DNA from: a virus
Reading direction: 5' to 3' (one strand)
DNA length: 64,000 nucleotides
Virus record (IMG/VR): IMGVR_UViG_3300029455_000002
Span: 13,617 to 77,616 of that record
Shown in pieces: positions 1 through 64,000 of the stretch (position 1 is the first letter of the stretch; every line of letters starts with the position of its first letter). The translations under genes and the position numbers were made by a program. The notes beneath the pieces are model-generated. The model saw only the letters and a program-made list of their open reading frames with translations. It was not told the DNA's origin and did no database searches.

Positions 1-251
1 GCATTTCCTGCTTAATTGGGCGAAATCACAGTAATATTCTGGAAACCTGTATTTATTGCCCAATCGTGGGAAAATGTGTACTTGATAAAGAAGCAGAAAC
101 GATTCCTGACTGGTGTCCATTGAAGCCATTGCCGGAGGAGAAAGAAGAGGAATATTGGAGAAGTAGATTTAGTCTTGCATGGATTCGAGGTTGGAACACT
201 TGTATTAGCAAAATTACAGGAGGCGAAGCAGATGGAGAGATTAACACTTGA
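1..251 (+). CDS. hypothetical Cys-rich protein, 5' end outside window
   Basis: Frame is open from the window edge to the stop at 249-251; CxxxxxC and WCP motifs; no convincing internal start. Confidence 0.4.
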   Translation, partial: ISCLIGRNHSNILETCIYCPIVGKCVLDKEAETIPDWCPLKPLPEEKEEEYWRSRFSLAWIRGWNTCISKITGGEADGEINT

Positions 252-822
252 CGATATGATAAAGGCACTTAAATGCGTTGCCAGCCAGGATACTGTAGGC
301 GATTGCTATGCAGACCACGAAAACTTCATGCATATGCATGATAAGCATAAACGCATTGTCTGTGGAACTGGTGAGGATTTAAGAGATTATATCAGTGGGA
401 ATGAAGCGGTTGGCTGCCCGTATCATCAAAATACTTATGGATGTTGCTTCGAAGACTGGGAGCTGTATTGGCTGAAAGATGTCGCGGAGCTGTTAGAAGA
501 ACTGAAATCTTATAAAGAAACAGAAGAGCAGGGCTTGTTTGTGAGATTACCGTGTAAGGTTGGAGATACGGTTTGGGTGGTAACATCGCCAATTAATGTG
601 TTTGGTTATGATGAATATGATGGAGATGCGGAATATGAAGTATATGAATCTTTTTTATCAAGCGTATCTTATTATGCGTCTGGAGAACAATTCAGAATTT
701 ACGCAAAAGTAACGAATAGTTTTATTGTGGCATACTTTAGAGAATGTGATTTTGGAGAATCTATATTCCTCACCCGCGAAGAAGCCGATAAGAAGTTGGA
801 GGAGATGAAGAATGGCTTATAA
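232..822 (+). CDS. hypothetical phage early protein
   Basis: ATG at 232 preceded by AGGAGG at an 8-nt spacing; long clean ORF. Confidence 0.6.
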   Translation: MERLTLDDMIKALKCVASQDTVGDCYADHENFMHMHDKHKRIVCGTGEDLRDYISGNEAVGCPYHQNTYGCCFEDWELYWLKDVAELLEELKSYKETEEQGLFVRLPCKVGDTVWVVTSPINVFGYDEYDGDAEYEVYESFLSSVSYYASGEQFRIYAKVTNSFIVAYFRECDFGESIFLTREEADKKLEEMKNGL

Positions 823-1105
823 GTATTTAGATAACGCTGCCAAATCCATTGAATATCAGCTGAACAGTGCATACAGCCATGGATATTCTGATGGGAAAGA
901 GGATGCGAGAATAGAATATTCGAAGCACGGGAAAATTGTAAAAATGAAAGTACTGAGCGATAATGCCTTCAACTCTATGCCAGACTACTATAAGTCGTGG
1001 CCTGTAAAAGCATGGTGTAGCTGTGGAAAACCACTTAATCGACTGGATTATACATTTTGTCCGTATTGTGGAGGACTAATTGTGAGAGGAGATGAAGAAG
1101 AATGA
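812..1105 (+). CDS. hypothetical protein with C-terminal zinc ribbon (CxC...CPYC)
   Basis: GGAGGAG RBS; start overlaps the upstream stop (translational coupling). Confidence 0.6.
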   Translation: MAYKYLDNAAKSIEYQLNSAYSHGYSDGKEDARIEYSKHGKIVKMKVLSDNAFNSMPDYYKSWPVKAWCSCGKPLNRLDYTFCPYCGGLIVRGDEEE

Positions 1106-1377
1106 TTGAAGTGATAAAAGAAATTTTTATGGCAGTGGGAATGTGTGTAGTTGCTGTTATTATTTACGGATTATTCTGCACAATAATCAACAAATTCAAC
1201 AGATGGCGAAAGAATGGTTGCAAAATCAAGTGTCTCTGCAAACCGCACATTTACGAAATTCAATGGCATTGGTGTAGAGATGGGGAAACCGAATTGGTAT
1301 GTAAGAAATGTGGCAAAAAGAAAACATTGTTTATTGACTACGATTTCCACAAGAAAAATAATCATCAGGAGGATTAA
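1102..1377 (+). CDS. small membrane-anchored CxxC protein
   Basis: ATGA overlap with the upstream gene; N-terminal hydrophobic helix; C-terminal CKKCGKK. Confidence 0.55.
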   Translation: MIEVIKEIFMAVGMCVVAVIIYGLFCTIINKFNRWRKNGCKIKCLCKPHIYEIQWHWCRDGETELVCKKCGKKKTLFIDYDFHKKNNHQED

Positions 1378-1378
1378 C

Positions 1379-1765
1379 ATGAAACCAGAAGAAGCAATTG
1401 AAAACTTACGGGAACGCATTGACTTAGCTAAAAAGGTTTGGACAAATGTTCCAGGAATTGTTGAATATCGTAAAGCATTAGAATTAGCAGTTAAAGCGTT
1501 AAAAAAGCAGATGCGCAGAAAAGTGAGATACGAGGTTGTAGGATACGACGAATGCTACGATGTTAATTTATATGCTTGCATCTGTCCGTCATGTGGACTG
1601 CATATTATTGGTTTTTCGGATGACGATGTAGATTCTAAATGCAACAGCGATAACTCTGAAGATATGTTTCATTCCAGTATGGTACATCATGCATATATTG
1701 GCATGAATAATTATTGTAACAGGTGTGGACAGAAATTAGATTGGGGTGAGGAAAATGGCAGATAA
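1379..1765 (+). CDS. hypothetical zinc-finger protein
   Basis: Internal ATG at 1379 with a CAGGAGG RBS; CPSC and CNRC pairs. Confidence 0.6.
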   Translation: MKPEEAIENLRERIDLAKKVWTNVPGIVEYRKALELAVKALKKQMRRKVRYEVVGYDECYDVNLYACICPSCGLHIIGFSDDDVDSKCNSDNSEDMFHSSMVHHAYIGMNNYCNRCGQKLDWGEENGR

Positions 1766-1910
1766 AACATGCAAAACTTGTATTGAAAACGACAACGGGC
1801 TGTGTGACCGCAAAGGCATCCTGATAGAGGAAGATGATACCTGTGAAAAGCACACAGAAAACTGGAAGGACTCTTTAATGGAGAAATTCATCCGAAAATC
1901 AATGCGGTAA
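1755..1910 (+). CDS. small Cys-rich hypothetical protein (51 aa)
   Basis: ORF below the track cutoff; CKTC...C...C pattern; weak RBS. Confidence 0.35.
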   Translation: MADKTCKTCIENDNGLCDRKGILIEEDDTCEKHTENWKDSLMEKFIRKSMR

Positions 1911-1947
1911 GGGCGGAAATGTCCTTACCAGACGGGAAGGTGGCTAA

Positions 1948-2757
1948 ATGACAAAGGTGAGTTGGATTCGATTAGAAATAGATATGTTCGACAACAAGAA
2001 AATCCGGCATATCAGAAAACTTCCAGAGGGGAACAATATCGTATTGATCTGGATGATGTTATTGACGATGGCGGGGCGCTGCAATTCAAACGGGATTATC
2101 TTTCTAACGGAGAATATTCCATATACAAACAAGATGCTAGCTGACGAGCTGGACTTTGACGAGAGTGTAATCGAGCTTGCACTCACAATTCTTGAAAAGT
2201 TCGGCATGATAACCAGAGACGGAACATTGCTTTCAATTCCCGGATGGGAAGAACATCAGAACATTGATGGGCTTGAAAAAATCAGAGAGCAGACAAGAAA
2301 ACGAGTTGCCGAGCATAGAAAACGTCAGAAAGAATTGTCGGAAGAAGAGATTCCAGAACAAATTTCTTGTGAAAAAGATTTAGTCAAGCCCGGTGATGTG
2401 CAGAAAGTAGTTGATGAATGGAATAAGCTTCAGCAGTTCGGCATTCAGCCAATTGCAAGAATGACAGCAAGAAGAACACAGATGTTGAAAGCAAGAATCC
2501 GTGAATACGGCATGGACAAGGTAATGGAAGCATTAAACAATGTACAAAACAGTGACTTCCTTATGGGAAAGAAAACTGATTTTGCAATAAACTTTGAATG
2601 GTTTGTGAAACCAAACAACTTCTTAAAAATACTCGAAAATAAATACCATAACAGGGAGGATATGCGAAATGGAACTGGCGCAGCTCAAAGAAATGTCGAA
2701 CCAATCATCCCGCTTGGAGAATGGAACGGAGAAGAATCAGACACCCCGTTCGCTTGA
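1948..2757 (+). CDS. phage replisome organizer (N-terminal domain family)
   Basis: N-terminus WIRLEIDMFDNKKIRHIRKLPEGNNIVLIWMMLL matches the replisome organizer N-domain pattern. Confidence 0.8.
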   Translation: MTKVSWIRLEIDMFDNKKIRHIRKLPEGNNIVLIWMMLLTMAGRCNSNGIIFLTENIPYTNKMLADELDFDESVIELALTILEKFGMITRDGTLLSIPGWEEHQNIDGLEKIREQTRKRVAEHRKRQKELSEEEIPEQISCEKDLVKPGDVQKVVDEWNKLQQFGIQPIARMTARRTQMLKARIREYGMDKVMEALNNVQNSDFLMGKKTDFAINFEWFVKPNNFLKILENKYHNREDMRNGTGAAQRNVEPIIPLGEWNGEESDTPFA

Positions 2758-3493
2758 ATGCCCTGAATGCGGGGACAGCGGGTGGAGATGGGTAAGAGAC
2801 GCAAGTGGTATTCCTTATTGTGAGGAATGCCCTTGTGGAATCAGAAAAAGAATAATCCTTGAAAATCAATTGAAATTTGCAGAGCTTCCAAACGTGTTTA
2901 AAGGCTCAGATTTCAATGATTTGAAGTCAAGTGTATATTTGAACGCTGAGAGTCGAAAAGTATTTTCTCAGGCGGCTCAGGCGGTAAATTACTGGTTTAA
3001 AAATCTTCCTGATATGCAGAAGAAAGGAATAGGACTATATCTTTTCTCAAACGCAAAAGGTTCCGGCAAAACCAAAACAGTATGCAGCTTGGCGAATGAA
3101 ATTATGAAGAAATACCAGAAACCGGTCAAGTTTACCACGTCCCTCAGGATTCTTGATGAGATCAAGAATACGTGGGGAGACAAAGGGAATACGGAGGGAA
3201 AGTTGATAGAGGATTTGTCCAGAACAGAAATCCTTATCATTGACGACTTCGGCGCTGATTCTGGAAAAGAATGGATTAACGAAAGATTCTATAGCATTAT
3301 TAACGGGCGGTATGTTGACAGGAAAATCACTATATTCACGAGTAACTGTCAGATATCAGAATTGAAATACGATGAGAGAATCACAAACAGGATTCTGGAG
3401 CGGTCACTTGAAATCCCGTTTCCGGAAGAATCTGTCCGGGTGCATATGGCACAGCACATCAGAGCGGAAATGATACAGGGGATGCATAGATGA
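2669..3493 (+). CDS. DnaC/IstB-like AAA+ helicase loader
   Basis: Walker A GSGKTKT and Walker B LIIDDFG; N-terminal CxxC pairs; GGGAGGA RBS; 89-nt overlap with the organizer gene. Confidence 0.85.
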   Translation: MELAQLKEMSNQSSRLENGTEKNQTPRSLECPECGDSGWRWVRDASGIPYCEECPCGIRKRIILENQLKFAELPNVFKGSDFNDLKSSVYLNAESRKVFSQAAQAVNYWFKNLPDMQKKGIGLYLFSNAKGSGKTKTVCSLANEIMKKYQKPVKFTTSLRILDEIKNTWGDKGNTEGKLIEDLSRTEILIIDDFGADSGKEWINERFYSIINGRYVDRKITIFTSNCQISELKYDERITNRILERSLEIPFPEESVRVHMAQHIRAEMIQGMHR

Positions 3494-3702
3494 GAACAAT
3501 AAGCGAAATGTACAGACGTTCCGGAGGAACTGCGTATCAGCATAAGTGCTCTGAATGTAGATTCTATAGGGATGGAAAGAAGGAGAAATGTCTGATGTAC
3601 GGCAGTGACCGGGACTGGCATGGAAATTTCATTGCCTGTAAATTCTTCAATCTCGAAGATGATATGCCGGAAGGACAGATGAATATTTTCGATTATGTGT
3701 GA
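3490..3702 (+). CDS. hypothetical small protein
   Basis: ATGA-coupled ORF following the loader gene. Confidence 0.5.
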   Translation: MRTISEMYRRSGGTAYQHKCSECRFYRDGKKEKCLMYGSDRDWHGNFIACKFFNLEDDMPEGQMNIFDYV

Positions 3703-3706
3703 AAGA

Positions 3707-3764
3707 AAGGAGGAACGAGGAACCGCTGGCCAGCGAAAGGATATCCCGGTTCCTCCTTATTTTT
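3707..3764 (+). terminator. long hairpin plus T-run; 5' arm contains an AAGGAGG
   Basis: AAGGAGGAAC (3707-3716) pairs perfectly with GTTCCTCCTT (3749-3758); nested CGCTGGCCAGCG palindrome; followed by ATTTTT. Confidence 0.5.
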
Positions 3765-4979
3765 ATGAATAATGACGACTTGAAATATGCAATTGAGAAT
3801 GGTATTATCAATTTGTCTCACATACAAGAACAAATTGAAATGAATAAAAGGGAAGAAATTTTAAAAGAATACAGGGGCAGCATGTGGAAAGCATCTGACG
3901 GATATTGGAAAATCCGCATGACTTATGACGAAACCGGACAGAAAAAAGTATTCAAACGCAGGTCTAAACAGGATTTAGAAGATTTGATTGTTAAAACCCA
4001 TAGGGAAAAGGTTGAAAATCCAAAGATTAAGAGCATATTTGAAGACTGGGCGCAGCGTAAGTTTGATTTGAAAAAAATATCTGTGCAAACCTACCAGAGA
4101 TACCATCAGGATTTCAACCGGTTTTTCGGAATACTTGGCGAGAAAAAAATTAGAAGTATTGAACCAGAAGATGTTAGTAACTTCCTGGAAGAACAGATCA
4201 GTGAACACAATCTGACTGCTAAAGCCTTTTGTAACCTCAAAACAATTACCAGAGGTACCCTAAAATGGGCGAAGCGCAACAAACTAATTGACTGGAATGT
4301 GCAGGAATTATTCTATGACTTGGATGTCACAGATAAATCTTTCAAAAAAATCATCAAAGAAGACTCTAAGGAAGTTTTTAATGATGCGGAAATGAAAAGA
4401 ATCGTAGAATACCTAAAAGAAAACCAGAACATGGTAAATTTAGGAATATTGCTTATGTTTGTAACCGGTCTGAGAGTTGGGGAATTAAGTGCTTTAAAGT
4501 GGGAAGATTGGGATTCGAACACCGGAATAATCAGAATCCGAAGAACGGAAGTAAGACACTTTGAGAATCATAAAGGAATTTTTGAAGTCAAAGACTTTCC
4601 GAAAACCGAAGCAGGCGTAAGAAATGTAGTGGTTCCTCAGGGGTGTATATGGATATTGCAGAAGCTCAGAAACATGTCGGCGTTCTGCGAATATATATTT
4701 TCCAAAGATGGGAAACGATTGAACACTTATTCGTTTAGGAACCGGCTCCGGACAGTATGCAAGAACACTGGCTGCGTTCAAAAATCACCGCACAAAATAC
4801 GAAAGACCTATTGTACAATCCTCTTAGACCACAGCGTAGATAATCAGATGGTAATATCGCAAATGGGTCACTCTAACATCTCATGCTCGGAAACTTATTA
4901 TCATCGAGACCGAAAGAATCTTCAAAAAAAGCAAAAAATCATGGACAGCATAGATGAATTTATGGTAGTATCGAGATAG
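3765..4979 (+). CDS. int: tyrosine recombinase / phage integrase
   Basis: C-terminal HKIRKT...GHSNISCSETYYHRD catalytic region; N-terminal IEMNKREEIL...GYWKIR arm-binding-type region; the start could instead be GTG 3699. Confidence 0.85.
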   Translation: MNNDDLKYAIENGIINLSHIQEQIEMNKREEILKEYRGSMWKASDGYWKIRMTYDETGQKKVFKRRSKQDLEDLIVKTHREKVENPKIKSIFEDWAQRKFDLKKISVQTYQRYHQDFNRFFGILGEKKIRSIEPEDVSNFLEEQISEHNLTAKAFCNLKTITRGTLKWAKRNKLIDWNVQELFYDLDVTDKSFKKIIKEDSKEVFNDAEMKRIVEYLKENQNMVNLGILLMFVTGLRVGELSALKWEDWDSNTGIIRIRRTEVRHFENHKGIFEVKDFPKTEAGVRNVVVPQGCIWILQKLRNMSAFCEYIFSKDGKRLNTYSFRNRLRTVCKNTGCVQKSPHKIRKTYCTILLDHSVDNQMVISQMGHSNISCSETYYHRDRKNLQKKQKIMDSIDEFMVVSR

Positions 4980-4998
4980 TTTTTGGTCATTTTTCAAA

Positions 4999-5188
4999 GA
5001 GGGAACAGCTAGGGAACAAAAAGGAACACCCTGGAAAAGTTAGAAATGTTGATTTTATGGGAAAGATAGCAGTTTAAAGATACGTTCGATTCCCGTACTG
5101 GCTGCTAACGAAAACCTTGTAAAATCAAGGTTTTTTGTGCTTTTTAGGGGTATGTAAAATGGCCGAGGGAACAGGCTAGGGAACAGAA
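4999..5188. other. attP-like region: two GAGGGAACAGnCTAGGGAACA arm repeats flanking a tRNA-3'-end-like core
   Basis: Direct repeats at 4999-5021 and 5165-5188; GTTCGATTCC T-loop-like fragment at 5079-5105. Confidence 0.4.
5111..5136 (+). terminator. rho-independent terminator
   Basis: AAAACCTTG / CAAGGTTTT stem with a T-run. Confidence 0.65.
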
Positions 5189-5319
5189 CAAATATTCGAA
5201 TTAAAACCATAGGAGGAAAACTTGTGTGTGAGACACAGGCAAAACCATCGTAGACGGCAGAAATGCGGTCTTTTTTTGTTGCCAAAATTATGTTAATATG
5301 GTTGTATGGAGGTGATGTT

Positions 5320-6074
5320 GTGATACATACCGCATATGATGTAATGAAAGAATACCTGATAACCGGAGCAGAATTGGATGGCCCGTACCAGATACCGGTT
5401 ATTCCGCCGATACAGCTGGCGCCGAAGAAAAGTATAGATTTTGTTTCTTCAAAATCCAGATCATTGAAAGGGCATAAGGACCTGACGGTGAATTTTTATA
5501 TTGACGATAAAAGTTTTCTGAAGGTATGGAATCAGCCGGACCAGTACGTTGAACATCTCAAATGTTTCCATTCGGTTTGCAGTCCGGATTTCACAATTGC
5601 TTCTGGGATGCCTACGGCACTAAATATATACAACCTATACAGGAATCATGCTCTAGGCTTCTATTTTGCGATTTTAGGCGTTAATATCATACCATCGGTA
5701 AATGTGTTATCAGTCCAAAGGAAATGCCTTGGATTTTCGATGGTACGCCGCGCAGAAGCACTGTATCATGTTGCACCAACGGGAGAGTACGGTCTAAGTC
5801 TGCCAGATTGGAATTTTGTGAGAATTTCAAGGAAATGCTAGACGCAATAGAGCCGACAAAGGTTGTGATCGTTGGCATCGTACCGGACGAACTCAATGTG
5901 GATGTGCCAATAATAAACCTCAATTCACGTAGCCAGAACATGAAGGAGATGTTCAGAAAGGAAGGACCATGGGAACAGTCAGTAGCGGATCAGCAAAACG
6001 AAGAAACAAAGAAACCGGTCGGCAGAAGAAGCGCCGAAGCAGACTTTTCAGTATTATGGGACGAAGAAACATGA
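5320..6074 (+). pseudogene. DUF4417-family gene split by a frameshift near 5700-5725
   Basis: The N-half (frame of 5263) ends in IIPSVN. The C-half (frame of 5724) continues PWIFDGTP...VVIVG. The two halves together give the usual ~250 aa. Confidence 0.55.
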
Positions 6075-6170
6075 CTGGAAAAGATGAATTGAATGTGATG
6101 AAGTGAAAATTTACATCACGCCGAGCTACGTTATAGAAAATTATATGCAGAATGCACAAACATAAAAAAG

Positions 6171-6210
6171 TCGCAGGTCTGAATCAGTTTCAGATTTCTG
6201 CGATTTTTTT
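6171..6210 (+). terminator. rho-independent terminator
   Basis: TCGCAG...CTGCGA outer stem, TCTGAA/TTCAGA inner stem, then T7. Confidence 0.7.
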
Positions 6211-6985
6211 CAGATTTCCCCAGTTCAAACCGTACCGGTTTTGATACTGCTTCTGACTTGTCGTACATTTCCTTGGTGCTCTTGCCCCATCCCGGGACCG
6301 TCCCGGGAACCTCCGGCCGATCAGTGGCAGACCGCCACTGTGAACCCATGAAAACCCCACCGCCCGGCACGATCTGACAAAATCAGAGTCAAATAACACA
6401 GCCCGCCGGGGATAACCCGGGAGCGGACCGGGAACAACTGCGAAAGCGCAGAGCCAGTGTCAGGCACAGCCAGAGTCAAAATCAATTCTAATATAACGCT
6501 GTAAAATGCGTTTAAAAACGTTATTGTACAGTTATGGTAAAATATACAGAAATCACATAAAACGCGCTCAAAAATCCAAATACGGCGCTACAGAAGTATT
6601 TAGGACACAACCGCCCAAGCAAAAACGCCTAAAAGCGTACAGAAATAAGACCGCCGGAGCAATCACGAACAAAGCCCGCATAGCCCCGCACAGTCTGGAA
6701 GTATAAAGACCAGACCGGGCGAAGCGTCCGCGCAACTATACAGAGTAATAATAACCCCGTTGCGCTCTGTCGTCAATCCCTGTTATTAATTCGACATTTG
6801 AAGATTTAAGGCGGTTTTATATACTTGTGATAAAATATACCAGAATCACGATAAAAGCCGTTAAAACATCAAATAGAAGCCGATACAGCTATATAATTGT
6901 CAATGCACATCACACCGGGACACAAGCCCCGGAGAAGTCCTGCACAGGTCACGAACCACCGCCGCCCGGAGCAAATGCAAGACAC
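6211..6985. other. ORF-free GC-rich structured region between convergent terminators
   Basis: Only short, compositionally odd ORFs; CCCGGG palindromes; two diverged ~60-nt tandem units, each starting with TGnTAAAAT. Confidence 0.4.
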
Positions 6986-7013
6986 CAGAAAAAGAGCAGC
7001 GCTTTACTGCTCT
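6986..7013 (-). terminator. rho-independent terminator of the minus-strand cluster
   Basis: AGAGCAG/CTGCTCT stem (6993-7013) followed by T5 on the minus strand. Confidence 0.6.
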
Positions 7014-7091
7014 AAGTAATTTATATTCGTGATTTGGGGTAAGTCCCGGAAAAACTCAGAAAAACCGCTGTCAGTAATATTATACTGGCGG

Positions 7092-7388
7092 TCAGATGTT
7101 GGAATCATGCGACCATCTTTTATCTCCATGCAGGAAAGTTGTAAATATCCCGGTTTTTTTAGTAGATTTATGCAGCGCGTATCGCATAACAGACATCGCA
7201 CCAGACTGGCAGCGCACCGGCGGTAAGTCGTACCAGACCAGCGGGACAGCACCGGAAGAAACCGTATCAAAGACCTGTTTAGCGTCTCTTTTTGCAGCTG
7301 CTCCGATTTTATCAACAATGGAAAAATCCCCGCTTAAAATGGCGTCAACGGTCTGCTCAGACGTTGGTTTTGCAATTCTGTCTATCAT
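7092..7388 (-). CDS. hypothetical protein
   Basis: AAAGGAG RBS 7 nt upstream of the ATG on the minus strand. Confidence 0.6.
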   Translation of the reverse strand: MIDRIAKPTSEQTVDAILSGDFSIVDKIGAAAKRDAKQVFDTVSSGAVPLVWYDLPPVRCQSGAMSVMRYALHKSTKKTGIFTTFLHGDKRWSHDSNI

Positions 7389-7408
7389 ATATAAACTCCT
7401 TTCTGATT

Positions 7409-7433
7409 GAAAAACAGGCGGGAAAGCCCCGCC
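7409..7433 (-). terminator. GC hairpin terminator
   Basis: GGCGGG/CCCGCC stem followed by a T-run on the minus strand. Confidence 0.45.
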
Positions 7434-7461
7434 CGAAATTGTTTTATTTGATTTAAAAAGC

Positions 7462-7830
7462 CTAAATCCTTTTTATAAACTCGGTTTCCGTATAGTTTTC
7501 TCCGGTTACCTCATTCACAAATGCCAAGATTCCGGACTTTGTGAAATCAAAGCGGGTAAAGTCAAAGCCCCTTTGTGCAAGCCTGTATTCATAAGAACGT
7601 CCGCAGCCTTCAGCGTCGTAATACGTTCCGTCGATATGCAAGGCGTTAGGCTGTACCACTGGACAGCCTTTTTTATTTGCGTCGCGCCTCTGGTAGCTTC
7701 CAAAATCCGCAATAACGTGCAGGCCGTCCAATGTATCAAATTCTGCGCGAACTCTGCAATTTGGAACGTCTGAGCCGTTTCTATAGCCTGTTCCTGTATA
7801 TCCGTATTCTACTAATGTTAATTTTTTCAT
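7462..7830 (-). CDS. hypothetical protein
   Basis: CAGGAGG RBS; 122-aa ORF. Confidence 0.65.
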   Translation of the reverse strand: MKKLTLVEYGYTGTGYRNGSDVPNCRVRAEFDTLDGLHVIADFGSYQRRDANKKGCPVVQPNALHIDGTYYDAEGCGRSYEYRLAQRGFDFTRFDFTKSGILAFVNEVTGENYTETEFIKRI

Positions 7831-7901
7831 GTTTTTAATCCTCCTGATTTTATTTTAAAAGGCCGCCGGGGAAATGCTCCCCGGTACGCTTGCCAGCCTG
7901 G

Positions 7902-8111
7902 TTATGATTCTATTGTTCGGCCGTGGCCGTCCATGAAGACCTCGCCGGCAGGCCACTGACAAAGCTTCGCGCGACCTTCTTTAACAACGCGTTCGTTATC
8001 GCGTCCGGCGTGCTGGATTGCCTTGTATGTGATTGTTTTAGCGGTTTTATTTACGATTTCAAACACCAAACCGCTTTCATGGTATCTTTTTCCGATTTCA
8101 AATTTTTTCAT
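7902..8111 (-). CDS. hypothetical protein
   Basis: AGAGG RBS; 69-aa ORF. Confidence 0.55.
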   Translation of the reverse strand: MKKFEIGKRYHESGLVFEIVNKTAKTITYKAIQHAGRDNERVVKEGRAKLCQWPAGEVFMDGHGRTIES

Positions 8112-8190
8112 ATCCTTTTACCTCTTTTCTTATTTTTTTGAAATCCGGCGGTTGCGTTGGGGCTACGGCTTGACCGCCGCCGGAGGGAAT

Positions 8191-8433
8191 TTATTTAGAT
8201 GGTTTTTCGTATCGAATAATCGCAACCTGTTCGCCGGTGGACTTTAGAGCACCGAACCCGTTAAACATCGGGCCGTTAAGCCCTAACAAGAGCGGCTGCC
8301 CTTGCAGTTCGTCCCGGTGCGCCGGGTTTTCATTGTACCCGTAAATAAGCGAATTGAACTGCTCAGCGGTTTTGATCTCTTTCGGAAGATCATAAACAAC
8401 GGTTTCGCCTGTAAACATTTTTCCTGTAATCAT
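8191..8433 (-). CDS. hypothetical protein
   Basis: AAGGAG RBS; 80-aa ORF. Confidence 0.6.
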   Translation of the reverse strand: MITGKMFTGETVVYDLPKEIKTAEQFNSLIYGYNENPAHRDELQGQPLLLGLNGPMFNGFGALKSTGEQVAIIRYEKPSK

Positions 8434-8520
8434 TGATTTTTCTCCTTTTCTGTGATATTTTATTTTTGCTGGTATTTTAATAATTTTTATTTATGACCCC
8501 GGAGCTTTTCGGGGTCTTTT

Positions 8521-8676
8521 TCATGCTGACATTTTATAAAGAATAAGGAATTTTAATTCCTCATACTGTCGGGAGTTAATCCCGGAGAAGTCGTTCCCGA
8601 TCAGGTCCAGGAGCTTCACCAATTTTCTTTTTGTGTGGGCCTTTTCAATCTGCCCCAGATAGATGTTATATCTCAT
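8521..8676 (-). CDS. small hypothetical protein (51 aa)
   Basis: ATGA-coupled to the upstream gene; below the track cutoff; found by manual translation. Confidence 0.4.
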   Translation of the reverse strand: MRYNIYLGQIEKAHTKRKLVKLLDLIGNDFSGINSRQYEELKFLILYKMSA

Positions 8677-8891
8677 TTTTTTATTTCCTCCAGTCTAATA
8701 ACAAGCCCTAACTCATTATTCTTGTTTGATCTTGTGATATAGAAATCAATCACTCGATCATCAAAATATTTTTTGCAGGTCTGAAGCATTTTCCCGCTCA
8801 TTTCCCATTCTACAAGCTCGCTTTTTCTGCCTTTCTGGATTTCGAAGAAATCACAGTGCATTGTGTTGAATAAGTCTAAAAATTTAATCAT
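8673..8891 (-). CDS. hypothetical protein
   Basis: GGAGGAAAAC RBS; first gene of the minus-strand cluster. Confidence 0.6.
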   Translation of the reverse strand: MIKFLDLFNTMHCDFFEIQKGRKSELVEWEMSGKMLQTCKKYFDDRVIDFYITRSNKNNELGLVIRLEEIKK

Positions 8892-9052
8892 GTTTTCCTC
8901 CGTTCCCCCGGCTCTATGTCTGGGTTGCTTGTTCTCTGCTGATGGTTATATAATACCAGATATAACGCACATATACAAGATGGTATAATGCATAAATAAC
9001 GCACATATAAAACGCTTAAAACTGTATAATATGTATAACGCACATATAACTA

Positions 9053-9081
9053 TTGACAATATAACGCACATACATTATAAT
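9053..9081 (+). promoter_or_regulatory. consensus sigma-70-type promoter with an iteron in the spacer
   Basis: TTGACA, 17-nt spacer, TATAAT; the spacer is ATATAACGCACATACAT. Confidence 0.7.
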
Positions 9082-9114
9082 AGAAGAAAAATTGAAGAGG
9101 AGGAACAGTGAATA

Positions 9115-9300
9115 ATGGCAACTGATGCACAGAGAAAAGCGGTTAGAAACTATGAGAAAAACAATTATAGATTGAATATTGTCTTTCCTAAGGAAACAAA
9201 GGAGAGAATAGAAAACCTACATCTAAATAAAAGTAATAGTGCTTTTATTCGTGATACGGTTCTTGCAGAACTGGAAAGACTTGAAAAAATATTGAAATAA
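9115..9300 (+). CDS. ribbon-helix-helix DNA-binding protein
   Basis: The pattern YRLNIVFPKETKERIENL...AFIRDTVLAELERLE fits a strand-helix-helix fold; GAGGAGG RBS. Confidence 0.65.
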   Translation: MATDAQRKAVRNYEKNNYRLNIVFPKETKERIENLHLNKSNSAFIRDTVLAELERLEKILK

Positions 9301-9313
9301 CGCACATATACAC

Positions 9314-9342
9314 TTGACATATAACACACATAGATGTATAAT
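9314..9342 (+). promoter_or_regulatory. second consensus promoter with a variant iteron in the spacer
   Basis: TTGACA, 17-nt spacer, TATAAT; the spacer contains ATAACACACATA. Confidence 0.7.
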
Positions 9343-9439
9343 AAAGACAGTTAAAGAAAACCATTTCAAAAGCCCATTCGGGCGGGGCGGTCGCCCTAGT
9401 AACTGGAAACCTTGCATGGAAAAATATGGAGGAATAAAA

Positions 9440-9733
9440 ATGAAAATACAGGGAATCGGAACAGTAAGAAAAGAAGTAGCAATGCAGTTTTTAACAGAGG
9501 ACGGAAAGAAAGCCGTGAAAAGTGGTGAGATCACCACACAGGAGCTTGGAGAAATGTACAAGCTTCATGAAATCAAAAAACTTTCCAGAATTGGAAAGTG
9601 TAGCGATTTATTTGCAAATTGCTATAAATGGATTCCGGAAAGCTTACAAGAAAAGCTTTCACCAGAAGAACTAGCACAGCTCACAGATGCATTTTATGAA
9701 TGCTATGGAGCCGGAAAAAATGCACAAAAATAG
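9440..9733 (+). CDS. hypothetical protein
   Basis: Internal ATG at 9440 with a GGAGG RBS; the upstream part of the track ORF overlaps the promoter. Confidence 0.55.
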   Translation: MKIQGIGTVRKEVAMQFLTEDGKKAVKSGEITTQELGEMYKLHEIKKLSRIGKCSDLFANCYKWIPESLQEKLSPEELAQLTDAFYECYGAGKNAQK

Positions 9734-9925
9734 AGCTTTTAGTTAAGCTCTATTTAAAAAAATACTGTAAATAAAATTATTTCAATCCGTAGCTAAAAGG
9801 GGATTGCTATTTAGCCCGCCTGTAAAGCATCCATCACAGGTGACAAAATAAGTATATCTCTTAGTCGCGGAAAAGTCAAGAAAAAAAACCGCATAGCCCC
9901 GGACAGGGGCGGACAGGAGGGAAAA

Positions 9926-10201
9926 ATGGCAGTTACGAGATCATGGAAAGTATATGGAAAGTACGGCGGCCACTGGTTATCAGAAAGCTTCTTGCCGTCA
10001 AGAAAATACGATTGGAGCAGTAAAGAGGACGGCGTGAGAATTGTCGAGATAGAGAATGCCGATAAAACCGGTTCAAATCTTTATTCGATTATCAGGATAA
10101 CAAGAGATAGCGCTGAATTATGTGAACGTGAATTTAACGGCCAGTTAAGTGACGGAATTTTTGAAAATTTCCGAACTGGAAACATTGAAGAACTTGCATA
10201 A
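9926..10201 (+). CDS. hypothetical protein
   Basis: CAGGAGGG RBS; 91-aa ORF. Confidence 0.6.
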   Translation: MAVTRSWKVYGKYGGHWLSESFLPSRKYDWSSKEDGVRIVEIENADKTGSNLYSIIRITRDSAELCEREFNGQLSDGIFENFRTGNIEELA

Positions 10202-10286
10202 TTACGAACAATGATATAAAATATAAACAGCGTATAAACGGGAGTGATATTTGAGAATGATGTAAATTTAGCTCCGTAAACGCAAA

Positions 10287-10316
10287 AGCCCCTGGGAGAT
10301 AATCCCGGGGCTTTTG
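10287..10316 (+). terminator. rho-independent terminator
   Basis: AGCCCCTGGGA / TCCCGGGGCT stem followed by TTTT. Confidence 0.6.
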
Positions 10317-10445
10317 CTGTCTTATTCTGGCGGCGTAACGACGGCGCGGCACTCAGCCGGTAAACAGCCCCACCGCCGAAGCTGTTAAAATACATTTATC
10401 ACAAAACCGCCGAAGTTGTCAAGCAAAATTTTTTTATTTTAAGGC

Positions 10446-10588
10446 TTGATTTTTAAAACTGATGTGGATAAAATAAAAATAACGACAGGCGACGGAACTC
10501 AGGAGGGGAGCGATAGCCAGAGCGCGAAAAGAATAAAAATTTAGCAGCCAGATCACGCCGGACAAGGTGCCGGAAGGTCTGGCTTTTT
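10446..10588 (+). ncRNA. candidate ~105-nt small RNA (promoter to terminator, no ORF)
   Basis: TTGATT, 17-nt spacer, TAAAAT (10446-10474); terminator GCCAGA...TCTGGC plus T5 (10547-10588); no start codon lies between them. Confidence 0.3.
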
Positions 10589-10965
10589 GTGTTTAATAGC
10601 CGGAAAATGACAGTATTACAATGTGTATAAATATATAATAACTGTCTATATAATCCCCTCCAAGATTCTAGAAACCTAGAGTTTATTAATATACATGCTA
10701 TACAGTACCGTATAGATATATAGAGTTAATAAGAGTAACGTAACAGTAAAAATAAAATTAAATAGACTGTTGACAGTGATATAAAAGTATGATAAAACAG
10801 AATTAACAATTGAATAAGCCGAAAGGCAATAAGAATAATAATACTATTTAAGACGATTAAAACCGTAGCAGACGGAAAGAAGAAAGGGATTTAGAAAAGT
10901 CCCAGAATGTATCTGCAAACGCGTTTTTGTCGTCTTTTTTTATTTCAATTTTTGGAGGTGATACA

Positions 10966-11574
10966 GTGAAAAAGAGTAATACAACAGTGACAGAACAGGG
11001 AATAGAAGTATATGAGAATGATATATACAGGCTTGTGGACGAATATATAAACACTGTGTTACAAGTAACTCCAGAAGAATTTGATACACAGAAAGAATAT
11101 AAAGCTGTTGTTGCTGATAGTTTTGTGGATATGATCTTTTATATTGCGGATAGAATACCGAAACCAGGTACAGAGGATATAGAATTATTAGATAATATAT
11201 TTAGTGTATATGTGAGAATATGTACTAAATACGGAGTGTTACCAACGTTAGAAGTATTTAGCTTTTTGGTAGGAATAGAGCGTAGAACGTTTACCAAATG
11301 GTCTAATGGACAGTACAGGGCAAGCACATCACACGGCGACACGGTTAAAAAATGGTTCGATATCTGCAAGAATTGTACAGTAAACAGATTAAACAATCAG
11401 CCCGGCACAAATGCCAATTTAATATTTGTTGCCAAAGCTGCTTATGGAATGGCAGAGACAGCACCAGTTCAAACAGCACAGCAGGACGGCATACCACACC
11501 AAACAGCGCAGCAGATCGCAGATAAACACAGAGCGGCGCTGGAGCTTCCAGAGATGGAAAAGCCGGAATTATAA
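10966..11574 (+). CDS. terS: terminase small subunit-like protein
   Basis: GTG start with a GGAGGTG RBS; VLPTLEVFSFLVGIERRTFTKW HTH and NANLIFVAKAAYGM, as in small terminases. Confidence 0.55.
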   Translation: MKKSNTTVTEQGIEVYENDIYRLVDEYINTVLQVTPEEFDTQKEYKAVVADSFVDMIFYIADRIPKPGTEDIELLDNIFSVYVRICTKYGVLPTLEVFSFLVGIERRTFTKWSNGQYRASTSHGDTVKKWFDICKNCTVNRLNNQPGTNANLIFVAKAAYGMAETAPVQTAQQDGIPHQTAQQIADKHRAALELPEMEKPEL

Positions 11575-11907
11575 CAAGATGTTGTCGCTTCTGGCTTGAA
11601 TGCACAATATATAGCATTATTCAATGTTCTTTTAGGGTGTACCCTTTTTAGACAGAACGAAAAACAGAAATATTTGTGCAATATCACAACAGATTTTCGC
11701 CTACAACGCTTCCTTGACCACTGCCGCAGGCCATTAAAGGTCAGCGTTAAGCCAGGGAAGCGGGAACCCATGGGGCGGCGGGCTTCCCTGGTAGCGTCCG
11801 GAATGGATACCGGGGAGGGGGTGTATATAAGCCCCAGCACACGCCGAGTGAGTACCCCGAGCAAAGTCACCTCACTATTTTGTCCCACATTAATAAGGAG
11901 GAACAAT

Positions 11908-12063
11908 ATGCCACATGGCAGACCTACGACTGACCCAAAGGGAGAGTCAATAAGAATCAGAATTAACGATGACATGAGAAAACGCCTTGAAAAGAAATCC
12001 TTTCAGACTGGCCAAAGCATTTCTCAGATCATACGCAATTTAATAACTGAAAACCTGAGTTAA
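11908..12063 (+). CDS. small RHH (CopG-like) protein
   Basis: AAGGAGG RBS; GESIRIRINDDMRKRLEKKS...SISQIIRNLI. Confidence 0.6.
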   Translation: MPHGRPTTDPKGESIRIRINDDMRKRLEKKSFQTGQSISQIIRNLITENLS

Positions 12064-12267
12064 AAATTTTCCAAAAAATAAAAAAGAGTTTCCCACGGCA
12101 GAGATAGTGGTTGCAACACGACAAGCCATAAGCCTTAATGGTTTCTCTGCCAGAAATTGGGCACAGCTCCTGATTTCTCCGCTGCGGAGAGTTTAAATAT
12201 GAGCAGAATAAAATTTAGCTGTTGCTTCAAGGACGGGAACTAATTAAGGCATAAAAAAAGAGAACCA

Positions 12268-12501
12268 TTACGGTTCCCTTTTGAGATCACCAGTATTGAA
12301 TTGCACAACAACATCCGGGATTGTTTCGACAACAATCCGGCAACCGAGAAATTCTAAAATAGAAATCATCTCGTTGGCGGACAGTGTTTCTCTTGAGAAT
12401 TTATTCGCCAGCGCTTGAGGAGAAGTGCCAAGATATTCAGCTACCTGAACATTTGTAACTTTTTTCATTTTCATTATTTGCTTAATTTTTTGAGATACCA
12501 A
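12268..12501 (-). CDS. XRE-type helix-turn-helix protein
   Basis: TTG start with an AGGAGG RBS; VTNVQVAEYLGTSPQALANKF HTH; minus-strand terminator overlaps the stop. Confidence 0.65.
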   Translation of the reverse strand: MVSQKIKQIMKMKKVTNVQVAEYLGTSPQALANKFSRETLSANEMISILEFLGCRIVVETIPDVVVQFNTGDLKREP

Positions 12502-12579
12502 AATATCACCTCCTAATCACATAATAAACGCATACGTTAAAAAAATCAATCAAAATTCACTAAAACGTGTATAAACTGC

Positions 12580-12608
12580 TTGATATTACACACGATACAG
12601 TGTATAAT
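12580..12608 (+). promoter_or_regulatory. promoter of the serine recombinase gene
   Basis: TTGATA, 17-nt spacer, TATAAT, with TG immediately upstream. Confidence 0.6.
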
Positions 12609-12638
12609 TGACTTATAACGAAACGGAGGCGTGTATAT

Positions 12639-13229
12639 ATGAAAATAGGTTATGTAAGAGTATCAACAGTAGATCAGAATGAAGCAAGGCAGATTGAAGC
12701 CATGAAAACGGATGGAGTTGACAAAATTTACATGGATAAGAAATCTGGTAAAGATTTTGACCGTCCCGAATATCAGAAAATGATTTCGGAGTTACAAAAA
12801 GGTGACGTGCTGGTGATTCATTCTATTGATCGGCTAGGAAGAAATTATGAAGAAATTATCAATGAATGGAGAAGGATTACCAAAGAAATCGGCGCGGACA
12901 TTATCGTACAAGACATGCCGTTACTTAATACTTGCCAGAGTAAAGACTTAACTGGTACGTTAATTTCAGATATTGTCCTTCAGCTTCTTTCTTATGTGGC
13001 TCAAAGAGAACGTGAAAACATTCGACAGCGCCAGAGAGAGGGCATAGAAATCGCAAAAGCTCAGGGCAAGTATAAAGGACGTGCCAAAAAAGAAATTGAT
13101 AAGGAACTTTTTAAAAGCACCAAAACCAGATGGCAGAATGGAGAGATTACGAAAGTCCAATTTGCAGAAATTATGGGGATTTCAAGAGGTACCTTATATA
13201 AACTATTGGAGGACAATGTGAATGATTGA
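12639..13229 (+). CDS. small serine recombinase (resolvase/invertase family)
   Basis: MKIGYVRVSTVDQNEARQ catalytic N-terminus; SIDRLGRN; C-terminal HTH ISRGTLYKLL; 196 aa. Confidence 0.9.
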   Translation: MKIGYVRVSTVDQNEARQIEAMKTDGVDKIYMDKKSGKDFDRPEYQKMISELQKGDVLVIHSIDRLGRNYEEIINEWRRITKEIGADIIVQDMPLLNTCQSKDLTGTLISDIVLQLLSYVAQRERENIRQRQREGIEIAKAQGKYKGRAKKEIDKELFKSTKTRWQNGEITKVQFAEIMGISRGTLYKLLEDNVND

Positions 13230-13689
13230 TTTTACAAACAAATCTGTTGTTACAGAAAATGATATCGAATCCGAACACTTATTAAAGAAAGCGGTCGCAC
13301 AAGGTTTTTCTTTACCAAAAGGTGAAAAAGCAATGGAACCATGTAGATTTTTCCGTTTTGTTGGAAGCCCATACAAGCAGGTTATATCTCCTGAGAAGAT
13401 AACACCGAGCGAGTTCGAACAAGCAGTTAGGTATTCTGAATTATTTGGAGATGAAAGGGAAGACTTAAGGAAAATTGCCGACTTAGCTGCAAGATGGTGT
13501 AGAACATATGGATATAAGCATTTAAGCGTCTTCGCAAATGAAGAAACCGAAAACTACACTGGAAAGGGAATTGCAAAAACCGAAAATGGAACAGTGCAGC
13601 GTGTTGATATTGAAATAAAGAAACCGCGTAAGATAACAATAGCTGAATTAGAGAAACATTTCGGATATCCTATTGAAATTGTAAGCTGA
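13222..13689 (+). CDS. hypothetical protein
   Basis: Overlaps the recombinase stop; 155-aa ORF. Confidence 0.55.
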   Translation: MIDFTNKSVVTENDIESEHLLKKAVAQGFSLPKGEKAMEPCRFFRFVGSPYKQVISPEKITPSEFEQAVRYSELFGDEREDLRKIADLAARWCRTYGYKHLSVFANEETENYTGKGIAKTENGTVQRVDIEIKKPRKITIAELEKHFGYPIEIVS

Positions 13690-13700
13690 GGACGCTGCCT

Positions 13701-13880
13701 ATGAAAAAGAATAACCCTCAGGGCGAATCAATCAGAATCCGGATGCCGTACCAGCTAGAACGAAAGCTCATTGCCGAGAAGCATTGGGACAATATTTTCG
13801 AAAGAGGTAGACAAAACGCCGACTCAATTTTTCTCAAAAAAATAAAAAAGAGGTTTTTATATGTCAGAAGAATACAGTGA
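13701..13880 (+). CDS. small RHH protein, paralog of 11908..12063
   Basis: Manual translation gives NPQGESIRIRMPYQLERKL; shares the GESIRIR strand; below the track cutoff. Confidence 0.45.
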   Translation: MKKNNPQGESIRIRMPYQLERKLIAEKHWDNIFERGRQNADSIFLKKIKKRFLYVRRIQ

Positions 13881-14181
13881 ACGCTTTGATGAACTTCGTA
13901 AGAATCGAGTTGAGGTAAGTTATCATAAATACGGACCCGCCAGAAAGAACTATAAAACCGGGAATGTACAGGCGCTTCCGTCCATGGAACGATGCATTGA
14001 GAAATACAATTCCACCGGGAATACAGAATACCTTGTGGATGCGGCAAATTACCTTATGTTTGAGTTCATGTACCCACAACATCCTAAAGCGCACTTTAAA
14101 GCCACAGACAGCAAAGATAGCGCCGGGATAGTCGGGATTAGCGTGAAAGAAATGGAGGACTTGAAGAATGAGCAATACTAA
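13861..14181 (+). CDS. hypothetical protein
   Basis: AAGAGG RBS; 106-aa ORF. Confidence 0.6.
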   Translation: MSEEYSERFDELRKNRVEVSYHKYGPARKNYKTGNVQALPSMERCIEKYNSTGNTEYLVDAANYLMFEFMYPQHPKAHFKATDSKDSAGIVGISVKEMEDLKNEQY

Positions 14182-14377
14182 TTCTACAACTATTACGCAC
14201 GCGATAGCCATTTTAAGGAACGAACTTATGACACACGGAGAAGTTTACAATGGTTTCAAAGCAAGCCTTAAAACAGCGATTGAGAAGTATTGCACCTGCG
14301 GTTTACCATTTGAGCCAGAAGACGAAACCGCCGGTAAGATTCTTGGTTTTATGATCGGAGAGGAACAGAAAGAATGA
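14168..14377 (+). CDS. hypothetical protein
   Basis: Overlap-coupled 69-aa ORF. Confidence 0.5.
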   Translation: MSNTNSTTITHAIAILRNELMTHGEVYNGFKASLKTAIEKYCTCGLPFEPEDETAGKILGFMIGEEQKE

Positions 14378-14550
14378 TTCTTGCAAAATTCGTAGCAGCC
14401 ATGTTGGATATTGCATTTTTCACATTGGTTTTAGCAGTCCTTATGTCACAGGATGAAGCTGAAAAGAAAAGCAATCCAATAGCATCGACAGTATTTATAT
14501 TGATGGAAATTTGTTTCGCGGTTAATACAGTTGTGATTTTTAGGTTATAA
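14374..14550 (+). CDS. small two-helix membrane protein (58 aa)
   Basis: ATGA coupling; two hydrophobic segments. Confidence 0.4.
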   Translation: MILAKFVAAMLDIAFFTLVLAVLMSQDEAEKKSNPIASTVFILMEICFAVNTVVIFRL

Positions 14551-14560
14551 GGAGAGCCCA

Positions 14561-14698
14561 ATGTGGTTAGCATTCACAATACAAATTCCCCTGTTCACCA
14601 TACTGATTGAACGGGTGAAAATACAAGAAAAGCAGAAGCCCGTCGTTCTCAGGTTTGGGAAAGCCTTTGAATCTGACAGGTCGAGGCATCCAGAGTAG
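14561..14698 (+). CDS. small hypothetical protein (45 aa)
   Basis: AAGGAGAG RBS 6 nt upstream; hydrophobic N-terminus. Confidence 0.3.
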   Translation: MWLAFTIQIPLFTILIERVKIQEKQKPVVLRFGKAFESDRSRHPE

Positions 14699-14858
14699 CT
14701 TAGGTCTGCGTTGGTGAAACTCAATGGAGAATACAACTTTTCCCGCCCATTGCAAAGTAACTGGCGCGGACTTAACGATACAAATATAGACATGATGCTT
14801 TCTAAAATCTTATAAAATATATCACTATCACTAGGCCGGGACTTTCCCGGTCAAGCAA

Positions 14859-14930
14859 TGGGCTATCGCCAAGCGGTAAGGCTCAGCACTTTGACTGCTG
14901 CATTCGCTGGTTCGAATCCCACTAGCCCAG
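14859..14930 (+). tRNA. tRNA-Gln: tRNA-Gln (anticodon TTG)
   Basis: Cloverleaf folded by eye: acceptor TGGGCTA/TAGCCCA, D arm GCCAAGCGGTAAGGC, anticodon loop CTTTGAC, T loop TTCGAAT; the T stem has two mismatches. Confidence 0.65.
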
Positions 14931-15135
14931 TCGGACTATATTGTTTAGCCATGATATAGTTCCCCTCCGAATTGGTTCCATCTATCCCAACGGGGATGAT
15001 TAAAGGGGCTTCAAATGCCCCGGATGGATTCTGCAGAACGCAGAAATCAACAGTCTCAATCCCTTTGTTGCGGCTGCGAGGGAAAGAACCGCAACAGCAG
15101 AGAGCCGTTCTTGAACTGCAACAGCCCTCTGCTCA

Positions 15136-15208
15136 GGAAACTTAGTTCAGCTGGCAGAACGGTCGGCTCATAACCGACAAGTCACAGGTTCGAGTCCTGT
15201 AGTTTCCA
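15136..15208 (+). tRNA. tRNA-Met: tRNA-Met or tRNA-Ile2 (anticodon CAT)
   Basis: Perfect cloverleaf: acceptor GGAAACT/AGTTTCC, anticodon arm GTCGG CTCATAA CCGAC, T arm ACAGG TTCGAGT CCTGT. Confidence 0.85.
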
Positions 15209-15518
15209 TTTCTTCCATATGCTGTCTATCCGTTTAATGGACAGAAAAAACTGCTGAATGAGTGTATGTGGATTATTTCCATGAAAGGTGTGTAACGGCA
15301 CAGCCTGTTCGATGAAGATAATTCCCCGTTCGGCACAGTCTCCGAGTTAAATTGTCGTCAATATGTGCACGTTGAGGACAGGAAGTTTTCAAGAGACAAA
15401 CACAGGAAGTATTTTCCAAAATCCGAAAACAACTCCGTGGGGCTGGCACGGCATAAAACAGCCTAGTGGAAAGCATAACACGATAAACATATTGCTAACC
15501 CGGAGTTTCCGGGTTATG

Positions 15519-15590
15519 TGGAATGTGCAGCTAGTGGAAAGCTGATAGGGACGAGTAACCTAGTCTCCGGTTCGATTCCGGACGTTCCGC
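15519..15590 (+). tRNA. non-canonical tRNA-like element or pseudo-tRNA
   Basis: Perfect T arm TCCGG TTCGATT CCGGA and D arm CAGC..GCTG. However, the acceptor has 2 G-U pairs, the anticodon loop ACGAGTA lacks U33, and the variable region is only 3 nt. Confidence 0.35.
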
Positions 15591-15708
15591 TTTAATCCGC
15601 TTAGAGTTAAGCTGTTTGCATACAAGTGGTCTATGTCTCAGGCGGATTTACGCTATGACAAAAGAGGTGAAATTCAGCCCAGATAATGTCTGGCCGTTAT
15701 AGGCGGTA

Positions 15709-15780
15709 CGGAATGTAGCTCAGTGGTAGAGCAATAGCCTTGTAAGCTATGTGTCGCAGGTTCGATTCCTACCTTTCCGA
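15709..15780 (+). tRNA. tRNA-Thr: tRNA-Thr (anticodon TGT)
   Basis: TAGCTCAGTGGTAGAGC D arm; anticodon arm ATAGC CTTGTAA GCTAT; T loop TTCGATT; one mismatch each in the acceptor and T stems. Confidence 0.7.
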
Positions 15781-15901
15781 TTCCAATGAATTGCAATCAT
15801 TGGAATCTTTTTCTTTTACTTCGTGCGGTTCCAGTGTTTCTCGTTGGGAGATTTATGCCGTTCAAGTCGGCACACTGGACTTTTTTAAATTGAGGTTAAT
15901 T

Positions 15902-16051
15902 ATGCAAAAAGAAAAGTGTTGTAAAACATGTAAGAAACATGACGATTTTACATGGGTATGTTTCAACGGCGACAGTGAACACTGCGCTGATTTTACGGAA
16001 CCAGATTGTGTTTGCGAATTTTGGGAGGATGTAGAAAATGAAAATTCATGA
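15902..16051 (+). CDS. small Cys-rich protein
   Basis: Internal ATG with a GAGG RBS; the upstream part of the track ORF overlaps tRNA-Thr. Confidence 0.5.
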   Translation: MQKEKCCKTCKKHDDFTWVCFNGDSEHCADFTEPDCVCEFWEDVENENS

Positions 16052-16313
16052 AGCAATATGTTTGAGAGATGACTATGGTGGAAAAACAACTCTTGATGAC
16101 CTTGTAAAACGAATACAGGGAAACAAAATCCATAGATGCCCGAAATGCTATGGAGAAGGAATTGTTATAAAAATGATAAATCGTGCGCAATACTGGGAAT
16201 GCCGCGACAGGTATGAAGAAACAAAAGTCACTTGTGATTTGTGCAACGGCGAAGGATATACCGAAAAAGAATATAAGCCTAAAATGGTACAGGATGGATG
16301 GGAATGCAAATAG
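16038..16313 (+). CDS. DnaJ-type zinc-finger protein
   Basis: CPKCYGEG and CDLCNGEG (CxxCxGxG) repeats. Confidence 0.6.
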   Translation: MKIHEAICLRDDYGGKTTLDDLVKRIQGNKIHRCPKCYGEGIVIKMINRAQYWECRDRYEETKVTCDLCNGEGYTEKEYKPKMVQDGWECK

Positions 16314-16465
16314 CAGGAAAAGAAATTAAAGACGAGTGTTCCAGATGCGGTAATATCATTGAATGTGAATTATTTCGTCAAGGGCACGGGATACGACAGG
16401 AACGTGAGAACATAGCGAAGATGATTGAATGTCAGATGAAACACAGGGAGGAAAGAGAGAAATGA
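16304..16465 (+). CDS. small hypothetical protein (53 aa)
   Basis: Manual ORF bridging two genes, overlapping at both ends. Confidence 0.35.
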   Translation: MQIAGKEIKDECSRCGNIIECELFRQGHGIRQERENIAKMIECQMKHREEREK

Positions 16466-17178
16466 ATGAACTGAAAGTATTGAATGAGCAGGAAGTATTA
16501 GGAAAACAGTTTCGAGTATACGGAACGGCAGAGGAACCACTATTCTTAGCAAAAGATGTAGCGGAGTGGATTGAACACAGCAAGCCATCAGTAATGATTG
16601 AATCTGTAGATGAGGATGAGAAAGTCAAAGTAAATAATGTTTACTTTGAAAATAGAACCGGCGGGAATGGGACATGGTTCCTTACCGAGAACGGACTCTA
16701 CGAAGTCTTAATGCAGTCCAGAAAGCCGATTGCCAAACAGTTCAAGAAAGAAGTCAAAGAGATTCTGAAGACTATCCGTAAGCATGGCATATATGCCACG
16801 GACAATGTCATTGATAATATTCTGAATAATCCAGATTTCGGCATCGAACTTCTGACCAAACTGAAAGAAGAACGTGCTGCGAGAGTGGAAGCCGAGAGAA
16901 AGAATGCTATTTTGATGCACGTAAATAAGACATATACTATTACTGAGATTGCAAAAGAACTGGGACTGAAATCAGCAATACAGCTAAATCGGATTCTGGC
17001 AGAGAAAAAGATACAGTATCAGGTAAATGGTACGTGGGTGATGTTCTCGCAGTATAGTAATTGCGGATATGAAGAAATCAAACAGGAAGTTCTGGACTCT
17101 GGGAAAGTGATCTACCATAGACGGATTACACAGATGGGACGGGAGTTTATTCTTGATTTATTTGAAAAGACGGCGTAA
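16462..17178 (+). CDS. antirepressor, Bro-N plus KilAC domains
   Basis: FRVYGTAEEPLFLAKDVAEWIEH (Bro-N); the C-terminal TITEIAKELGLKSAIQLNRILAEKKIQY...GREFI is KilAC-like. Confidence 0.75.
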   Translation: MNELKVLNEQEVLGKQFRVYGTAEEPLFLAKDVAEWIEHSKPSVMIESVDEDEKVKVNNVYFENRTGGNGTWFLTENGLYEVLMQSRKPIAKQFKKEVKEILKTIRKHGIYATDNVIDNILNNPDFGIELLTKLKEERAARVEAERKNAILMHVNKTYTITEIAKELGLKSAIQLNRILAEKKIQYQVNGTWVMFSQYSNCGYEEIKQEVLDSGKVIYHRRITQMGREFILDLFEKTA

Positions 17179-17197
17179 TTAAAGAGGGGAGATTTCC

Positions 17198-17434
17198 ATG
17201 TTTAATAAATTTTTTAATCTATACATAAGATACAAGACCAAAAATCTCAAAGCAATTCCGTTGTTCGTAATGACATTTGACTGGAAGAAATTTCAGAAAG
17301 ACGGTAAAAAGGATAGCTGTATATTAAACATACATCCAGATATTGCAAACGATCAATTTGTTAGAGAAAAACTGTCTGAATGCGTGAATTATATTCGCGA
17401 TAACTACGATATGGAAATATTCACAAAAATTTAG
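17198..17434 (+). CDS. hypothetical protein
   Basis: GAGGGGAG RBS; 78 aa. Confidence 0.5.
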   Translation: MFNKFFNLYIRYKTKNLKAIPLFVMTFDWKKFQKDGKKDSCILNIHPDIANDQFVREKLSECVNYIRDNYDMEIFTKI

Positions 17435-17448
17435 CGGGAGGGAACCAG

Positions 17449-17790
17449 ATGCAAATAGGAGATTTGGAAAAATGGAGCATAGATCAACTCAAAATTGAAG
17501 TTGTTCGGCTGTCGACAGTGTGTGAGAAAAAACAGCATGAGATTTTACACAAAAATGAGAAAATCAACGAGCTTTATGCTGAACTGGATAAAATGTTCGC
17601 TTATAACAATAAGTTAATAAGACAGGTGAACGAAAAGGCAGATACACCATTTTACGACGAATCTGTAGAAATCGCAAAATGTCACAGACAGCATCAGGAG
17701 GATTGCATTACGATTAACCAGTTGCATACAGCGCTTGATGTTCTGATTGACCGATATGCGAATCTGAGAAAGATTCATGGACTGAGCTGA
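17449..17790 (+). CDS. hypothetical coiled-coil protein
   Basis: GGGAGGGA RBS; 113 aa. Confidence 0.55.
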   Translation: MQIGDLEKWSIDQLKIEVVRLSTVCEKKQHEILHKNEKINELYAELDKMFAYNNKLIRQVNEKADTPFYDESVEIAKCHRQHQEDCITINQLHTALDVLIDRYANLRKIHGLS

Positions 17791-18032
17791 TGAGAATTAT
17801 TTATACAGGCTCGGACATTGATTTTCTTGACACCACGTACAATCTTGAGGGAGAATGCCACCGAATGAACATTCCGACTAGGTTCTATCCAGACAGACAC
17901 TTGCTTCTGGCAGGGAATACGACTGTAATATACAACCAAACGGGAAATCTTTCTAAAACATGGAAAGCAGATTACATCGGGGACAATTATTTGACGATTT
18001 TGACATTGATCAGAAAGGACAACGGTAAATGA
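17790..18032 (+). CDS. hypothetical protein
   Basis: TGATG coupling; 80 aa. Confidence 0.5.
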   Translation: MRIIYTGSDIDFLDTTYNLEGECHRMNIPTRFYPDRHLLLAGNTTVIYNQTGNLSKTWKADYIGDNYLTILTLIRKDNGK

Positions 18033-18262
18033 GTATCAAAACAGCACTTGAATCAGAGGGAGTAGACTTCTCCCAATATATGAATCCTCCAGAGCCATGG
18101 GATGGAACAGCACAAATTAAAATGGAAAATGGCACAAAGTGGGTGATTTGCCCGTTTTGTGGAAAGAAAGCCTTAAAGATTTTCCCGACTACAAAAATTT
18201 ATCGGATGCCGTATAAGTGCAAGGGAAGCAACTGTAAGAAAGAGTTTATGGTGAATGTATGA
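18029..18262 (+). CDS. zinc-ribbon protein (Mu Com-like pattern)
   Basis: CPFCGKK...CKGSNCKKEF. Confidence 0.4.
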   Translation: MSIKTALESEGVDFSQYMNPPEPWDGTAQIKMENGTKWVICPFCGKKALKIFPTTKIYRMPYKCKGSNCKKEFMVNV

Positions 18263-18354
18263 ATAAAAAAAGAATCAAATGCTTTCTAACGGGCGGATGT
18301 AAAATCAAACGTTCAGATTTTGGCTTTGAATGGCCAGCGAAAGGAGAATAAATC

Positions 18355-18903
18355 ATGAAAAGCACATGGAAAGTATTATTAATTTCACTTGTAGGAGTTA
18401 TAGCAATTGCAATATTCGGAATCTTTGGAGTGCAGAGTTTCCAGAATCATGCGATAGCATTGGAAGAGCAGGTGGAATCAGCATCTTCGGATATCAAGAT
18501 ACAGGAGAAGCGTAGAGTTGATCTGGTATATAATCTTGCAGATTGTGTGAAGCAATACGATAAGCATGAAAGTGAAACATTAAAAGCTATTGTTTCCGGA
18601 AGAACTTCTGGTTCGAATGATATTGAGAATGTTACTACTGCAATTTCGGCTGTGAGTGAAGCGTACCCAGAGTTGAAATCTTCTGATAACTATAAGCAAC
18701 TTATGACAGAACTTTCCTTGACAGAGAATCTTATTGCAGAATACAGGGAGAATTACAATAAATCAGTCAAAGCATATCGAAAATATGTGAAAGCATTTCC
18801 GCAGAGATCATTCTTAAATATGCTCGGATATGATAAAAAAGAATTTGAATTGCTTGATTTCGGCGCACCAGAATCGGCACCGCAGAACCTGTTTGAGGAA
18901 TAG
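18355..18903 (+). CDS. lemA: LemA family membrane protein
   Basis: N-terminal TM helix followed by the LemA-type core (EKRRVDLVYNL...YDKHESETL...YPELKS..NY..L). Confidence 0.8.
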   Translation: MKSTWKVLLISLVGVIAIAIFGIFGVQSFQNHAIALEEQVESASSDIKIQEKRRVDLVYNLADCVKQYDKHESETLKAIVSGRTSGSNDIENVTTAISAVSEAYPELKSSDNYKQLMTELSLTENLIAEYRENYNKSVKAYRKYVKAFPQRSFLNMLGYDKKEFELLDFGAPESAPQNLFEE

Positions 18904-18907
18904 AGAT

Positions 18908-19654
18908 ATGAAGACGAAAAGAGGTTGGGATTTTGGAAGTTTTGAGGTTACTAAGAGAGAAATTATTGCTAGTATTTCAATCATTGCAGTAATGCTTCTT
19001 ATAGGAACAGTGATTTCTTCCAAAATATCTGACTGGCAGATAAATCAAAATGATAAATACAATAAAGCTGTAAAAATTCAATCCACAGATTTGTTTCAGT
19101 ATGGAATGGAGACTAACGTCGGTAATGCTTTTGTATATGGCGAATTAAAAGCTGTAGATACAGTTACTTACCCGGAAATTGGTGGCAAATACATATATGT
19201 TAAAAAAGTAAAGGAAAAATACACGCGACACACCAGAAGAGTAGCACATAAATCTGGAAAGAGAACTTATTATACCACAGAAACGTATTGGACATGGGAT
19301 TATGTAGGAAAAGAAAGTAAGAAAGCTAAAAAGATAAATTTCTGTGGAATTGATTTCAAAAGCAATAAAATTGTTCTTCCAGATGACGAGTACATTGATA
19401 CAGTAAAAGAGTCCAGTTATATCAGATACAAGTACTACGGAGTTGGAACGAAGTACAAAGGAACAATTTTTACGTCACTAAAAGACAAAACAATCAGTGA
19501 TAAGACTAAATTTTACAACAACCAAAATATCGAAGAAACAGTAAAACTCTTAGAAACCGGAGTATGGTTAATTTTATTTCGTGTTTTATGGGCTATCTTG
19601 ACAGGAACGGTTGTTTTTGGATTTTATTACTTAGATAATGATTGGTTAGAATAA
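18908..19654 (+). CDS. membrane protein partnered with LemA
   Basis: Internal ATG at 18908; N-terminal TM helix and C-terminal double TM helices. Confidence 0.55.
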   Translation: MKTKRGWDFGSFEVTKREIIASISIIAVMLLIGTVISSKISDWQINQNDKYNKAVKIQSTDLFQYGMETNVGNAFVYGELKAVDTVTYPEIGGKYIYVKKVKEKYTRHTRRVAHKSGKRTYYTTETYWTWDYVGKESKKAKKINFCGIDFKSNKIVLPDDEYIDTVKESSYIRYKYYGVGTKYKGTIFTSLKDKTISDKTKFYNNQNIEETVKLLETGVWLILFRVLWAILTGTVVFGFYYLDNDWLE

Positions 19655-19673
19655 ACAGTCAAAGAGCCACATG

Positions 19674-19720
19674 AGAGCCAGACTAAATCCTAAGAAGAAA
19701 GGAGGTCTGGCTCTATTTTT
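19674..19720 (+). terminator. 10-bp hairpin plus T-run abutting the terL start
   Basis: AGAGCCAGAC / GTCTGGCTCT, then ATTTTT; the only GGAGG lies at the junction of the loop and the 3' arm. Confidence 0.5.
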
Positions 19721-21457
19721 ATGCAAAAATTCACAGAAGGCTCGATTGAATGGTATCGGGCAATCCTAAATCAAATCATCAATGACGATATGACGGTATA
19801 TCAAAACCAGAAAGATTGCCTTGATCTGCTGTTAAATATGAATATTGATCTTCCTTTCAAGGATAATCCAGATGCACAGAACATGGCAATGAAAGTCAGT
19901 CGGTACGCTCATAATAAAGCTGCGAAAAAGGCAGCAGTTACAGGAAGTGGTTCATTTGACGATTTGTACTGGCAGTATTTGTTGATGGAATCACAGAACT
20001 ATCAGGTTGACAGCGGACTTCTTTACCTTGAAAAGAACCGAATCCCGAAAGAACGATTCTACGAACCACGAAGAAATGTGTTCTTACAACATAACATCAT
20101 AGGTTCACTACAAGACCTGATGGATGACAAATTAGATATATTTGCATTAAGCGTACCTCCGGGTTGTGGAAAGAGTACTCTGGAAGATTTCTTTTTATCA
20201 TTGGTAGGTGGATGGTTCCCGAATGACTTTAACCTGTCTTCGGCACACAGTAGCATTCTGACACGTTCCCTTTATGATGGTGTTCTGGAAATTATCAATG
20301 ATCCCGTGGAATACACGTGGCATGAGATATTCCCTAACGTAGGAATTCAGGGAACAAATGCAAAAGAAACGACAGTAAACCTTGAAAGAAATGGACGTTT
20401 TAAAACTTGGACGTTCCGTTCAATTGATGGTTCTCTGACTGGTGCGACCCGATGCAACCGATTCCTTACCGCCGATGACCTTGTGTCTGGTATTGAGGAA
20501 GCGTTGAACAAAAACCGATTAGATACCCTGTGGACAAAAGTAGTAAATGACTTACGTTCCCGTAGACTTGAAGGGTGCAAAGAGTTTTACATTGCTACCA
20601 GATGGTCAGTGCATGACCCTATCGGAAAGCTACAGCAGTTATACGCCGGGAACCCTAGAGCGAGGTTCATAGCAGTACCGGCACTTGATGAGAATGGCAA
20701 AAGCAATTTTTTATTCACAGTAAATGGGTTCTCTGAGAAATATTTCAACGATGCTAAAGAGTCCATGGACGAAATCTCTTATAACTGTCTTTACCAGCAA
20801 CAACCGGTAGAACGTGAAGGATTATTGCTTCCGCCAGATAAGCTAAAAAGATTTTTCTTTGGCAAAGAAGACGTTCCCGATGGATGCACGGACGAATACA
20901 CAATTATACCAGACAGAGAAGCAGATGCGATATGGGCAGTATGCGATACAAAAGATAAAGGTACAGATTTTGAATCATTACCTATTGCATATCAATATGG
21001 GGATAAATTTTTTATCCCGGACGTTGTTTTCGATGATACCACAGATTACGACATCCTGGACAGAAAGACTGCTGATATCTTGATAAAACACAATCCGCAT
21101 AAAATCAGATTCGAGTCAAATAACGTAGGAAATCGTGTTGCGCACAACATTCAAAAGATAATCTCAGGGAAATGCCGAGCGGATATCGAAACAAGACCTA
21201 CGCAAGCAAATAAAGAAACAAAAATTCTTGTAAATTCTGATTACATATCAAAACATTTTTATTTTTTGCATCCAAGCCAGTATAAACCAAAATCCGACTA
21301 CGGATTATTTATGGCAAATGTAACCACATATACCACAAGGGCAAAAGTAGCTCACGATGATGGCCCGGACAGCTTGGCAATGATGGCAGAGTACGTGCAG
21401 AATCCATTAGGCGGAAAAGCAACTGCAATGCGCAATCCATTTTGGGGAAGGAGATAA
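19721..21457 (+). CDS. terL: terminase large subunit
   Basis: Walker A SVPPGCGKST; size, C-terminal nuclease-like region and position upstream of portal. Confidence 0.85.
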   Translation: MQKFTEGSIEWYRAILNQIINDDMTVYQNQKDCLDLLLNMNIDLPFKDNPDAQNMAMKVSRYAHNKAAKKAAVTGSGSFDDLYWQYLLMESQNYQVDSGLLYLEKNRIPKERFYEPRRNVFLQHNIIGSLQDLMDDKLDIFALSVPPGCGKSTLEDFFLSLVGGWFPNDFNLSSAHSSILTRSLYDGVLEIINDPVEYTWHEIFPNVGIQGTNAKETTVNLERNGRFKTWTFRSIDGSLTGATRCNRFLTADDLVSGIEEALNKNRLDTLWTKVVNDLRSRRLEGCKEFYIATRWSVHDPIGKLQQLYAGNPRARFIAVPALDENGKSNFLFTVNGFSEKYFNDAKESMDEISYNCLYQQQPVEREGLLLPPDKLKRFFFGKEDVPDGCTDEYTIIPDREADAIWAVCDTKDKGTDFESLPIAYQYGDKFFIPDVVFDDTTDYDILDRKTADILIKHNPHKIRFESNNVGNRVAHNIQKIISGKCRADIETRPTQANKETKILVNSDYISKHFYFLHPSQYKPKSDYGLFMANVTTYTTRAKVAHDDGPDSLAMMAEYVQNPLGGKATAMRNPFWGRR

Positions 21458-21458
21458 T

Positions 21459-21878
21459 ATGACCACAAGAGAATATTTAGAACAAGTTCGTGATTATAAG
21501 AGAAAAATCGAAAACAAAATTTCTGAAGAATATCAGCTCAGAATGCTGGCTACAAGTTTATCTTCTTTTTCAACCGGAGAAAAAGTTCAAACATCCGGTA
21601 CAAAAGATCATGTAGGCGATACAATCGTAAAGATTGCCGATCTGCAACAAGAAATTGCTAAAGATATTTCCGAAATGTCAGATATTCAGCAGGAAGTATC
21701 AAGCACCATTAATAGCCTTGATAATTCTCTATATTCTCAGTTGCTGCACAAAAAATATGTGGAATACAAAAGTCTTGTTACAGTAGCTGACGAAATGGGA
21801 TATTCAATTCAGCACATCCGTTCTTGCCATTTGAAAGCAATTGAATCAGTCAAAAAAGTAAAAGGATTCAAAAGATAG
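21459..21878 (+). CDS. sigma-70 region-4-like / phage late transcription regulator-like protein
   Basis: C-terminal YKSLVTVADEMGYSIQHIRSCHLKAIESV HTH; sits directly upstream of the conserved late-promoter-like 24-mer. Confidence 0.5.
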   Translation: MTTREYLEQVRDYKRKIENKISEEYQLRMLATSLSSFSTGEKVQTSGTKDHVGDTIVKIADLQQEIAKDISEMSDIQQEVSSTINSLDNSLYSQLLHKKYVEYKSLVTVADEMGYSIQHIRSCHLKAIESVKKVKGFKR

Positions 21879-21965
21879 TATGCAATCATATGGAATCATA
21901 TTGATAATATATTATATAATATAAGCTGTAAAATAAGCGCTGAGGTCGAACCTTGGTGCTTTTTT
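21879..21965 (+). promoter_or_regulatory. repeat cassette copy 1: conserved 24-mer, -10 element, terminator hairpin and T6
   Basis: TATGCAATCATATGGAATCATATT (21879-21902), 12 nt, TATAAT (21915-21920), hairpin 21940-21956, T-run 21960-21965. Confidence 0.55.
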
Positions 21966-21991
21966 CATGCAGAAAAATAGGAGGACAGGCA

Positions 21992-23446
21992 GTGGGGAGA
22001 AACAAAATAAACTTTGTTGACCTATGCCAAGGAGAGTTTGGCAGAAAGATTGCCTATACTGGCGTAGACCAGATTACTCCCCAGAATGTGGCACAGGTTC
22101 TTTCTGATACAATTGGAATCCACAACAGGAACAGAACATTGATAGATTATCTATACAGATATTACAAAGGCGACCAGCCGATTCTATATCGTGAGAAACT
22201 TGTTCGCCCAGAGGTCAACAATAAAGTTGTTGAGAATCATGCCCTTGAAACAGTCAAATTCAAGGCAGGGCAGATATACGGAGAACCTATTCAGTATGTC
22301 TGCAAAAAGAAAAAAGCAAGTGAAAAAATAAATGAACAAGTTGACCGGTTCAATGATTATCTGGATGAAGCTAATGCAGATGCCAGAAACATTCAATTAG
22401 GAATATACCAGAGTGCGGTAGGAACTGCATATAAAGCAATTCTGAGAGAAGATGAATGGACAGAAAACGGAGATTTACCGCCTTTTAGAATATTTATTCC
22501 ATCACCGCAGGATGTATATATTGTTTATTCAAACGCCACAGGCAAACCGATGCTTTCCGTCCAGATTTTAAAAGACGAGGACAATCAGCAATATTATCAG
22601 TGTTATTCTTCCAGACAATATTTCAAAATACAAAATGCAGTGGTGACAGAATCCGGAATCAATGGTTTTGGTGGCATTCCAATTGTTGAATACCCAAATA
22701 ATCACGACAGACTTTCCGACATTGAAATTGCGATCACAATGTATGATGCAATCAACAAATATCAATCTGACAGGCTGAATGGTGTTGAGCAGTTCGTGCA
22801 AGCCCTGATGAAATTTAAGAACTGTGAGATTGATGAAGCAGAGTTTGTAAAGATGGTTAAACTCGGTGCGGTATCAGTAAAAGATGTTGGAAACGGAACA
22901 CAATCAGACGTTGATTTAATGACCGCTGAACTAAACCAGTCAGAGAGTCAGGTTGCAAAAGATGATATTTACAACAATATGCTCATTGTAGAAGCGATGC
23001 CAAACCGTCAGAGCAATACAGGCGGTGATACTGGTAATGCAGTATATCTGAGGAATGGTTGGGATTTCGCAGAGAGAGACGCAAAATTAGTAGAAGCGTT
23101 CACAAAAGAAGCTGAAAAGGCATCTGCCAGAATTATTTTGAATATTATTCGAAAAACATCAATGGATGTAAATATTTCAACCAGAGATTTCGATGTAAAA
23201 ATCACCAGAAACCCGACTGATAATATGCTTGTTAAAGCACAGGCGCTTGATTATCTGTTCAAAAATAAAATTCATCCGCTTATTGCGCTGATTACTTGCG
23301 GATTATTTAGTGATCCGCAAAAAGTATATGAAATGAGCTTACCATATCTTGGAACTATTTACCCGGAATTGGCAGACCCGGACTCAGAGCTGCAGAAAGC
23401 GCAAGATTTGCTGAATGGCTTTAACAAGGATGTGATTACAGAATGA
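21992..23446 (+). CDS. portal protein (SPP1 gp6-like)
   Basis: GTG start with an AGGAGG RBS; YYKGDQPILYREK...NNKVVENHA pattern; position after terL. Confidence 0.8.
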   Translation: MGRNKINFVDLCQGEFGRKIAYTGVDQITPQNVAQVLSDTIGIHNRNRTLIDYLYRYYKGDQPILYREKLVRPEVNNKVVENHALETVKFKAGQIYGEPIQYVCKKKKASEKINEQVDRFNDYLDEANADARNIQLGIYQSAVGTAYKAILREDEWTENGDLPPFRIFIPSPQDVYIVYSNATGKPMLSVQILKDEDNQQYYQCYSSRQYFKIQNAVVTESGINGFGGIPIVEYPNNHDRLSDIEIAITMYDAINKYQSDRLNGVEQFVQALMKFKNCEIDEAEFVKMVKLGAVSVKDVGNGTQSDVDLMTAELNQSESQVAKDDIYNNMLIVEAMPNRQSNTGGDTGNAVYLRNGWDFAERDAKLVEAFTKEAEKASARIILNIIRKTSMDVNISTRDFDVKITRNPTDNMLVKAQALDYLFKNKIHPLIALITCGLFSDPQKVYEMSLPYLGTIYPELADPDSELQKAQDLLNGFNKDVITE

Positions 23447-24096
23447 ATGTTTCATCATACGATGAATTGAATATCAGACCCAGTAATCGCAGAAGCGAAC
23501 CGTATAAAGAATATTTCAGCAAAATGTCGATATCACACAAAGAAAAGCAAGAAAGGATAGCTTTTTCCGAACAAATGGAAGAAGTTGTCCTTTATATTTT
23601 GGCGCTGATAGAAACAACCATAGAAAGCGGAGAAACAAACCGAGAATATATCCAGACTCAATTTTATGACAAATATCTGGATGTAATTGCTTCGTATACG
23701 CTTATAGACACATATATCAAGCAATATGCTCTTGGCGTGACACAACAAATTATTGATGCAACATTTGAAAGATTTTCTTCCGAAGATAAAAGCATTACTG
23801 ATGATTATTACCTGTCAAACGACCGGGCAATGTTTATTTCAGAATGCGAAGCTAATTCGATACTGAATTACAGACAGTATTCAAATGCTGTAAAAGCAGG
23901 AAAGACAAAGAAGAAATGGGTTGACGTAGGAGACAAAAGAGAACGAAAGACACATCTTGAAGTCGGAGGAACCACGCTCCCGATTGATGAGCCGTTTTCG
24001 GTTGGAGATAGCTTGCTACAATTTCCCAAAGATACCTCATTAGGAGCTTCGGCAGACGAGATTGTGAATTGCCGGTGTTCAATTCAATATAGTTAA
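23443..24096 (+). CDS. minor head / head morphogenesis protein (SPP1 gp7-like)
   Basis: The C-terminal ...RKTHLEVGG...NCRCSIQY motif is typical of this family. Confidence 0.7.
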   Translation: MNVSSYDELNIRPSNRRSEPYKEYFSKMSISHKEKQERIAFSEQMEEVVLYILALIETTIESGETNREYIQTQFYDKYLDVIASYTLIDTYIKQYALGVTQQIIDATFERFSSEDKSITDDYYLSNDRAMFISECEANSILNYRQYSNAVKAGKTKKKWVDVGDKRERKTHLEVGGTTLPIDEPFSVGDSLLQFPKDTSLGASADEIVNCRCSIQYS

Positions 24097-24219
24097 TTTA
24101 GGGACGAGTAAAATCGTCTCTTTTTATTTAAAAAATATGCACCCCGATAGCGTAATCATGGGAGACACCTTGAGCTGAGCGAACAGCGTAAAAAAGCGTA
24201 TTGGTGACAGGAGATTTCA

Positions 24220-24846
24220 ATGACAAGAGAAGATGTTAAAAAGATTTTCCCAGATGCAACCGATGACCAGATTACTTCTTTTCTGAATCAGTCAAATTCT
24301 GATGTGGCTAAAGAGAAAGCAAAAGCCCAGAAAGCAAAAGAGCAGGCTGATAAAGCAGAAGCACTGGAAAAAGAACTGGAAGAATTAAAAAAACAGAACA
24401 TGACTGAAGCTGAGAAAGCAGAACTGGAACGTCAGAAAGAAAAAGCTGCAAACGAAAAAAGAATTTCTGACCTTGAATCTGCACTTGCGACTTCACAAAA
24501 AGAAGCACTCGTAGGGAAAATTACTTCTATTTTTGCAAACGCAGGAATGAAAGGAGATGCCTATGCAGGAGCGATCAAAGCGTTTTCTAACATGAACGCA
24601 GAGGATGCTCTCAAAGAAGCTCAGACATTTGTCGATGAAATTTCCGTAGAAAATAAAAACGCTCTTGATACCGCAAAAGCAGCTTGGGAGAAAGAAGCAC
24701 TTGAAAATACACCTAATCCCGGTGGCGGTAAATCTGGTGGAGAACCAGAAAAGAAAAGCGAAGCATCTGAATACGCAAAAGCGTACTCAGCAAAAATGTG
24801 TCCAGAAAATAAACCGGCAGATGATAATGCCCCAGTAAATATTTAA
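24220..24846 (+). CDS. scaffolding protein
   Basis: Lys/Glu/Ala-rich coiled coil positioned before the capsid gene. Confidence 0.7.
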   Translation: MTREDVKKIFPDATDDQITSFLNQSNSDVAKEKAKAQKAKEQADKAEALEKELEELKKQNMTEAEKAELERQKEKAANEKRISDLESALATSQKEALVGKITSIFANAGMKGDAYAGAIKAFSNMNAEDALKEAQTFVDEISVENKNALDTAKAAWEKEALENTPNPGGGKSGGEPEKKSEASEYAKAYSAKMCPENKPADDNAPVNI

Positions 24847-24864
24847 GTAAAGGAGATTTAGATT

Positions 24865-25209
24865 ATGGCTTTTATGAAAACAGAGCAGTACGAATCCACA
24901 CCTAACATCCTCGAATCCGAGGTAGGACTGGTTCTTAAAACCTATACAGCAGAACAGACAAATGCTGAAACCGTTGGAACTAAGAAGATTATCAAAGCAG
25001 GTTCTGTATATCCGACAAACGCAACTGGTGCTAAAGGCATTGTATTTGAAGACGTCGATATGACAGACGATACAAAACGACCGATTTCCGTAATTGTTGC
25101 AGGACGTGTTCTTGAAAAAAGACTTCCGGTAACAGTAGATACTACTGCAAAAACGGAGCTTGAAAAAGCAGGTATCGTTTTTGTGACTACTACAGACCCA
25201 GAATTTTAA
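24865..25209 (+). CDS. putative head decoration/accessory protein
   Basis: 114-aa ORF between the scaffold and major capsid genes. Confidence 0.4.
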   Translation: MAFMKTEQYESTPNILESEVGLVLKTYTAEQTNAETVGTKKIIKAGSVYPTNATGAKGIVFEDVDMTDDTKRPISVIVAGRVLEKRLPVTVDTTAKTELEKAGIVFVTTTDPEF

Positions 25210-25222
25210 GGAGGTATAGCAG

Positions 25223-26260
25223 ATGCCATTTAATATTTTAGAATCAATCACACAGGAAGAAAGACTTAACTTTTCTCAGGATTTCAGTGTAAAAAGACCA
25301 GGCATTCTTGACACCATATTTCCGGATGTCAAAACCCAGTTCCTGAAAGCCGAATACTACAGACTTATGGCTGGACAAAGACTGCCGGAGGTAGCATTCG
25401 TTCACGCTCTCGATACCGAAGCGGAAATTGGCTCCAGACCGGGATTCGAAAAAGTTCTGACTGAAAAGCTCTTCATCAAGAGAAAAATCAATCAGTCTGA
25501 GAGATTACAGCAGGCAATTGAAAATGGTGTGCCAGATGATGAGAATTTAAAGAAATTTGTATTTGATGATGCAGCTAATCTGTTTGAAGGAGTTGTTGCT
25601 AGAGCAAATGTCATGAAAGGCCAATTTCTTAGCACAGGTGTTGTAAAAATTAAAGAAAACAATGTGGATATGAGCATTGATTATGGTGTTCCGTCCGATG
25701 CAAAAGTAGAAATGACAGACTGGTCTAAACCAGATGCAGATATCATGGGTGATATCCAGAAGATGGTCGCTATTGCAGAAGATAATGGATTTGTGGTAAA
25801 CAAAGCCCTGACATCGCTTAAAATGATTAACTACATGAGAAATAACACTGCAATGCAGACCGCAGTTTTAGGAGCAGCTAACAAACGTCTTCTGACTAAA
25901 CAGGAACTCGCTAATCTGCTTATGCAGGAATACGGAATCACAATTGATCGCTGTGACGAGAAATTCAGATTCAGAAAAGCGGATGGTTCTCTCAAAACAG
26001 GAAGATACTTTAAAGAAGATGTATTCACTCTGTATGAAGCAGAGCCGAACGGTTCATTTGGTACTGGACTCTGGGGCGTAACACCAGAGGAACTTGAGTA
26101 CAGACAGTTCATTCAGGAAGAAAATCGCTCCTTCGTAACACTGTCCATGTGGGCTACACAAGACCCAGTTGCAGTTTGGACTAAAGCATCAGGTATGTTT
26201 GTTCCAGTAGCAGCAAAAGCTAATGGCGGTATCGTAATCGGTACCAAAGCGGGGGAATAA
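25223..26260 (+). CDS. major capsid protein
   Basis: 345 aa; AAGGAGG RBS; position; resembles the gpE-type capsid family. Confidence 0.75.
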   Translation: MPFNILESITQEERLNFSQDFSVKRPGILDTIFPDVKTQFLKAEYYRLMAGQRLPEVAFVHALDTEAEIGSRPGFEKVLTEKLFIKRKINQSERLQQAIENGVPDDENLKKFVFDDAANLFEGVVARANVMKGQFLSTGVVKIKENNVDMSIDYGVPSDAKVEMTDWSKPDADIMGDIQKMVAIAEDNGFVVNKALTSLKMINYMRNNTAMQTAVLGAANKRLLTKQELANLLMQEYGITIDRCDEKFRFRKADGSLKTGRYFKEDVFTLYEAEPNGSFGTGLWGVTPEELEYRQFIQEENRSFVTLSMWATQDPVAVWTKASGMFVPVAAKANGGIVIGTKAGE

Positions 26261-26354
26261 ACGGGCATAGTCTTGACGAGAACAGCCAGTCACCATCTGT
26301 AGCAAGTGTTGACGATACCTCAAAACACAAATATACAGAAAGCGAGCTGTCAAG

Positions 26355-26460
26355 CATGACAGTGGTTCAACTGAAACAGTTCGCAAGTGACAATGGCTAT
26401 GCCCTCATATCTACAAATAAGGCTGGTATTATCTCGGAAATTTTATCTCAGCAAGGGTAG
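26355..26460 (+). CDS. HeH/SAP-like (Rho-N-type) peptide; true start unresolved
   Basis: MTVVQLKQFASDNGYALISTNKAGIISEIL; the frame is open from 26224 with no ATG/GTG/TTG before 26355. Confidence 0.35.
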
Positions 26461-26470
26461 GTGATCTTAA

Positions 26471-26797
26471 ATGAACGAACAGCTTGTAAATGATCTGAAA
26501 GAGTATCTATCCGACGATGCGGAAACTGACGGTATGATTTCTTTATCTGTAAAACGTGCAATTCGTTCATTTAAAAAGAAGCGCAACTATCCGTCTGGAT
26601 ATACAGAGGAAAAAATCAACACCGATATGGAATATTGCTATGATTGTATATTTGATCTGGCTCTCTATTTCCTTGTGAAACAGGGAGCCGAGTTCCAAGA
26701 ATCGCACTCTGAAAATTCAGTAAGTCGAAACTGGGAATCCGAAACAGAAATATATATCAATCATGGCGTTTTTCCATTTGCAGGAAGTTTAATTTAA
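26471..26797 (+). CDS. head-tail connector (gp6-like adaptor)
   Basis: Size, position after the capsid gene, and N-terminal LVNDLKEYL..DD pattern. Confidence 0.55.
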   Translation: MNEQLVNDLKEYLSDDAETDGMISLSVKRAIRSFKKKRNYPSGYTEEKINTDMEYCYDCIFDLALYFLVKQGAEFQESHSENSVSRNWESETEIYINHGVFPFAGSLI

Positions 26798-26909
26798 TAA
26801 GATGGTTGGGTCACGTGGCACAGTATTTTTGTCCTCCCGGAGTGCCGCTGGGTTGCTTATATTCAGTAGGGAAAAGCAAATGTTAAGGGAGTGAAGAAAG
26901 GAACTGGCG

Positions 26910-27221
26910 ATGGGATGTGAACACGAATGTTTTAATGAACACCGCATAGCAGAATTAGAAGATAATCTTCGGAAGATGCAAGAAAGACAATCCGACCGCA
27001 ATAAAGAGTTTTATGAGCGCATCGGGGAACTGGAAAGAAAAACAGCATTAAGCGAAAACGACTTGAACCATATCAAGTCAACTGTAGATGAGATGAATAA
27101 CAATATAAAAACTCTCATGGCAGTTCCAGGAAAGCGCTATGATACAATCATTGTATGTGTTATTACGGCAATTGTCAGCGCAGTTATCGGATTTATGTTA
27201 AAAGGCATTCTTCCAGTTTGA
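26910..27221 (+). CDS. XhlA-like coiled-coil membrane protein
   Basis: Heptad coiled coil followed by the single C-terminal TM helix IIVCVITAIVSAVIGFML. Confidence 0.5.
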   Translation: MGCEHECFNEHRIAELEDNLRKMQERQSDRNKEFYERIGELERKTALSENDLNHIKSTVDEMNNNIKTLMAVPGKRYDTIIVCVITAIVSAVIGFMLKGILPV

Positions 27222-27250
27222 TTCCACTTGTAAGGGAGGACGGTGGAAAT

Positions 27251-27505
27251 ATGAATTATACAGACTTTTCAGAAGATGAAAGAAAATTTTATTTAAAAGA
27301 AGCAGGCTTCGATTCCAGAGAAGAAAAACTGTTTCGATTACGGGCCTATGGCGAAAAGACACTATGGGAAGCATCTGAACTTATGGGGTATAGTCCAAGA
27401 ACCATAGACCGAATTAATAAAAGAATAAAGAAGAAAATTTCTAAAGTTGCCCCGATGTACTGTCGGGGCTTTTCTTTGTATTGTGGCGAAAACGTGGCGA
27501 AATAG
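27251..27505 (+). CDS. small sigma region-4 / HTH regulator
   Basis: LWEASELMGYSPRTIDRINKRIKKKI; GGGAGGA RBS; a terminator hairpin lies inside the last codons. Confidence 0.5.
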   Translation: MNYTDFSEDERKFYLKEAGFDSREEKLFRLRAYGEKTLWEASELMGYSPRTIDRINKRIKKKISKVAPMYCRGFSLYCGENVAK

Positions 27506-27560
27506 TGACGTTCAAAAACAGAGTTCCTTCCTATATAATATAATTATAGGAGAAAACACT

Positions 27561-27758
27561 ATGATTACGTTAAATAACCCTTATGAGGGCGTGTGGGAAA
27601 AGTATCGCTCCATAGATGATATGGACATGATTCTTGAATCCCGGATAGGAGGAACAGATTATGGCAGGATACCCGTATTATCCACAACAGCCAATGATAA
27701 ACAGCCCGTACGGACAAATCCAACCGTATCAGGACAGGCTTGCACAACTGCAAAATAA
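27561..27758 (+). CDS. hypothetical small protein (3' part overlaps the next gene)
   Basis: AGGAG RBS; only the first ~33 codons look protein-like. Confidence 0.3.
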   Translation: MITLNNPYEGVWEKYRSIDDMDMILESRIGGTDYGRIPVLSTTANDKQPVRTNPTVSGQACTTAK

Positions 27759-28158
27759 TTACCAGCAAGCAATGCCGTATGGTCAGATGCAAATGCAACA
27801 GTTACAGTCCGTCCCACAGTCCCCTATGTTACAAGGTCAGATGGTGGATGGAATTGATACTGTAAAAGCTAAAGATGTGGATATGTCTGGAAATCCTGTT
27901 TACTATCCAAAGACAGACGGAACTGAAATTTACAGAAAACAGCTTCAATCCGATGGAAGAAGCAGGATTTTTGTTTACCGACTCGTAAATCCAGACGAAC
28001 AGCAATCTAAGCAAGATGAAAAGCAGGTTGATATTGAAGCAATGTTTAATCAGCTTCGGAATGATGTTTGTTCGGAGATTTCTGAAATAAAGAATATGTT
28101 TCCGACACAGATGTCGGGGACATCGGAACCTAAGCAGAACGGAGGTAGGCAGAGATGA
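27661..28158 (+). CDS. Gln/Pro/Tyr-rich hypothetical protein
   Basis: AGGAGG RBS; low-complexity N-terminus YPYYPQQP...QMQMQQLQ, then a globular C-terminal part. Confidence 0.5.
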   Translation: MAGYPYYPQQPMINSPYGQIQPYQDRLAQLQNNYQQAMPYGQMQMQQLQSVPQSPMLQGQMVDGIDTVKAKDVDMSGNPVYYPKTDGTEIYRKQLQSDGRSRIFVYRLVNPDEQQSKQDEKQVDIEAMFNQLRNDVCSEISEIKNMFPTQMSGTSEPKQNGGRQR

Positions 28159-28400
28159 CATTCAATCCAAACGCCATGATGAAAAAGCAATTTGAGAAAA
28201 TGATTTCTCAGAGGTTCGGAAGTGTTGACAACATGATGAACGATATGAGTAAATTTGCAGGAAATAATCCAACATTGAAGAATGCGTTGGATTTATACAA
28301 AAAAGGTGATACAGACCAGTTACATCAAATACAGCAAAATGTATTCAACGAAAAACATTTATCTCCAGATGGAATTATACAAAAATTCCTTGGATTATAA
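28155..28400 (+). CDS. hypothetical protein
   Basis: ATGA coupling; 81 aa. Confidence 0.5.
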   Translation: MTFNPNAMMKKQFEKMISQRFGSVDNMMNDMSKFAGNNPTLKNALDLYKKGDTDQLHQIQQNVFNEKHLSPDGIIQKFLGL

Positions 28401-28497
28401 CACTTCCCCACAATTGGGTGATTAAAAATCGCTACAATTCGGGACGACAGCCGCGGATGTCTCCTATTGTAAATAAAATTTTAAGGAGACTAAAAAC

Positions 28498-29307
28498 ATG
28501 ATGAATGGTTCAAATTATAGTCTTAGTGACATTGCTGCCGCTACAGGCTCTAATAATCGCGCCAATGATATGTGGGGCGGTGATGGCTTTTCACTTATCT
28601 GGCTCGTCCTGATCTTTGCCATCTTTGGATGGGGAGGCTTTGGCGGCTGGGGCGGCGGCTTCGGCGGCAATGGTGGAAACGGTGCAAATGGTGCTGGATT
28701 CCAAGGATGGGCCACACGTGCGGATATTAATGAGGGCTTTGCTCTTAACGATATTCAGAACGGTATCAGAGGTATTCAGCAGGGCATTTGCGACAGTACA
28801 TATGCACTCAACAATACCATGCAGAGTGGCTTCAACGGCGTGAACGTTGGAATGCTTCAGGGCTTCAATGGCGTTCAGCAGGCAATTAACGCTGATACAG
28901 TGGCTAATATGCAGAACACCAATGCATTACAGTCTCAGTTAGCAAATTGTTGCTGTGAAACAAGGGAAGCTATCCAGGGTATCAACTACAACATGGCTAC
29001 CAACACTTGTGCTCTCCAGAACACAATGAATAACAATACAAGAGACCTTCTGGAAAACCAGAACAGTAATACAAGAGCAATCCTTGATTTCCTGACTCAG
29101 GATAAGATTGCAACATTACAGGCAGAAAATACTGATCTGAAACGTGCTGCATCTCAGGATCGCCAGTCTGCGCTGCTTACAACTGCTATGGCTTCACAGA
29201 CTCAGCAGTTGATCAATGCAATTAATCCGGCAGCCATCCCGGCATACGTTGTTCCTAATCCGAATACCTATTACGGTGGATGCGGATGCAACAGTGGTTG
29301 CTGCTAA
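28498..29307 (+). CDS. Gly/Asn/Gln-rich membrane-anchored protein with a C-terminal Cys cluster
   Basis: TM helix IWLVLIFAIFGW, then GGFGGWGGGFGGNGGNG, Asn/Gln repeats, and the ending GGCGCNSGCC. Confidence 0.6.
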   Translation: MMNGSNYSLSDIAAATGSNNRANDMWGGDGFSLIWLVLIFAIFGWGGFGGWGGGFGGNGGNGANGAGFQGWATRADINEGFALNDIQNGIRGIQQGICDSTYALNNTMQSGFNGVNVGMLQGFNGVQQAINADTVANMQNTNALQSQLANCCCETREAIQGINYNMATNTCALQNTMNNNTRDLLENQNSNTRAILDFLTQDKIATLQAENTDLKRAASQDRQSALLTTAMASQTQQLINAINPAAIPAYVVPNPNTYYGGCGCNSGCC

Positions 29308-29385
29308 GTAACTCACCCTTAGAGGTTGACTAATTCTAAGAGGTGGGTTGCGGCTCACCTCTTATTTGATTGAGAGGTATAAAAT

Positions 29386-29811
29386 ATGAGTTGTAAAAAT
29401 GTTTGTAAGCTCTGCAACCATCTTGTGATAAGCCAGTCTATATCGTTTACAGGAGGCAATCTTGTAATCACACTTCCGGCAGGCAGTTACAACAATGGAG
29501 AGAAATATTGTATTGTTGTTGCACAAAGTATACCGGAAACAACCACAATTTCTGCTCCGGTAGTAATTCAGGTAGGAACGGGAACAACCTTGTATCCGTT
29601 GCAGAATCGTTGCTGTGCACAAGTTACGGCTTGCGGAATAAGAACCAGAACGAAGTATGCAACCAGAGTAGCTACAAGTGCAACCGGCGGAGTATTCAAG
29701 ATGTTAGGAAATCCGGCTTGTAGTCCAACTAACAATTTAACAGCAATTAATGGTACAGCCCCAACGACAGAAGCACCTGTTACACAGGCTGTTAGAAAGG
29801 GGGAATTGTAA
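29386..29811 (+). CDS. Cys-rich hypothetical protein
   Basis: CKNVCKLC N-terminus, RCCAQVTAC, Thr/Ala-rich tail. Confidence 0.55.
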   Translation: MSCKNVCKLCNHLVISQSISFTGGNLVITLPAGSYNNGEKYCIVVAQSIPETTTISAPVVIQVGTGTTLYPLQNRCCAQVTACGIRTRTKYATRVATSATGGVFKMLGNPACSPTNNLTAINGTAPTTEAPVTQAVRKGEL

Positions 29812-30437
29812 TGCATAAAGTTGCAATGGAAATGGGAAAATGGGCTATGGAGAAAGCCAAAGCGCATGGATTTGACAATCTTAGTTCTCAGGACTGGGAT
29901 GATCTGAAAGATTGCTTAGAAGCAGTAAAATGCGCAATCTGTGCAGACAAAGATTATCGAATCGTAGAAGCTATGGACGAATGCGAACAGGAAGAAAAGT
30001 ATCTTGGACGCATGGGATATGACAGATATCGTTATGTAAACGGCAGATTTGCACCAAAAGGCAGAGGAAGCCGCATGGGATATATGCCATATCTTCATAT
30101 GCAGGATGATGACTGGATAAGCGAATATCCGAATAATCCAGAGTTTGACCAGAACCTGTACCGCATGGGATATCATCCAGACCGTAGTGATATGAGAATG
30201 GATGGAATGAACCATAAGCAGTCCAGATATGGTGAAACCTACGACAGATACAGCGAGAATCGCAGACATTACCATGATTCCAAAGACGCTGAGTCTAAGA
30301 GAAAAATGGATGATTCCATGAAAGAGTATACAGAAGATATCATCCGCAACATGAAAGAAATGTGGGATGATGCAGACGCATCAATCAGACAGCAGATGAA
30401 AACTGACTTAACACGTTTCATACAGCAGATGAATTGA
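29811..30437 (+). CDS. hypothetical protein with RMGY repeats
   Basis: Three xRMGY motifs; charged and His/Asp-rich. Confidence 0.55.
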   Translation: MHKVAMEMGKWAMEKAKAHGFDNLSSQDWDDLKDCLEAVKCAICADKDYRIVEAMDECEQEEKYLGRMGYDRYRYVNGRFAPKGRGSRMGYMPYLHMQDDDWISEYPNNPEFDQNLYRMGYHPDRSDMRMDGMNHKQSRYGETYDRYSENRRHYHDSKDAESKRKMDDSMKEYTEDIIRNMKEMWDDADASIRQQMKTDLTRFIQQMN

Positions 30438-30505
30438 ATATGAAATGAGCTTTGCCCTTGTTACAGGAATGTAGCAGGGGCTTTTTGATTGAAAGGAGAA
30501 TTATT

Positions 30506-30817
30506 ATGAAGAAATTATTTATTAGTCAGCCGATGAGAGGAAAAACAGATGAGGAAATCCTTGCAACTAGAGAAAAAGCGATTAAGAGCGCAGAGAAGCA
30601 GATTGGTGAACCTGTAGAAGTAATTGATTCTTTCTTCCAGTCAGCACCAGTTGACGCAAAACCACTTTGGTATCTGGGCGAATCCCTTAAACTACTGGCA
30701 GAAGCTGATGTGGCGTTCTTTGCTAAAGGATGGGACGAAGCCAGAGGATGCAAGATTGAGAATACTTGCGCTATTGAATATGGCATTGAGACCGTTATCG
30801 AAGATTATACAGCATAA
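30506..30817 (+). CDS. DUF4406 / nucleoside 2-deoxyribosyltransferase-like protein
   Basis: KLFISQPMRGKTDEEI...ADVAFFAKGWDEARGCKIE pattern. Confidence 0.55.
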   Translation: MKKLFISQPMRGKTDEEILATREKAIKSAEKQIGEPVEVIDSFFQSAPVDAKPLWYLGESLKLLAEADVAFFAKGWDEARGCKIENTCAIEYGIETVIEDYTA

Positions 30818-30841
30818 GCCAAAAAAGGATGGTGATAAACT

Positions 30842-31228
30842 ATGCTAAGACAATTTTACATGAACGGTGACCTATGGAGAGTGCAGTTTGTATCTCCGCA
30901 TGACAGCGTGTTAATTGACCGTACAGGCAATAGGACGCTTGGAGTATCGGATTATTCCACCCACGTTATTTCAATCGCAAATAACCTGTATGGAGAACTT
31001 CTGAACCGTGTATTTATTCATGAGTTAGGGCATTGTGTGATGTTCAGCTATGGTCTATTACCAGAACTTCATCGCATGGTCAAGAAACGGTATTGGGTGG
31101 ACGCGGAGGAATTTGTATGCAATATTCTGGCAGATTATGGACAGTTTGTTATTGGCACGGCCAGAGATATCTTAGGAAACCAGTTCACATATGTAGCTCC
31201 CATTGGGGCAGAAAGGATGAGTGCATAG
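30842..31228 (+). CDS. putative zinc metalloprotease (HExxH)
   Basis: FIHELGHCVMF motif; 128 aa. Confidence 0.5.
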   Translation: MLRQFYMNGDLWRVQFVSPHDSVLIDRTGNRTLGVSDYSTHVISIANNLYGELLNRVFIHELGHCVMFSYGLLPELHRMVKKRYWVDAEEFVCNILADYGQFVIGTARDILGNQFTYVAPIGAERMSA

Positions 31229-31471
31229 ATGGCAAAAGCAGAAAACACAATTATTTTTGATGGCATTCAGTACAAACCCGGTGATGAATTGCCGGATTTA
31301 GGTAGTTGGGTATGTACAGATGCAAAAGGTATGGTTCGCGATTATGAGGGACTTTCAAAAGACGTGTCAAAGCTCCCGCATTATGTACAGAGCGGTTCTT
31401 CGGCGTTATGCCTTGATACCTCTGAATTATACGAATATCACAAACCTACTGACACATGGTACAAACTATAA
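31229..31471 (+). CDS. small fibre-associated protein; homolog of the N-terminus of 35746..36756
   Basis: AENTIIFDGIQYKPGDELPDLGS...YEGLSKDVSKLPHYV aligns with AQNTVIIDDVEYKPGEQLPELGS...YEGLAKDSDKLPLYV. Confidence 0.65.
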   Translation: MAKAENTIIFDGIQYKPGDELPDLGSWVCTDAKGMVRDYEGLSKDVSKLPHYVQSGSSALCLDTSELYEYHKPTDTWYKL

Positions 31472-31484
31472 GGAGAAAAAACGC

Positions 31485-33494
31485 ATGGCATTAACGGCAA
31501 AAAAAGTATACGCAATTTTAAAACGCCAGATTTCCGATATGGAGTCAAAAATAAAAACACCTGTCATATATAAAGGAACCGTTACGACAGCTGATTTGCT
31601 TCCACTAAATCCAAGTATCGGTGATATGTACAATATTGAACAGAAATCAATATATGGCGAAGCAGGAATGAATGTGGCATGGAACGGCGTAGTTTGGGAC
31701 ACCATGGGAGCACCGATTGATATGTCACTTTATATTAAATCTGATGAATTGGCAGATTGGGTAAAACAGCAGAACAAGCCAACATATACGGCTGAAGAAG
31801 TGGGGGCATTGCCCGCAGATACAAAGATACCAACAAAAGTCAGTGAACTAGAAAATGATTCAGAATTTCTTTCCGGAACAGATAAGACCCTGAGCGTATC
31901 TGGAAAGGCTGCGGATGCAGCAACTGTAGGCGAACAGTTAGAAAAGATAACAGAAATATTAAATAGTGCTTCAAGCATTGAAAACGCACTTTCAAATTTC
32001 TTCGCCCTCCGCAGAACAGGAAAAGTCTACACAACCAGAATCTACAAGTATGACACATCCACCAGCCCGACAGGAGTGAAAATGAATGACAATGAAGGAC
32101 TGGTGAGAAAACCGTCTACAAATACAGTGATTGGACAGGATGATTACAGGGAAATTGGCGTATTCATGCACTTTCCATGTAATTTTACCGTAGATGATAA
32201 AGGTTTTAACCATGTGACTGCACTGCAGGGACAGCCGGATTTTAAAAAGACCGGAAAAGTAGATGTGGGAGAGGTTACAATGTCCGCGTGGGTTGGCATC
32301 ACAGACAATCCTGAGTATGTAGATTATCATTACTCAGACAGTCCGAACGAAGCCCTTGGCCTTAGACCAATGGGAGAGTCAATTAATCCGGACGGAACAA
32401 TATCACCTTTTATGATTCATGGAAAATACGGGGCAGGAGACATTGATGGAGTGCCGTACAGCTCCGCAGGGCTGATTCTGGCAAACGGAAGCCAGAAAGG
32501 AGGAAAACCAGTATCACATACAGGACTGATCGCATACATGAGAAAGAAAGGCTCAATGTACGTGGGGACAACAAACTGGGATCTCTTTTACAAACAGCTT
32601 ATGATGATTATTTTGTACGCAACTACGAACAGCCGGAGCGTTATGACCGGATGTAATTCTTATACATCACAGGAAATGGCAACAGTTGCAGAAACCGGAG
32701 TAACAAGAGTAATTCTACCAAAAGCAAAAGCAAACAATTATATTGTTGGGTCTTATGTATCTGTCGGGGATATTGGTTCAAATACAAATAAAGGTAGATA
32801 TTACGCATACATGCACAACCTCGCATATGACGTGAAGATCTTGAAGATTGAACCGGTAGACGATACAAATTCTGCAATATATTTGGACACAGAACCATTC
32901 AACACGACATTAACGACCTGCATCTCAACAATGCCATGGCGGACCGGCTCAACCGACAGCGTGCTTGGATCAGATGGATCACCGTTCTCAAATACAGATA
33001 ACAAGAATCCATTCAAGATCCAGGGAATCGAAACCGGATACGGTGCTTATGAAGTCCTCAGTAATGTATTCATGGATATTGTTACAGATGAAGACGGAAC
33101 ACCAAAGAGAGACGTATACATCTGTATGGATGCGTCACTGCTTACAACGGATATGAATGCAGCAAAGACACGATACAAGAAAGTAGCGGCTCAGGTAACA
33201 TACACAGCAGCATCATGGAAATACATCTCAAAATGCTTTGTTGATCCAGCACTGGGAATTATGGTACCGACGGAAGCAAAAGCTGGAAGTACAACAGGAT
33301 TCTGCAATGGACTGTATACAGATTCAGGCACGAGCGGCCAAAGAGAATGGCTGTCCCTGGGCGGTCTGGACGATGGCACGTTTTGCGGCCTCTGGCTTCT
33401 GCATGCGCACTATGGCGTTGGCGATGCGTACTGGGCTATCGTCTCCGGCGTTTCGCCGAACGGCACACGGGGTGAATGGCAGGCGGCAGCCTGA
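31485..33494 (+). CDS. receptor-binding tail fibre; DGR target protein with a C-terminal variable region
   Basis: AAGGAG RBS; N-terminus is paralogous to 35746..36756; the last ~50 codons contain VR. Confidence 0.85.
   Translation: MALTAKKVYAILKRQISDMESKIKTPVIYKGTVTTADLLPLNPSIGDMYNIEQKSIYGEAGMNVAWNGVVWDTMGAPIDMSLYIKSDELADWVKQQNKPTYTAEEVGALPADTKIPTKVSELENDSEFLSGTDKTLSVSGKAADAATVGEQLEKITEILNSASSIENALSNFFALRRTGKVYTTRIYKYDTSTSPTGVKMNDNEGLVRKPSTNTVIGQDDYREIGVFMHFPCNFTVDDKGFNHVTALQGQPDFKKTGKVDVGEVTMSAWVGITDNPEYVDYHYSDSPNEALGLRPMGESINPDGTISPFMIHGKYGAGDIDGVPYSSAGLILANGSQKGGKPVSHTGLIAYMRKKGSMYVGTTNWDLFYKQLMMIILYATTNSRSVMTGCNSYTSQEMATVAETGVTRVILPKAKANNYIVGSYVSVGDIGSNTNKGRYYAYMHNLAYDVKILKIEPVDDTNSAIYLDTEPFNTTLTTCISTMPWRTGSTDSVLGSDGSPFSNTDNKNPFKIQGIETGYGAYEVLSNVFMDIVTDEDGTPKRDVYICMDASLLTTDMNAAKTRYKKVAAQVTYTAASWKYISKCFVDPALGIMVPTEAKAGSTTGFCNGLYTDSGTSGQREWLSLGGLDDGTFCGLWLLHAHYGVGDAYWAIVSGVSPNGTRGEWQAAA
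33348..33449 (+). repeat. DGR variable repeat (VR)
   Basis: 102 nt; 88 identities to TR; all 14 mismatches fall at TR adenines. Confidence 0.9.
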
Positions 33495-33495
33495 C

Positions 33496-33513
33496 AGAGG
33501 GGCTGTCCCCTCT
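33496..33513 (+). promoter_or_regulatory. GC hairpin downstream of VR (DGR target-recognition-type stem-loop)
   Basis: AGAGGGG CTGT CCCCTCT: 7-bp stem and 4-nt loop, immediately after the stop codon, with no T-run. Confidence 0.55.
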
Positions 33514-33598
33514 ATGTAACTGATAACTAATCAACTTCGAAAAAGCAGAATAGCAATAAATTACGGACTTGTAACACGAGGTAGCGGTTCCTGTTCCC

Positions 33599-33700
33599 TG
33601 GCTGTCCCTGGGCAATCTGGACAATGGCACGATTTACGGCCTCTGGATTCTGAATGCGAACAATGGCGTTGGCAATGCGAACTGGAATATCGTCTCCGGA
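33599..33700 (+). repeat. DGR template repeat (TR)
   Basis: Non-coding copy of VR; 23 adenines, 14 of which differ in VR. Confidence 0.9.
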
Positions 33701-33904
33701 TTTTCTTGAAAATGATTTGATATTTGTGTTACATTTCGCTCCGCAGGACGGAGCCTGCAACAGCAGCGTGGGGCATCACCGAAATTTGATTGAAGCCGAA
33801 CCTTGTGATCGGGAGCATAGGGGCCTGAGACAAGGACCATGAATGCAGTTGATTCATGTGTGGGGTGAGTAGAAAAACCGAAAACCCCTTATATCAAGAA
33901 ACGA

Positions 33905-35134
33905 ATGAAACGGTATTGTAAAAACATAACATTAGATCAGAATTTTATAACCGCATGTATCTACGAATGTCTAAGCGATAAATGGAACCGTATGGATACA
34001 GCCAGATTTCTGGCAAACTATACGAATATCATTACAGCCAGGCAGATACACAGGATTATAAAAGAAAACCTTAAAGACTGGTTGCATAATTTAGTCTGCA
34101 CAGCAGCGGCAGGACTGGAAGAAGAAATAAAACTTAGAAAAGTATCTTTTGATCCTATAGAGACAAGCGCAAGACTGGATGGAAATTCAGGAAAAGTAAG
34201 AGATATAGGCGTTGAGTGCATAAAACAGCAGATATACGATTATGTAGTCACAAACGGCTTAAAAGAATTAATTGTAAGAAAAGTAGGAACTTATCAATGT
34301 GCGAGCATTCCAGGGAGAGGACAGATCTATGGAAAAGAAGCAATTGAAAATTGGATCCGCAAGAATCCGGGCAAGACCAGAGTAGCAGCAAAGGGAGATG
34401 TCCGGAAATGCTATCCATCCATCAACAGGAGAAAATTGAAAAGAATGTTAGAGAAGCAGGTCAGAAATGAGGACCTGCTTTATTTGACTTTCGTTTTAAT
34501 TGACTCATTCGATCAGGGGCTGTCAATCGGATCATACTTGAGCCAATGGCTCTGTAATTATTATCTGAGTGCAGCTTATCATTATACTGCTGAAAAGCTG
34601 TTCAAGAGGAAGAAACACCGAGACGGAACAACAGAAGAAATCAGGCTGATTAATCATGTATTGTTCTACATGGACGACTTCCTACTGATCGGAAGCAGAA
34701 AGGCAGATGTGAGAAAAGCAATGAAACTCCTGATTAAATACATGAATGAGTATTTAGATCTGACGGTAAAATCAGACTGGAAGCTGTTCCAGATCGACTG
34801 GATAGACAAAGAGGGAAAACATCATGGAGAACCTATTGATATGATGGGATTCAAAATATATCGGGACCACACAGAGGTAAGGCGGAGCATTTTCCTGAGA
34901 GGACGCAGGACGTTTGTAAAAGCCGGGAAATATGCGGAGAAAGGAAAAGCGATACCATTAGATCTTGCGTACCGGTGCATAGCATATTACGGATGGTTCA
35001 AACATTTCGATTCTGAATATTTCAGAGAAAAGTATAACGTAGATAAGATCTTTGAGAAAGCGAAAAGGAGGGTAAGTCGTGAAAGCAAGATTTACAGAAA
35101 AGCAGGATTCTGTAACCTGGAATGTGCTGCCTGA
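33905..35134 (+). CDS. DGR reverse transcriptase
   Basis: YMDDFLLIG active site; SIGSYLSQWLCNYYL (the DGR-specific xGxxxSQ motif); 409 aa. Confidence 0.9.
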   Translation: MKRYCKNITLDQNFITACIYECLSDKWNRMDTARFLANYTNIITARQIHRIIKENLKDWLHNLVCTAAAGLEEEIKLRKVSFDPIETSARLDGNSGKVRDIGVECIKQQIYDYVVTNGLKELIVRKVGTYQCASIPGRGQIYGKEAIENWIRKNPGKTRVAAKGDVRKCYPSINRRKLKRMLEKQVRNEDLLYLTFVLIDSFDQGLSIGSYLSQWLCNYYLSAAYHYTAEKLFKRKKHRDGTTEEIRLINHVLFYMDDFLLIGSRKADVRKAMKLLIKYMNEYLDLTVKSDWKLFQIDWIDKEGKHHGEPIDMMGFKIYRDHTEVRRSIFLRGRRTFVKAGKYAEKGKAIPLDLAYRCIAYYGWFKHFDSEYFREKYNVDKIFEKAKRRVSRESKIYRKAGFCNLECAA

Positions 35135-35420
35135 TGGAAACGTGGATGTAATGATATGTCTGAATGAAAAGACTGTTACAGAAACTTATCCGGATACAGA
35201 TCCGGAGACAGAACAGACAGTATTCGAATATGATTTTAACCAGTTCCGGGAAAGACAGGAGAAGATCTCAGAGGAAACTGTAAGAGCATCACCGGAAAAA
35301 TATCTGAAATATATTCCGGAGAAAGAAAAAAGCACTGAACAGAAATTTGCAGAGCAGGCAGAACAGATCGAAATGTTGAAAGACTGCCTGCTGGAAATGA
35401 GTGAACAGGTTTATGCGTAG
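35079..35420 (+). CDS. acidic small post-fibre protein
   Basis: GTG start with an AAGGAGGG RBS; overlaps the RT 3' end by 56 nt. Confidence 0.5.
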   Translation: MKARFTEKQDSVTWNVLPDGNVDVMICLNEKTVTETYPDTDPETEQTVFEYDFNQFRERQEKISEETVRASPEKYLKYIPEKEKSTEQKFAEQAEQIEMLKDCLLEMSEQVYA

Positions 35421-35460
35421 AAATTTAATTATTTTATTGTTAAGCAAAGGAGACAAAGAA

Positions 35461-35607
35461 ATGATGGCGAAATTATGGGCGAGTGAAATTTTAAGCAAAG
35501 AAACTATTGAGGAAGCAAAAAAGGAATACAACAGAGTTCCACGCCTGTTAAAAGAAAAGGTAAAGAAGCTTCTCATTGACGCAGGTATGGAGGAAATTAC
35601 TGAATAA
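35461..35607 (+). CDS. small phage protein (CD1375-like pattern)
   Basis: MMAKLWASEIL...VPRLLKEKVKKLLIDAGMEE; AAAGGAG RBS. Confidence 0.45.
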   Translation: MMAKLWASEILSKETIEEAKKEYNRVPRLLKEKVKKLLIDAGMEEITE

Positions 35608-35745
35608 ATGACGAAACTTCAGATCATAAGAGGGTTTTAGTTAAGCAATTCGCAAAATTACAAAAGAAAAGATAGAAAATCTCTCAATTCTTACAAAGGA
35701 AGAAAAAGATTATATTTTGAATTGATAAGTGAAAGGAGAACTATT

Positions 35746-36756
35746 ATGGCAGTTGCACAAAATACAGTAATCATTGATGATGTAGAATACAAGCCAGGCG
35801 AACAACTTCCGGAACTTGGCAGCATTCACCGAGTTTTCAAAGATGGTGGTAAACGTCATTATGAAGGACTTGCGAAAGATTCAGACAAGCTTCCTCTGTA
35901 CGTTGCTAACAATTCATCATGTTTTATGACCGATACAGGAGAGTATTACAAATTTGATGAGAGTAAGAAATTGTGGTATAAACCTGATAAGATCGAACAA
36001 AGCAAAGTAACACCGATTGAAGTATATGGCGTTCTTAATGGAAAAATCAAACAGGTCTCAGAGGACGTAGAGGGAATTGCAACACCACTTTTATACAAAG
36101 GTTCAGTATCAGACATTTCACAACTTCCGTTATCTCCTAAGATTGGATGGATGTATAACATATCTGAAAAATCTATTTATGGAGAGGCAGGTATGAATGT
36201 CGCATGGACAGGAGAAATATGGGACGCTCTTGGACCGGCTATTGATATGGCACCATACTTGAGAGAGGATTCCGAGATCATAACATCCTTGAAAACCAAA
36301 ACGGAAAATCTGGAATCTGCGAATTACACCGACAGAGGTACATTAGCTGATACTGACGCATTTCTGATCAATGACGGTACAGGAATGAAAAAGAGTGTGC
36401 TGAGCAAGCTGTCAGACTTTGTCCTTAATAAAATCGCCGATAAAGTGTTTGCAAAGCTTCAAACGAACGACAAAACAATTCTGGGAGCGATTAATGAATT
36501 AAATAGTAAGGCTCTGATGACTTATGTTGGCAAAAAAGCAACAAATGAAGATGGTGTAATTCCCATAAATAATATAATTTCTGGAGTGTCAATAAAAAAC
36601 GTTATTAATGCAAAAGCATATATTTCCGATGGAAATAAAAATATTTACTCAAGGCTATACTCGTACAACTCTTATGCTTATATATTGGTCACTGACTACG
36701 AAGGCAATCGATTTAAAAACACAGAATTAAATGTTGTAGTGCTTTATACAAAATAG
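35746..36756 (+). CDS. second, invariant tail fibre / receptor-binding paralog
   Basis: The N-terminus equals a fusion of homologs of 31229..31471 and the first ~90 aa of 31485..33494 (KSIYGEAGMNVAW shared). Confidence 0.7.
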   Translation: MAVAQNTVIIDDVEYKPGEQLPELGSIHRVFKDGGKRHYEGLAKDSDKLPLYVANNSSCFMTDTGEYYKFDESKKLWYKPDKIEQSKVTPIEVYGVLNGKIKQVSEDVEGIATPLLYKGSVSDISQLPLSPKIGWMYNISEKSIYGEAGMNVAWTGEIWDALGPAIDMAPYLREDSEIITSLKTKTENLESANYTDRGTLADTDAFLINDGTGMKKSVLSKLSDFVLNKIADKVFAKLQTNDKTILGAINELNSKALMTYVGKKATNEDGVIPINNIISGVSIKNVINAKAYISDGNKNIYSRLYSYNSYAYILVTDYEGNRFKNTELNVVVLYTK

Positions 36757-36872
36757 TAACTGCCTGGTATCCGTCGATGCTGATTCAGAGAATATAAATT
36801 TGAGGATCAAAAAAATTTACTATTGCCATTTAATTCATTAAAATTCTTAAAACTTTTGTAAAAAGTTCTACC

Positions 36873-36897
36873 TGTTATAATGAAACCGTGCTATAAT
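36873..36897 (+). promoter_or_regulatory. two tandem extended -10 promoters
   Basis: TGTTATAAT (36873-36881) and TGCTATAAT (36889-36897). Confidence 0.45.
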
Positions 36898-37034
36898 TTC
36901 TATAACAGAATACAAAAAAAGAGGAGCTGGACTCCCGTCTACCAAACAAAAAGTCCAACTCCAAGCACCACAAAGGGTACAGGTATATTATAACACGGTA
37001 CCCTCCCTTTGTGAACCCAAAAGGAGGGTTTTTT

Positions 37035-38021
37035 ATGGAAAATTTCGCAACAGAGTTTATGACCAAGTTAGACGGAAAGTTATCCCCAGAACAGATGAAG
37101 ACAGTTCTGGCAGAATTGGAAATGTTTTCTGCAAATTTTGATATTGAGAAAAAGCAGACAAACATTGTCCCGTATCAGGGCTGTGTACCAGAGTGCTATA
37201 AGGTTTACCTTGTCTCTAAAAAGATAGAGGGAATGTCGCCGCAGTCTCTAGTGACTTATAAATGTAATCTTGATGATTTCTTTCGTTCAGTCAATAAGCC
37301 ACTGGCCCAGATCACTACAAACGATATAAGGCTGTACTTGTATAGCTTGTCAGAAAGAAATACGAATCGAACGATTGACGGGAAGAGGCTTATCATTCAT
37401 ACTTTCTTCGACTGGTGCGTAAAAGAGGAGTATCTTGCAAAGAATCCGTGCAGTCGAATTAATCCGATTAAATTCGAGGTAAAGCCGAGGGAGCCGCTTG
37501 ACGATATTGAGTTAGAATTGGTCAGAGATGCTTGCAAAGATTACCGTGAACGTGCGATTATCGAACTTTTTTATAGCACCGGTTGCCGTGTATCAGAGAT
37601 GGTGGTCCTGAAGAAGTCAGATATTGACTTTCAGACTAAAGAAGTGCATCTATTTGGAAAGGGAAGTAAGCATCGCATATCTTATATCAACGCTAGGGCA
37701 GAAGTGGCATTGAAAAAGTACTGGTTTACTAGAGATGACTGTTGCGACAGTGCAATAGCAACTATTCACAAACCGTACAGAGGAGTCACAAAGACACAAC
37801 TGGAACAGATTGTAAGAAAAATTGGGGAAAGGTCGGAAATCGGAAGAAACTTATACCCACACCTTATCCGCCATACAACTGCCAGCTCAGCTCTTGAAAG
37901 AGGTATGAATGTTACGGACCTGCAAAAGATGCTGGGACACGAGAAACTTGATACAACTATGATTTATGCAAAGGTTAATCAAGAGTCGGTCAGATACAAT
38001 CATCATAAATACGTCATTTAA
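37035..38021 (+). CDS. tyrosine recombinase (XerC/D-like)
   Basis: RVSEMVVL...HLFGKGSKHR...HLIRHTTAS...LGHEKLDTTMIYA catalytic R..H..R..Y pattern. Confidence 0.85.
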   Translation: MENFATEFMTKLDGKLSPEQMKTVLAELEMFSANFDIEKKQTNIVPYQGCVPECYKVYLVSKKIEGMSPQSLVTYKCNLDDFFRSVNKPLAQITTNDIRLYLYSLSERNTNRTIDGKRLIIHTFFDWCVKEEYLAKNPCSRINPIKFEVKPREPLDDIELELVRDACKDYRERAIIELFYSTGCRVSEMVVLKKSDIDFQTKEVHLFGKGSKHRISYINARAEVALKKYWFTRDDCCDSAIATIHKPYRGVTKTQLEQIVRKIGERSEIGRNLYPHLIRHTTASSALERGMNVTDLQKMLGHEKLDTTMIYAKVNQESVRYNHHKYVI

Positions 38022-38031
38022 GGAGAACTAT

Positions 38032-38430
38032 ATGAGAGGATTAAAACGTCAAAAGCAAACAATATACTGGTCTAGGGTGACAGAAGAACTTGACGGAATA
38101 GACACAATCAAGAAATATCAGAATCCAGAACTGCATTGTCTATCCGTGTCAGCAACAGCCGGAACGCCGGAAGAATTATCTGCCGGGTACGTCCCGGACT
38201 ATGACAGATACATCACAAATTTTGACCGTAGCTTTAAACCGCAGATTGCAGATGTGTTCTGGATAGACTGCAAACCGGAATTGAACGAATCTGGAGAACT
38301 TATTTTGAATGAATCTGGAGCGCCTACAGTCCCACCAGATTACCGTCTAAAAAAGATTCTTGATACCCAAAGAGGGAATGTGGCACGGTATGGTATCAAA
38401 TATATAGGAGATGGCTCAGATGGCGAATAA
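38032..38430 (+). CDS. head closure / head-tail adaptor protein
   Basis: Position; size; the start is 10 nt after the recombinase stop, with AAGGAG. Confidence 0.5.
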   Translation: MRGLKRQKQTIYWSRVTEELDGIDTIKKYQNPELHCLSVSATAGTPEELSAGYVPDYDRYITNFDRSFKPQIADVFWIDCKPELNESGELILNESGAPTVPPDYRLKKILDTQRGNVARYGIKYIGDGSDGE

Positions 38431-38938
38431 GAGCATTAAAATGGAACTGTCACATAAATCTATACAGGATACAATAAAACAGCTCAGAGCGTATCAGAAG
38501 TCGCTTGCAAGCAAGAATGAAGAGTTTGTCCGCAGGCTGGCAGAACTTGGAATCCCGGTCATAGATGAAAATATAGCATTGGCGCAAGGCGATTCTGACA
38601 AAAGTCATAACACCTATATCAGAATCAATAACTTTGGCGGCTATTCTCAGGCAACGCTTGTGTGCGAAGGCTCTGACCTCTTGTTCATTGAGTTCGGGTC
38701 GGGTATTTCGTACAACACTCCGGCAGGAACCAGCCCACATCCTAAGGGACAAGATTTTGGTTATACAATCGGTTCGTACGGGCAAGGGAACGGAAAGAAT
38801 GAATCGTGGGTTTATTATTCCGATTCTGGCGAATGGGTACGCTCTTATGGTACCGAAGCCACTATGCCGGTATATAAGGCAAGCGTGAAAATCATGCAAA
38901 ACATCAGAAAAATTGCAAAAGAAGTTTTCGGTTCATGA
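38420..38938 (+). CDS. HK97 gp10-like tail-head joining protein
   Basis: Second ATG has the better RBS spacing; LLFIEFGSG motif. Confidence 0.5.
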   Translation: MANKSIKMELSHKSIQDTIKQLRAYQKSLASKNEEFVRRLAELGIPVIDENIALAQGDSDKSHNTYIRINNFGGYSQATLVCEGSDLLFIEFGSGISYNTPAGTSPHPKGQDFGYTIGSYGQGNGKNESWVYYSDSGEWVRSYGTEATMPVYKASVKIMQNIRKIAKEVFGS

Positions 38939-38954
38939 AGAAATATGAATATGC

Positions 38955-39038
38955 TATGCAATCATATGGAATCATATTCATTAAAGATGATATACTGTAA
39001 CATATAAAAGCATCTGTCAAAACGACAGGTGCTTTTTT
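38955..39038 (+). promoter_or_regulatory. repeat cassette copy 2: conserved 24-mer, -10 element, terminator hairpin and T6
   Basis: Identical 24-mer at 38955-38978, 12 nt, TATACT (38991-38996), 8-bp hairpin 39011-39031, T6 at 39033-39038. Confidence 0.55.
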
Positions 39039-39071
39039 CATGCAAAAAACATAGAAAAGGAGAATGTAAGC

Positions 39072-39746
39072 ATGTTTGTAGGAACAATTGTCATCCAAAA
39101 AGTAGAAAGAAGTGTTGTTACTAGCCTTGATGTTGCAGAAACTTTTGAAAAAGAGCATAGCAAGGTTTTAAGAGATATACGAGAGCTTGAATGTTCCGAA
39201 GATTTTCGACTATCCAATTTTGGACAGTCCTCTTATATCAATTTGCAAGGTAAAAAAATGCCGATGTATTACATGACAAGAGACGGATTTACGCTTGTTG
39301 CTATGGGATATACCGGTGAAAAAGCAATGAAGTTTAAAGAGGGATATATTCGCCAGTTCAATGAAATGGAAAAACTTCTTATTGGTAAAATCAGAGAACG
39401 AGACAAAGGCATTGCAGTAAGACAGGCATTGACCAATGCGCTTAAAGAATCACAAGAAAATGAGAGAATGCATGGTCATGCATATTCGACATATACAGAT
39501 ATGGTATATCGCACATTGTTTGGTAAAACTGCAAAACAGCTTAGAGAAGAAAAAGGAATTTCTACTAAAGACAATCTAAGAGATTTCCTCACCGAAGAAG
39601 AATTGAAATCAGTTCAATCAAAAGAAATGCTTGTTAGCGGATTGGTTGATTGTGGATGGGGATATTCTCAAATAAGAGATTTCCTTAAAGATCAGTTTCA
39701 AAATATGTTAGAACAGGCAGGAGGATTCTATGCCAGACGCGATTAA
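39072..39746 (+). CDS. rha: Rha family phage regulatory protein
   Basis: VVTSLDVAETFEKEHSKVLRDIREL...MTRDGFTLVAMGYTGEKAMKFKEGYI. Confidence 0.75.
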   Translation: MFVGTIVIQKVERSVVTSLDVAETFEKEHSKVLRDIRELECSEDFRLSNFGQSSYINLQGKKMPMYYMTRDGFTLVAMGYTGEKAMKFKEGYIRQFNEMEKLLIGKIRERDKGIAVRQALTNALKESQENERMHGHAYSTYTDMVYRTLFGKTAKQLREEKGISTKDNLRDFLTEEELKSVQSKEMLVSGLVDCGWGYSQIRDFLKDQFQNMLEQAGGFYARRD

Positions 39747-40137
39747 CAACCCGGTATCAGAAGTATTTTCACGATGGGGCAACTCAATTCAACCAACAGT
39801 CGGCAAAGGCAATTTTTCCATGGAAAAAAGCCAGACAATAGCATCTGGAAAAACGAAATACGCCAGATTGTTCATGATGGGGAATCCCACGCAGTCAACA
39901 AGTCTTGAAGGTCACGAATGCGCAACAATTCTTTCGTTTCAAGTGGAAAGTTACGCATCTGGGACAAAGGCTTTATCGACTGCATATGAAATCGACAGCA
40001 AGAGTCATCAGGCTATGGTTTCAATGGGATTTCGCCGGACATACGGGCCAGAAGAGGTTGCAAACTCTGAAAAGAGTTTTAAACGAATTATAAGCCGGTA
40101 CAGCAGAATTTACACCGGGCAATTATTGGAAGCGTAA
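39730..40137 (+). CDS. putative tail completion protein
   Basis: AGGAGG RBS; position upstream of the major tail gene. Confidence 0.4.
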   Translation: MPDAINNPVSEVFSRWGNSIQPTVGKGNFSMEKSQTIASGKTKYARLFMMGNPTQSTSLEGHECATILSFQVESYASGTKALSTAYEIDSKSHQAMVSMGFRRTYGPEEVANSEKSFKRIISRYSRIYTGQLLEA

Positions 40138-40180
40138 CAGCTTCTATTTTTTATACCAAAAAGAAAGGGGTGTGTCCTAT

Positions 40181-40393
40181 ATGAGTAAAGATAAATTACA
40201 ATGGCTGAAAGCTGCGGGAATCAGAGCTGTTAAGACAATTGCTCAGACAGCAGTTGCAACAATCGGAACCGCGACAGTCCTTGGAAGCGTTGACTGGAAG
40301 ATGGTCGTATCCGCGTCCGTTCTTTCCGGCGTTTTATCCTTGCTTACATCTGTAGCAGGGCTTCCAGAACTGAAAACAGGCACAGATGAATAG
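40181..40393 (+). CDS. holin (LL-H / phi-LC3-type pattern)
   Basis: WLKAAGIRAVKTIAQTAVATIG...SVLSGVLSLLTSVAGLPE; two TM helices. Confidence 0.65.
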   Translation: MSKDKLQWLKAAGIRAVKTIAQTAVATIGTATVLGSVDWKMVVSASVLSGVLSLLTSVAGLPELKTGTDE

Positions 40394-40438
40394 AAAGGAC
40401 GGTGATCCTTTTATCTCCCGGATGCAGGGTTACGCATC

Positions 40439-40459
40439 AGAGCCGTGTGGCTCTTTTTT
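40439..40459 (+). terminator. rho-independent terminator
   Basis: AGAGCC GTGT GGCTCT followed by T5. Confidence 0.65.
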
Positions 40460-40498
40460 ATTGTGATTTTATAGCTGAAAAGCAGAAAGGAGCCGAAT

Positions 40499-40993
40499 AT
40501 GGCAGATAAAGGAAATATAGCAGGCGTAAGTACCGTTGGTTCGCTTACCGGATATGCAGTTGAAACAACAGCAGGTACTAAACCGACAGCTTTTAAACTT
40601 CTTCACAGAATCAATGCTTCTGATGAAATTAAAATTGACGTAGAAACAATCGACGCTTCCGCGCTTGAAGATGAAGTTGAAAGAACTATTGCAGGACGTG
40701 GTTCTACAGGTGGTACATTCAACGTAACTGTGAACGTAACTGATGAAACTATCACTGAATGGGAAACCTTAATTAGCGAATACAAAGCAGGAAAAACAGA
40801 GGGGAAATCTATGTGGTATGAAGAATACTTCCCGTCTCTTAAGAAAGCGTTCTTCACCAAAATCGAGCCGCCGACAATCATTCCTAAACCAGCAAGAGAT
40901 CAGAACGGACTGTTAACCGTCGAAATGTCTCTTACTATCAATGAGTACGTCGGACCGGGCGACGCAATAGCTCCAACTGACAGCGGCCTTTAA
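40499..40993 (+). CDS. major tail protein
   Basis: 164 aa; AAAGGAG RBS; lies immediately upstream of the chaperone pair. Confidence 0.65.
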   Translation: MADKGNIAGVSTVGSLTGYAVETTAGTKPTAFKLLHRINASDEIKIDVETIDASALEDEVERTIAGRGSTGGTFNVTVNVTDETITEWETLISEYKAGKTEGKSMWYEEYFPSLKKAFFTKIEPPTIIPKPARDQNGLLTVEMSLTINEYVGPGDAIAPTDSGL

Positions 40994-41016
40994 ACACATT
41001 TGGGAGGACAAATAAT

Positions 41017-41502
41017 ATGTATAAAGTTTTAAAAATCGGCGGCAAAGACTACAAACTTGAATATGGAATTGAAGCATCACTGTTTGATGATTGTGTGAAA
41101 TCCGTAATGAATATGCTGGTTTCCACAAGTGGCGGAACGGACAAGAGTCTCAGGGAGATGGTTTCTGGAATGAGTAGCATCCCGAATACTGCACTCAATG
41201 CGTTTTATGCCGGATTACTTCAATACCATGGCAATCATTCTGATGGTGATGGTACTGTCCCGGATTTAGATACTGCCAAAAAACTTGCAGCGCAGTATAT
41301 GTCTGAGCATAAAGATGATGAGCAGGGCAATTTCTACGGTCTCTTCTCTATGTGTATCGAACAAATGGAGGAAGACGGTTTTTTCAAGTTAACAGGTCTG
41401 GAAACGTTCATGGACAACTTGAATGCGGCGATGGACTCTGTGAAAGCGAAGAAAACACCGAAGAAGCCGACAGATCATCTAAAAAAAGCTACAGCGAAAT
41501 AA
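41017..41502 (+). CDS. tail assembly chaperone (G-like)
   Basis: Position between the major tail and tape measure genes; ends just after the A7 slippery run. Confidence 0.7.
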   Translation: MYKVLKIGGKDYKLEYGIEASLFDDCVKSVMNMLVSTSGGTDKSLREMVSGMSSIPNTALNAFYAGLLQYHGNHSDGDGTVPDLDTAKKLAAQYMSEHKDDEQGNFYGLFSMCIEQMEEDGFFKLTGLETFMDNLNAAMDSVKAKKTPKKPTDHLKKATAK

Positions 41503-41903
41503 TCTGGGATGAATTATATCCAATGGCTGTGCGTATTGGGATGTCAAGAAAAGAATTTCTCAGAAGTACCCTGAAAGACCTGAGAATCCGTATAGAACAA
41601 TATGGAATCTCAAAAAATGAAGAAATTCAGTCGCAATTAATAAACATGGACTATCAGTCATGGCTGACCGGACTGTATATGAAAGCAAGTATTTCGTGTG
41701 TGCTATTTCCGAGAAAGGCTAGTTATCCAAGTAAACCAATTACGCAGGAAAAACAAAATAATTGGGTTGAACACAATCCAGATATGCCAAAGAAATCAGA
41801 AGCAGAACTAAGACAAGAAGAACGTTACTACGAACTTCTTATTAGGCAGGCAAATGCAAATATATCTGAAATAGGTAATGAAAAGGGCAAGCAGGATGAA
41901 TAG
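41017..41903 (+). CDS. tail assembly chaperone -1 frameshift product (GT-like)
   Basis: The A AAA AAA heptamer at 41481-41487 is in the zero frame; the -1 frame continues KKSYSEIIWDEL... to 41903. Confidence 0.65.
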
Positions 41904-41949
41904 TAGTCTTGCTTGCCCTTTATTTTTTTGAAATAAAGGAGGTGCTTAT

Positions 41950-44900
41950 ATGCCTGACAACACAATAGACAGCCTTGCGATAGAGGTCAGCAGTAACGTA
42001 TCAAATGCAAGTAAATCCATTGATGATTTATGTAATAAACTGAATCGCCTGAGTAGTCGTATGTCTGAGAGTATCAAGCATCTTAGAGACTTTTCAGCTT
42101 CCGTAGGCACGGTCAATTCTGCTGTTCAAGCACTTAAATTAGACAGGCTTGATTTATCAACGATAAACAGTCAATTGCAACAGTTTGTTCAGTCTATGAG
42201 TGCGCTCGGTAGCCTGAACCTGAGAAACAACGGATTAAACTCATTCGTAAATGCAACCCGCAGACTGAACGAAACATTAAACTCCACAAATAATGTATCT
42301 GGAAAGATTCAGAACATGATTTCCGAATTATCTGGTCTTAGCAATATTCCAGACGTATCAAACAATGTGAACCGGTTTGTTTCTTCGCTGGCAAGATTGG
42401 CAAATTCAAGTGGTTCTATTGATATAGTTATATCCAAGCTCCCAAAACTTGGCAGAGGACTTAGAAAAATCACATCCCAAATAGGGAACGTCTCTCAACC
42501 AATTAATACGTTTGTTCAGTCAATATCTCGACTGGCGAACGCAGGGGATAAAACTGGAAAGACAGCAGAGCATCTTGAAGATTTAGCAGATAGTCTTAAA
42601 TCATTTTTTCAGACAATGAGTACCGCCCCAGAAATCAGCCGCAATACCATACAGATGACGCAGGCTATTGCTCAATTATCAAACGCGGGTGGAAACGCTG
42701 GCAGGGCAGCACGGTCTACATCAAATGTGTTTAGCCGATTAGGGCAGGGAGCAGCTGGGGCAGTACGAAAGGTTAATAGTCTTGGAAGTGCCATAGGCAA
42801 TGTTGGGACGAATGCAAAGAGAAGCGCTCCAAGCATTACGTCTTTGGTGGCTAAGTTTTGGGCTTTGAAAACAGCAGCTACAAAATTTACAGGTGCAATT
42901 GAAAGTTCCATGAATTTTCTTGAAGATTATAACTACTTTCAAGCGGCGTTCCGCCAGGTGGCAGATAAAGTAGGAAAAACTTGGTCGGAAGCAGGGTATG
43001 ATTCCGCAGAAGCATACGCAGATTCGTTCAGCCAGAGAGCCAGAGAACTTACATCTAAAATGTCTGGATTTGATGTTTCTGACAATGCGATTCTGACCGC
43101 AAATAAAACCGGTAAGTCACTTGGCATGAATCCGTCCATGCTTTTAAATTATCAAGGCCAGTTTGCACAGTTGTCGTCCTCTATGGGAACAACTTCTGAG
43201 CAGGCATTAAAGCTGTCAAATGCGCTGACTATGATCGGTGCTGACCTTGCATCTGTTAAGAATCTTGATTTTAGCACAGTTTATGAGAACTTATCCTCTG
43301 GATTGGTAGGTATGAGCCGTGCTGTAGATAAATATGGTGCAAACATTCGTGTGGCAAACTTACAGCAATATGCTTCGAACCTTGGACTGCAAACAGCTGT
43401 ATCAAAGATGGACCAGGCAAGTAAGGCTATGTTAAGAACAATAGTAATACTGGATTCCACCCGGTACGCATGGGCGGATATGGCAAATACAATTAATATG
43501 CCAGCCAACCAGTTGCGTATACTTCGCGCAAACTTGGTATCCTGCGCCAGAGCATTAGGAAACATCTTTATGCCAGTCATTGCGGCAGTATTACCGTACA
43601 TCAATGGCCTTGTAATCGCATTCCAGAGACTTTTAACATATATCGGTTCACTTCTTGGAGTTGATACCAAAATCGGAAAAATGTTCGGTTCTATTGGTGG
43701 CGGAAGCGAAAATCTTTCAAATGCACTTGATTCCATAGATGATTCTGGAATTTCGGACGTAGACAGCTCAGCAAAAGATACCAGTAACAGTCTGAAAGAT
43801 GCGACCAAGAACGCAAAGAAGCTCAAACAGTTCCTTGCGTCCTATGATGAATTAGAAGTTATGAATAAAGACGACAGTTCTCTGTCAGACCTTGCAAATT
43901 CTAAGATCAAAACGCCTGCTCTCGACACATCTGCCCTTGATGCAGGAATCCTCAATGACGCGTTGGATAAGCTTCTGAATGAATACCAGAAGAAATGGGA
44001 CGCCGCCTATAATTCTATGGAAAATAAGGCCATGGCGTTCGCAAATAAAGTTACAGATGCATTCAAAAAACTTGCGAAGGCCGCAGAACCAACAACAAAA
44101 GCTTTGAAAAATCTCTGGAATAATGGATTGAAACAGCTCAGAGACTTCACATGGACAGCATTAAAAGATTTCTGGGAACATTTTCTAAAACCACTTGGGA
44201 AATGGACATTAGGAGAAAAAGGATTACCACGATTAATTAATGCTTTTAACGATTTTCTTGTAAAAATTAACTGGGATAAAATCAATGCTTCCCTTGTGCA
44301 ATTATGGGATGTGTTAGAGCCGTTTGCCGAGAATGTCGGAACAGGATTACTTGATTTCTTTGACGATTTCTTTGACAAGGCGGCAGACGGAGTGAACAAA
44401 CTCCCTGATCTGATTGACAAGTTTAAAGAGTTTATCGCGTCATTCTCACCAGAACAGGCACAGTCTATCGGATATTTTCTCGGACAGCTCTTGACTGCTT
44501 TCGTAGCATTTAAAGGGCTTACATGGTTTGGAGGTATTTTCGGAAAAGATGGAGCAATAGGTAAAGGCATTGCTATGTTAGCAGCGCATCCATATGCTTC
44601 GATAGCCACTGGGCTAGGTCTTACTGTTGCCGCACTTGATAAATTCGGAGTGATTGATGTTGATTGGGAATGGCTATGGGACAAAATAAGTCAGCTAAAA
44701 GATACAGTTTCAAACTTTATTAATAATGTCGATTGGAGCTTTTTGGTAAAAACAATCGGTGATGTATGGGATGTTTTTCAACCATTTGCGCAGGGCTTCG
44801 GAGATGCCTTTGTTGATTTTTTTGATGTAATGGTAAACGTCATTGGTGCTCCATTAATTAACAGTTTAGCAGTTGCTCTTGAAGCACTTGCAAAAGTTTT

Positions 44901-46917
44901 GAGTCTGCTTGACGATAAGCAAATAGAAGCGTTGGGATATGCACTTGGAACTTTTCTTGCGGTAAAAGGCGCGATTAAATTTTCTAAAAAAATAATCGGC
45001 GTAGTTAGTTCTATCAGGTCACTCAAAATAATCTTTGGCGGACTGGGCACAGTTCTTTCTACAGCTGGCGGGGCATTGAAAACCTTCTTCGGTTCTGGAC
45101 TCGGTTCTACACTTGCGGCAGGCTTTGCTGATTCCATGGCAGTCTTAGCAGCTGCAATGGCAGGATTCAACCTTGGCAAATGGATAAGCGTCCATCTGTT
45201 CGGCGGCGAAGATAAAACCTTTGGGGAATTTTTGGAAGATAATGTGTTCGGATATCAAAAAGGTGATTTCACCGGTGCTATGAACGAATGGCTAAAGGAT
45301 ATTTTTGGAGTCGGAAATAAGCTTACAGAGGATGACTTAAAGGTGTTCCAGGAATATGAAGATGCTATTCTTAGTCTGGTTCGCGCCACTCAACTTTCCG
45401 GAACAGATGCGTATTCCCTATTAGATTATTTAGACACGTTGAAAGACAACGGATATAGTACAGAGCAAGCACTATTTGAACTTGAACTTAAACTCAATAA
45501 TCTTGGGGTTTCATCCGAAACTTTTGAAAATGCGATAGCAGGAGTAAATGAACCAGTCAAAGACCTTGGAGACACAGCAGAAACATCCTCTAATCAGTTT
45601 TCAAAAATGGCGGAGCGAATCAACAATGTTTCGTTTGAGGATATCTCAGAACAGCTTACGGGATTCCAGAACCTTATTCAAACTGTTGACTTTGCGACTC
45701 TGGTAACAGATACAGCAAATGCAATAGACCAGATGGGCGGCATATGGGAAAACGGAAAGCAGATTCTTGGTGAAAAAGCATTACAGATTTATCAGGAAAT
45801 TGCAAAGGGATTAGAACCGGACGATAACGGTTACTATACTTTAGCAAACGGACAGATGGTGCAGTTTGGAAAAGGTATTTCTGACTATGAAAGCACTCTG
45901 CAAAGTACAATGGATTCAACTCTGCAGGGGGCAATCAACGGCGTTCTGGATAATAATTCTGGATTTGAATTAGTTACAGAACTCGGAAAGAATCAGATTC
46001 TTGCCGTAGGTAGCGGGATTGAGCAGAATGGCAGTAAAGTTACTGATAAACTCAACTCTACAATTCAATCATCTGCAAAAGGCGCAGAAGAAACCGCAAA
46101 ATCAAGCGGTAAAACCCTTGGAAGTAACATTGCAGATGGATTACAGTCTGGAATTGATGGAAAGAAAGAATCCACAAAGAACTCGATTCTTGACTTAATG
46201 AACAACAGTGTAAAATCCCCTGCGCAGGAAGCGGTAGAGTCTCACTCTCCGTCCAAGTGGTTTGAACGGCTTGCGGGATACTGCGGTCAAGGCTTTGACA
46301 ATGGGTTGGAACCGGGATTCTCTTCAACGTTCACATGGTTTAGTGGATTTAAAAATAGAATCAGCAATTGCATCGGAAGCCTTTACACCATTGGCTCAAA
46401 TGTAATATCCGGATTAATCAATGGAATAAACAGCATGGCCAGCAGCTTATGGACTACGGTTAGCAATATTGCGTCTGGCGTGACAAGTAGAATCCGAAGT
46501 GTTCTTAAAATCAATAGCCCATCAAGAGTAATGATGGAACTCGGTGGATTCACAGTTGAGGGATTCCAAATCGGTATGCAGAATATGCTTCCAAAAGTCG
46601 AATCAACCATCAATGATATAAGCGCAGAAGTGCAAAAGATTAACACACCATCCGCAGACATTATCACAAGGAGTACATCATATCAGGAAGTAAAAAGCAG
46701 AATGTCTGTCGATACAGATGATTTTGTGGATGATATTCGAAAAGAAATCATGGCAATCAGCAGTAACACGTTTGACAATAATCAGATGATCGGGCAGGCG
46801 GTCAAAAACGCCCTGAACGGTATGGCAATCTATGCGGATGGACATCTGATCGGATATCTGAAAGAAGAAAATCAGCAGTTCAGAAATCGTAATGGATACG
46901 GAATATTTGAAGGGTAG
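41950..46917 (+). CDS. tape measure protein
   Basis: 1655 aa; Ala/Gly/Ser-rich helical repeats and hydrophobic segments; position. Confidence 0.9.
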   Translation: MPDNTIDSLAIEVSSNVSNASKSIDDLCNKLNRLSSRMSESIKHLRDFSASVGTVNSAVQALKLDRLDLSTINSQLQQFVQSMSALGSLNLRNNGLNSFVNATRRLNETLNSTNNVSGKIQNMISELSGLSNIPDVSNNVNRFVSSLARLANSSGSIDIVISKLPKLGRGLRKITSQIGNVSQPINTFVQSISRLANAGDKTGKTAEHLEDLADSLKSFFQTMSTAPEISRNTIQMTQAIAQLSNAGGNAGRAARSTSNVFSRLGQGAAGAVRKVNSLGSAIGNVGTNAKRSAPSITSLVAKFWALKTAATKFTGAIESSMNFLEDYNYFQAAFRQVADKVGKTWSEAGYDSAEAYADSFSQRARELTSKMSGFDVSDNAILTANKTGKSLGMNPSMLLNYQGQFAQLSSSMGTTSEQALKLSNALTMIGADLASVKNLDFSTVYENLSSGLVGMSRAVDKYGANIRVANLQQYASNLGLQTAVSKMDQASKAMLRTIVILDSTRYAWADMANTINMPANQLRILRANLVSCARALGNIFMPVIAAVLPYINGLVIAFQRLLTYIGSLLGVDTKIGKMFGSIGGGSENLSNALDSIDDSGISDVDSSAKDTSNSLKDATKNAKKLKQFLASYDELEVMNKDDSSLSDLANSKIKTPALDTSALDAGILNDALDKLLNEYQKKWDAAYNSMENKAMAFANKVTDAFKKLAKAAEPTTKALKNLWNNGLKQLRDFTWTALKDFWEHFLKPLGKWTLGEKGLPRLINAFNDFLVKINWDKINASLVQLWDVLEPFAENVGTGLLDFFDDFFDKAADGVNKLPDLIDKFKEFIASFSPEQAQSIGYFLGQLLTAFVAFKGLTWFGGIFGKDGAIGKGIAMLAAHPYASIATGLGLTVAALDKFGVIDVDWEWLWDKISQLKDTVSNFINNVDWSFLVKTIGDVWDVFQPFAQGFGDAFVDFFDVMVNVIGAPLINSLAVALEALAKVLSLLDDKQIEALGYALGTFLAVKGAIKFSKKIIGVVSSIRSLKIIFGGLGTVLSTAGGALKTFFGSGLGSTLAAGFADSMAVLAAAMAGFNLGKWISVHLFGGEDKTFGEFLEDNVFGYQKGDFTGAMNEWLKDIFGVGNKLTEDDLKVFQEYEDAILSLVRATQLSGTDAYSLLDYLDTLKDNGYSTEQALFELELKLNNLGVSSETFENAIAGVNEPVKDLGDTAETSSNQFSKMAERINNVSFEDISEQLTGFQNLIQTVDFATLVTDTANAIDQMGGIWENGKQILGEKALQIYQEIAKGLEPDDNGYYTLANGQMVQFGKGISDYESTLQSTMDSTLQGAINGVLDNNSGFELVTELGKNQILAVGSGIEQNGSKVTDKLNSTIQSSAKGAEETAKSSGKTLGSNIADGLQSGIDGKKESTKNSILDLMNNSVKSPAQEAVESHSPSKWFERLAGYCGQGFDNGLEPGFSSTFTWFSGFKNRISNCIGSLYTIGSNVISGLINGINSMASSLWTTVSNIASGVTSRIRSVLKINSPSRVMMELGGFTVEGFQIGMQNMLPKVESTINDISAEVQKINTPSADIITRSTSYQEVKSRMSVDTDDFVDDIRKEIMAISSNTFDNNQMIGQAVKNALNGMAIYADGHLIGYLKEENQQFRNRNGYGIFEG

Positions 46918-46925
46918 GTGATAGA

Positions 46926-47351
46926 ATGAGCGACTTTATCTCAGGAAGTAGTTTCCAAGGTTGGCTTTTAAAGTTCGGGGGAAGCGTTCTCCCGAACAAA
47001 TTCTTAGCCTATGACGATTACTCCTCAACTCCGAATCAGCGAACAGAGCTAGAAGCGTACAGAGACTTAAACAATCTCTTGCACAGGGACACAAGTCCGA
47101 ATTTTAAGACGAAAATAGACTTCAACACGCGACCGATGTGGTTGCCGGACAAAATAGAAATGCAGTCTGTTTTCAAATCAGGCTTAGTCAATAAGACACA
47201 GCGGAAGTACAAGGTCACATACTGGGACGACGAGGAAAACACCTACAAAACAGGTGTTTTTTATATGCCTGATGTTGAGTACAAGCCTATCAGAGTTGTA
47301 GGAAATAACATTTTATATAACAAAATCAGAATTGCACTGATCGAGTATTAA
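46926..47351 (+). CDS. distal tail-like protein
   Basis: Immediately downstream of the tape measure gene; 141 aa. Confidence 0.45.
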   Translation: MSDFISGSSFQGWLLKFGGSVLPNKFLAYDDYSSTPNQRTELEAYRDLNNLLHRDTSPNFKTKIDFNTRPMWLPDKIEMQSVFKSGLVNKTQRKYKVTYWDDEENTYKTGVFYMPDVEYKPIRVVGNNILYNKIRIALIEY

Positions 47352-47414
47352 ACCAGAGTGCATGGGTGTCACAGCTCATGTGCTCTTTTATTTTAGATAA
47401 ACGGGAGGATGATT

Positions 47415-50400
47415 ATGGCAGATACAGTATCTTTTGACAGCTTATTGAATACAACGACCGGGATGACTGCTATTGTTAGCAATACGAAACATGATGATGA
47501 TGTAATTAACGTTACAGGCGTTGATTGGTTTACCTACGCAGGAAAGACCGCCAGTACCATATATGTTTCTGGTAACAATTTCATCGGATTCGGGCAAAAC
47601 GCCGAACAACTCAAAATCTGGCGTAGGGATGGTGCGATTTATTATGTTTACCGTCAAGAGGGGACACTCACATCAGGAAAAAGATTCCTCAAAATCAGAG
47701 TTGAAGGATATGTATATTATTCAAGTACATCCTCATCATATGCGCTGAAATACGAAGTATTCTTGATAGAGGGACAGACATTATTTATCAATGTCGTTCA
47801 GAGACCTACAAGCAATTCATACACCGGTACATCATCAATCACTGACGGTAAAACTACAGCAAACCTGAATATTTCTGTATCTTCTGCGGTTCCGATTTCG
47901 ATTCTGGTAAAGAATGCGGGCGTATCTCAGGAGATTTCTTATGAAAAATATTCTGATTTGACAATCGCTAGCATAATTGTTTCGAAAATGCCAAACAAAA
48001 CCACATATTATCAGAATGAATTATTTGATAGCACCGGGCTTGAAATAACAGGAACCTTAACTACAGGAGAAACAGTCAACGTCACCGATTATGAATTATC
48101 TGGATATGACAGTAGTTCCCCAGGAACCAAAACAATAACTGTAACTTCTGGGGATGCTTCGGCTACGTTTGAAGTTACGGTTTTAACAGAGTCATTGACG
48201 GGAATCTCAATAACTACTTTACCCTCGAAAACAGAGTACCACATCAACGGAGAGTTTAATCCATCTGGAATATCAGTATCCGCCAGCACAAGTGATGGAA
48301 ATACAGTTACATTAAATTCTGATCAATTGATATACTCTGGTTTTGATAGTAGTTCGCCAGGAAGCAAAACAATTACAGTATCATATAACGGAATGACTTC
48401 CTCTTTTGATATAACGATTATGGTTCCTACAAGTATACAGGCACAAGGGTACTCCGGAACTGCATATTTCATTGGTGACGCAAGCAACGTTAGCGTTTCT
48501 TATATTAATGCGACATATAGTGATGGAATTACAGATTCTCACATAAATAGCGGATATACAGTCACACAAGTGGACACATCTACTACAGGGCAAAAAAATG
48601 CCATCGTTGATTATTTTGGAGTTACTACGGAAATTTTAGTCAATGTGTTGGATTCGTATAATGCGCAGGCAGGAACTCCTAATTTAGAGGATGTGACAAT
48701 TTCTTTTAATCTCAATACGGGGATTATGGATATAACAGGAACCGGAGAATTTTTGCCATATTATAGGCTTGAAAATGTGCCGTCCAGCTTAAACCAAAAA
48801 ATAAAAATATTAAATATCGGAAATGGAATTACAAAAATACCGGATGGTGCCTTTTATAGCAGCAACAATCTTGAGTCTATTTCGTTTTCAAATACATTGA
48901 CTGAGATTGGGAATGGCAATTTCACCGGCAATAGCATAATAACAACACTTGATTTCCCGGAATCATTGAAAACAATTGGAAGCTCTTCTTTTTCTGGACT
49001 CTCGAATTTACAGGAAATAACTTTCCGCGAGGGACTTGAAACGATAAAAGGACAAGCTTTTAATGACTGTCCGCTTGTCAAAAATTTAGTTCTTCCATCA
49101 ACACTTACAAACATGACGTTTAGCTTTTATAATTCCGTGCTTGAAAGTCTTGTAATGGGAGGTGAAAATGTTGGTTTCACGCAAGGTGGAAGTGGAATAG
49201 GCGGAATGTCAGCGAAAAATATGACCATCCGCGGCGGAACTATAAATGCCGGCGCGTTTTCTGGATATACCAATATCGAAAATGTAATTTTAGACGGAAG
49301 CGTAAAATGGAACAGAGGCGGTCAGTTTCAAAGATGTACGAAAATGGCAAGTGTTTCTATAGGTGACGGAATTGCATCTATTCCCGGAAATTGCTTTTCT
49401 GACTGCTCATCACTTAATAACGTAATTCTTCCAGACAGCATTGAAGCATTAGGAGAATCGGCATTTTCCGGCTGTTCTTCTCTGGATTCGATTACATTAT
49501 CCAAGAATATAAAGAAAATCCCAAACAATTGCTTTTCCGGTTGCGGATTTGAAACATTTACAATTCCAGACGATTTGTTAATAGAAGAACTTGAAAATGT
49601 AATATTTAACGGATGTTCAAAACTAAAAACTGTGTATATTGGGAAGAATGTTAAAACAATTGGAGGCGGCGGATTTTCTGGCACAAGCGGTGTTAATATC
49701 AGAATTAATAAAGTAAAAAACACTATTTCTGGTTCACCGTGGGCAGCTACAAATGCAACTGTAGACTGGCTTATTAAGGCAACGAAAATCGAAATAATTT
49801 CGTTACCATCAAAGCTTAAATATAAAAAAGATGAATACTTTAATGGCTCTGGATTAGTTGTAAAAGCTGCATACAATAATGGAACATCAGCAGAAATTTC
49901 AGACTATACGATTTCCTATCCAGACATGTCAAGCGCAGGGACAAAAACCGTAACAATCACTTACGATGAGCAAACCGCTACGTTTGATATTGAGGTTATT
50001 GCAATATCAAAGATAGAGATTACAACTCTTCCAAATAAATTGGAATACCGCAAGAATGAGACTTTAGATACGACAGGATTAGCTGTTTCAACGGTCTGGA
50101 CAGATGGTTCGAAAGAAACGCTGGCAGACGGATATACGGTATCAGATTTAGATAGCGCTGAAACAGGTGAAAAGACTATTACGGTTACATATCAAGATTT
50201 TACAACAACGTTTACTGTCGAAGTGGTTGCGGACGCTTCCGGAATCAGAATTTCTCATTATCCAATCAAAATTTATTATAAAATCGGAGAATCGTTTGAT
50301 TCAACCGGATTAGTTGTAGTTGTGGTTAGGCAAGACGGAACAGAGAAAGAAATCACAGATTACACTGTTTCTGGTTTTGACAGTTCTAAAGCCGGAACAA

Positions 50401-51983
50401 AAACCATCACAGTGTCTTATCAAACCGAAATTGATGGAATAGAAACATTCATTGGATATGATGAATTTGAAATCAAAGTAACCAAGGATGGGACGAATCC
50501 ATTCGAAGATAATACCGACCCAATCAACGTAAAAGTGCATTGGATAAATGGTGAATTTGAGGACTTGACAAATGAACATATCCAGTCCAATTCCTTGTCA
50601 TTACAGGAGTCATTATGCAATAAAGCATACTTCATTTTTGGTGGCTGCATCTCGAACCAAATCACGTTTAAATGTTATCATCCGCAGTTTGTCGGGACAG
50701 ACGAAACCACTTATCCGTCTGGAAAAATCGAGGTTTATCTTGAATGCAAAGGCACAGAAATCAAGATTTTTACGGGCGAAATTGCGACAGGAGAGCGTGA
50801 TGCAAACTCATTTGTTCGTACCATTGTGGCATATGATTATCTGTACAAATTACGCAATACTGACATTGCATGGTGGTATAAAAACAACACAAAAGACAAG
50901 CAAATGGTGTTCACGCAGAAGCAGTTCAGAGATGCTTTGTTTAAGTATCTTGGCATTGAACAAGTCGATGTAAAACTCAAATATGACAGTGCATATGTAC
51001 CGAATACCGCCAACTCTTCTGAAATGAATGTGGCAAATATACTGGAAGATTTATGTCTGCAAAACAATGTTTTTGGGTGGATGAACCGGGATGGAAAATT
51101 TGAGTATAAAAAGCTTAAAAAGAACTGCAAGCACCGTGGAACAACGGTTTCCGGTGTTGAAACATTTGATTTTTACGAATCTGCTGTACACCTTGACAGA
51201 TTCAAAAGTTTCAAGGCAACCGAGGGTAGAGTGTGGTATTTTAACTATGTTTACACCGACCCAGACCCGTCCGGTGAAGTATTTACATCCGGCGAGCCGA
51301 CTGCACAAGACGCATACGAAAGGAATGTTTTCTACAACCGAAATAGCTTTTTTGTAGGCAACCAAGACTGGCTGAATTATGCTTACGATGCGAATGAGTA
51401 CGGGGATTACACCCGGACAAAACCGAAGTATGCAATCTGTTACGGAACGGTTGCAGAGGACATTATCAAAAAGCAGTATTATCGGGCACAGGGATACTCT
51501 GTGGAAGTACAAGGGAATCCGTTCAATATGGTTGGCCAAACCGTGGAAATGACGCATTCCAAGCTTTCTGAGGACGGTTCTGCAATACAGTGGGTGATTC
51601 ACAGTTATATTATGAGCAGGACGCTGAAATTAGGCATTACAGGGCTTATTGACACATACACTGCCAATAATTCCCCGTACAATGGAAACAATCAGCAGTT
51701 AGGCAAGAACACACCGGAAATCACATCTACGATCAACAGAACAAGGTCTGAAATGCCGACCATTAGTTATGCGGAATTTACGGACGGTTCAGGTTCCGAA
51801 TTTTCTCCGGCAACGATTGATGATTTTACGGACGGCTCTGGTGGTTCTGGAAGTACTTCTGACCAATTAAAAAAGGCACGATTAAGATGTGTGAAACGAA
51901 TAAAGAAAGCTGATTATGACGCTCTGGTAGCCGCAGGAACTGACCGGGCAGATACACTTTATTTCACATTCGAGGAGGACTGA
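47415..51983 (+). CDS. large tail tip protein with Ig-like repeats and BspA-type leucine-rich repeats
   Basis: At least six ~75-aa repeats ending ...GTKTITVTY...F.V.V; LRR block IPDGAFYSSNNLESISF...; C-terminal tail-protein-like half. Confidence 0.8.
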   Translation: MADTVSFDSLLNTTTGMTAIVSNTKHDDDVINVTGVDWFTYAGKTASTIYVSGNNFIGFGQNAEQLKIWRRDGAIYYVYRQEGTLTSGKRFLKIRVEGYVYYSSTSSSYALKYEVFLIEGQTLFINVVQRPTSNSYTGTSSITDGKTTANLNISVSSAVPISILVKNAGVSQEISYEKYSDLTIASIIVSKMPNKTTYYQNELFDSTGLEITGTLTTGETVNVTDYELSGYDSSSPGTKTITVTSGDASATFEVTVLTESLTGISITTLPSKTEYHINGEFNPSGISVSASTSDGNTVTLNSDQLIYSGFDSSSPGSKTITVSYNGMTSSFDITIMVPTSIQAQGYSGTAYFIGDASNVSVSYINATYSDGITDSHINSGYTVTQVDTSTTGQKNAIVDYFGVTTEILVNVLDSYNAQAGTPNLEDVTISFNLNTGIMDITGTGEFLPYYRLENVPSSLNQKIKILNIGNGITKIPDGAFYSSNNLESISFSNTLTEIGNGNFTGNSIITTLDFPESLKTIGSSSFSGLSNLQEITFREGLETIKGQAFNDCPLVKNLVLPSTLTNMTFSFYNSVLESLVMGGENVGFTQGGSGIGGMSAKNMTIRGGTINAGAFSGYTNIENVILDGSVKWNRGGQFQRCTKMASVSIGDGIASIPGNCFSDCSSLNNVILPDSIEALGESAFSGCSSLDSITLSKNIKKIPNNCFSGCGFETFTIPDDLLIEELENVIFNGCSKLKTVYIGKNVKTIGGGGFSGTSGVNIRINKVKNTISGSPWAATNATVDWLIKATKIEIISLPSKLKYKKDEYFNGSGLVVKAAYNNGTSAEISDYTISYPDMSSAGTKTVTITYDEQTATFDIEVIAISKIEITTLPNKLEYRKNETLDTTGLAVSTVWTDGSKETLADGYTVSDLDSAETGEKTITVTYQDFTTTFTVEVVADASGIRISHYPIKIYYKIGESFDSTGLVVVVVRQDGTEKEITDYTVSGFDSSKAGTKTITVSYQTEIDGIETFIGYDEFEIKVTKDGTNPFEDNTDPINVKVHWINGEFEDLTNEHIQSNSLSLQESLCNKAYFIFGGCISNQITFKCYHPQFVGTDETTYPSGKIEVYLECKGTEIKIFTGEIATGERDANSFVRTIVAYDYLYKLRNTDIAWWYKNNTKDKQMVFTQKQFRDALFKYLGIEQVDVKLKYDSAYVPNTANSSEMNVANILEDLCLQNNVFGWMNRDGKFEYKKLKKNCKHRGTTVSGVETFDFYESAVHLDRFKSFKATEGRVWYFNYVYTDPDPSGEVFTSGEPTAQDAYERNVFYNRNSFFVGNQDWLNYAYDANEYGDYTRTKPKYAICYGTVAEDIIKKQYYRAQGYSVEVQGNPFNMVGQTVEMTHSKLSEDGSAIQWVIHSYIMSRTLKLGITGLIDTYTANNSPYNGNNQQLGKNTPEITSTINRTRSEMPTISYAEFTDGSGSEFSPATIDDFTDGSGGSGSTSDQLKKARLRCVKRIKKADYDALVAAGTDRADTLYFTFEED

Positions 51984-51987
51984 TTGG

Positions 51988-52584
51988 ATGATATATAAGG
52001 CATTTTTGAATAGACAGGAAATCACTGGATTTCCTGTCAAAGGTAAGGATGTGAGCAAGATTTTTGGGGGGAATATTTTACTGTGGGAGAAATCAGAAAA
52101 ATTACCTATGAAAGAAATTTGTTGTGCGACAGGAAAAACTTATTGGAGTCCGGATGTAACCAAGCCTTACACTAGGTATGATATAGTTGAGTATTCAGTC
52201 CGAAATCAAACAGAAGACGGAAAAAAATATTTAACTCAAAATACAAAAGCTGGTATTTTTCTTGAATATAAGCACAAAACAGGGCAATCGTATTCGTGTC
52301 GAGCATATATTATGTATGATGGTGTTGTAATGCCAAACGGAGGTTCCATCATGAATGTTAAATATAGCTCAAAAAGATATGACATGGAGGGAAACCTTTT
52401 GAGTCAGCGTGAAGAATGGGATTTTAGTACATTGGTTGATAAAAACAAGCCTGGAATATATCAAGTTGGGTTTGGCGAAGGAGTATCTCTCGGCCTTAAT
52501 GCGTATCCAATCGAAGGAAGCGCCACTGGTTGCGTAATGTTCAAAACGCTCGATGAGTTAAAAGCATATATGGGTGTTTCTTGA
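51988..52584 (+). CDS. hypothetical tail-associated protein
   Basis: GAGGAGG RBS; 198 aa. Confidence 0.55.
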   Translation: MIYKAFLNRQEITGFPVKGKDVSKIFGGNILLWEKSEKLPMKEICCATGKTYWSPDVTKPYTRYDIVEYSVRNQTEDGKKYLTQNTKAGIFLEYKHKTGQSYSCRAYIMYDGVVMPNGGSIMNVKYSSKRYDMEGNLLSQREEWDFSTLVDKNKPGIYQVGFGEGVSLGLNAYPIEGSATGCVMFKTLDELKAYMGVS

Positions 52585-52608
52585 TACAAATGTTTTCCCT
52601 AGCTTTTT

Positions 52609-52732
52609 GCTTATTTTAGCACTAATTTGCCAAATAAGAACACCAAAACCGCAAATAAGAACCCCAAAATCTCAAATAAGAGCGCATTTTCCATAAAAAT
52701 CGAAATAAGCCCTTATTCACCCAAATAACCTC
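52609..52732. repeat. CAAATAAGA-type iterons at ~21-nt phasing
   Basis: Direct copies at 52631, 52652, 52673, 52702 and 52722; inverted copy at 52609-52617; AATAAG CC CTTATT palindrome at 52704-52717. Confidence 0.7.
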
Positions 52733-52904
52733 AAATTCTCAGTCCTGACCGTACTAAAATGTGAATACATTAAAAATAAAAAATGAATAATTTGTAAACG
52801 TAAATTTTGCTTGTTTTCAGAATAAATCAATCATCTTAGAAATTATTGAAAATCAGATGAAAGTTTTCTGTCAACAAGCAATTTTCGTTTACATAATATC
52901 TCAA

Positions 52905-53031
52905 TGTAACGTTACAATAACGTTACCAGTAACGCAATGTAACGCAATAGAATAAGAATAAGAAATAGAATAAGAATATAATTAATATATATACAAGATA
53001 TATATTAATCGTCAAATTAGGCTAATTTGAC
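52905..53031. repeat. cluster of palindromes and tandem repeats in AT-rich non-coding DNA
   Basis: TGTAACGTTACA; GTAACGCAAT x2; AGAATA-type run; 11-bp inverted repeat TTAATATATAT/ATATATATTAA; 9-bp inverted repeat GTCAAATTA/TAATTTGAC. Confidence 0.75.
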
Positions 53032-53209
53032 CCTGACATTCTTAATTCATTTCAGCCCGAATCGAACCATTTTTATTAACGACCTCGTATTTGGCTCATA
53101 TAACGATTTTACGTGCGATTCGATAAAATCCTTGAATAACATATAAAAATTGATTATAAGGGCAGATACGGAGCTTACAAGGCATATTTAACAGAAAGGA
53201 ACAACGTGC

Positions 53210-53497
53210 ATGAATAAATATGGCAGGAACATCCCAGAACCAGGAACAATCGTAAGGCATTTCAAACGGGAAACAATCAGGAATCCGGGAATAAATGACT
53301 ATCTGTATGAAATTGTTGGATTGGCTGAACATACGGAAAGTAAAGAAAACATGATGATTTACAGGGCGTTGTACGGAAGTGGGAAATTATACGCCAGACC
53401 GCTTGATATGTTCATGAGTGAAGTTGATCACAATAAATATCCGAGCATTCAGCAAAAATACAGATTCGAAAACAATGAAAGGAGCAACGTGATATGA
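53210..53497 (+). CDS. DUF1653-like protein
   Basis: VRHFKRE...YLYEIVGLAEHTESKENMMIYRALYG...YARPLDMF. Confidence 0.55.
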   Translation: MNKYGRNIPEPGTIVRHFKRETIRNPGINDYLYEIVGLAEHTESKENMMIYRALYGSGKLYARPLDMFMSEVDHNKYPSIQQKYRFENNERSNVI

Positions 53498-54966
53498 CAA
53501 ACGAACAGAAAACAGTTCTCAGAAAGATTATTTATGCAGTCGAAACCGGCGGACAGGTTTATGGACAGCAGGATTATTCGGACTTCACAGAAGCCTACAC
53601 CAACTCTTCTGAAGAACACGCAATTACAATCGGGGCCGGGCAGTGGTACGCAACCGAAGCACAAACGCTTTTGAAACGGATTCATGACGCTGACCCGGAA
53701 GCATGGGACCGGTTAGATAATATCGGATTATGGGAACAGGTGCAGAACGAAGATTGGAGTTGCTACAACATTTCTTCTAAAAGTCAGTTTGCCAAGCTTA
53801 TAGTACGGCTTATATCGTCCAAAACGGGTATTAAATGCCAAGATAGCCTTATGGATGAACAATTAGCCGCCTATGCAGATGAAGCCTTTAAAAGGGGCGT
53901 TACGGACGCTAGAGGGCAAGCTATGTGTGTGAATTTTAGACACCAAGGTGGACTAGGGGCAGTAACGAGGATTCTGGCAAAGACTCAGAAACCATATACA
54001 CTCGACAATCTCTATGCAGCCTGCCAGACCGATACAGGGAACCAGGTCGGGGCATATAAGAGCCGGCAGAGATTTGTTTATAATGCACTAAAAACACATT
54101 TTCCAGAAAGCGAGGTACAACAAATGGCAACAGTAAAAATTAGTAATTGCGGGCATGACGAGAACGGCAGATATGCAGGTGGAAAAGCCGGCGATCAGAC
54201 CGGAACAGAATATCAGATTATGAATTGGTACAGCAGACCATGGCTCTGCGTTCTGAGATTTGAAGATAAAACAATTGCCGATATGATTGCCGATATGGCA
54301 ACAAAAGCAGCTCAAAACAACCATATTGGTTACGATATGGGAACCGTGGGAAATAATAATGATAGATACACATTTTGGCAACAGCTTAAAGCCAATGGAT
54401 ATGACCCTGCTAAAATAAAAAAGGATTGTGAGAGTGATTGCAGCGCCAGTACAGCAGCTATCATAAAAGGTGCAGGATACCGTCTGGACAATGCAAAGTT
54501 GAAAGCAGTTAGCATTTATTTGACTACTTACGATATGCGTCAGGCGTTAAAAGAGACAGGTGCAAAAGTCTTGACAGACCCAAAATATTTGAAATCTGGT
54601 GACTACATTAAGGCAGGAGATGTTCTCCTGAATGACGATCATCATGTGGCAATTGCAATTACCAGTGGTTCATTATCTGGAGGCACTGCGACACCAAACC
54701 AAAACTCAAAAATGAACACCAGAGCCTACATTGCGCAGATTAAAAAAGACACAAAATGTTATACAAAATCTAATAAAAAAAGCCCATCTAAACTGTTTCC
54801 AAAGCTGAAAAAAGGTGCAGTTGTGGAAGTTATGAAGTATGTGGAGACAGATAGTGCAGGGTTAAGATGGTACTTTGTCAGAATCCCTTATCCGAATGAC
54901 GAGGGATTTGTGTTTGAATTTATTCCGAAAGGAACATTTAAAAGAATCACAGAAATGGCCAAATGA
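53494..54966 (+). CDS. multidomain endolysin
   Basis: Central SNCGHDENGRYAGGKAGDQTG...DCS hydrolase-type region; C-terminal SH3b-like segment; last gene of the late operon. Confidence 0.7.
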   Translation: MTNEQKTVLRKIIYAVETGGQVYGQQDYSDFTEAYTNSSEEHAITIGAGQWYATEAQTLLKRIHDADPEAWDRLDNIGLWEQVQNEDWSCYNISSKSQFAKLIVRLISSKTGIKCQDSLMDEQLAAYADEAFKRGVTDARGQAMCVNFRHQGGLGAVTRILAKTQKPYTLDNLYAACQTDTGNQVGAYKSRQRFVYNALKTHFPESEVQQMATVKISNCGHDENGRYAGGKAGDQTGTEYQIMNWYSRPWLCVLRFEDKTIADMIADMATKAAQNNHIGYDMGTVGNNNDRYTFWQQLKANGYDPAKIKKDCESDCSASTAAIIKGAGYRLDNAKLKAVSIYLTTYDMRQALKETGAKVLTDPKYLKSGDYIKAGDVLLNDDHHVAIAITSGSLSGGTATPNQNSKMNTRAYIAQIKKDTKCYTKSNKKSPSKLFPKLKKGAVVEVMKYVETDSAGLRWYFVRIPYPNDEGFVFEFIPKGTFKRITEMAK

Positions 54967-55082
54967 CGCTTGTAATATAACAGGCAAAATGATATAATAA
55001 TTTTGTTCCATACATTCACCCTTTGTGAGCAGAAACCGCCAGTAAGCCCGGTTAATTCCCTCCGGACGCTGGCGGTTTTTAT

Positions 55083-55784
55083 TTATCTCATTATGTAATT
55101 TTCATATTTTTCTTTGATTTCCCTTGCCCCATTTTTTCTTATCTGAACAACATCCCCGGAATCCATGACAAAATTATCACCTGCCGACTGAATGTGATCC
55201 ATGTTCGCCAGATAGCTCTGATGGCAACGCAAAAATCGCTTATCAGACAGCTTTTCTTCCAGATCGTTCAGCTTGCAAGTGGTCACGAAACATCGGTTAT
55301 CTGTCGCAAAAATATGACAGACCCTTGCCTGGCTTTCAATGTACTCGATTTCATCATATTTGAGCCGGTTAATCTGTCCGCGGAATTTGAACGTCAATGT
55401 TTCATCTTTCATCTGTGACAGAATCTCGTCAATAGCCCGGTATATTCTGCCGTATTCCTTGCCCTTGACCACATACTGCATAGCGCCGACATCGAATGCC
55501 TCTTGCAGATGAGAATCGTCGGCTGTCCAGAATATAATCTTTCCATCATATCCAACATCCCGGAGCTGGTTTGCAATTTCCAGACCATTCTCCTTTTCCA
55601 GAATCATATCCAGTACAATTACATCGTACCATTTACCCTCTTTCACATCTTCAACAAGCGGATAGCCCGCCGAATATTCGCTAATTTCATACCGGTAATC
55701 TCCTTTGCGCCGCAAGAATCCCGATATGTGCTCTTTAAACAAGTCAACTTCAAGCTGATTATCGTCACATATGGCTATTCTCAT
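55083..55784 (-). CDS. LytTR-family response regulator (orphan)
   Basis: Receiver domain MRIAICDDN...VLDMIL; C-terminal LytTR region YIESQARVCHIF...FLRCHQSYLANMDHI; AGGAGG RBS at internal ATG 55784. Confidence 0.85.
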   Translation of the reverse strand: MRIAICDDNQLEVDLFKEHISGFLRRKGDYRYEISEYSAGYPLVEDVKEGKWYDVIVLDMILEKENGLEIANQLRDVGYDGKIIFWTADDSHLQEAFDVGAMQYVVKGKEYGRIYRAIDEILSQMKDETLTFKFRGQINRLKYDEIEYIESQARVCHIFATDNRCFVTTCKLNDLEEKLSDKRFLRCHQSYLANMDHIQSAGDNFVMDSGDVVQIRKNGAREIKEKYENYIMR

Positions 55785-56013
55785 ATGCGCGCCCTCCTTT
55801 CGTGGTCTCAATTTTGTCAAAATACGCAATGATTTTGACAGTACACACATTTTTCTTCCTGTTCGTGGTATTATTGTCCCACAAACAAAGTGTAGCACTT
55901 AAAATTGTTAGTGTAAAGCATTAAAGTTTGACAAAATTCGCAAAATATGGTTTCTGTGTCCGAAAGGATGTGTGGATAGAGAGACTGCCTGTAAGAACGA
56001 CAGGCAAAGAGAA

Positions 56014-56033
56014 AGAGGGGCGGTTGCCCCTCT
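56014..56033 (-). terminator. GC hairpin terminator after 56037..56837
   Basis: AGAGGGGC GGTT GCCCCTCT with T-rich flanks on both strands. Confidence 0.55.
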
Positions 56034-56036
56034 TGT

Positions 56037-56837
56037 TTATTTCGCTAAATACAAAACTGAAACAGTATCTATTTTTACGCACATTCCATTCTCTAACGGT
56101 AGATTTCCAATTTCACTGGAATACAAAGAATTAATGCTTTCTAAGTCAGAACCAAGACTTTCTTTATATTTTTTTGAAGCAACATGGTATTCTTCTGAAT
56201 GTTCGTAATCATCATTCTTATAATCATCGTAGCTGCCATATACGCTGATAATTCCTGCTCCGTCAGTTATTGAAAAGGTGTACTTTCCGGCAGGAATATC
56301 TTCGCCAATAATATAAACACCTGGATTTAGCCTGCCGACATCATCAAGAGAATCGTTTTCCTGAGAATCAGAACCTTCGCTTTCCACATCTTTTAAAACA
56401 GCTTCTTTTAATTTAGTTCCGTCTGAAAGACGCATGATTGATAGCGAATCATCCCAAATTGAGCAAGCCAGAGTATCATTTTTGAAATTCCAAACGTTTG
56501 TTAGAACTACTCCATCATAACCGCTCTTATAGAAATCATCAGTAACATAATCATAATCATACCAATCCTGCTGAGATGCTTCCGACAATACACCGGAAAC
56601 CTTTGAAGCAAATGTGCCAACTTCATCATCTGGCACGTTCTCACTTATAACGATGCTTAGATGCAAGGATTTAGTGTTTTTGTCAATCACACATTCAGAT
56701 GCTTCGACAAACCCATCTTCACCATTGATCTTATTAAGCATTTCATTAATGTTGTCAAAGGAAGTAGCACTGGCATCGACAGGCGAAATGCATAAAAAAG
56801 CACACATCGTTATAATTCCGCAAACTCTCTTTTTCAT
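56037..56837 (-). CDS. secreted acidic protein of unknown function
   Basis: The signal-peptide-like N-terminus MKKRVCGIITMCAFLCISPVDASA. Confidence 0.6.
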   Translation of the reverse strand: MKKRVCGIITMCAFLCISPVDASATSFDNINEMLNKINGEDGFVEASECVIDKNTKSLHLSIVISENVPDDEVGTFASKVSGVLSEASQQDWYDYDYVTDDFYKSGYDGVVLTNVWNFKNDTLACSIWDDSLSIMRLSDGTKLKEAVLKDVESEGSDSQENDSLDDVGRLNPGVYIIGEDIPAGKYTFSITDGAGIISVYGSYDDYKNDDYEHSEEYHVASKKYKESLGSDLESINSLYSSEIGNLPLENGMCVKIDTVSVLYLAK

Positions 56838-56853
56838 AAAACCCTCTTTTCTG

Positions 56854-57102
56854 CTAAAGAAATCTCATATACTGTGCTGCAATAAAAACTACTTCAATAA
56901 TTCCGACAATAATGCCGAACCATGAGCCAATATGCCTGTATTCTTCTTTCTTTGTGCCAATATCTACTAATCCTACAATTGCTCCTGCCAGAGCCAGCGG
57001 AAACGACAGGATAATTGGCAACGGAAGAATGAATGCCACACCTGCCAGAATACAGGAAATGACGCTCAGGGTTGAATCTTTCTTCTTTTCACCTTTGCTC
57101 AT
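56854..57102 (-). CDS. small integral membrane protein
   Basis: Three hydrophobic helices; GGAGGGGA RBS. Confidence 0.55.
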   Translation of the reverse strand: MSKGEKKKDSTLSVISCILAGVAFILPLPIILSFPLALAGAIVGLVDIGTKKEEYRHIGSWFGIIVGIIEVVFIAAQYMRFL

Positions 57103-57563
57103 ATAATCCCCTCCCTTTGTTAAAATTTTACAATATTATACCACCTCATACAAAGTGTGCATAGTAAAATATCAAAAAAAGAGATTATTTTTGCAGAAAA
57201 ACTCCATGATTTTACACTTACCAGAAAAACTACACAAATTCGTGCTATAATGCGTGATATATTTTTAGAAAAGAGTTGGTAGTAATGGAGAAGAACAGAT
57301 ACAGGATAGTCGTATTCATCCTGATATTTTACGAAATATTCTGTGCGGTGCATATACCGTCACATGATATGGCAGAACGCCACCGCAGAGATGCGCAGAT
57401 CACAAAAGAAGCCGTGAAACAAATTTGTCCTGTCCAGATGCAGGAGTCGAGCGAGGTCAAGGAAATTTGCAATGTTACATGTTATATTCGTGAAAACACA
57501 ATTTTCTTCGAGATTGCGAAGTTTGCCTACGAAATAGCAAAAGTCCATGTGTATATTTGGCAG

Positions 57564-57592
57564 TTGCCAAGGGGAAATATCGGTGGTATAAT
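57564..57592 (+). promoter_or_regulatory. promoter
   Basis: TTGCCA, 17-nt spacer, TATAAT, with an upstream TGn. Confidence 0.55.
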
Positions 57593-57679
57593 GGGTAAAA
57601 CGAACTGATGTTCGGTTCTATATCTCACAAGCCGGGCATATACTGTTATCAGGAGACTGCTGATCGGAGGTATGATTGT

Positions 57680-57844
57680 ATGGACTACAGGAAAGAGGAT
57701 ATTGAAAAATATCGCAGTAACATATACGATATGATTAGGGAAATAAAGAATGCAAAGATTTTATACTGCATTATGGGATTCGTTGAAGATATAGCAGAAG
57801 AGGATAAGGAGGTATTTAATCATGAGCAGACGTCTGGACACTAG
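57680..57844 (+). CDS. small hypothetical protein
   Basis: Internal ATG with a GGAGG RBS. Confidence 0.4.
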   Translation: MDYRKEDIEKYRSNIYDMIREIKNAKILYCIMGFVEDIAEEDKEVFNHEQTSGH

Positions 57845-58085
57845 CAAAGAAGCGTTAGAAAAATTAGGAATCAAATTAACGGATGAGCAGTATCACAATT
57901 TATGCATGGTTAGTTTGGGGAGCATGGCAGAACATAAAAATATTCCTGTTTTCACAATACTGTTAGTTCTTAAACATTTGGGGATTTTGCCAAAAGAATT
58001 GACATGTAATAATGGCATTGAAAATATCGAGGAAGGCCCTCAGGAGTGGTGCAATAGAATGTACGGAGAAATGAAAGAGGAGTGA
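57822..58085 (+). CDS. hypothetical protein
   Basis: AAGGAGG RBS; 87 aa. Confidence 0.5.
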   Translation: MSRRLDTSKEALEKLGIKLTDEQYHNLCMVSLGSMAEHKNIPVFTILLVLKHLGILPKELTCNNGIENIEEGPQEWCNRMYGEMKEE

Positions 58086-58099
58086 TTACTCCTCTTTTT

Positions 58100-58312
58100 T
58101 TATTTTCGAATTTCCTTTAATCCCTTTGCGGTAATGGTGGCAGTGCCTAAAAACATTGTGACATATCCAATATTCTCTAGTGCTTTGTAAACAGGAACGA
58201 GCATAGAATTATCTTTCACACCCAATTCTTTAGACACTTCTGTTAAATCTGCTGTATAGGCAGAATTAGCGCACTTCAATATAGCTTCTAATACAATTTC
58301 TTTTGTCAACAT
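58100..58312 (-). CDS. hypothetical protein downstream of the repressor
   Basis: 70-aa ORF, co-oriented with the repressor. Confidence 0.5.
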   Translation of the reverse strand: MLTKEIVLEAILKCANSAYTADLTEVSKELGVKDNSMLVPVYKALENIGYVTMFLGTATITAKGLKEIRK

Positions 58313-58323
58313 ACTGTTCTCCT

Positions 58324-58671
58324 TTATTCACTTAATAAATCTATAAGTTCAGAAACATGTTTCTTTTTCTTTTCAGATAAATCAAGATATTTCAGAACCA
58401 TATTATAAAACTCGGTATTATTTCGTAATTCTTTATTTAATTTTCTCAGCCTGTTATCGGTATAAATATCTTCTTCTGGCTCTTTCCCCGTCATCAGATA
58501 ATCTACAGATACATGGAAGAAATCTGCGATTTTTTGGAGCTTATCTTGTTTTGGCACGCTCCTTCCTTTTTTCCAATCAGAAAAAGTAGACGCTGGTATA
58601 CCAGTTGCTTTAGATACATCTATTGCTTTCTTATTATTTTCATCTAATAAATTCGCAAAAATCTCATACAT
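58324..58671 (-). CDS. XRE/cI-type repressor
   Basis: AIDVSKATGIPASTFSDWKKGRSVPKQDKLQKIADFFHVSVDYL HTH; divergent from the cro-like gene. Confidence 0.8.
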   Translation of the reverse strand: MYEIFANLLDENNKKAIDVSKATGIPASTFSDWKKGRSVPKQDKLQKIADFFHVSVDYLMTGKEPEEDIYTDNRLRKLNKELRNNTEFYNMVLKYLDLSEKKKKHVSELIDLLSE

Positions 58672-58693
58672 AATATTCCTTTCCGAAAAAGTT

Positions 58694-58839
58694 AGGATTT
58701 CCGAAATTTGCCTATTGACAATTTAGGATAACCGAAATATAATGTATTTGTGATTAAGGAAATCCGAAAAAAGGCAAAAAAAATCCCTATCGCTTTTTCA
58801 TAATATCTTTGTGGTTATTGATATTATATCGGATTTCCT
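58694..58839. promoter_or_regulatory. genetic switch: AGGAwwwCCGAAA operators and a consensus rightward promoter
   Basis: Operators at 58694, 58725 and 58757, plus an inverted copy at about 58829. TTGACA (58715-58720), 17-nt spacer, TATAAT (58738-58743), with operator 2 in the spacer. Confidence 0.7.
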
Positions 58840-58907
58840 TAATAAAAGCAACATATTTATGAATTTCAAAATGAAATTTTAGCTTGTTTAGGAAAGGAGG
58901 ATTTTCA

Positions 58908-59096
58908 TTGTACGAAAAATTTGAACAGCTTATTGCAAAAAGGGGAATTACTACCTACAGAGTCGCAAAAGACACTGGGATTGCACCAACTGTATTTTCT
59001 GATTGGAAAGCTGGAAAAAGCAAACCTAAAGTTGACAAGCTTATGCTTCTGGCAAAGTACTTCAATGTTTCTGTTGAATACTTTCTGGAAAGTTGA
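58908..59096 (+). CDS. Cro-like XRE HTH protein
   Basis: TTG start with an AAGGAGG RBS; ITTYRVAKDTGIAPTVFSDWKAGKSKP. Confidence 0.75.
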   Translation: MYEKFEQLIAKRGITTYRVAKDTGIAPTVFSDWKAGKSKPKVDKLMLLAKYFNVSVEYFLES

Positions 59097-59129
59097 AAAA
59101 TCTTTAAAAATGACTAAGAAAGGAGAAAT

Positions 59130-59834
59130 ATGAACAATTTAACGGTAACAGAGTACAAGAACATTCGAGTTCTCACTACACAGCAGATCGCAGAAGCATA
59201 TGAAACCGATGCAAGAATTATTTCAAACAATTTCAATAGAAACAAAGAAAGATATGTCGAAGGAAAACATTTTGTATGTCTTGATGGTGAAGAATTAAAG
59301 GAATTTAAAACGAATCATCATTTTGATGAATCGTCAAGAATCAATAAACTCTACCTCTGGACAGAAAAAGGAGCATTCCTCCACGCAAAGTCACTGAACA
59401 CTGACAAGGCGTGGGAAGTGTATGACAGACTGGTGGATGAGTATTTCGAGAAAGATTCCAGAAAACCGATGACCGTAGCAGAACAGATTAAGTTACTGGC
59501 TCAGGGCAATCAAGACCATGAGGAGCGAATCGAGAAACTTGAGAATACAATGACCATCGACTACGGACAGCAGAAATATCTTGGAGATTTAGTTTCCAGA
59601 GTAGTAATCGAAGTGCTAGGTGGCAAGAAATCCAATGCTTACGACGAGATCGGGAAGAAAGTATTTGCAGAATGCAACCGGGATGTCAAAACTTACTTTG
59701 ATGTAAATGCCCGGAATAACATTCCAAAACTGAGGTATCAGGAAGCAGTTGAATATATCAAGGAATGGGAACCTTGCACGAATACCAAAATGCTAATTCG
59801 TGACTGCAACGCGCAAGAAAGATTAGCTGAGTAG
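59130..59834 (+). CDS. antirepressor-like protein (ORF6N plus ORF6C domains)
   Basis: IRVLTTQQIAEAYETDARIISNNFNRNKERYVEGKHF; C-terminal IDYGQQKYL...NIPKLRYQEAVEYI. Confidence 0.7.
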   Translation: MNNLTVTEYKNIRVLTTQQIAEAYETDARIISNNFNRNKERYVEGKHFVCLDGEELKEFKTNHHFDESSRINKLYLWTEKGAFLHAKSLNTDKAWEVYDRLVDEYFEKDSRKPMTVAEQIKLLAQGNQDHEERIEKLENTMTIDYGQQKYLGDLVSRVVIEVLGGKKSNAYDEIGKKVFAECNRDVKTYFDVNARNNIPKLRYQEAVEYIKEWEPCTNTKMLIRDCNAQERLAE

Positions 59835-59845
59835 GAGGAAAACAA

Positions 59846-60100
59846 ATGAAAAATATTGATAGCCGATTACACATACCTGGTGACAATGATGAAATCTTTC
59901 ATTCTATTATCGGTTTTAAACTTGTCGATATATCAGCAAGCACAAGTGGAAGTCCAGAAGAACCGACACTTTCATTGAAGTTTACGAATGAACACCATGT
60001 TGAGATTGATGTCATTATTCAAGAATCTGGAGTGTTTGTCACCGAACCATTTGCAGTAAAAGAAGATTTAACTGTTGTCGAAAAGGCAGATGGTGATTGA
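59846..60100 (+). CDS. hypothetical protein
   Basis: AGGAGGAA RBS; 84 aa. Confidence 0.55.
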   Translation: MKNIDSRLHIPGDNDEIFHSIIGFKLVDISASTSGSPEEPTLSLKFTNEHHVEIDVIIQESGVFVTEPFAVKEDLTVVEKADGD

Positions 60101-60113
60101 GAAAGGAGAAGCA

Positions 60114-60500
60114 ATGGCATTTAAAGATGTTTCTAATTATTCAAACGAGGAAATCTGCGAGATGATTGACAACTTAAATAATTGGAATTGGGACGAACGA
60201 TTAGGGGAAAAGCCAGATGGATTCGACCAGATGCCATGGTACAACGTTCACTGGTGGCACAGGCTGATAAAGAGAAAGACAAGGCAAGATTACATACAGC
60301 CTGCTATGGGTTATTTACAACAGCGGGTAACAATGAAAGAATTTTATTTCTTTATAAATGTAACTCACAGCAAGCGTATGACATCAGAACAGTTTGAAAA
60401 ATGGTGGGAAAAAGAAAAAAACTTCTTGTGGTTCGCTTTTCCTCATTGCTACCAAAAGGGCAATGACAGCTATGAGTGTCGTGATCACGTATGGTATTAG
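60114..60500 (+). CDS. hypothetical protein
   Basis: Internal ATG with a GAAAGGAG RBS. Confidence 0.5.
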   Translation: MAFKDVSNYSNEEICEMIDNLNNWNWDERLGEKPDGFDQMPWYNVHWWHRLIKRKTRQDYIQPAMGYLQQRVTMKEFYFFINVTHSKRMTSEQFEKWWEKEKNFLWFAFPHCYQKGNDSYECRDHVWY

Positions 60501-60761
60501 GAACATCCAGAAATCGCGCTTTTCTGTATATATCAATCCTGCACCATCAAGTGTGATTGAATATCCGTCATAGACAGGCTCGTTAAGTTCCCCGATGCAG
60601 CCACATTTATGGGGTTCAATTAATCCATGATCGAGCAAATAAGAAGCGTATTGATTTCCCGTTTCATCGGATGTGTGGCAGATTCTATGACACTCATCAA
60701 AAGTTAGAAACTGTTTCTTATAAAGCTTTTTTAATAATTTATGAGCTGTTTTTTCTAACAC
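60384..60761 (-). CDS. hypothetical protein with a C-terminal TM helix
   Basis: GTG start with an AGGAG RBS; convergent 117-nt overlap with 60114..60500. Confidence 0.4.
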   Translation of the reverse strand: MLEKTAHKLLKKLYKKQFLTFDECHRICHTSDETGNQYASYLLDHGLIEPHKCGCIGELNEPVYDGYSITLDGAGLIYTEKRDFWMFLIPYVITTLIAVIALLVAMRKSEPQEVFFFFPPFFKLF

Positions 60762-60847
60762 GCATTTTCTCCTTTCATAAGGAGTATAGCACAGAAAGGA
60801 ATGAAACGGAATAGAGTTATTCCAGTGATTAAACAGGAGGTTACAGG

Positions 60848-60994
60848 ATGAACAAAAAAGAATTTGATGAATTTGAGAATATGACATTAGAGGAAAAGAA
60901 AAATAAGATTATCGAAATAATTCGTAAGATTCCAGACGAATCTCCAATTCACAAGGCGTTGTACGAATTTATAAAAGAGGTAACACGTACATGA
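60848..60994 (+). CDS. small hypothetical protein (48 aa)
   Basis: GGAGGT RBS; manual ORF. Confidence 0.4.
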   Translation: MNKKEFDEFENMTLEEKKNKIIEIIRKIPDESPIHKALYEFIKEVTRT

Positions 60995-61110
60995 GTCAGC
61001 CAAACGACTTCAAGCACTTCACCGGAAAGAAAGCCTCATTCAAAACGCAGAAGCGGAAGAAAAAGGTGAAAGCAAAAAGAGTGCACAGAAATAAATACGA
61101 AAGGAGATGA
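60991..61110 (+). CDS. very basic 39-aa peptide
   Basis: ATGA-coupled; Lys/Arg-rich. Confidence 0.25.
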   Translation: MSQPNDFKHFTGKKASFKTQKRKKKVKAKRVHRNKYERR

Positions 61111-61114
61111 GAAT

Positions 61115-61333
61115 ATGAAGATTGCCGATGAAACAATTATCAAGTTTAAAAACGGAGAGACGCTGCGTGTCCCGGCAGAGGTGTATGAAAAAATTAATTT
61201 CGACAAACAGTCAATTGTTGAATGCGGATGGAATGAAAACGGAATTAATAGCAAAATTCAGTTTTCCCTTAAGGATGTGCTCTATATTGGCAGAACAGCA
61301 AAGAGCACATCCAAGGAAAAGTCTAACGATTAA
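61115..61333 (+). CDS. hypothetical protein
   Basis: AAAGGAGATGAG RBS; 72 aa. Confidence 0.5.
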   Translation: MKIADETIIKFKNGETLRVPAEVYEKINFDKQSIVECGWNENGINSKIQFSLKDVLYIGRTAKSTSKEKSND

Positions 61334-61542
61334 AAGTAGCGCTGAGATGGAGAACAATTATTTACTTTCTCTTTATCCAGTTCATTGAGAAAGTAATCTT
61401 CATCGTGGGAATCCAGAAGGTAGGCAAATTCTGCGCGGTATTTGAAGTATCTCTGGCAGATATGAGAGTTGTCCAGGCTTCCCGGTAATTCAGCACATAA
61501 CTTAGCAACAGCCAAATCATGAGCGATTTGTAACTTATCCAT
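61330..61542 (-). CDS. hypothetical protein
   Basis: Internal ATG with an AAGGAGGTG RBS. Confidence 0.5.
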   Translation of the reverse strand: MDKLQIAHDLAVAKLCAELPGSLDNSHICQRYFKYRAEFAYLLDSHDEDYFLNELDKEKVNNCSPSQRYF

Positions 61543-61588
61543 CGTTATCACCTCCTTTGAGGTGATTATAACACAAGAAAGGAAATAC

Positions 61589-61972
61589 ATGAGAAAAAGA
61601 ATAGCAGCAATTTTGTTATCTGGAATTATAGCATTTGGATTAGCTGGTTGCACGACAGCGGACACAGTAAATCATAATTTATCAAAAGAAGCCAATGAGT
61701 TTAATGTGTACAGAAAAATTACTGTAACTAATGCCAGAACTGACACAATTATGTTACGGGCAGAAGGGTATATGTCACTTAGCAACAACAGTTCAAGCGA
61801 ATTGGTGGTAACAATCAAAACCGGAGAGAACAGTTACTACAAGGATTACATATACTTGAACGATTGGACTTGCTATGTAATGGAACAGACGGAACCTAAC
61901 AGCGCAGATAAATACCATTATGAATTAGTTTTCTATCCCGAGAGATTAATCCCAGATGTACAAATTAAATAG
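61589..61972 (+). CDS. lipoprotein (possible superinfection-exclusion type)
   Basis: The signal peptide plus lipobox AFGLAGC. Confidence 0.6.
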   Translation: MRKRIAAILLSGIIAFGLAGCTTADTVNHNLSKEANEFNVYRKITVTNARTDTIMLRAEGYMSLSNNSSSELVVTIKTGENSYYKDYIYLNDWTCYVMEQTEPNSADKYHYELVFYPERLIPDVQIK

Positions 61973-61999
61973 GTAGTTAGAAATGCAGGAGGTTACAGG

Positions 62000-62170
62000 A
62001 TGAATATCCTAAATGCTATTCCCATGTCAGCTATGTTAGCCATTTGCAGTTGCGTTTCTTACTGGCACGGGAACAACAAATATGGCGGAAGAAAGATAGG
62101 GCTGACTTACACAATCATACTTGGAATTGCTGCCATGATTCTTTCAATTGCGAAGCCAATATTTGTGTGA
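62000..62170 (+). CDS. small membrane protein (56 aa)
   Basis: CAGGAGGT RBS; two hydrophobic helices. Confidence 0.45.
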   Translation: MNILNAIPMSAMLAICSCVSYWHGNNKYGGRKIGLTYTIILGIAAMILSIAKPIFV

Positions 62171-62185
62171 ATGAGGAGGCGAAAA

Positions 62186-62443
62186 GTGAAAGCATTAAAG
62201 GAAATTTTAAAAAGAATATTCAAACCGCAGATTGTGAGAATCCCAGATAAAACAAGGGTAATATGTTTTTCAAAAAATGGAGAAAAGTATTTGAAAGTAT
62301 TCAATACCGAAAGCGGTGCAAACATCTGCTTCCAGGTGGAATCCATTGATTATGCAAACAGTGATTTAAAGAATGAATATCACCCAGAAACGATGTTCGC
62401 AGATATTGAAAGTGATCAAAGTGTTACGATTTTAAACCAGTAG
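62186..62443 (+). CDS. hypothetical protein
   Basis: GTG start with a GAGGAGG RBS. Confidence 0.45.
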   Translation: MKALKEILKRIFKPQIVRIPDKTRVICFSKNGEKYLKVFNTESGANICFQVESIDYANSDLKNEYHPETMFADIESDQSVTILNQ

Positions 62444-62688
62444 GTATAATCGTTGCATTTTGAACACTTAGGGATGGACTTACCAGATTTTACAGTTCTT
62501 TTGGAATTGCAATTACAGCAAGCGACAACAGTAGTTTCGGATACTTTTTCACCAGAGCGGTAAAAACCATCCATGTAAGGAAGCAATATCAAATTCTTAT
62601 CTCCTTTCAAGTTACTCGGCATGTCGGTGCCTGTAAGAACATTATAAGGAGATACAGAATAAAACTCAATATCATATCGGAGGGACAT
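62416..62688 (-). CDS. possible zinc-ribbon protein
   Basis: CCNCNS...CSKCN pairs, but no RBS seen. Confidence 0.3.
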   Translation of the reverse strand: MSLRYDIEFYSVSPYNVLTGTDMPSNLKGDKNLILLPYMDGFYRSGEKVSETTVVACCNCNSKRTVKSGKSIPKCSKCNDYTYWFKIVTL

Positions 62689-62691
62689 AAA

Positions 62692-62865
62692 ATGGCAAAA
62701 TCATTAATCCTGTCAGCTCTGATCGGCGGTATGTCACCGTACTTGCCGTTCTGGAGATTTGACAGTGCATCACAGCCGGTTGCAGTAGCAATCGTAATAT
62801 TCGCATTATCATTCGTGGTTATCTACCCGGATGAAATTAAAAGAATCGGAGGAAAAGAAAGATGA
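62692..62865 (+). CDS. small membrane protein (57 aa)
   Basis: Manual ORF; ATGA-coupled to the next gene. Confidence 0.4.
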   Translation: MAKSLILSALIGGMSPYLPFWRFDSASQPVAVAIVIFALSFVVIYPDEIKRIGGKER

Positions 62866-63125
62866 TTAAGGCAAAAGAAGGAGCAGTTTCCGTTAAAGGA
62901 ACTTCAGTTGAATTACTGGCGGATTTATCAACTGCTGTTCGTGCAGTGAAAGAAACCCTTATGGAGAAAGAAAAAGAGGAATTTGTAAAAAAACAGATTG
63001 ACTATGCTGTAAAAATCGGCTTAATGAATGACAGCGAGTTCGAAAAGGAAGCGAAGAAAACGAAGAAAGCTGTATCAACGTTTATTAATGAATTACTTGG
63101 AGGGATTTTTAATGAAGATGAATGA
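62862..63125 (+). CDS. hypothetical protein
   Basis: GGAGGAAAAG RBS; 87 aa. Confidence 0.55.
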   Translation: MIKAKEGAVSVKGTSVELLADLSTAVRAVKETLMEKEKEEFVKKQIDYAVKIGLMNDSEFEKEAKKTKKAVSTFINELLGGIFNEDE

Positions 63126-63396
63126 ATTTGATAAGACCGTAGATGAGCTGTACCAGTTATGCAGACGGGTTCAGAAAGAAACCGGCAGAACGGTAGCATT
63201 TCATTTCGCAAACTACAAGATCGGATGCAGCCTACACATCAATATATATAAGAAAGAGTCGTTAAGAGAGTTTGATATGTATAGCATTGCAGAGGGCGGT
63301 TATCAGCAGGAAGAGAATGTAAAGAAAGTAACTGACCATTTAAACAAAATTTTGATGGATAACAAATGTCCGTATTGTGATGGAGAAAGAAAATAA
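63112..63396 (+). CDS. hypothetical protein with a C-terminal CPYC
   Basis: Internal ATG with a GGAGGG RBS. Confidence 0.5.
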   Translation: MKMNEFDKTVDELYQLCRRVQKETGRTVAFHFANYKIGCSLHINIYKKESLREFDMYSIAEGGYQQEENVKKVTDHLNKILMDNKCPYCDGERK

Positions 63397-63397
63397 G

Positions 63398-63559
63398 ATG
63401 GATTTCAGAGCAGAGACCGTAGCCGAGGAATACGCTGAGCTTGTCGGTAGGATGAAAGCGTTTGAAGCGTATCTAAACACTACCGAAACAGATACGTATT
63501 TAAAGAAAGAAGTTTGTGCAGCTATGCTCGGACTGAATTTGGAGGACAAGGAAAAATGA
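63398..63559 (+). CDS. small hypothetical protein
   Basis: Internal ATG just after the upstream stop. Confidence 0.45.
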   Translation: MDFRAETVAEEYAELVGRMKAFEAYLNTTETDTYLKKEVCAAMLGLNLEDKEK

Positions 63560-64000
63560 AATGCTATAAGGGATTTGACAAAGACTTAAAATGCCGTGAT
63601 TTTCAGTATGAAATCGGCAAGGAGTATGAAGAAGAAAGAGCCGAAATTTGCGATACTGGATTTCATGCTTGTGAGAATCCGTTGGATGTATTTGGATATT
63701 ATGCACCGGCTGATTCCAGATATTGCGAAGTCGATCTGGATGCAAACGATCAGAAATCTGACGACAGCAAGAGAGTAGGAAAGAAGATTTCGATTAAAGC
63801 AGAAATCGGAATTGCCGGAATTATTAAAGCCGGTCTGGAGTACATCAAAGATCAGGTTAACTGGGACGATGATAAAAAGTCCAACACCGGAAACTGGTCA
63901 GCGGCAACCAACACCGGAATCCGGTCAGCGGCAACCAACACCGGAAACTGGTCAGCGGCAACCAACACCGGAATCCGGTCAGCGGCAACCAACACCGGAG
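63556..64000 (+). CDS. phage protein with an N-terminal Cys/His domain and NTGxxSAAT nonapeptide repeats; 3' end outside window
   Basis: ATGA coupling; manual translation gives [24 protein letters not shown]...[11 protein letters not shown], then repeats; open to the window end. Confidence 0.6.
   Translation, partial: [148 protein letters not shown]
63883..64000 (+). repeat. 27-nt tandem repeat (alternating two variants), at least 4.4 copies
   Basis: AACACCGGAAACTGGTCAGCGGCAACC alternates with AACACCGGAATCCGGTCAGCGGCAACC. Confidence 0.9.

Follow-up and report, generated by a model that had tools for sequence, protein, structure and literature searches.

The window (the whole 64,000-nt stretch of viral DNA analysed) very probably carries a functional diversity-generating retroelement (DGR) that is free of accessory genes, being made up of a target gene and a template repeat (TR) together with a reverse transcriptase (RT), in a temperate or prophage-like phage of a Blautia-like Lachnospiraceae. 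An earlier note on this DNA had proposed a DGR here, and that interpretation is borne out by differences between the variable repeat (VR) and TR that fall only on adenines, by the same bias among relatives and by a DGR-type RT. The element belongs to Architecture A, an Avd-less class of DGR that has already been described, and is therefore a well-documented example rather than a new kind of system. Its core features are:

31485-33494, + strand: target (variable-protein) gene, 669 aa, with VR near the C-terminus; presumed virion surface or fibre-like protein
33348-33448, + strand: VR, 101 nt, differing from TR at 13 positions, each a TR adenine
33599-33699, + strand: TR, 101 nt, non-coding, AAY-rich, with 22 adenines
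33905-35134, + strand: DGR reverse transcriptase, 409 aa, with R99, IGSYLSQ at residues 208-214 and YMDD at 255-258

An ungapped alignment at an offset of 251 spans 102 nt and contains 14 mismatches, each of them an A in the downstream copy, which holds 23 adenines over this length (hypergeometric P = 1.4e-11, or 6e-11 with the terminal position excluded). The earlier note had counted all 14 as adenine-only mismatches within a 102-nt repeat. The 13 internal ones stand, and careful pairwise alignment found no non-adenine mismatch inside the repeat, but the fourteenth (33449 C, 33700 A) does not belong with them. The C is fixed in all ten related VRs found and the following base is G in one copy and T in the other, a non-A difference; this position is therefore the VR/TR boundary (IMH versus IMH*) and not a mutagenised site. 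The true common block is 101 nt (33348-33448 and 33599-33699) with 13 A-to-N differences. The peptide readings given previously, the 149-nt gap, the 204-nt spacer between TR and RT, the 409-aa RT and its YMDD and SIGSYLSQ motifs were all accurate. VR corresponds to codons 622-655 of the 669-codon target, inside the last ~50 codons, and its variable adenines all lie at codon position 1 or 2, the places that TR adenines take when read in the VR frame. TR is placed in a 410-nt intergenic region, ~150 nt after VR and 204-205 nt 5′ of the RT. No further VR-like copies were found across the window.

The same pattern was seen in 50 close relatives picked via their RT alone, blind to VR. In these, 593 VR/TR mismatches fall at TR adenines and 14 elsewhere (14/607 non-A), and there are 49 distinct VRs against 12 distinct TRs. 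Nucleotide diversity (pi) is 0.65 in the TR-adenine columns of VR, against 0.026 in its remaining columns; for TR it is 0.03 and for the flanks 0.02-0.09. The expectation set out beforehand, that polymorphism would be confined to adenine-templated positions, is thus matched by pi across relatives, with VR hyper-polymorphic at those columns and its flanks conserved. All of the evidence is comparative and drawn from genome sequences. The adenine pattern extends to lineages with 37-60% RT identity and to Blautia and Hespellia genomes. Moreover, the window and a 99.4%-identical genome (L011) differ at 41 positions over 6.6 kb, 13 of which lie in the 101-nt VR, all at TR adenines, while the remainder of the 6.6 kb differs at 0.43%. 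The element has therefore been recently active. The window's TR has retained its adenines, and four other contigs carry an identical TR. As a point against the DGR reading, a TR copy with VR-like substitutions occurs in four related contigs.

DGR RTs combine a YxDD catalytic box with [I/V/L]GxxxSQ, a motif that reads QGxxxSP in group II and retroviral RTs. Across 30 members of the RT family, G209, S210, Q214 and YMDD never vary, and I208 and S213 reach at least 90% conservation; [I/V/L]GxxxSQ is the published signature of DGR RTs (PMC7826257). With the same paper as reference, counterparts of R74, I181 and Q187 of the Bordetella DGR RT (bRT) are conserved in the family. When the family profile was searched against all PDB chains, the top match was bRT (8ub7, 7.6e-18, 68 bits). 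The next matches were group II intron-type RTs only (5.5e-8 or weaker), 10 orders of magnitude behind bRT; retron and Abi RT structures were not among the matches. Profile searching therefore supports placing the window RT among DGR RTs, and speaks against the clustering with group II, retron or Abi RTs that the earlier note had named as a refutation. Group II RTs are the closest non-DGR family by sequence and have the palm-and-fingers core in common with the window RT. They differ from it in having QGxxxSP where it has IGxxxSQ, and the window RT has no maturase or endonuclease domain reaching a model cut-off; unlike a group II intron, the locus has a TR/VR pair and is without intron RNA.

Several conserved elements surround the two repeats:

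33439-33468, + strand: IMH-like VR 3′ end, an invariant common block TCGTCTCCGG followed by VR-specific, GC-rich CGTTTCGCCGAACGGCAC
33469-33513, + strand: conserved element downstream of VR, a motif plus two hairpins
33565-33581, + strand: 5′ arm of a long-range helix, GGACTTGTAACACGAGG, pairing with 33722-33738
33700-33721, + strand: IMH*-like AT-rich segment after TR, ATTTTCTTGAAAATGATTTGAT, an imperfect match to the VR side
33722-33738, + strand: 3′ arm of the long-range helix, ATTTGTGTTACATTTCG, pairing with 33565-33581
33739-33766, + strand: pair of conserved stem-loops following the helix, CTCCG-CAGGA-CGGAG (33739-33753) and CTGC-AACA-GCAG (33755-33766)
33862-33888, + strand: conserved 3′ RNA module just 5′ of the RT start, GGGGU-GAGUAGAAAAACCGAAA-ACCCC

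Past 33448 the two repeats diverge, becoming GC-rich on the VR side and AT-rich on the TR side, with 7/15 residual matches. Nowhere in the locus is conservation higher than in the 46 nt that follow VR (pi 0.021), and an A(A/T)TTC motif recurs 3′ of TR across lineages. These segments fit the bioinformatic IMH/IMH* criterion, with its analogy to the Bordetella IMH (PMC5758913), and the VR 3′ end is a putative IMH. The element downstream of VR is missing from only one close relative, L062, which has a deletion here. It begins with the motif GGGGTGAA (33469-33476), followed by a covarying small hairpin, CAGGC-GGCA-GCCTG (33480-33493), that overlaps the target stop codon, and by a GC-rich hairpin, AGAGGGG-CTGT-CCCCTCT (33496-33513), that is conserved across lineages and absent after TR. 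Lineages with only 37-60% RT identity retain this three-part layout and vary in the stem sequence of the first hairpin. The GC-rich hairpin is not followed by a T-run and is therefore not a classical terminator. A GC-rich inverted repeat or hairpin downstream of VR is also known from Bordetella and from 34% of surveyed DGRs (PMC5758913).

The long-range helix brackets TR. Across 13 lineages, duplexes between arms of the same lineage average -15.2 kcal/mol, against -8.1 for cross-lineage pairings (permutation p<5e-5), and RNAalifold predicts 14 pairs, 9 of which have compensatory double changes. The helix was compared with the Bordetella RNA (bioRxiv 10.1101/2023.10.23.563531), from a study whose survey covered Avd-containing DGRs only; on the strength of covariation, the helix is conserved here even without Avd. 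In the stem-loops that follow, pairing was judged by eye on aligned sequences and is kept despite stem changes (CTCCA/TGGAG and ACCAG-GAAA-CTGGT in L065, CACCC-GAAA-GGGTG in L091); the second has UUCG or GAAA tetraloops in relatives. The 3′ module combines a loop conserved across lineages, TAGTAGAAA..CCGAAA, with a 5-bp stem in which two pairs show compensatory changes. The search upstream of TR gave no promoter above chance.

The target gene starts at the ATG at 31485, with an RBS (AAGGAG) 8 nt upstream, and not at the mechanical ORF start of 31320; the split between it and an upstream 80-aa ORF (orf80) is kept in relatives. It matches phrog_17147 (9e-127; function not annotated), and its named homologues are from Blautia. 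The N-terminal ~85 aa share 51% identity with a second fibre-like gene at 35722-36756. Profile searches of Pfam and PDB with the target gave no match. A C-type-lectin or Ig-like fold is the scaffold expected for the variable residues of a DGR. The last 300 aa, modelled with AF2, have a mean pLDDT of 62, falling below 50 in the VR region, and foldseek with this model returned nothing better than E = 0.15, so that neither foldseek nor the PDB and Pfam searches assigned a C-type-lectin or Ig fold. The target may be a fibre or receptor-binding protein, as it had been called.

Avd is found in about 74% of DGRs and is essential in the Bordetella phage. No match to Avd was obtained with Pfam for orf80, the target, the second fibre-like gene, the integrase, the RT or a 113-aa ORF at the RT stop (orf113), nor with NCBIfam for the RT, target and orf113, nor with PADLOC for the RT and orf113. 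With no Avd or other known accessory gene in or near the cassette, the Bordetella mechanism is not transferable unchanged. The earlier description of the DGR as complete is consequently right in that a TR/VR pair and a DGR-type RT are present, but not in a Bordetella-like sense. Avd is not defining; 29% of the DGRs surveyed lack any accessory gene (PMC5758913).

The element resembles that of Bordetella phage BPP-1 (mtd-avd-TR-brt) in that its VR lies at the 3′ end of the gene for a presumed virion protein, its non-coding TR has about 90% identity to VR and differs at adenines only, its RT has IGxxxSQ, YMDD and counterparts of R74 and I181, and its GC-rich VR end precedes a GC-rich hairpin whose loop is 4 nt long. 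It differs in its order (target-TR-RT, without Avd and with TR 150 nt after VR), in its RT (409 aa versus 328 aa for bRT, with about 20-25% core identity), in a target without detectable Mtd or C-type-lectin signature, and in the host of the phage, a Gram-positive gut anaerobe. It fits Architecture A (A1: TR-RT, no accessory gene) and, by description, resembles the avd-lacking ‘Lineage 3’ (PMC5758913): these too have only a target, TR and RT, with a GC-rich inverted repeat and both a putative IMH and an IMH*, and association with Firmicutes and phages is common in that survey (Wu et al. 2018, PMC5758913). Unlike in the published description there is orf113 at the RT stop, which may or may not be the ‘CH1’ or ‘PAG’ of that work. 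The Bacteroides Hankyphage (PMC6199706) and Faecalibacterium prophages (PMC11792537) are likewise temperate gut phages that abound in human gut metagenomes and vary a structural or receptor-binding protein by means of a DGR; the present phage differs from them in host (Blautia and Hespellia-type Lachnospiraceae), RT subfamily and target family (phrog_17147). No nucleotide match was found in the INPHARED phage collection.

Could the cassette be a fossil, which formerly diversified the target and is now inactive, its VR/TR differences being historical? Decay does occur in the family: in relatives L097-L100, TR is down to 46 nt and the RT to its last ~65 codons, L104 has lost TR and RT wholly, and L107 has remnants of both. 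In the window, by contrast, the RT has an unbroken ORF in which YMDD and every family-invariant residue are retained, the RNA helix and hairpins are preserved, and TR has kept its adenines and its identity to four other contigs; the 13 adenine-templated differences from the 99.4%-identical genome make an inactive element highly improbable. More remote still is the reading in which an ordinary duplication or gene-conversion tract lies next to the RT of some unrelated retroelement, be it a group II intron, a retron or a defence RT, and chance accounts for the adenine bias. In its favour are a weak Pfam match to RVT_1 (3e-8), a group II maturase as the best NCBIfam model by name, and weak generic and DRT matches in PADLOC. 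But the score with the maturase model (TIGR04416) is 42 bits, where the cut-off is 300, and an Rfam scan of 33000-35300 (E ≤1) gave no intron, retron or other RNA family. The best PADLOC match is a generic ‘RT’ model (9e-12), DRT models reach 4e-8 or weaker and no model named as retron RT was matched; with no retron or Abi structure in the profile search either, a retron, Abi or DRT identity was rejected. Together with the preference for bRT, the adenine specificity of the window (P about 1e-11) and its reproduction at 593:14 in independent relatives effectively refute a coincidental duplication. A functional DGR remains the preferred reading.

Two further genes follow the RT, at the end of a 3.6-kb mosaic cassette (31977-35607) common to different phage backbones:

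35079-35420, + strand: orf113, conserved small acidic protein, 113 aa, pI 4.4, overlapping the RT stop
35401-35607, + strand: orf68, small basic protein, last gene of the common mosaic cassette

orf68 matches phrog_1382/1567 (function not annotated), is conserved only in relatives with at least 55% RT identity, and is probably a phage gene and not part of the DGR. orf113 belongs to the features seen throughout: in each of the RT lineages covered, including those with as little as 37% RT identity, an acidic ORF of 100-140 aa (pI 4.1-4.9) begins at the RT stop or overlaps it. It is conceivable, although we think it unlikely, that orf113 is a functional replacement for Avd, an essential and previously undescribed accessory protein acting with the RT of the Avd-less clade; more broadly, that a protein of new fold substitutes for Avd in a large clade of Firmicutes gut-phage DGRs, acting jointly with a TR-clamping RNA whose conservation does not depend on Avd. 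Its constant position, its place inside a cassette that moves between backbones and its confident model (pLDDT 85.5), that of a real, well-conserved protein for which no family, motif or known fold was matched, all favour this, as does the precedent of CH1, an acidic, motif-less gene of 160-169 aa (pI about 4.7) exclusive to DGRs without avd, HRDC or MSL (Wu et al. 2018, PMC5758913). By description, and not by sequence, orf113 and CH1 are alike in being acidic, motif-less and DGR-adjacent, but orf113 is shorter, at 113 aa. Moreover, orf113 is intact in L097, L104 and L107, three relatives with different RT deletions, and so a role in retrohoming is only a possibility. Its differences by codon position (14/9/39) indicate purifying selection, which, together with its survival without an RT, suggests an RT-independent role, for example as a fibre or tail-module protein. 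A weak structural match to a DUF4376 phage protein (E 1e-3) also points to a structural module, and the acidic beta-sheet plus helix fold of orf113 is unlike the basic helical barrel of Avd.

In the DGR as we picture it, an RNA from about 33565 to about 33900 would be transcribed, possibly by read-through from the target gene. Within it, TR would be clamped between the two long-range helix arms and followed by the stem-loops and the 3′ module. The RT encoded directly downstream would copy TR into cDNA, misincorporating opposite adenines only, and the GC-rich IMH-like VR end and downstream hairpins may mark VR as recipient and set it apart from TR. The result would be a virion-associated protein with up to 13 randomised codons over its C-terminal ~30 residues. 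These are AAY, ATT and TAC codons, along with AAC in most relatives where the window has GAC.

The element leaves the current understanding of DGRs unchanged. What is new here are the covarying helix that brackets TR, the stem-loops, the hairpins after VR and orf113 at the RT stop, all in the absence of Avd. It is a natural Avd-free DGR, whereas Avd is indispensable in the sole system to have been dissected biochemically. Dozens of natural VR variants and the diverged relatives form a comparative data set ready for use, bearing on which adenines are used, on the helix clamping TR that is kept without Avd and on the cis elements that accompany the recipient site. A compact RT-only DGR could also serve as a chassis for targeted-mutagenesis tools. 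Lastly, human gut viromes are rich in members of this family, whose hosts are Blautia-like Lachnospiraceae, which makes it relevant to phage-host dynamics in the gut.

The window carries two near-identical repeats, namely a variable repeat (VR) close to the 3′ end of a 669-aa gene (31485-33494, + strand), presumed to encode a virion surface protein, and a non-coding template repeat (TR) downstream of it. Alignment of 33348-33449 with 33599-33700 is ungapped at an offset of 251 nt, with 14 mismatches over 102 nt, each of which is an adenine in the downstream copy. That copy contains 23 adenines, and the probability of 14 random mismatches all falling on A is 1.4e-11. The earlier note had described a 102-nt, adenine-only repeat of a diversity-generating retroelement (DGR). 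The 13 internal mismatches, all at TR adenines, bear this out. However, the fourteenth (33449 C/33700 A) is a boundary and not a mutagenised site, since the C is fixed in 10 of 10 related VRs recovered by a TR-pattern scan and a non-A mismatch directly follows. This leaves a mutagenised block of 101 nt (33348-33448/33599-33699) with 13 A-to-N differences (P about 6e-11). All variable adenines lie at codon position 1 or 2 in the target frame, in AAT, AAC, ATT and TAC codons. No third copy was found within the window. Re-checking confirmed the peptide readings and spacings reported earlier, as well as the length and motifs of the RT.

The 409-aa ORF downstream of TR (33905-35134, + strand) encodes the reverse TRANSCRIPTASE (RT). 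Generic models matched it weakly (Pfam RVT_1, 3e-8; NCBIfam group II maturase, 42 bits for a cut-off of 300), and PADLOC gave weak matches only, to generic RT or DRT models. A single-sequence search of the whole PDB returned only 8ub7, whose residue numbering (I181, G182, Q187) agrees with the Bordetella DGR RT (bRT) of Handa et al. The possibility, raised in the earlier note, that the RT groups with group II, retron or Abi enzymes was decided against by a 30-member family profile, which preferred bRT (7.6e-18) to the next PDB matches, group II intron-type RTs (5.5e-8 or weaker), and matched no retron or Abi RT structures in the PDB. IGSYLSQ (residues 208-214) corresponds to [I/V/L]GxxxSQ, the signature of DGR RTs (PMC7826257), which is near-invariant across the family. 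R99 and I208 align with bRT R74 and I181, both of which have been shown to favour mutagenesis at adenines. Searching 33000-35300 against Rfam at E ≤ 1 gave no match to an intron, a retron or any other RNA family.

A first scan of IMG/VR, with a TR pattern in which each adenine was replaced by N, recovered ten loci with a different VR in each. As this pattern is biased towards adenine-only variants, all statistics were instead drawn from relatives selected by RT: 78 loci picked by RT protein alone and 8 from bacterial genomes, in which repeats were found de novo by self-BLAST. Nearly all RT-selected loci, including those of 37-60% RT identity, carried a pair of ~100-115 nt with adenine-only mismatches immediately upstream of the RT. 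In the 50 close relatives carrying both copies, mismatches at TR adenines numbered 593 versus 14 elsewhere, and there were 49 distinct VRs and 12 TRs. Nucleotide diversity among close relatives was 0.65 in the A-templated columns of VR and 0.026 in its other columns; TR reached 0.03, the 46-nt segment following VR 0.02 and the upstream sequence 0.05-0.09. A monomorphic VR between polymorphic flanks had been named beforehand as evidence against a DGR; the reverse was found, with a hypervariable VR and conserved flanks. The window shares 99.4% identity over 6,614 nt with its closest relative (L011), and 13 of the 41 differences fall inside the 101-nt VR, all of them (13/13) at TR adenines. The sequence comparisons indicate that the element has been active recently in the window's own lineage.

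In 4 of ~52 close relatives (L012, which equals L009; L016; L024; and L025) the copy found where TR should be (locus coordinates about 3694-3800) has lost many adenines. In L012, L024 and L025 it carries blocks of substitutions that match the contig's own VR exactly, whilst the L016 copy is unlike its own VR too and contains a 1-nt indel. These copies reflect either chimerism introduced by short-read assembly across the 101-nt repeat or a genuine process, namely conversion of TR by VR or homing of cDNA into TR.

Elements around VR, TR and RT (window coordinates)
33469-33476: motif GGGGTGAA, part 1 of a three-part layout after VR
33480-33493: small hairpin, part 2; stem sequences vary between lineages
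33496-33513: GC-rich hairpin AGAGGGG-CTGT-CCCCTCT, part 3
33565-33581 with 33722-33738: long-range helix bracketing TR; covariation in 13 lineages and RNAalifold
33739-33753: stem-loop, first of two 3′ of the helix
33755-33766: stem-loop, second 3′ of the helix; UUCG or GAAA tetraloop cap in relatives
33862-33888: conserved module GGGGU...ACCCC, shortly upstream of the RT start
35079-35420, + strand: orf113, 113 aa, pI 4.4, overlapping the RT stop

The three-part layout recurs in lineages of 37-60% RT identity, with different small-hairpin stems. No T-run follows the VR hairpins, and a promoter and terminator scan of the locus gave nothing above chance. In Bordetella, homing is efficient only with a GC-rich inverted repeat downstream of IMH, the element at the 3′ end of VR, and 34% of surveyed DGRs have such a repeat (PMC5758913); by analogy, the post-VR layout corresponds to it. 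Single-sequence folding of the entire TR region was uninformative (z-score +0.5) and per-lineage duplex energies were too noisy against shuffles, therefore covariation was used to assess the helix bracketing TR. Across 13 lineages its arms vary in sequence with complementarity kept, the mean duplex energy being -15.2 kcal/mol with the own partner versus -8.1 for cross-lineage pairs; the own partner was the top-ranked one in 11 of the 13 rows (permutation p<5e-5). RNAalifold gives the same helix independently, with compensatory double changes at 9 of 14 pairs. The architectural idea is that of the TR-clamping RNA described for Bordetella by Handa et al., but here in an element without Avd, the accessory protein of the Bordetella phage DGR.

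Scanning of neighbouring ORFs revealed no gene for Avd, an HRDC protein or a MutS-like protein. Such accessory genes are missing from 29% of surveyed DGRs ('Architecture A'), and one RT lineage is entirely without avd (PMC5758913). An acidic ORF of 100-140 aa lies at the RT stop in every RT lineage examined, and orf113 represents a real, conserved protein family. It was initially favoured as a substitute for Avd. The orf113 model, of high confidence (pLDDT 85.5), consists of a beta-sheet followed by a long helix, with no fold match in the PDB and no Pfam or PHROG family. However, orf113 is intact in three relatives with different RT deletions (L097-L100, L104 and L107), for which reason the Avd substitute was downgraded. 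This persistence without the RT, together with purifying selection on orf113, makes a phage structural-module protein flanking the cassette the more likely reading, and a role as a retrohoming cofactor is rather unlikely.

The target gene begins at ATG 31485, with the RBS AAGGAG; the mechanical ORF start at 31320 is wrong, and the arrangement is kept in relatives. Foldseek, PDB-profile and Pfam searches found neither family nor fold, and the AF2 model is too weak over the VR; these results speak neither for nor against a C-type-lectin fold. Tentaclins do not fit as the target family, since their VR is N-terminal and borne by a C-lec domain, with Ig domains coming after it. Named homologues come from Blautia. 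Over its N-terminal ~85 residues the target shares 51% identity with the product of a second fibre-like gene. A receptor-binding tail fibre is a plausible identity for the target. That second gene (35722-36756) encodes a 344-aa protein whose residues 9-87 share 48% identity with orf80, a separate 80-aa ORF upstream of the target (31229-31471), and whose residues 96-183 share 51% identity with the target N-terminus; it resembles a fusion of orf80 with that N-terminus. At the DGR itself, orf80 and the target are two genes in different frames, a split conserved in relatives. In many relatives (L015, L017, L020-L022, L027-L031 and others) the N-terminal third of the target contains an imperfect direct repeat (offset 210 nt, sub-periodicity 42 nt, about 1500-1980 in locus coordinates), which the same self-BLAST did not detect in the window's own target.

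The window is of phage origin: genes for terminase, portal and major head proteins precede the DGR, and one for a tape-measure protein follows it. Among genomes the best match is an uncultured Blautia MAG (RT 89%), a 60% relative occurs in Hespellia stercorisuis, and the INPHARED phage collection gave no megablast match to the cassette. With many phage contigs about 36-39 kb long the window has only 31977-35607 in common, at 89-96% identity, and both flanks differ. The cassette is therefore a mosaic module, made up of the C-terminal three-quarters of the target, TR, RT, orf113 and orf68. As the mosaic break falls inside the target gene, its N-terminal quarter is backbone-specific. In relatives the cassette neighbours lysis genes in some cases and minor-capsid or connector genes in others. 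Decayed versions of the window-type DGR also exist, with three different deletions: in L097-L100, what remains is 46 nt of TR joined to the final ~65 RT codons; L104 has wholly lost TR and RT, leaving the VR hairpins and a GGACT 5′-arm motif as a scar; L107 retains a TR fragment and a C-terminal RT remnant. Phages of the L097 type are abundant, with their orf113 protein listed in 120 blocks of the collection.

Within the window, the cassette and several unannotated genes are flanked by the major head gene (25223-26260) on one side and the tape-measure gene (41950-46917) on the other, an unusual spot for a tail-fibre gene. One unannotated gene (28498-29307, in the region 27661-31228) encodes a Gly/Cys-rich 269-aa protein (phrog_16490), and a Rha-like ORF (39072-39746, in the region 37966-41000) was identified by eye. 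A 2.4-kb module (35628-38031) contains the second fibre-like gene and a tyrosine recombinase (37011-38021). It is missing in L034, L047 and L051, where about 35627 is followed directly by 38032, whilst L011 lacks only 36519-37922, the recombinase part. This module resembles an optional insert that separates the DGR cassette from the genes for head-tail and tail functions, and the recombinase next to another fibre gene might point to switching of fibres. The window ends in a tandem repeat (63881-63999; period 27 nt, 4.4 copies, 93% matches, with a 100% identical 54-nt super-unit) that, its period being in-frame, may encode a repetitive protein segment.

The DGR interpretation of the earlier note thus holds with minor corrections. 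Judged from its sequence, the locus is a genuine, recently active DGR with an accessory-gene-free architecture of an already known type.
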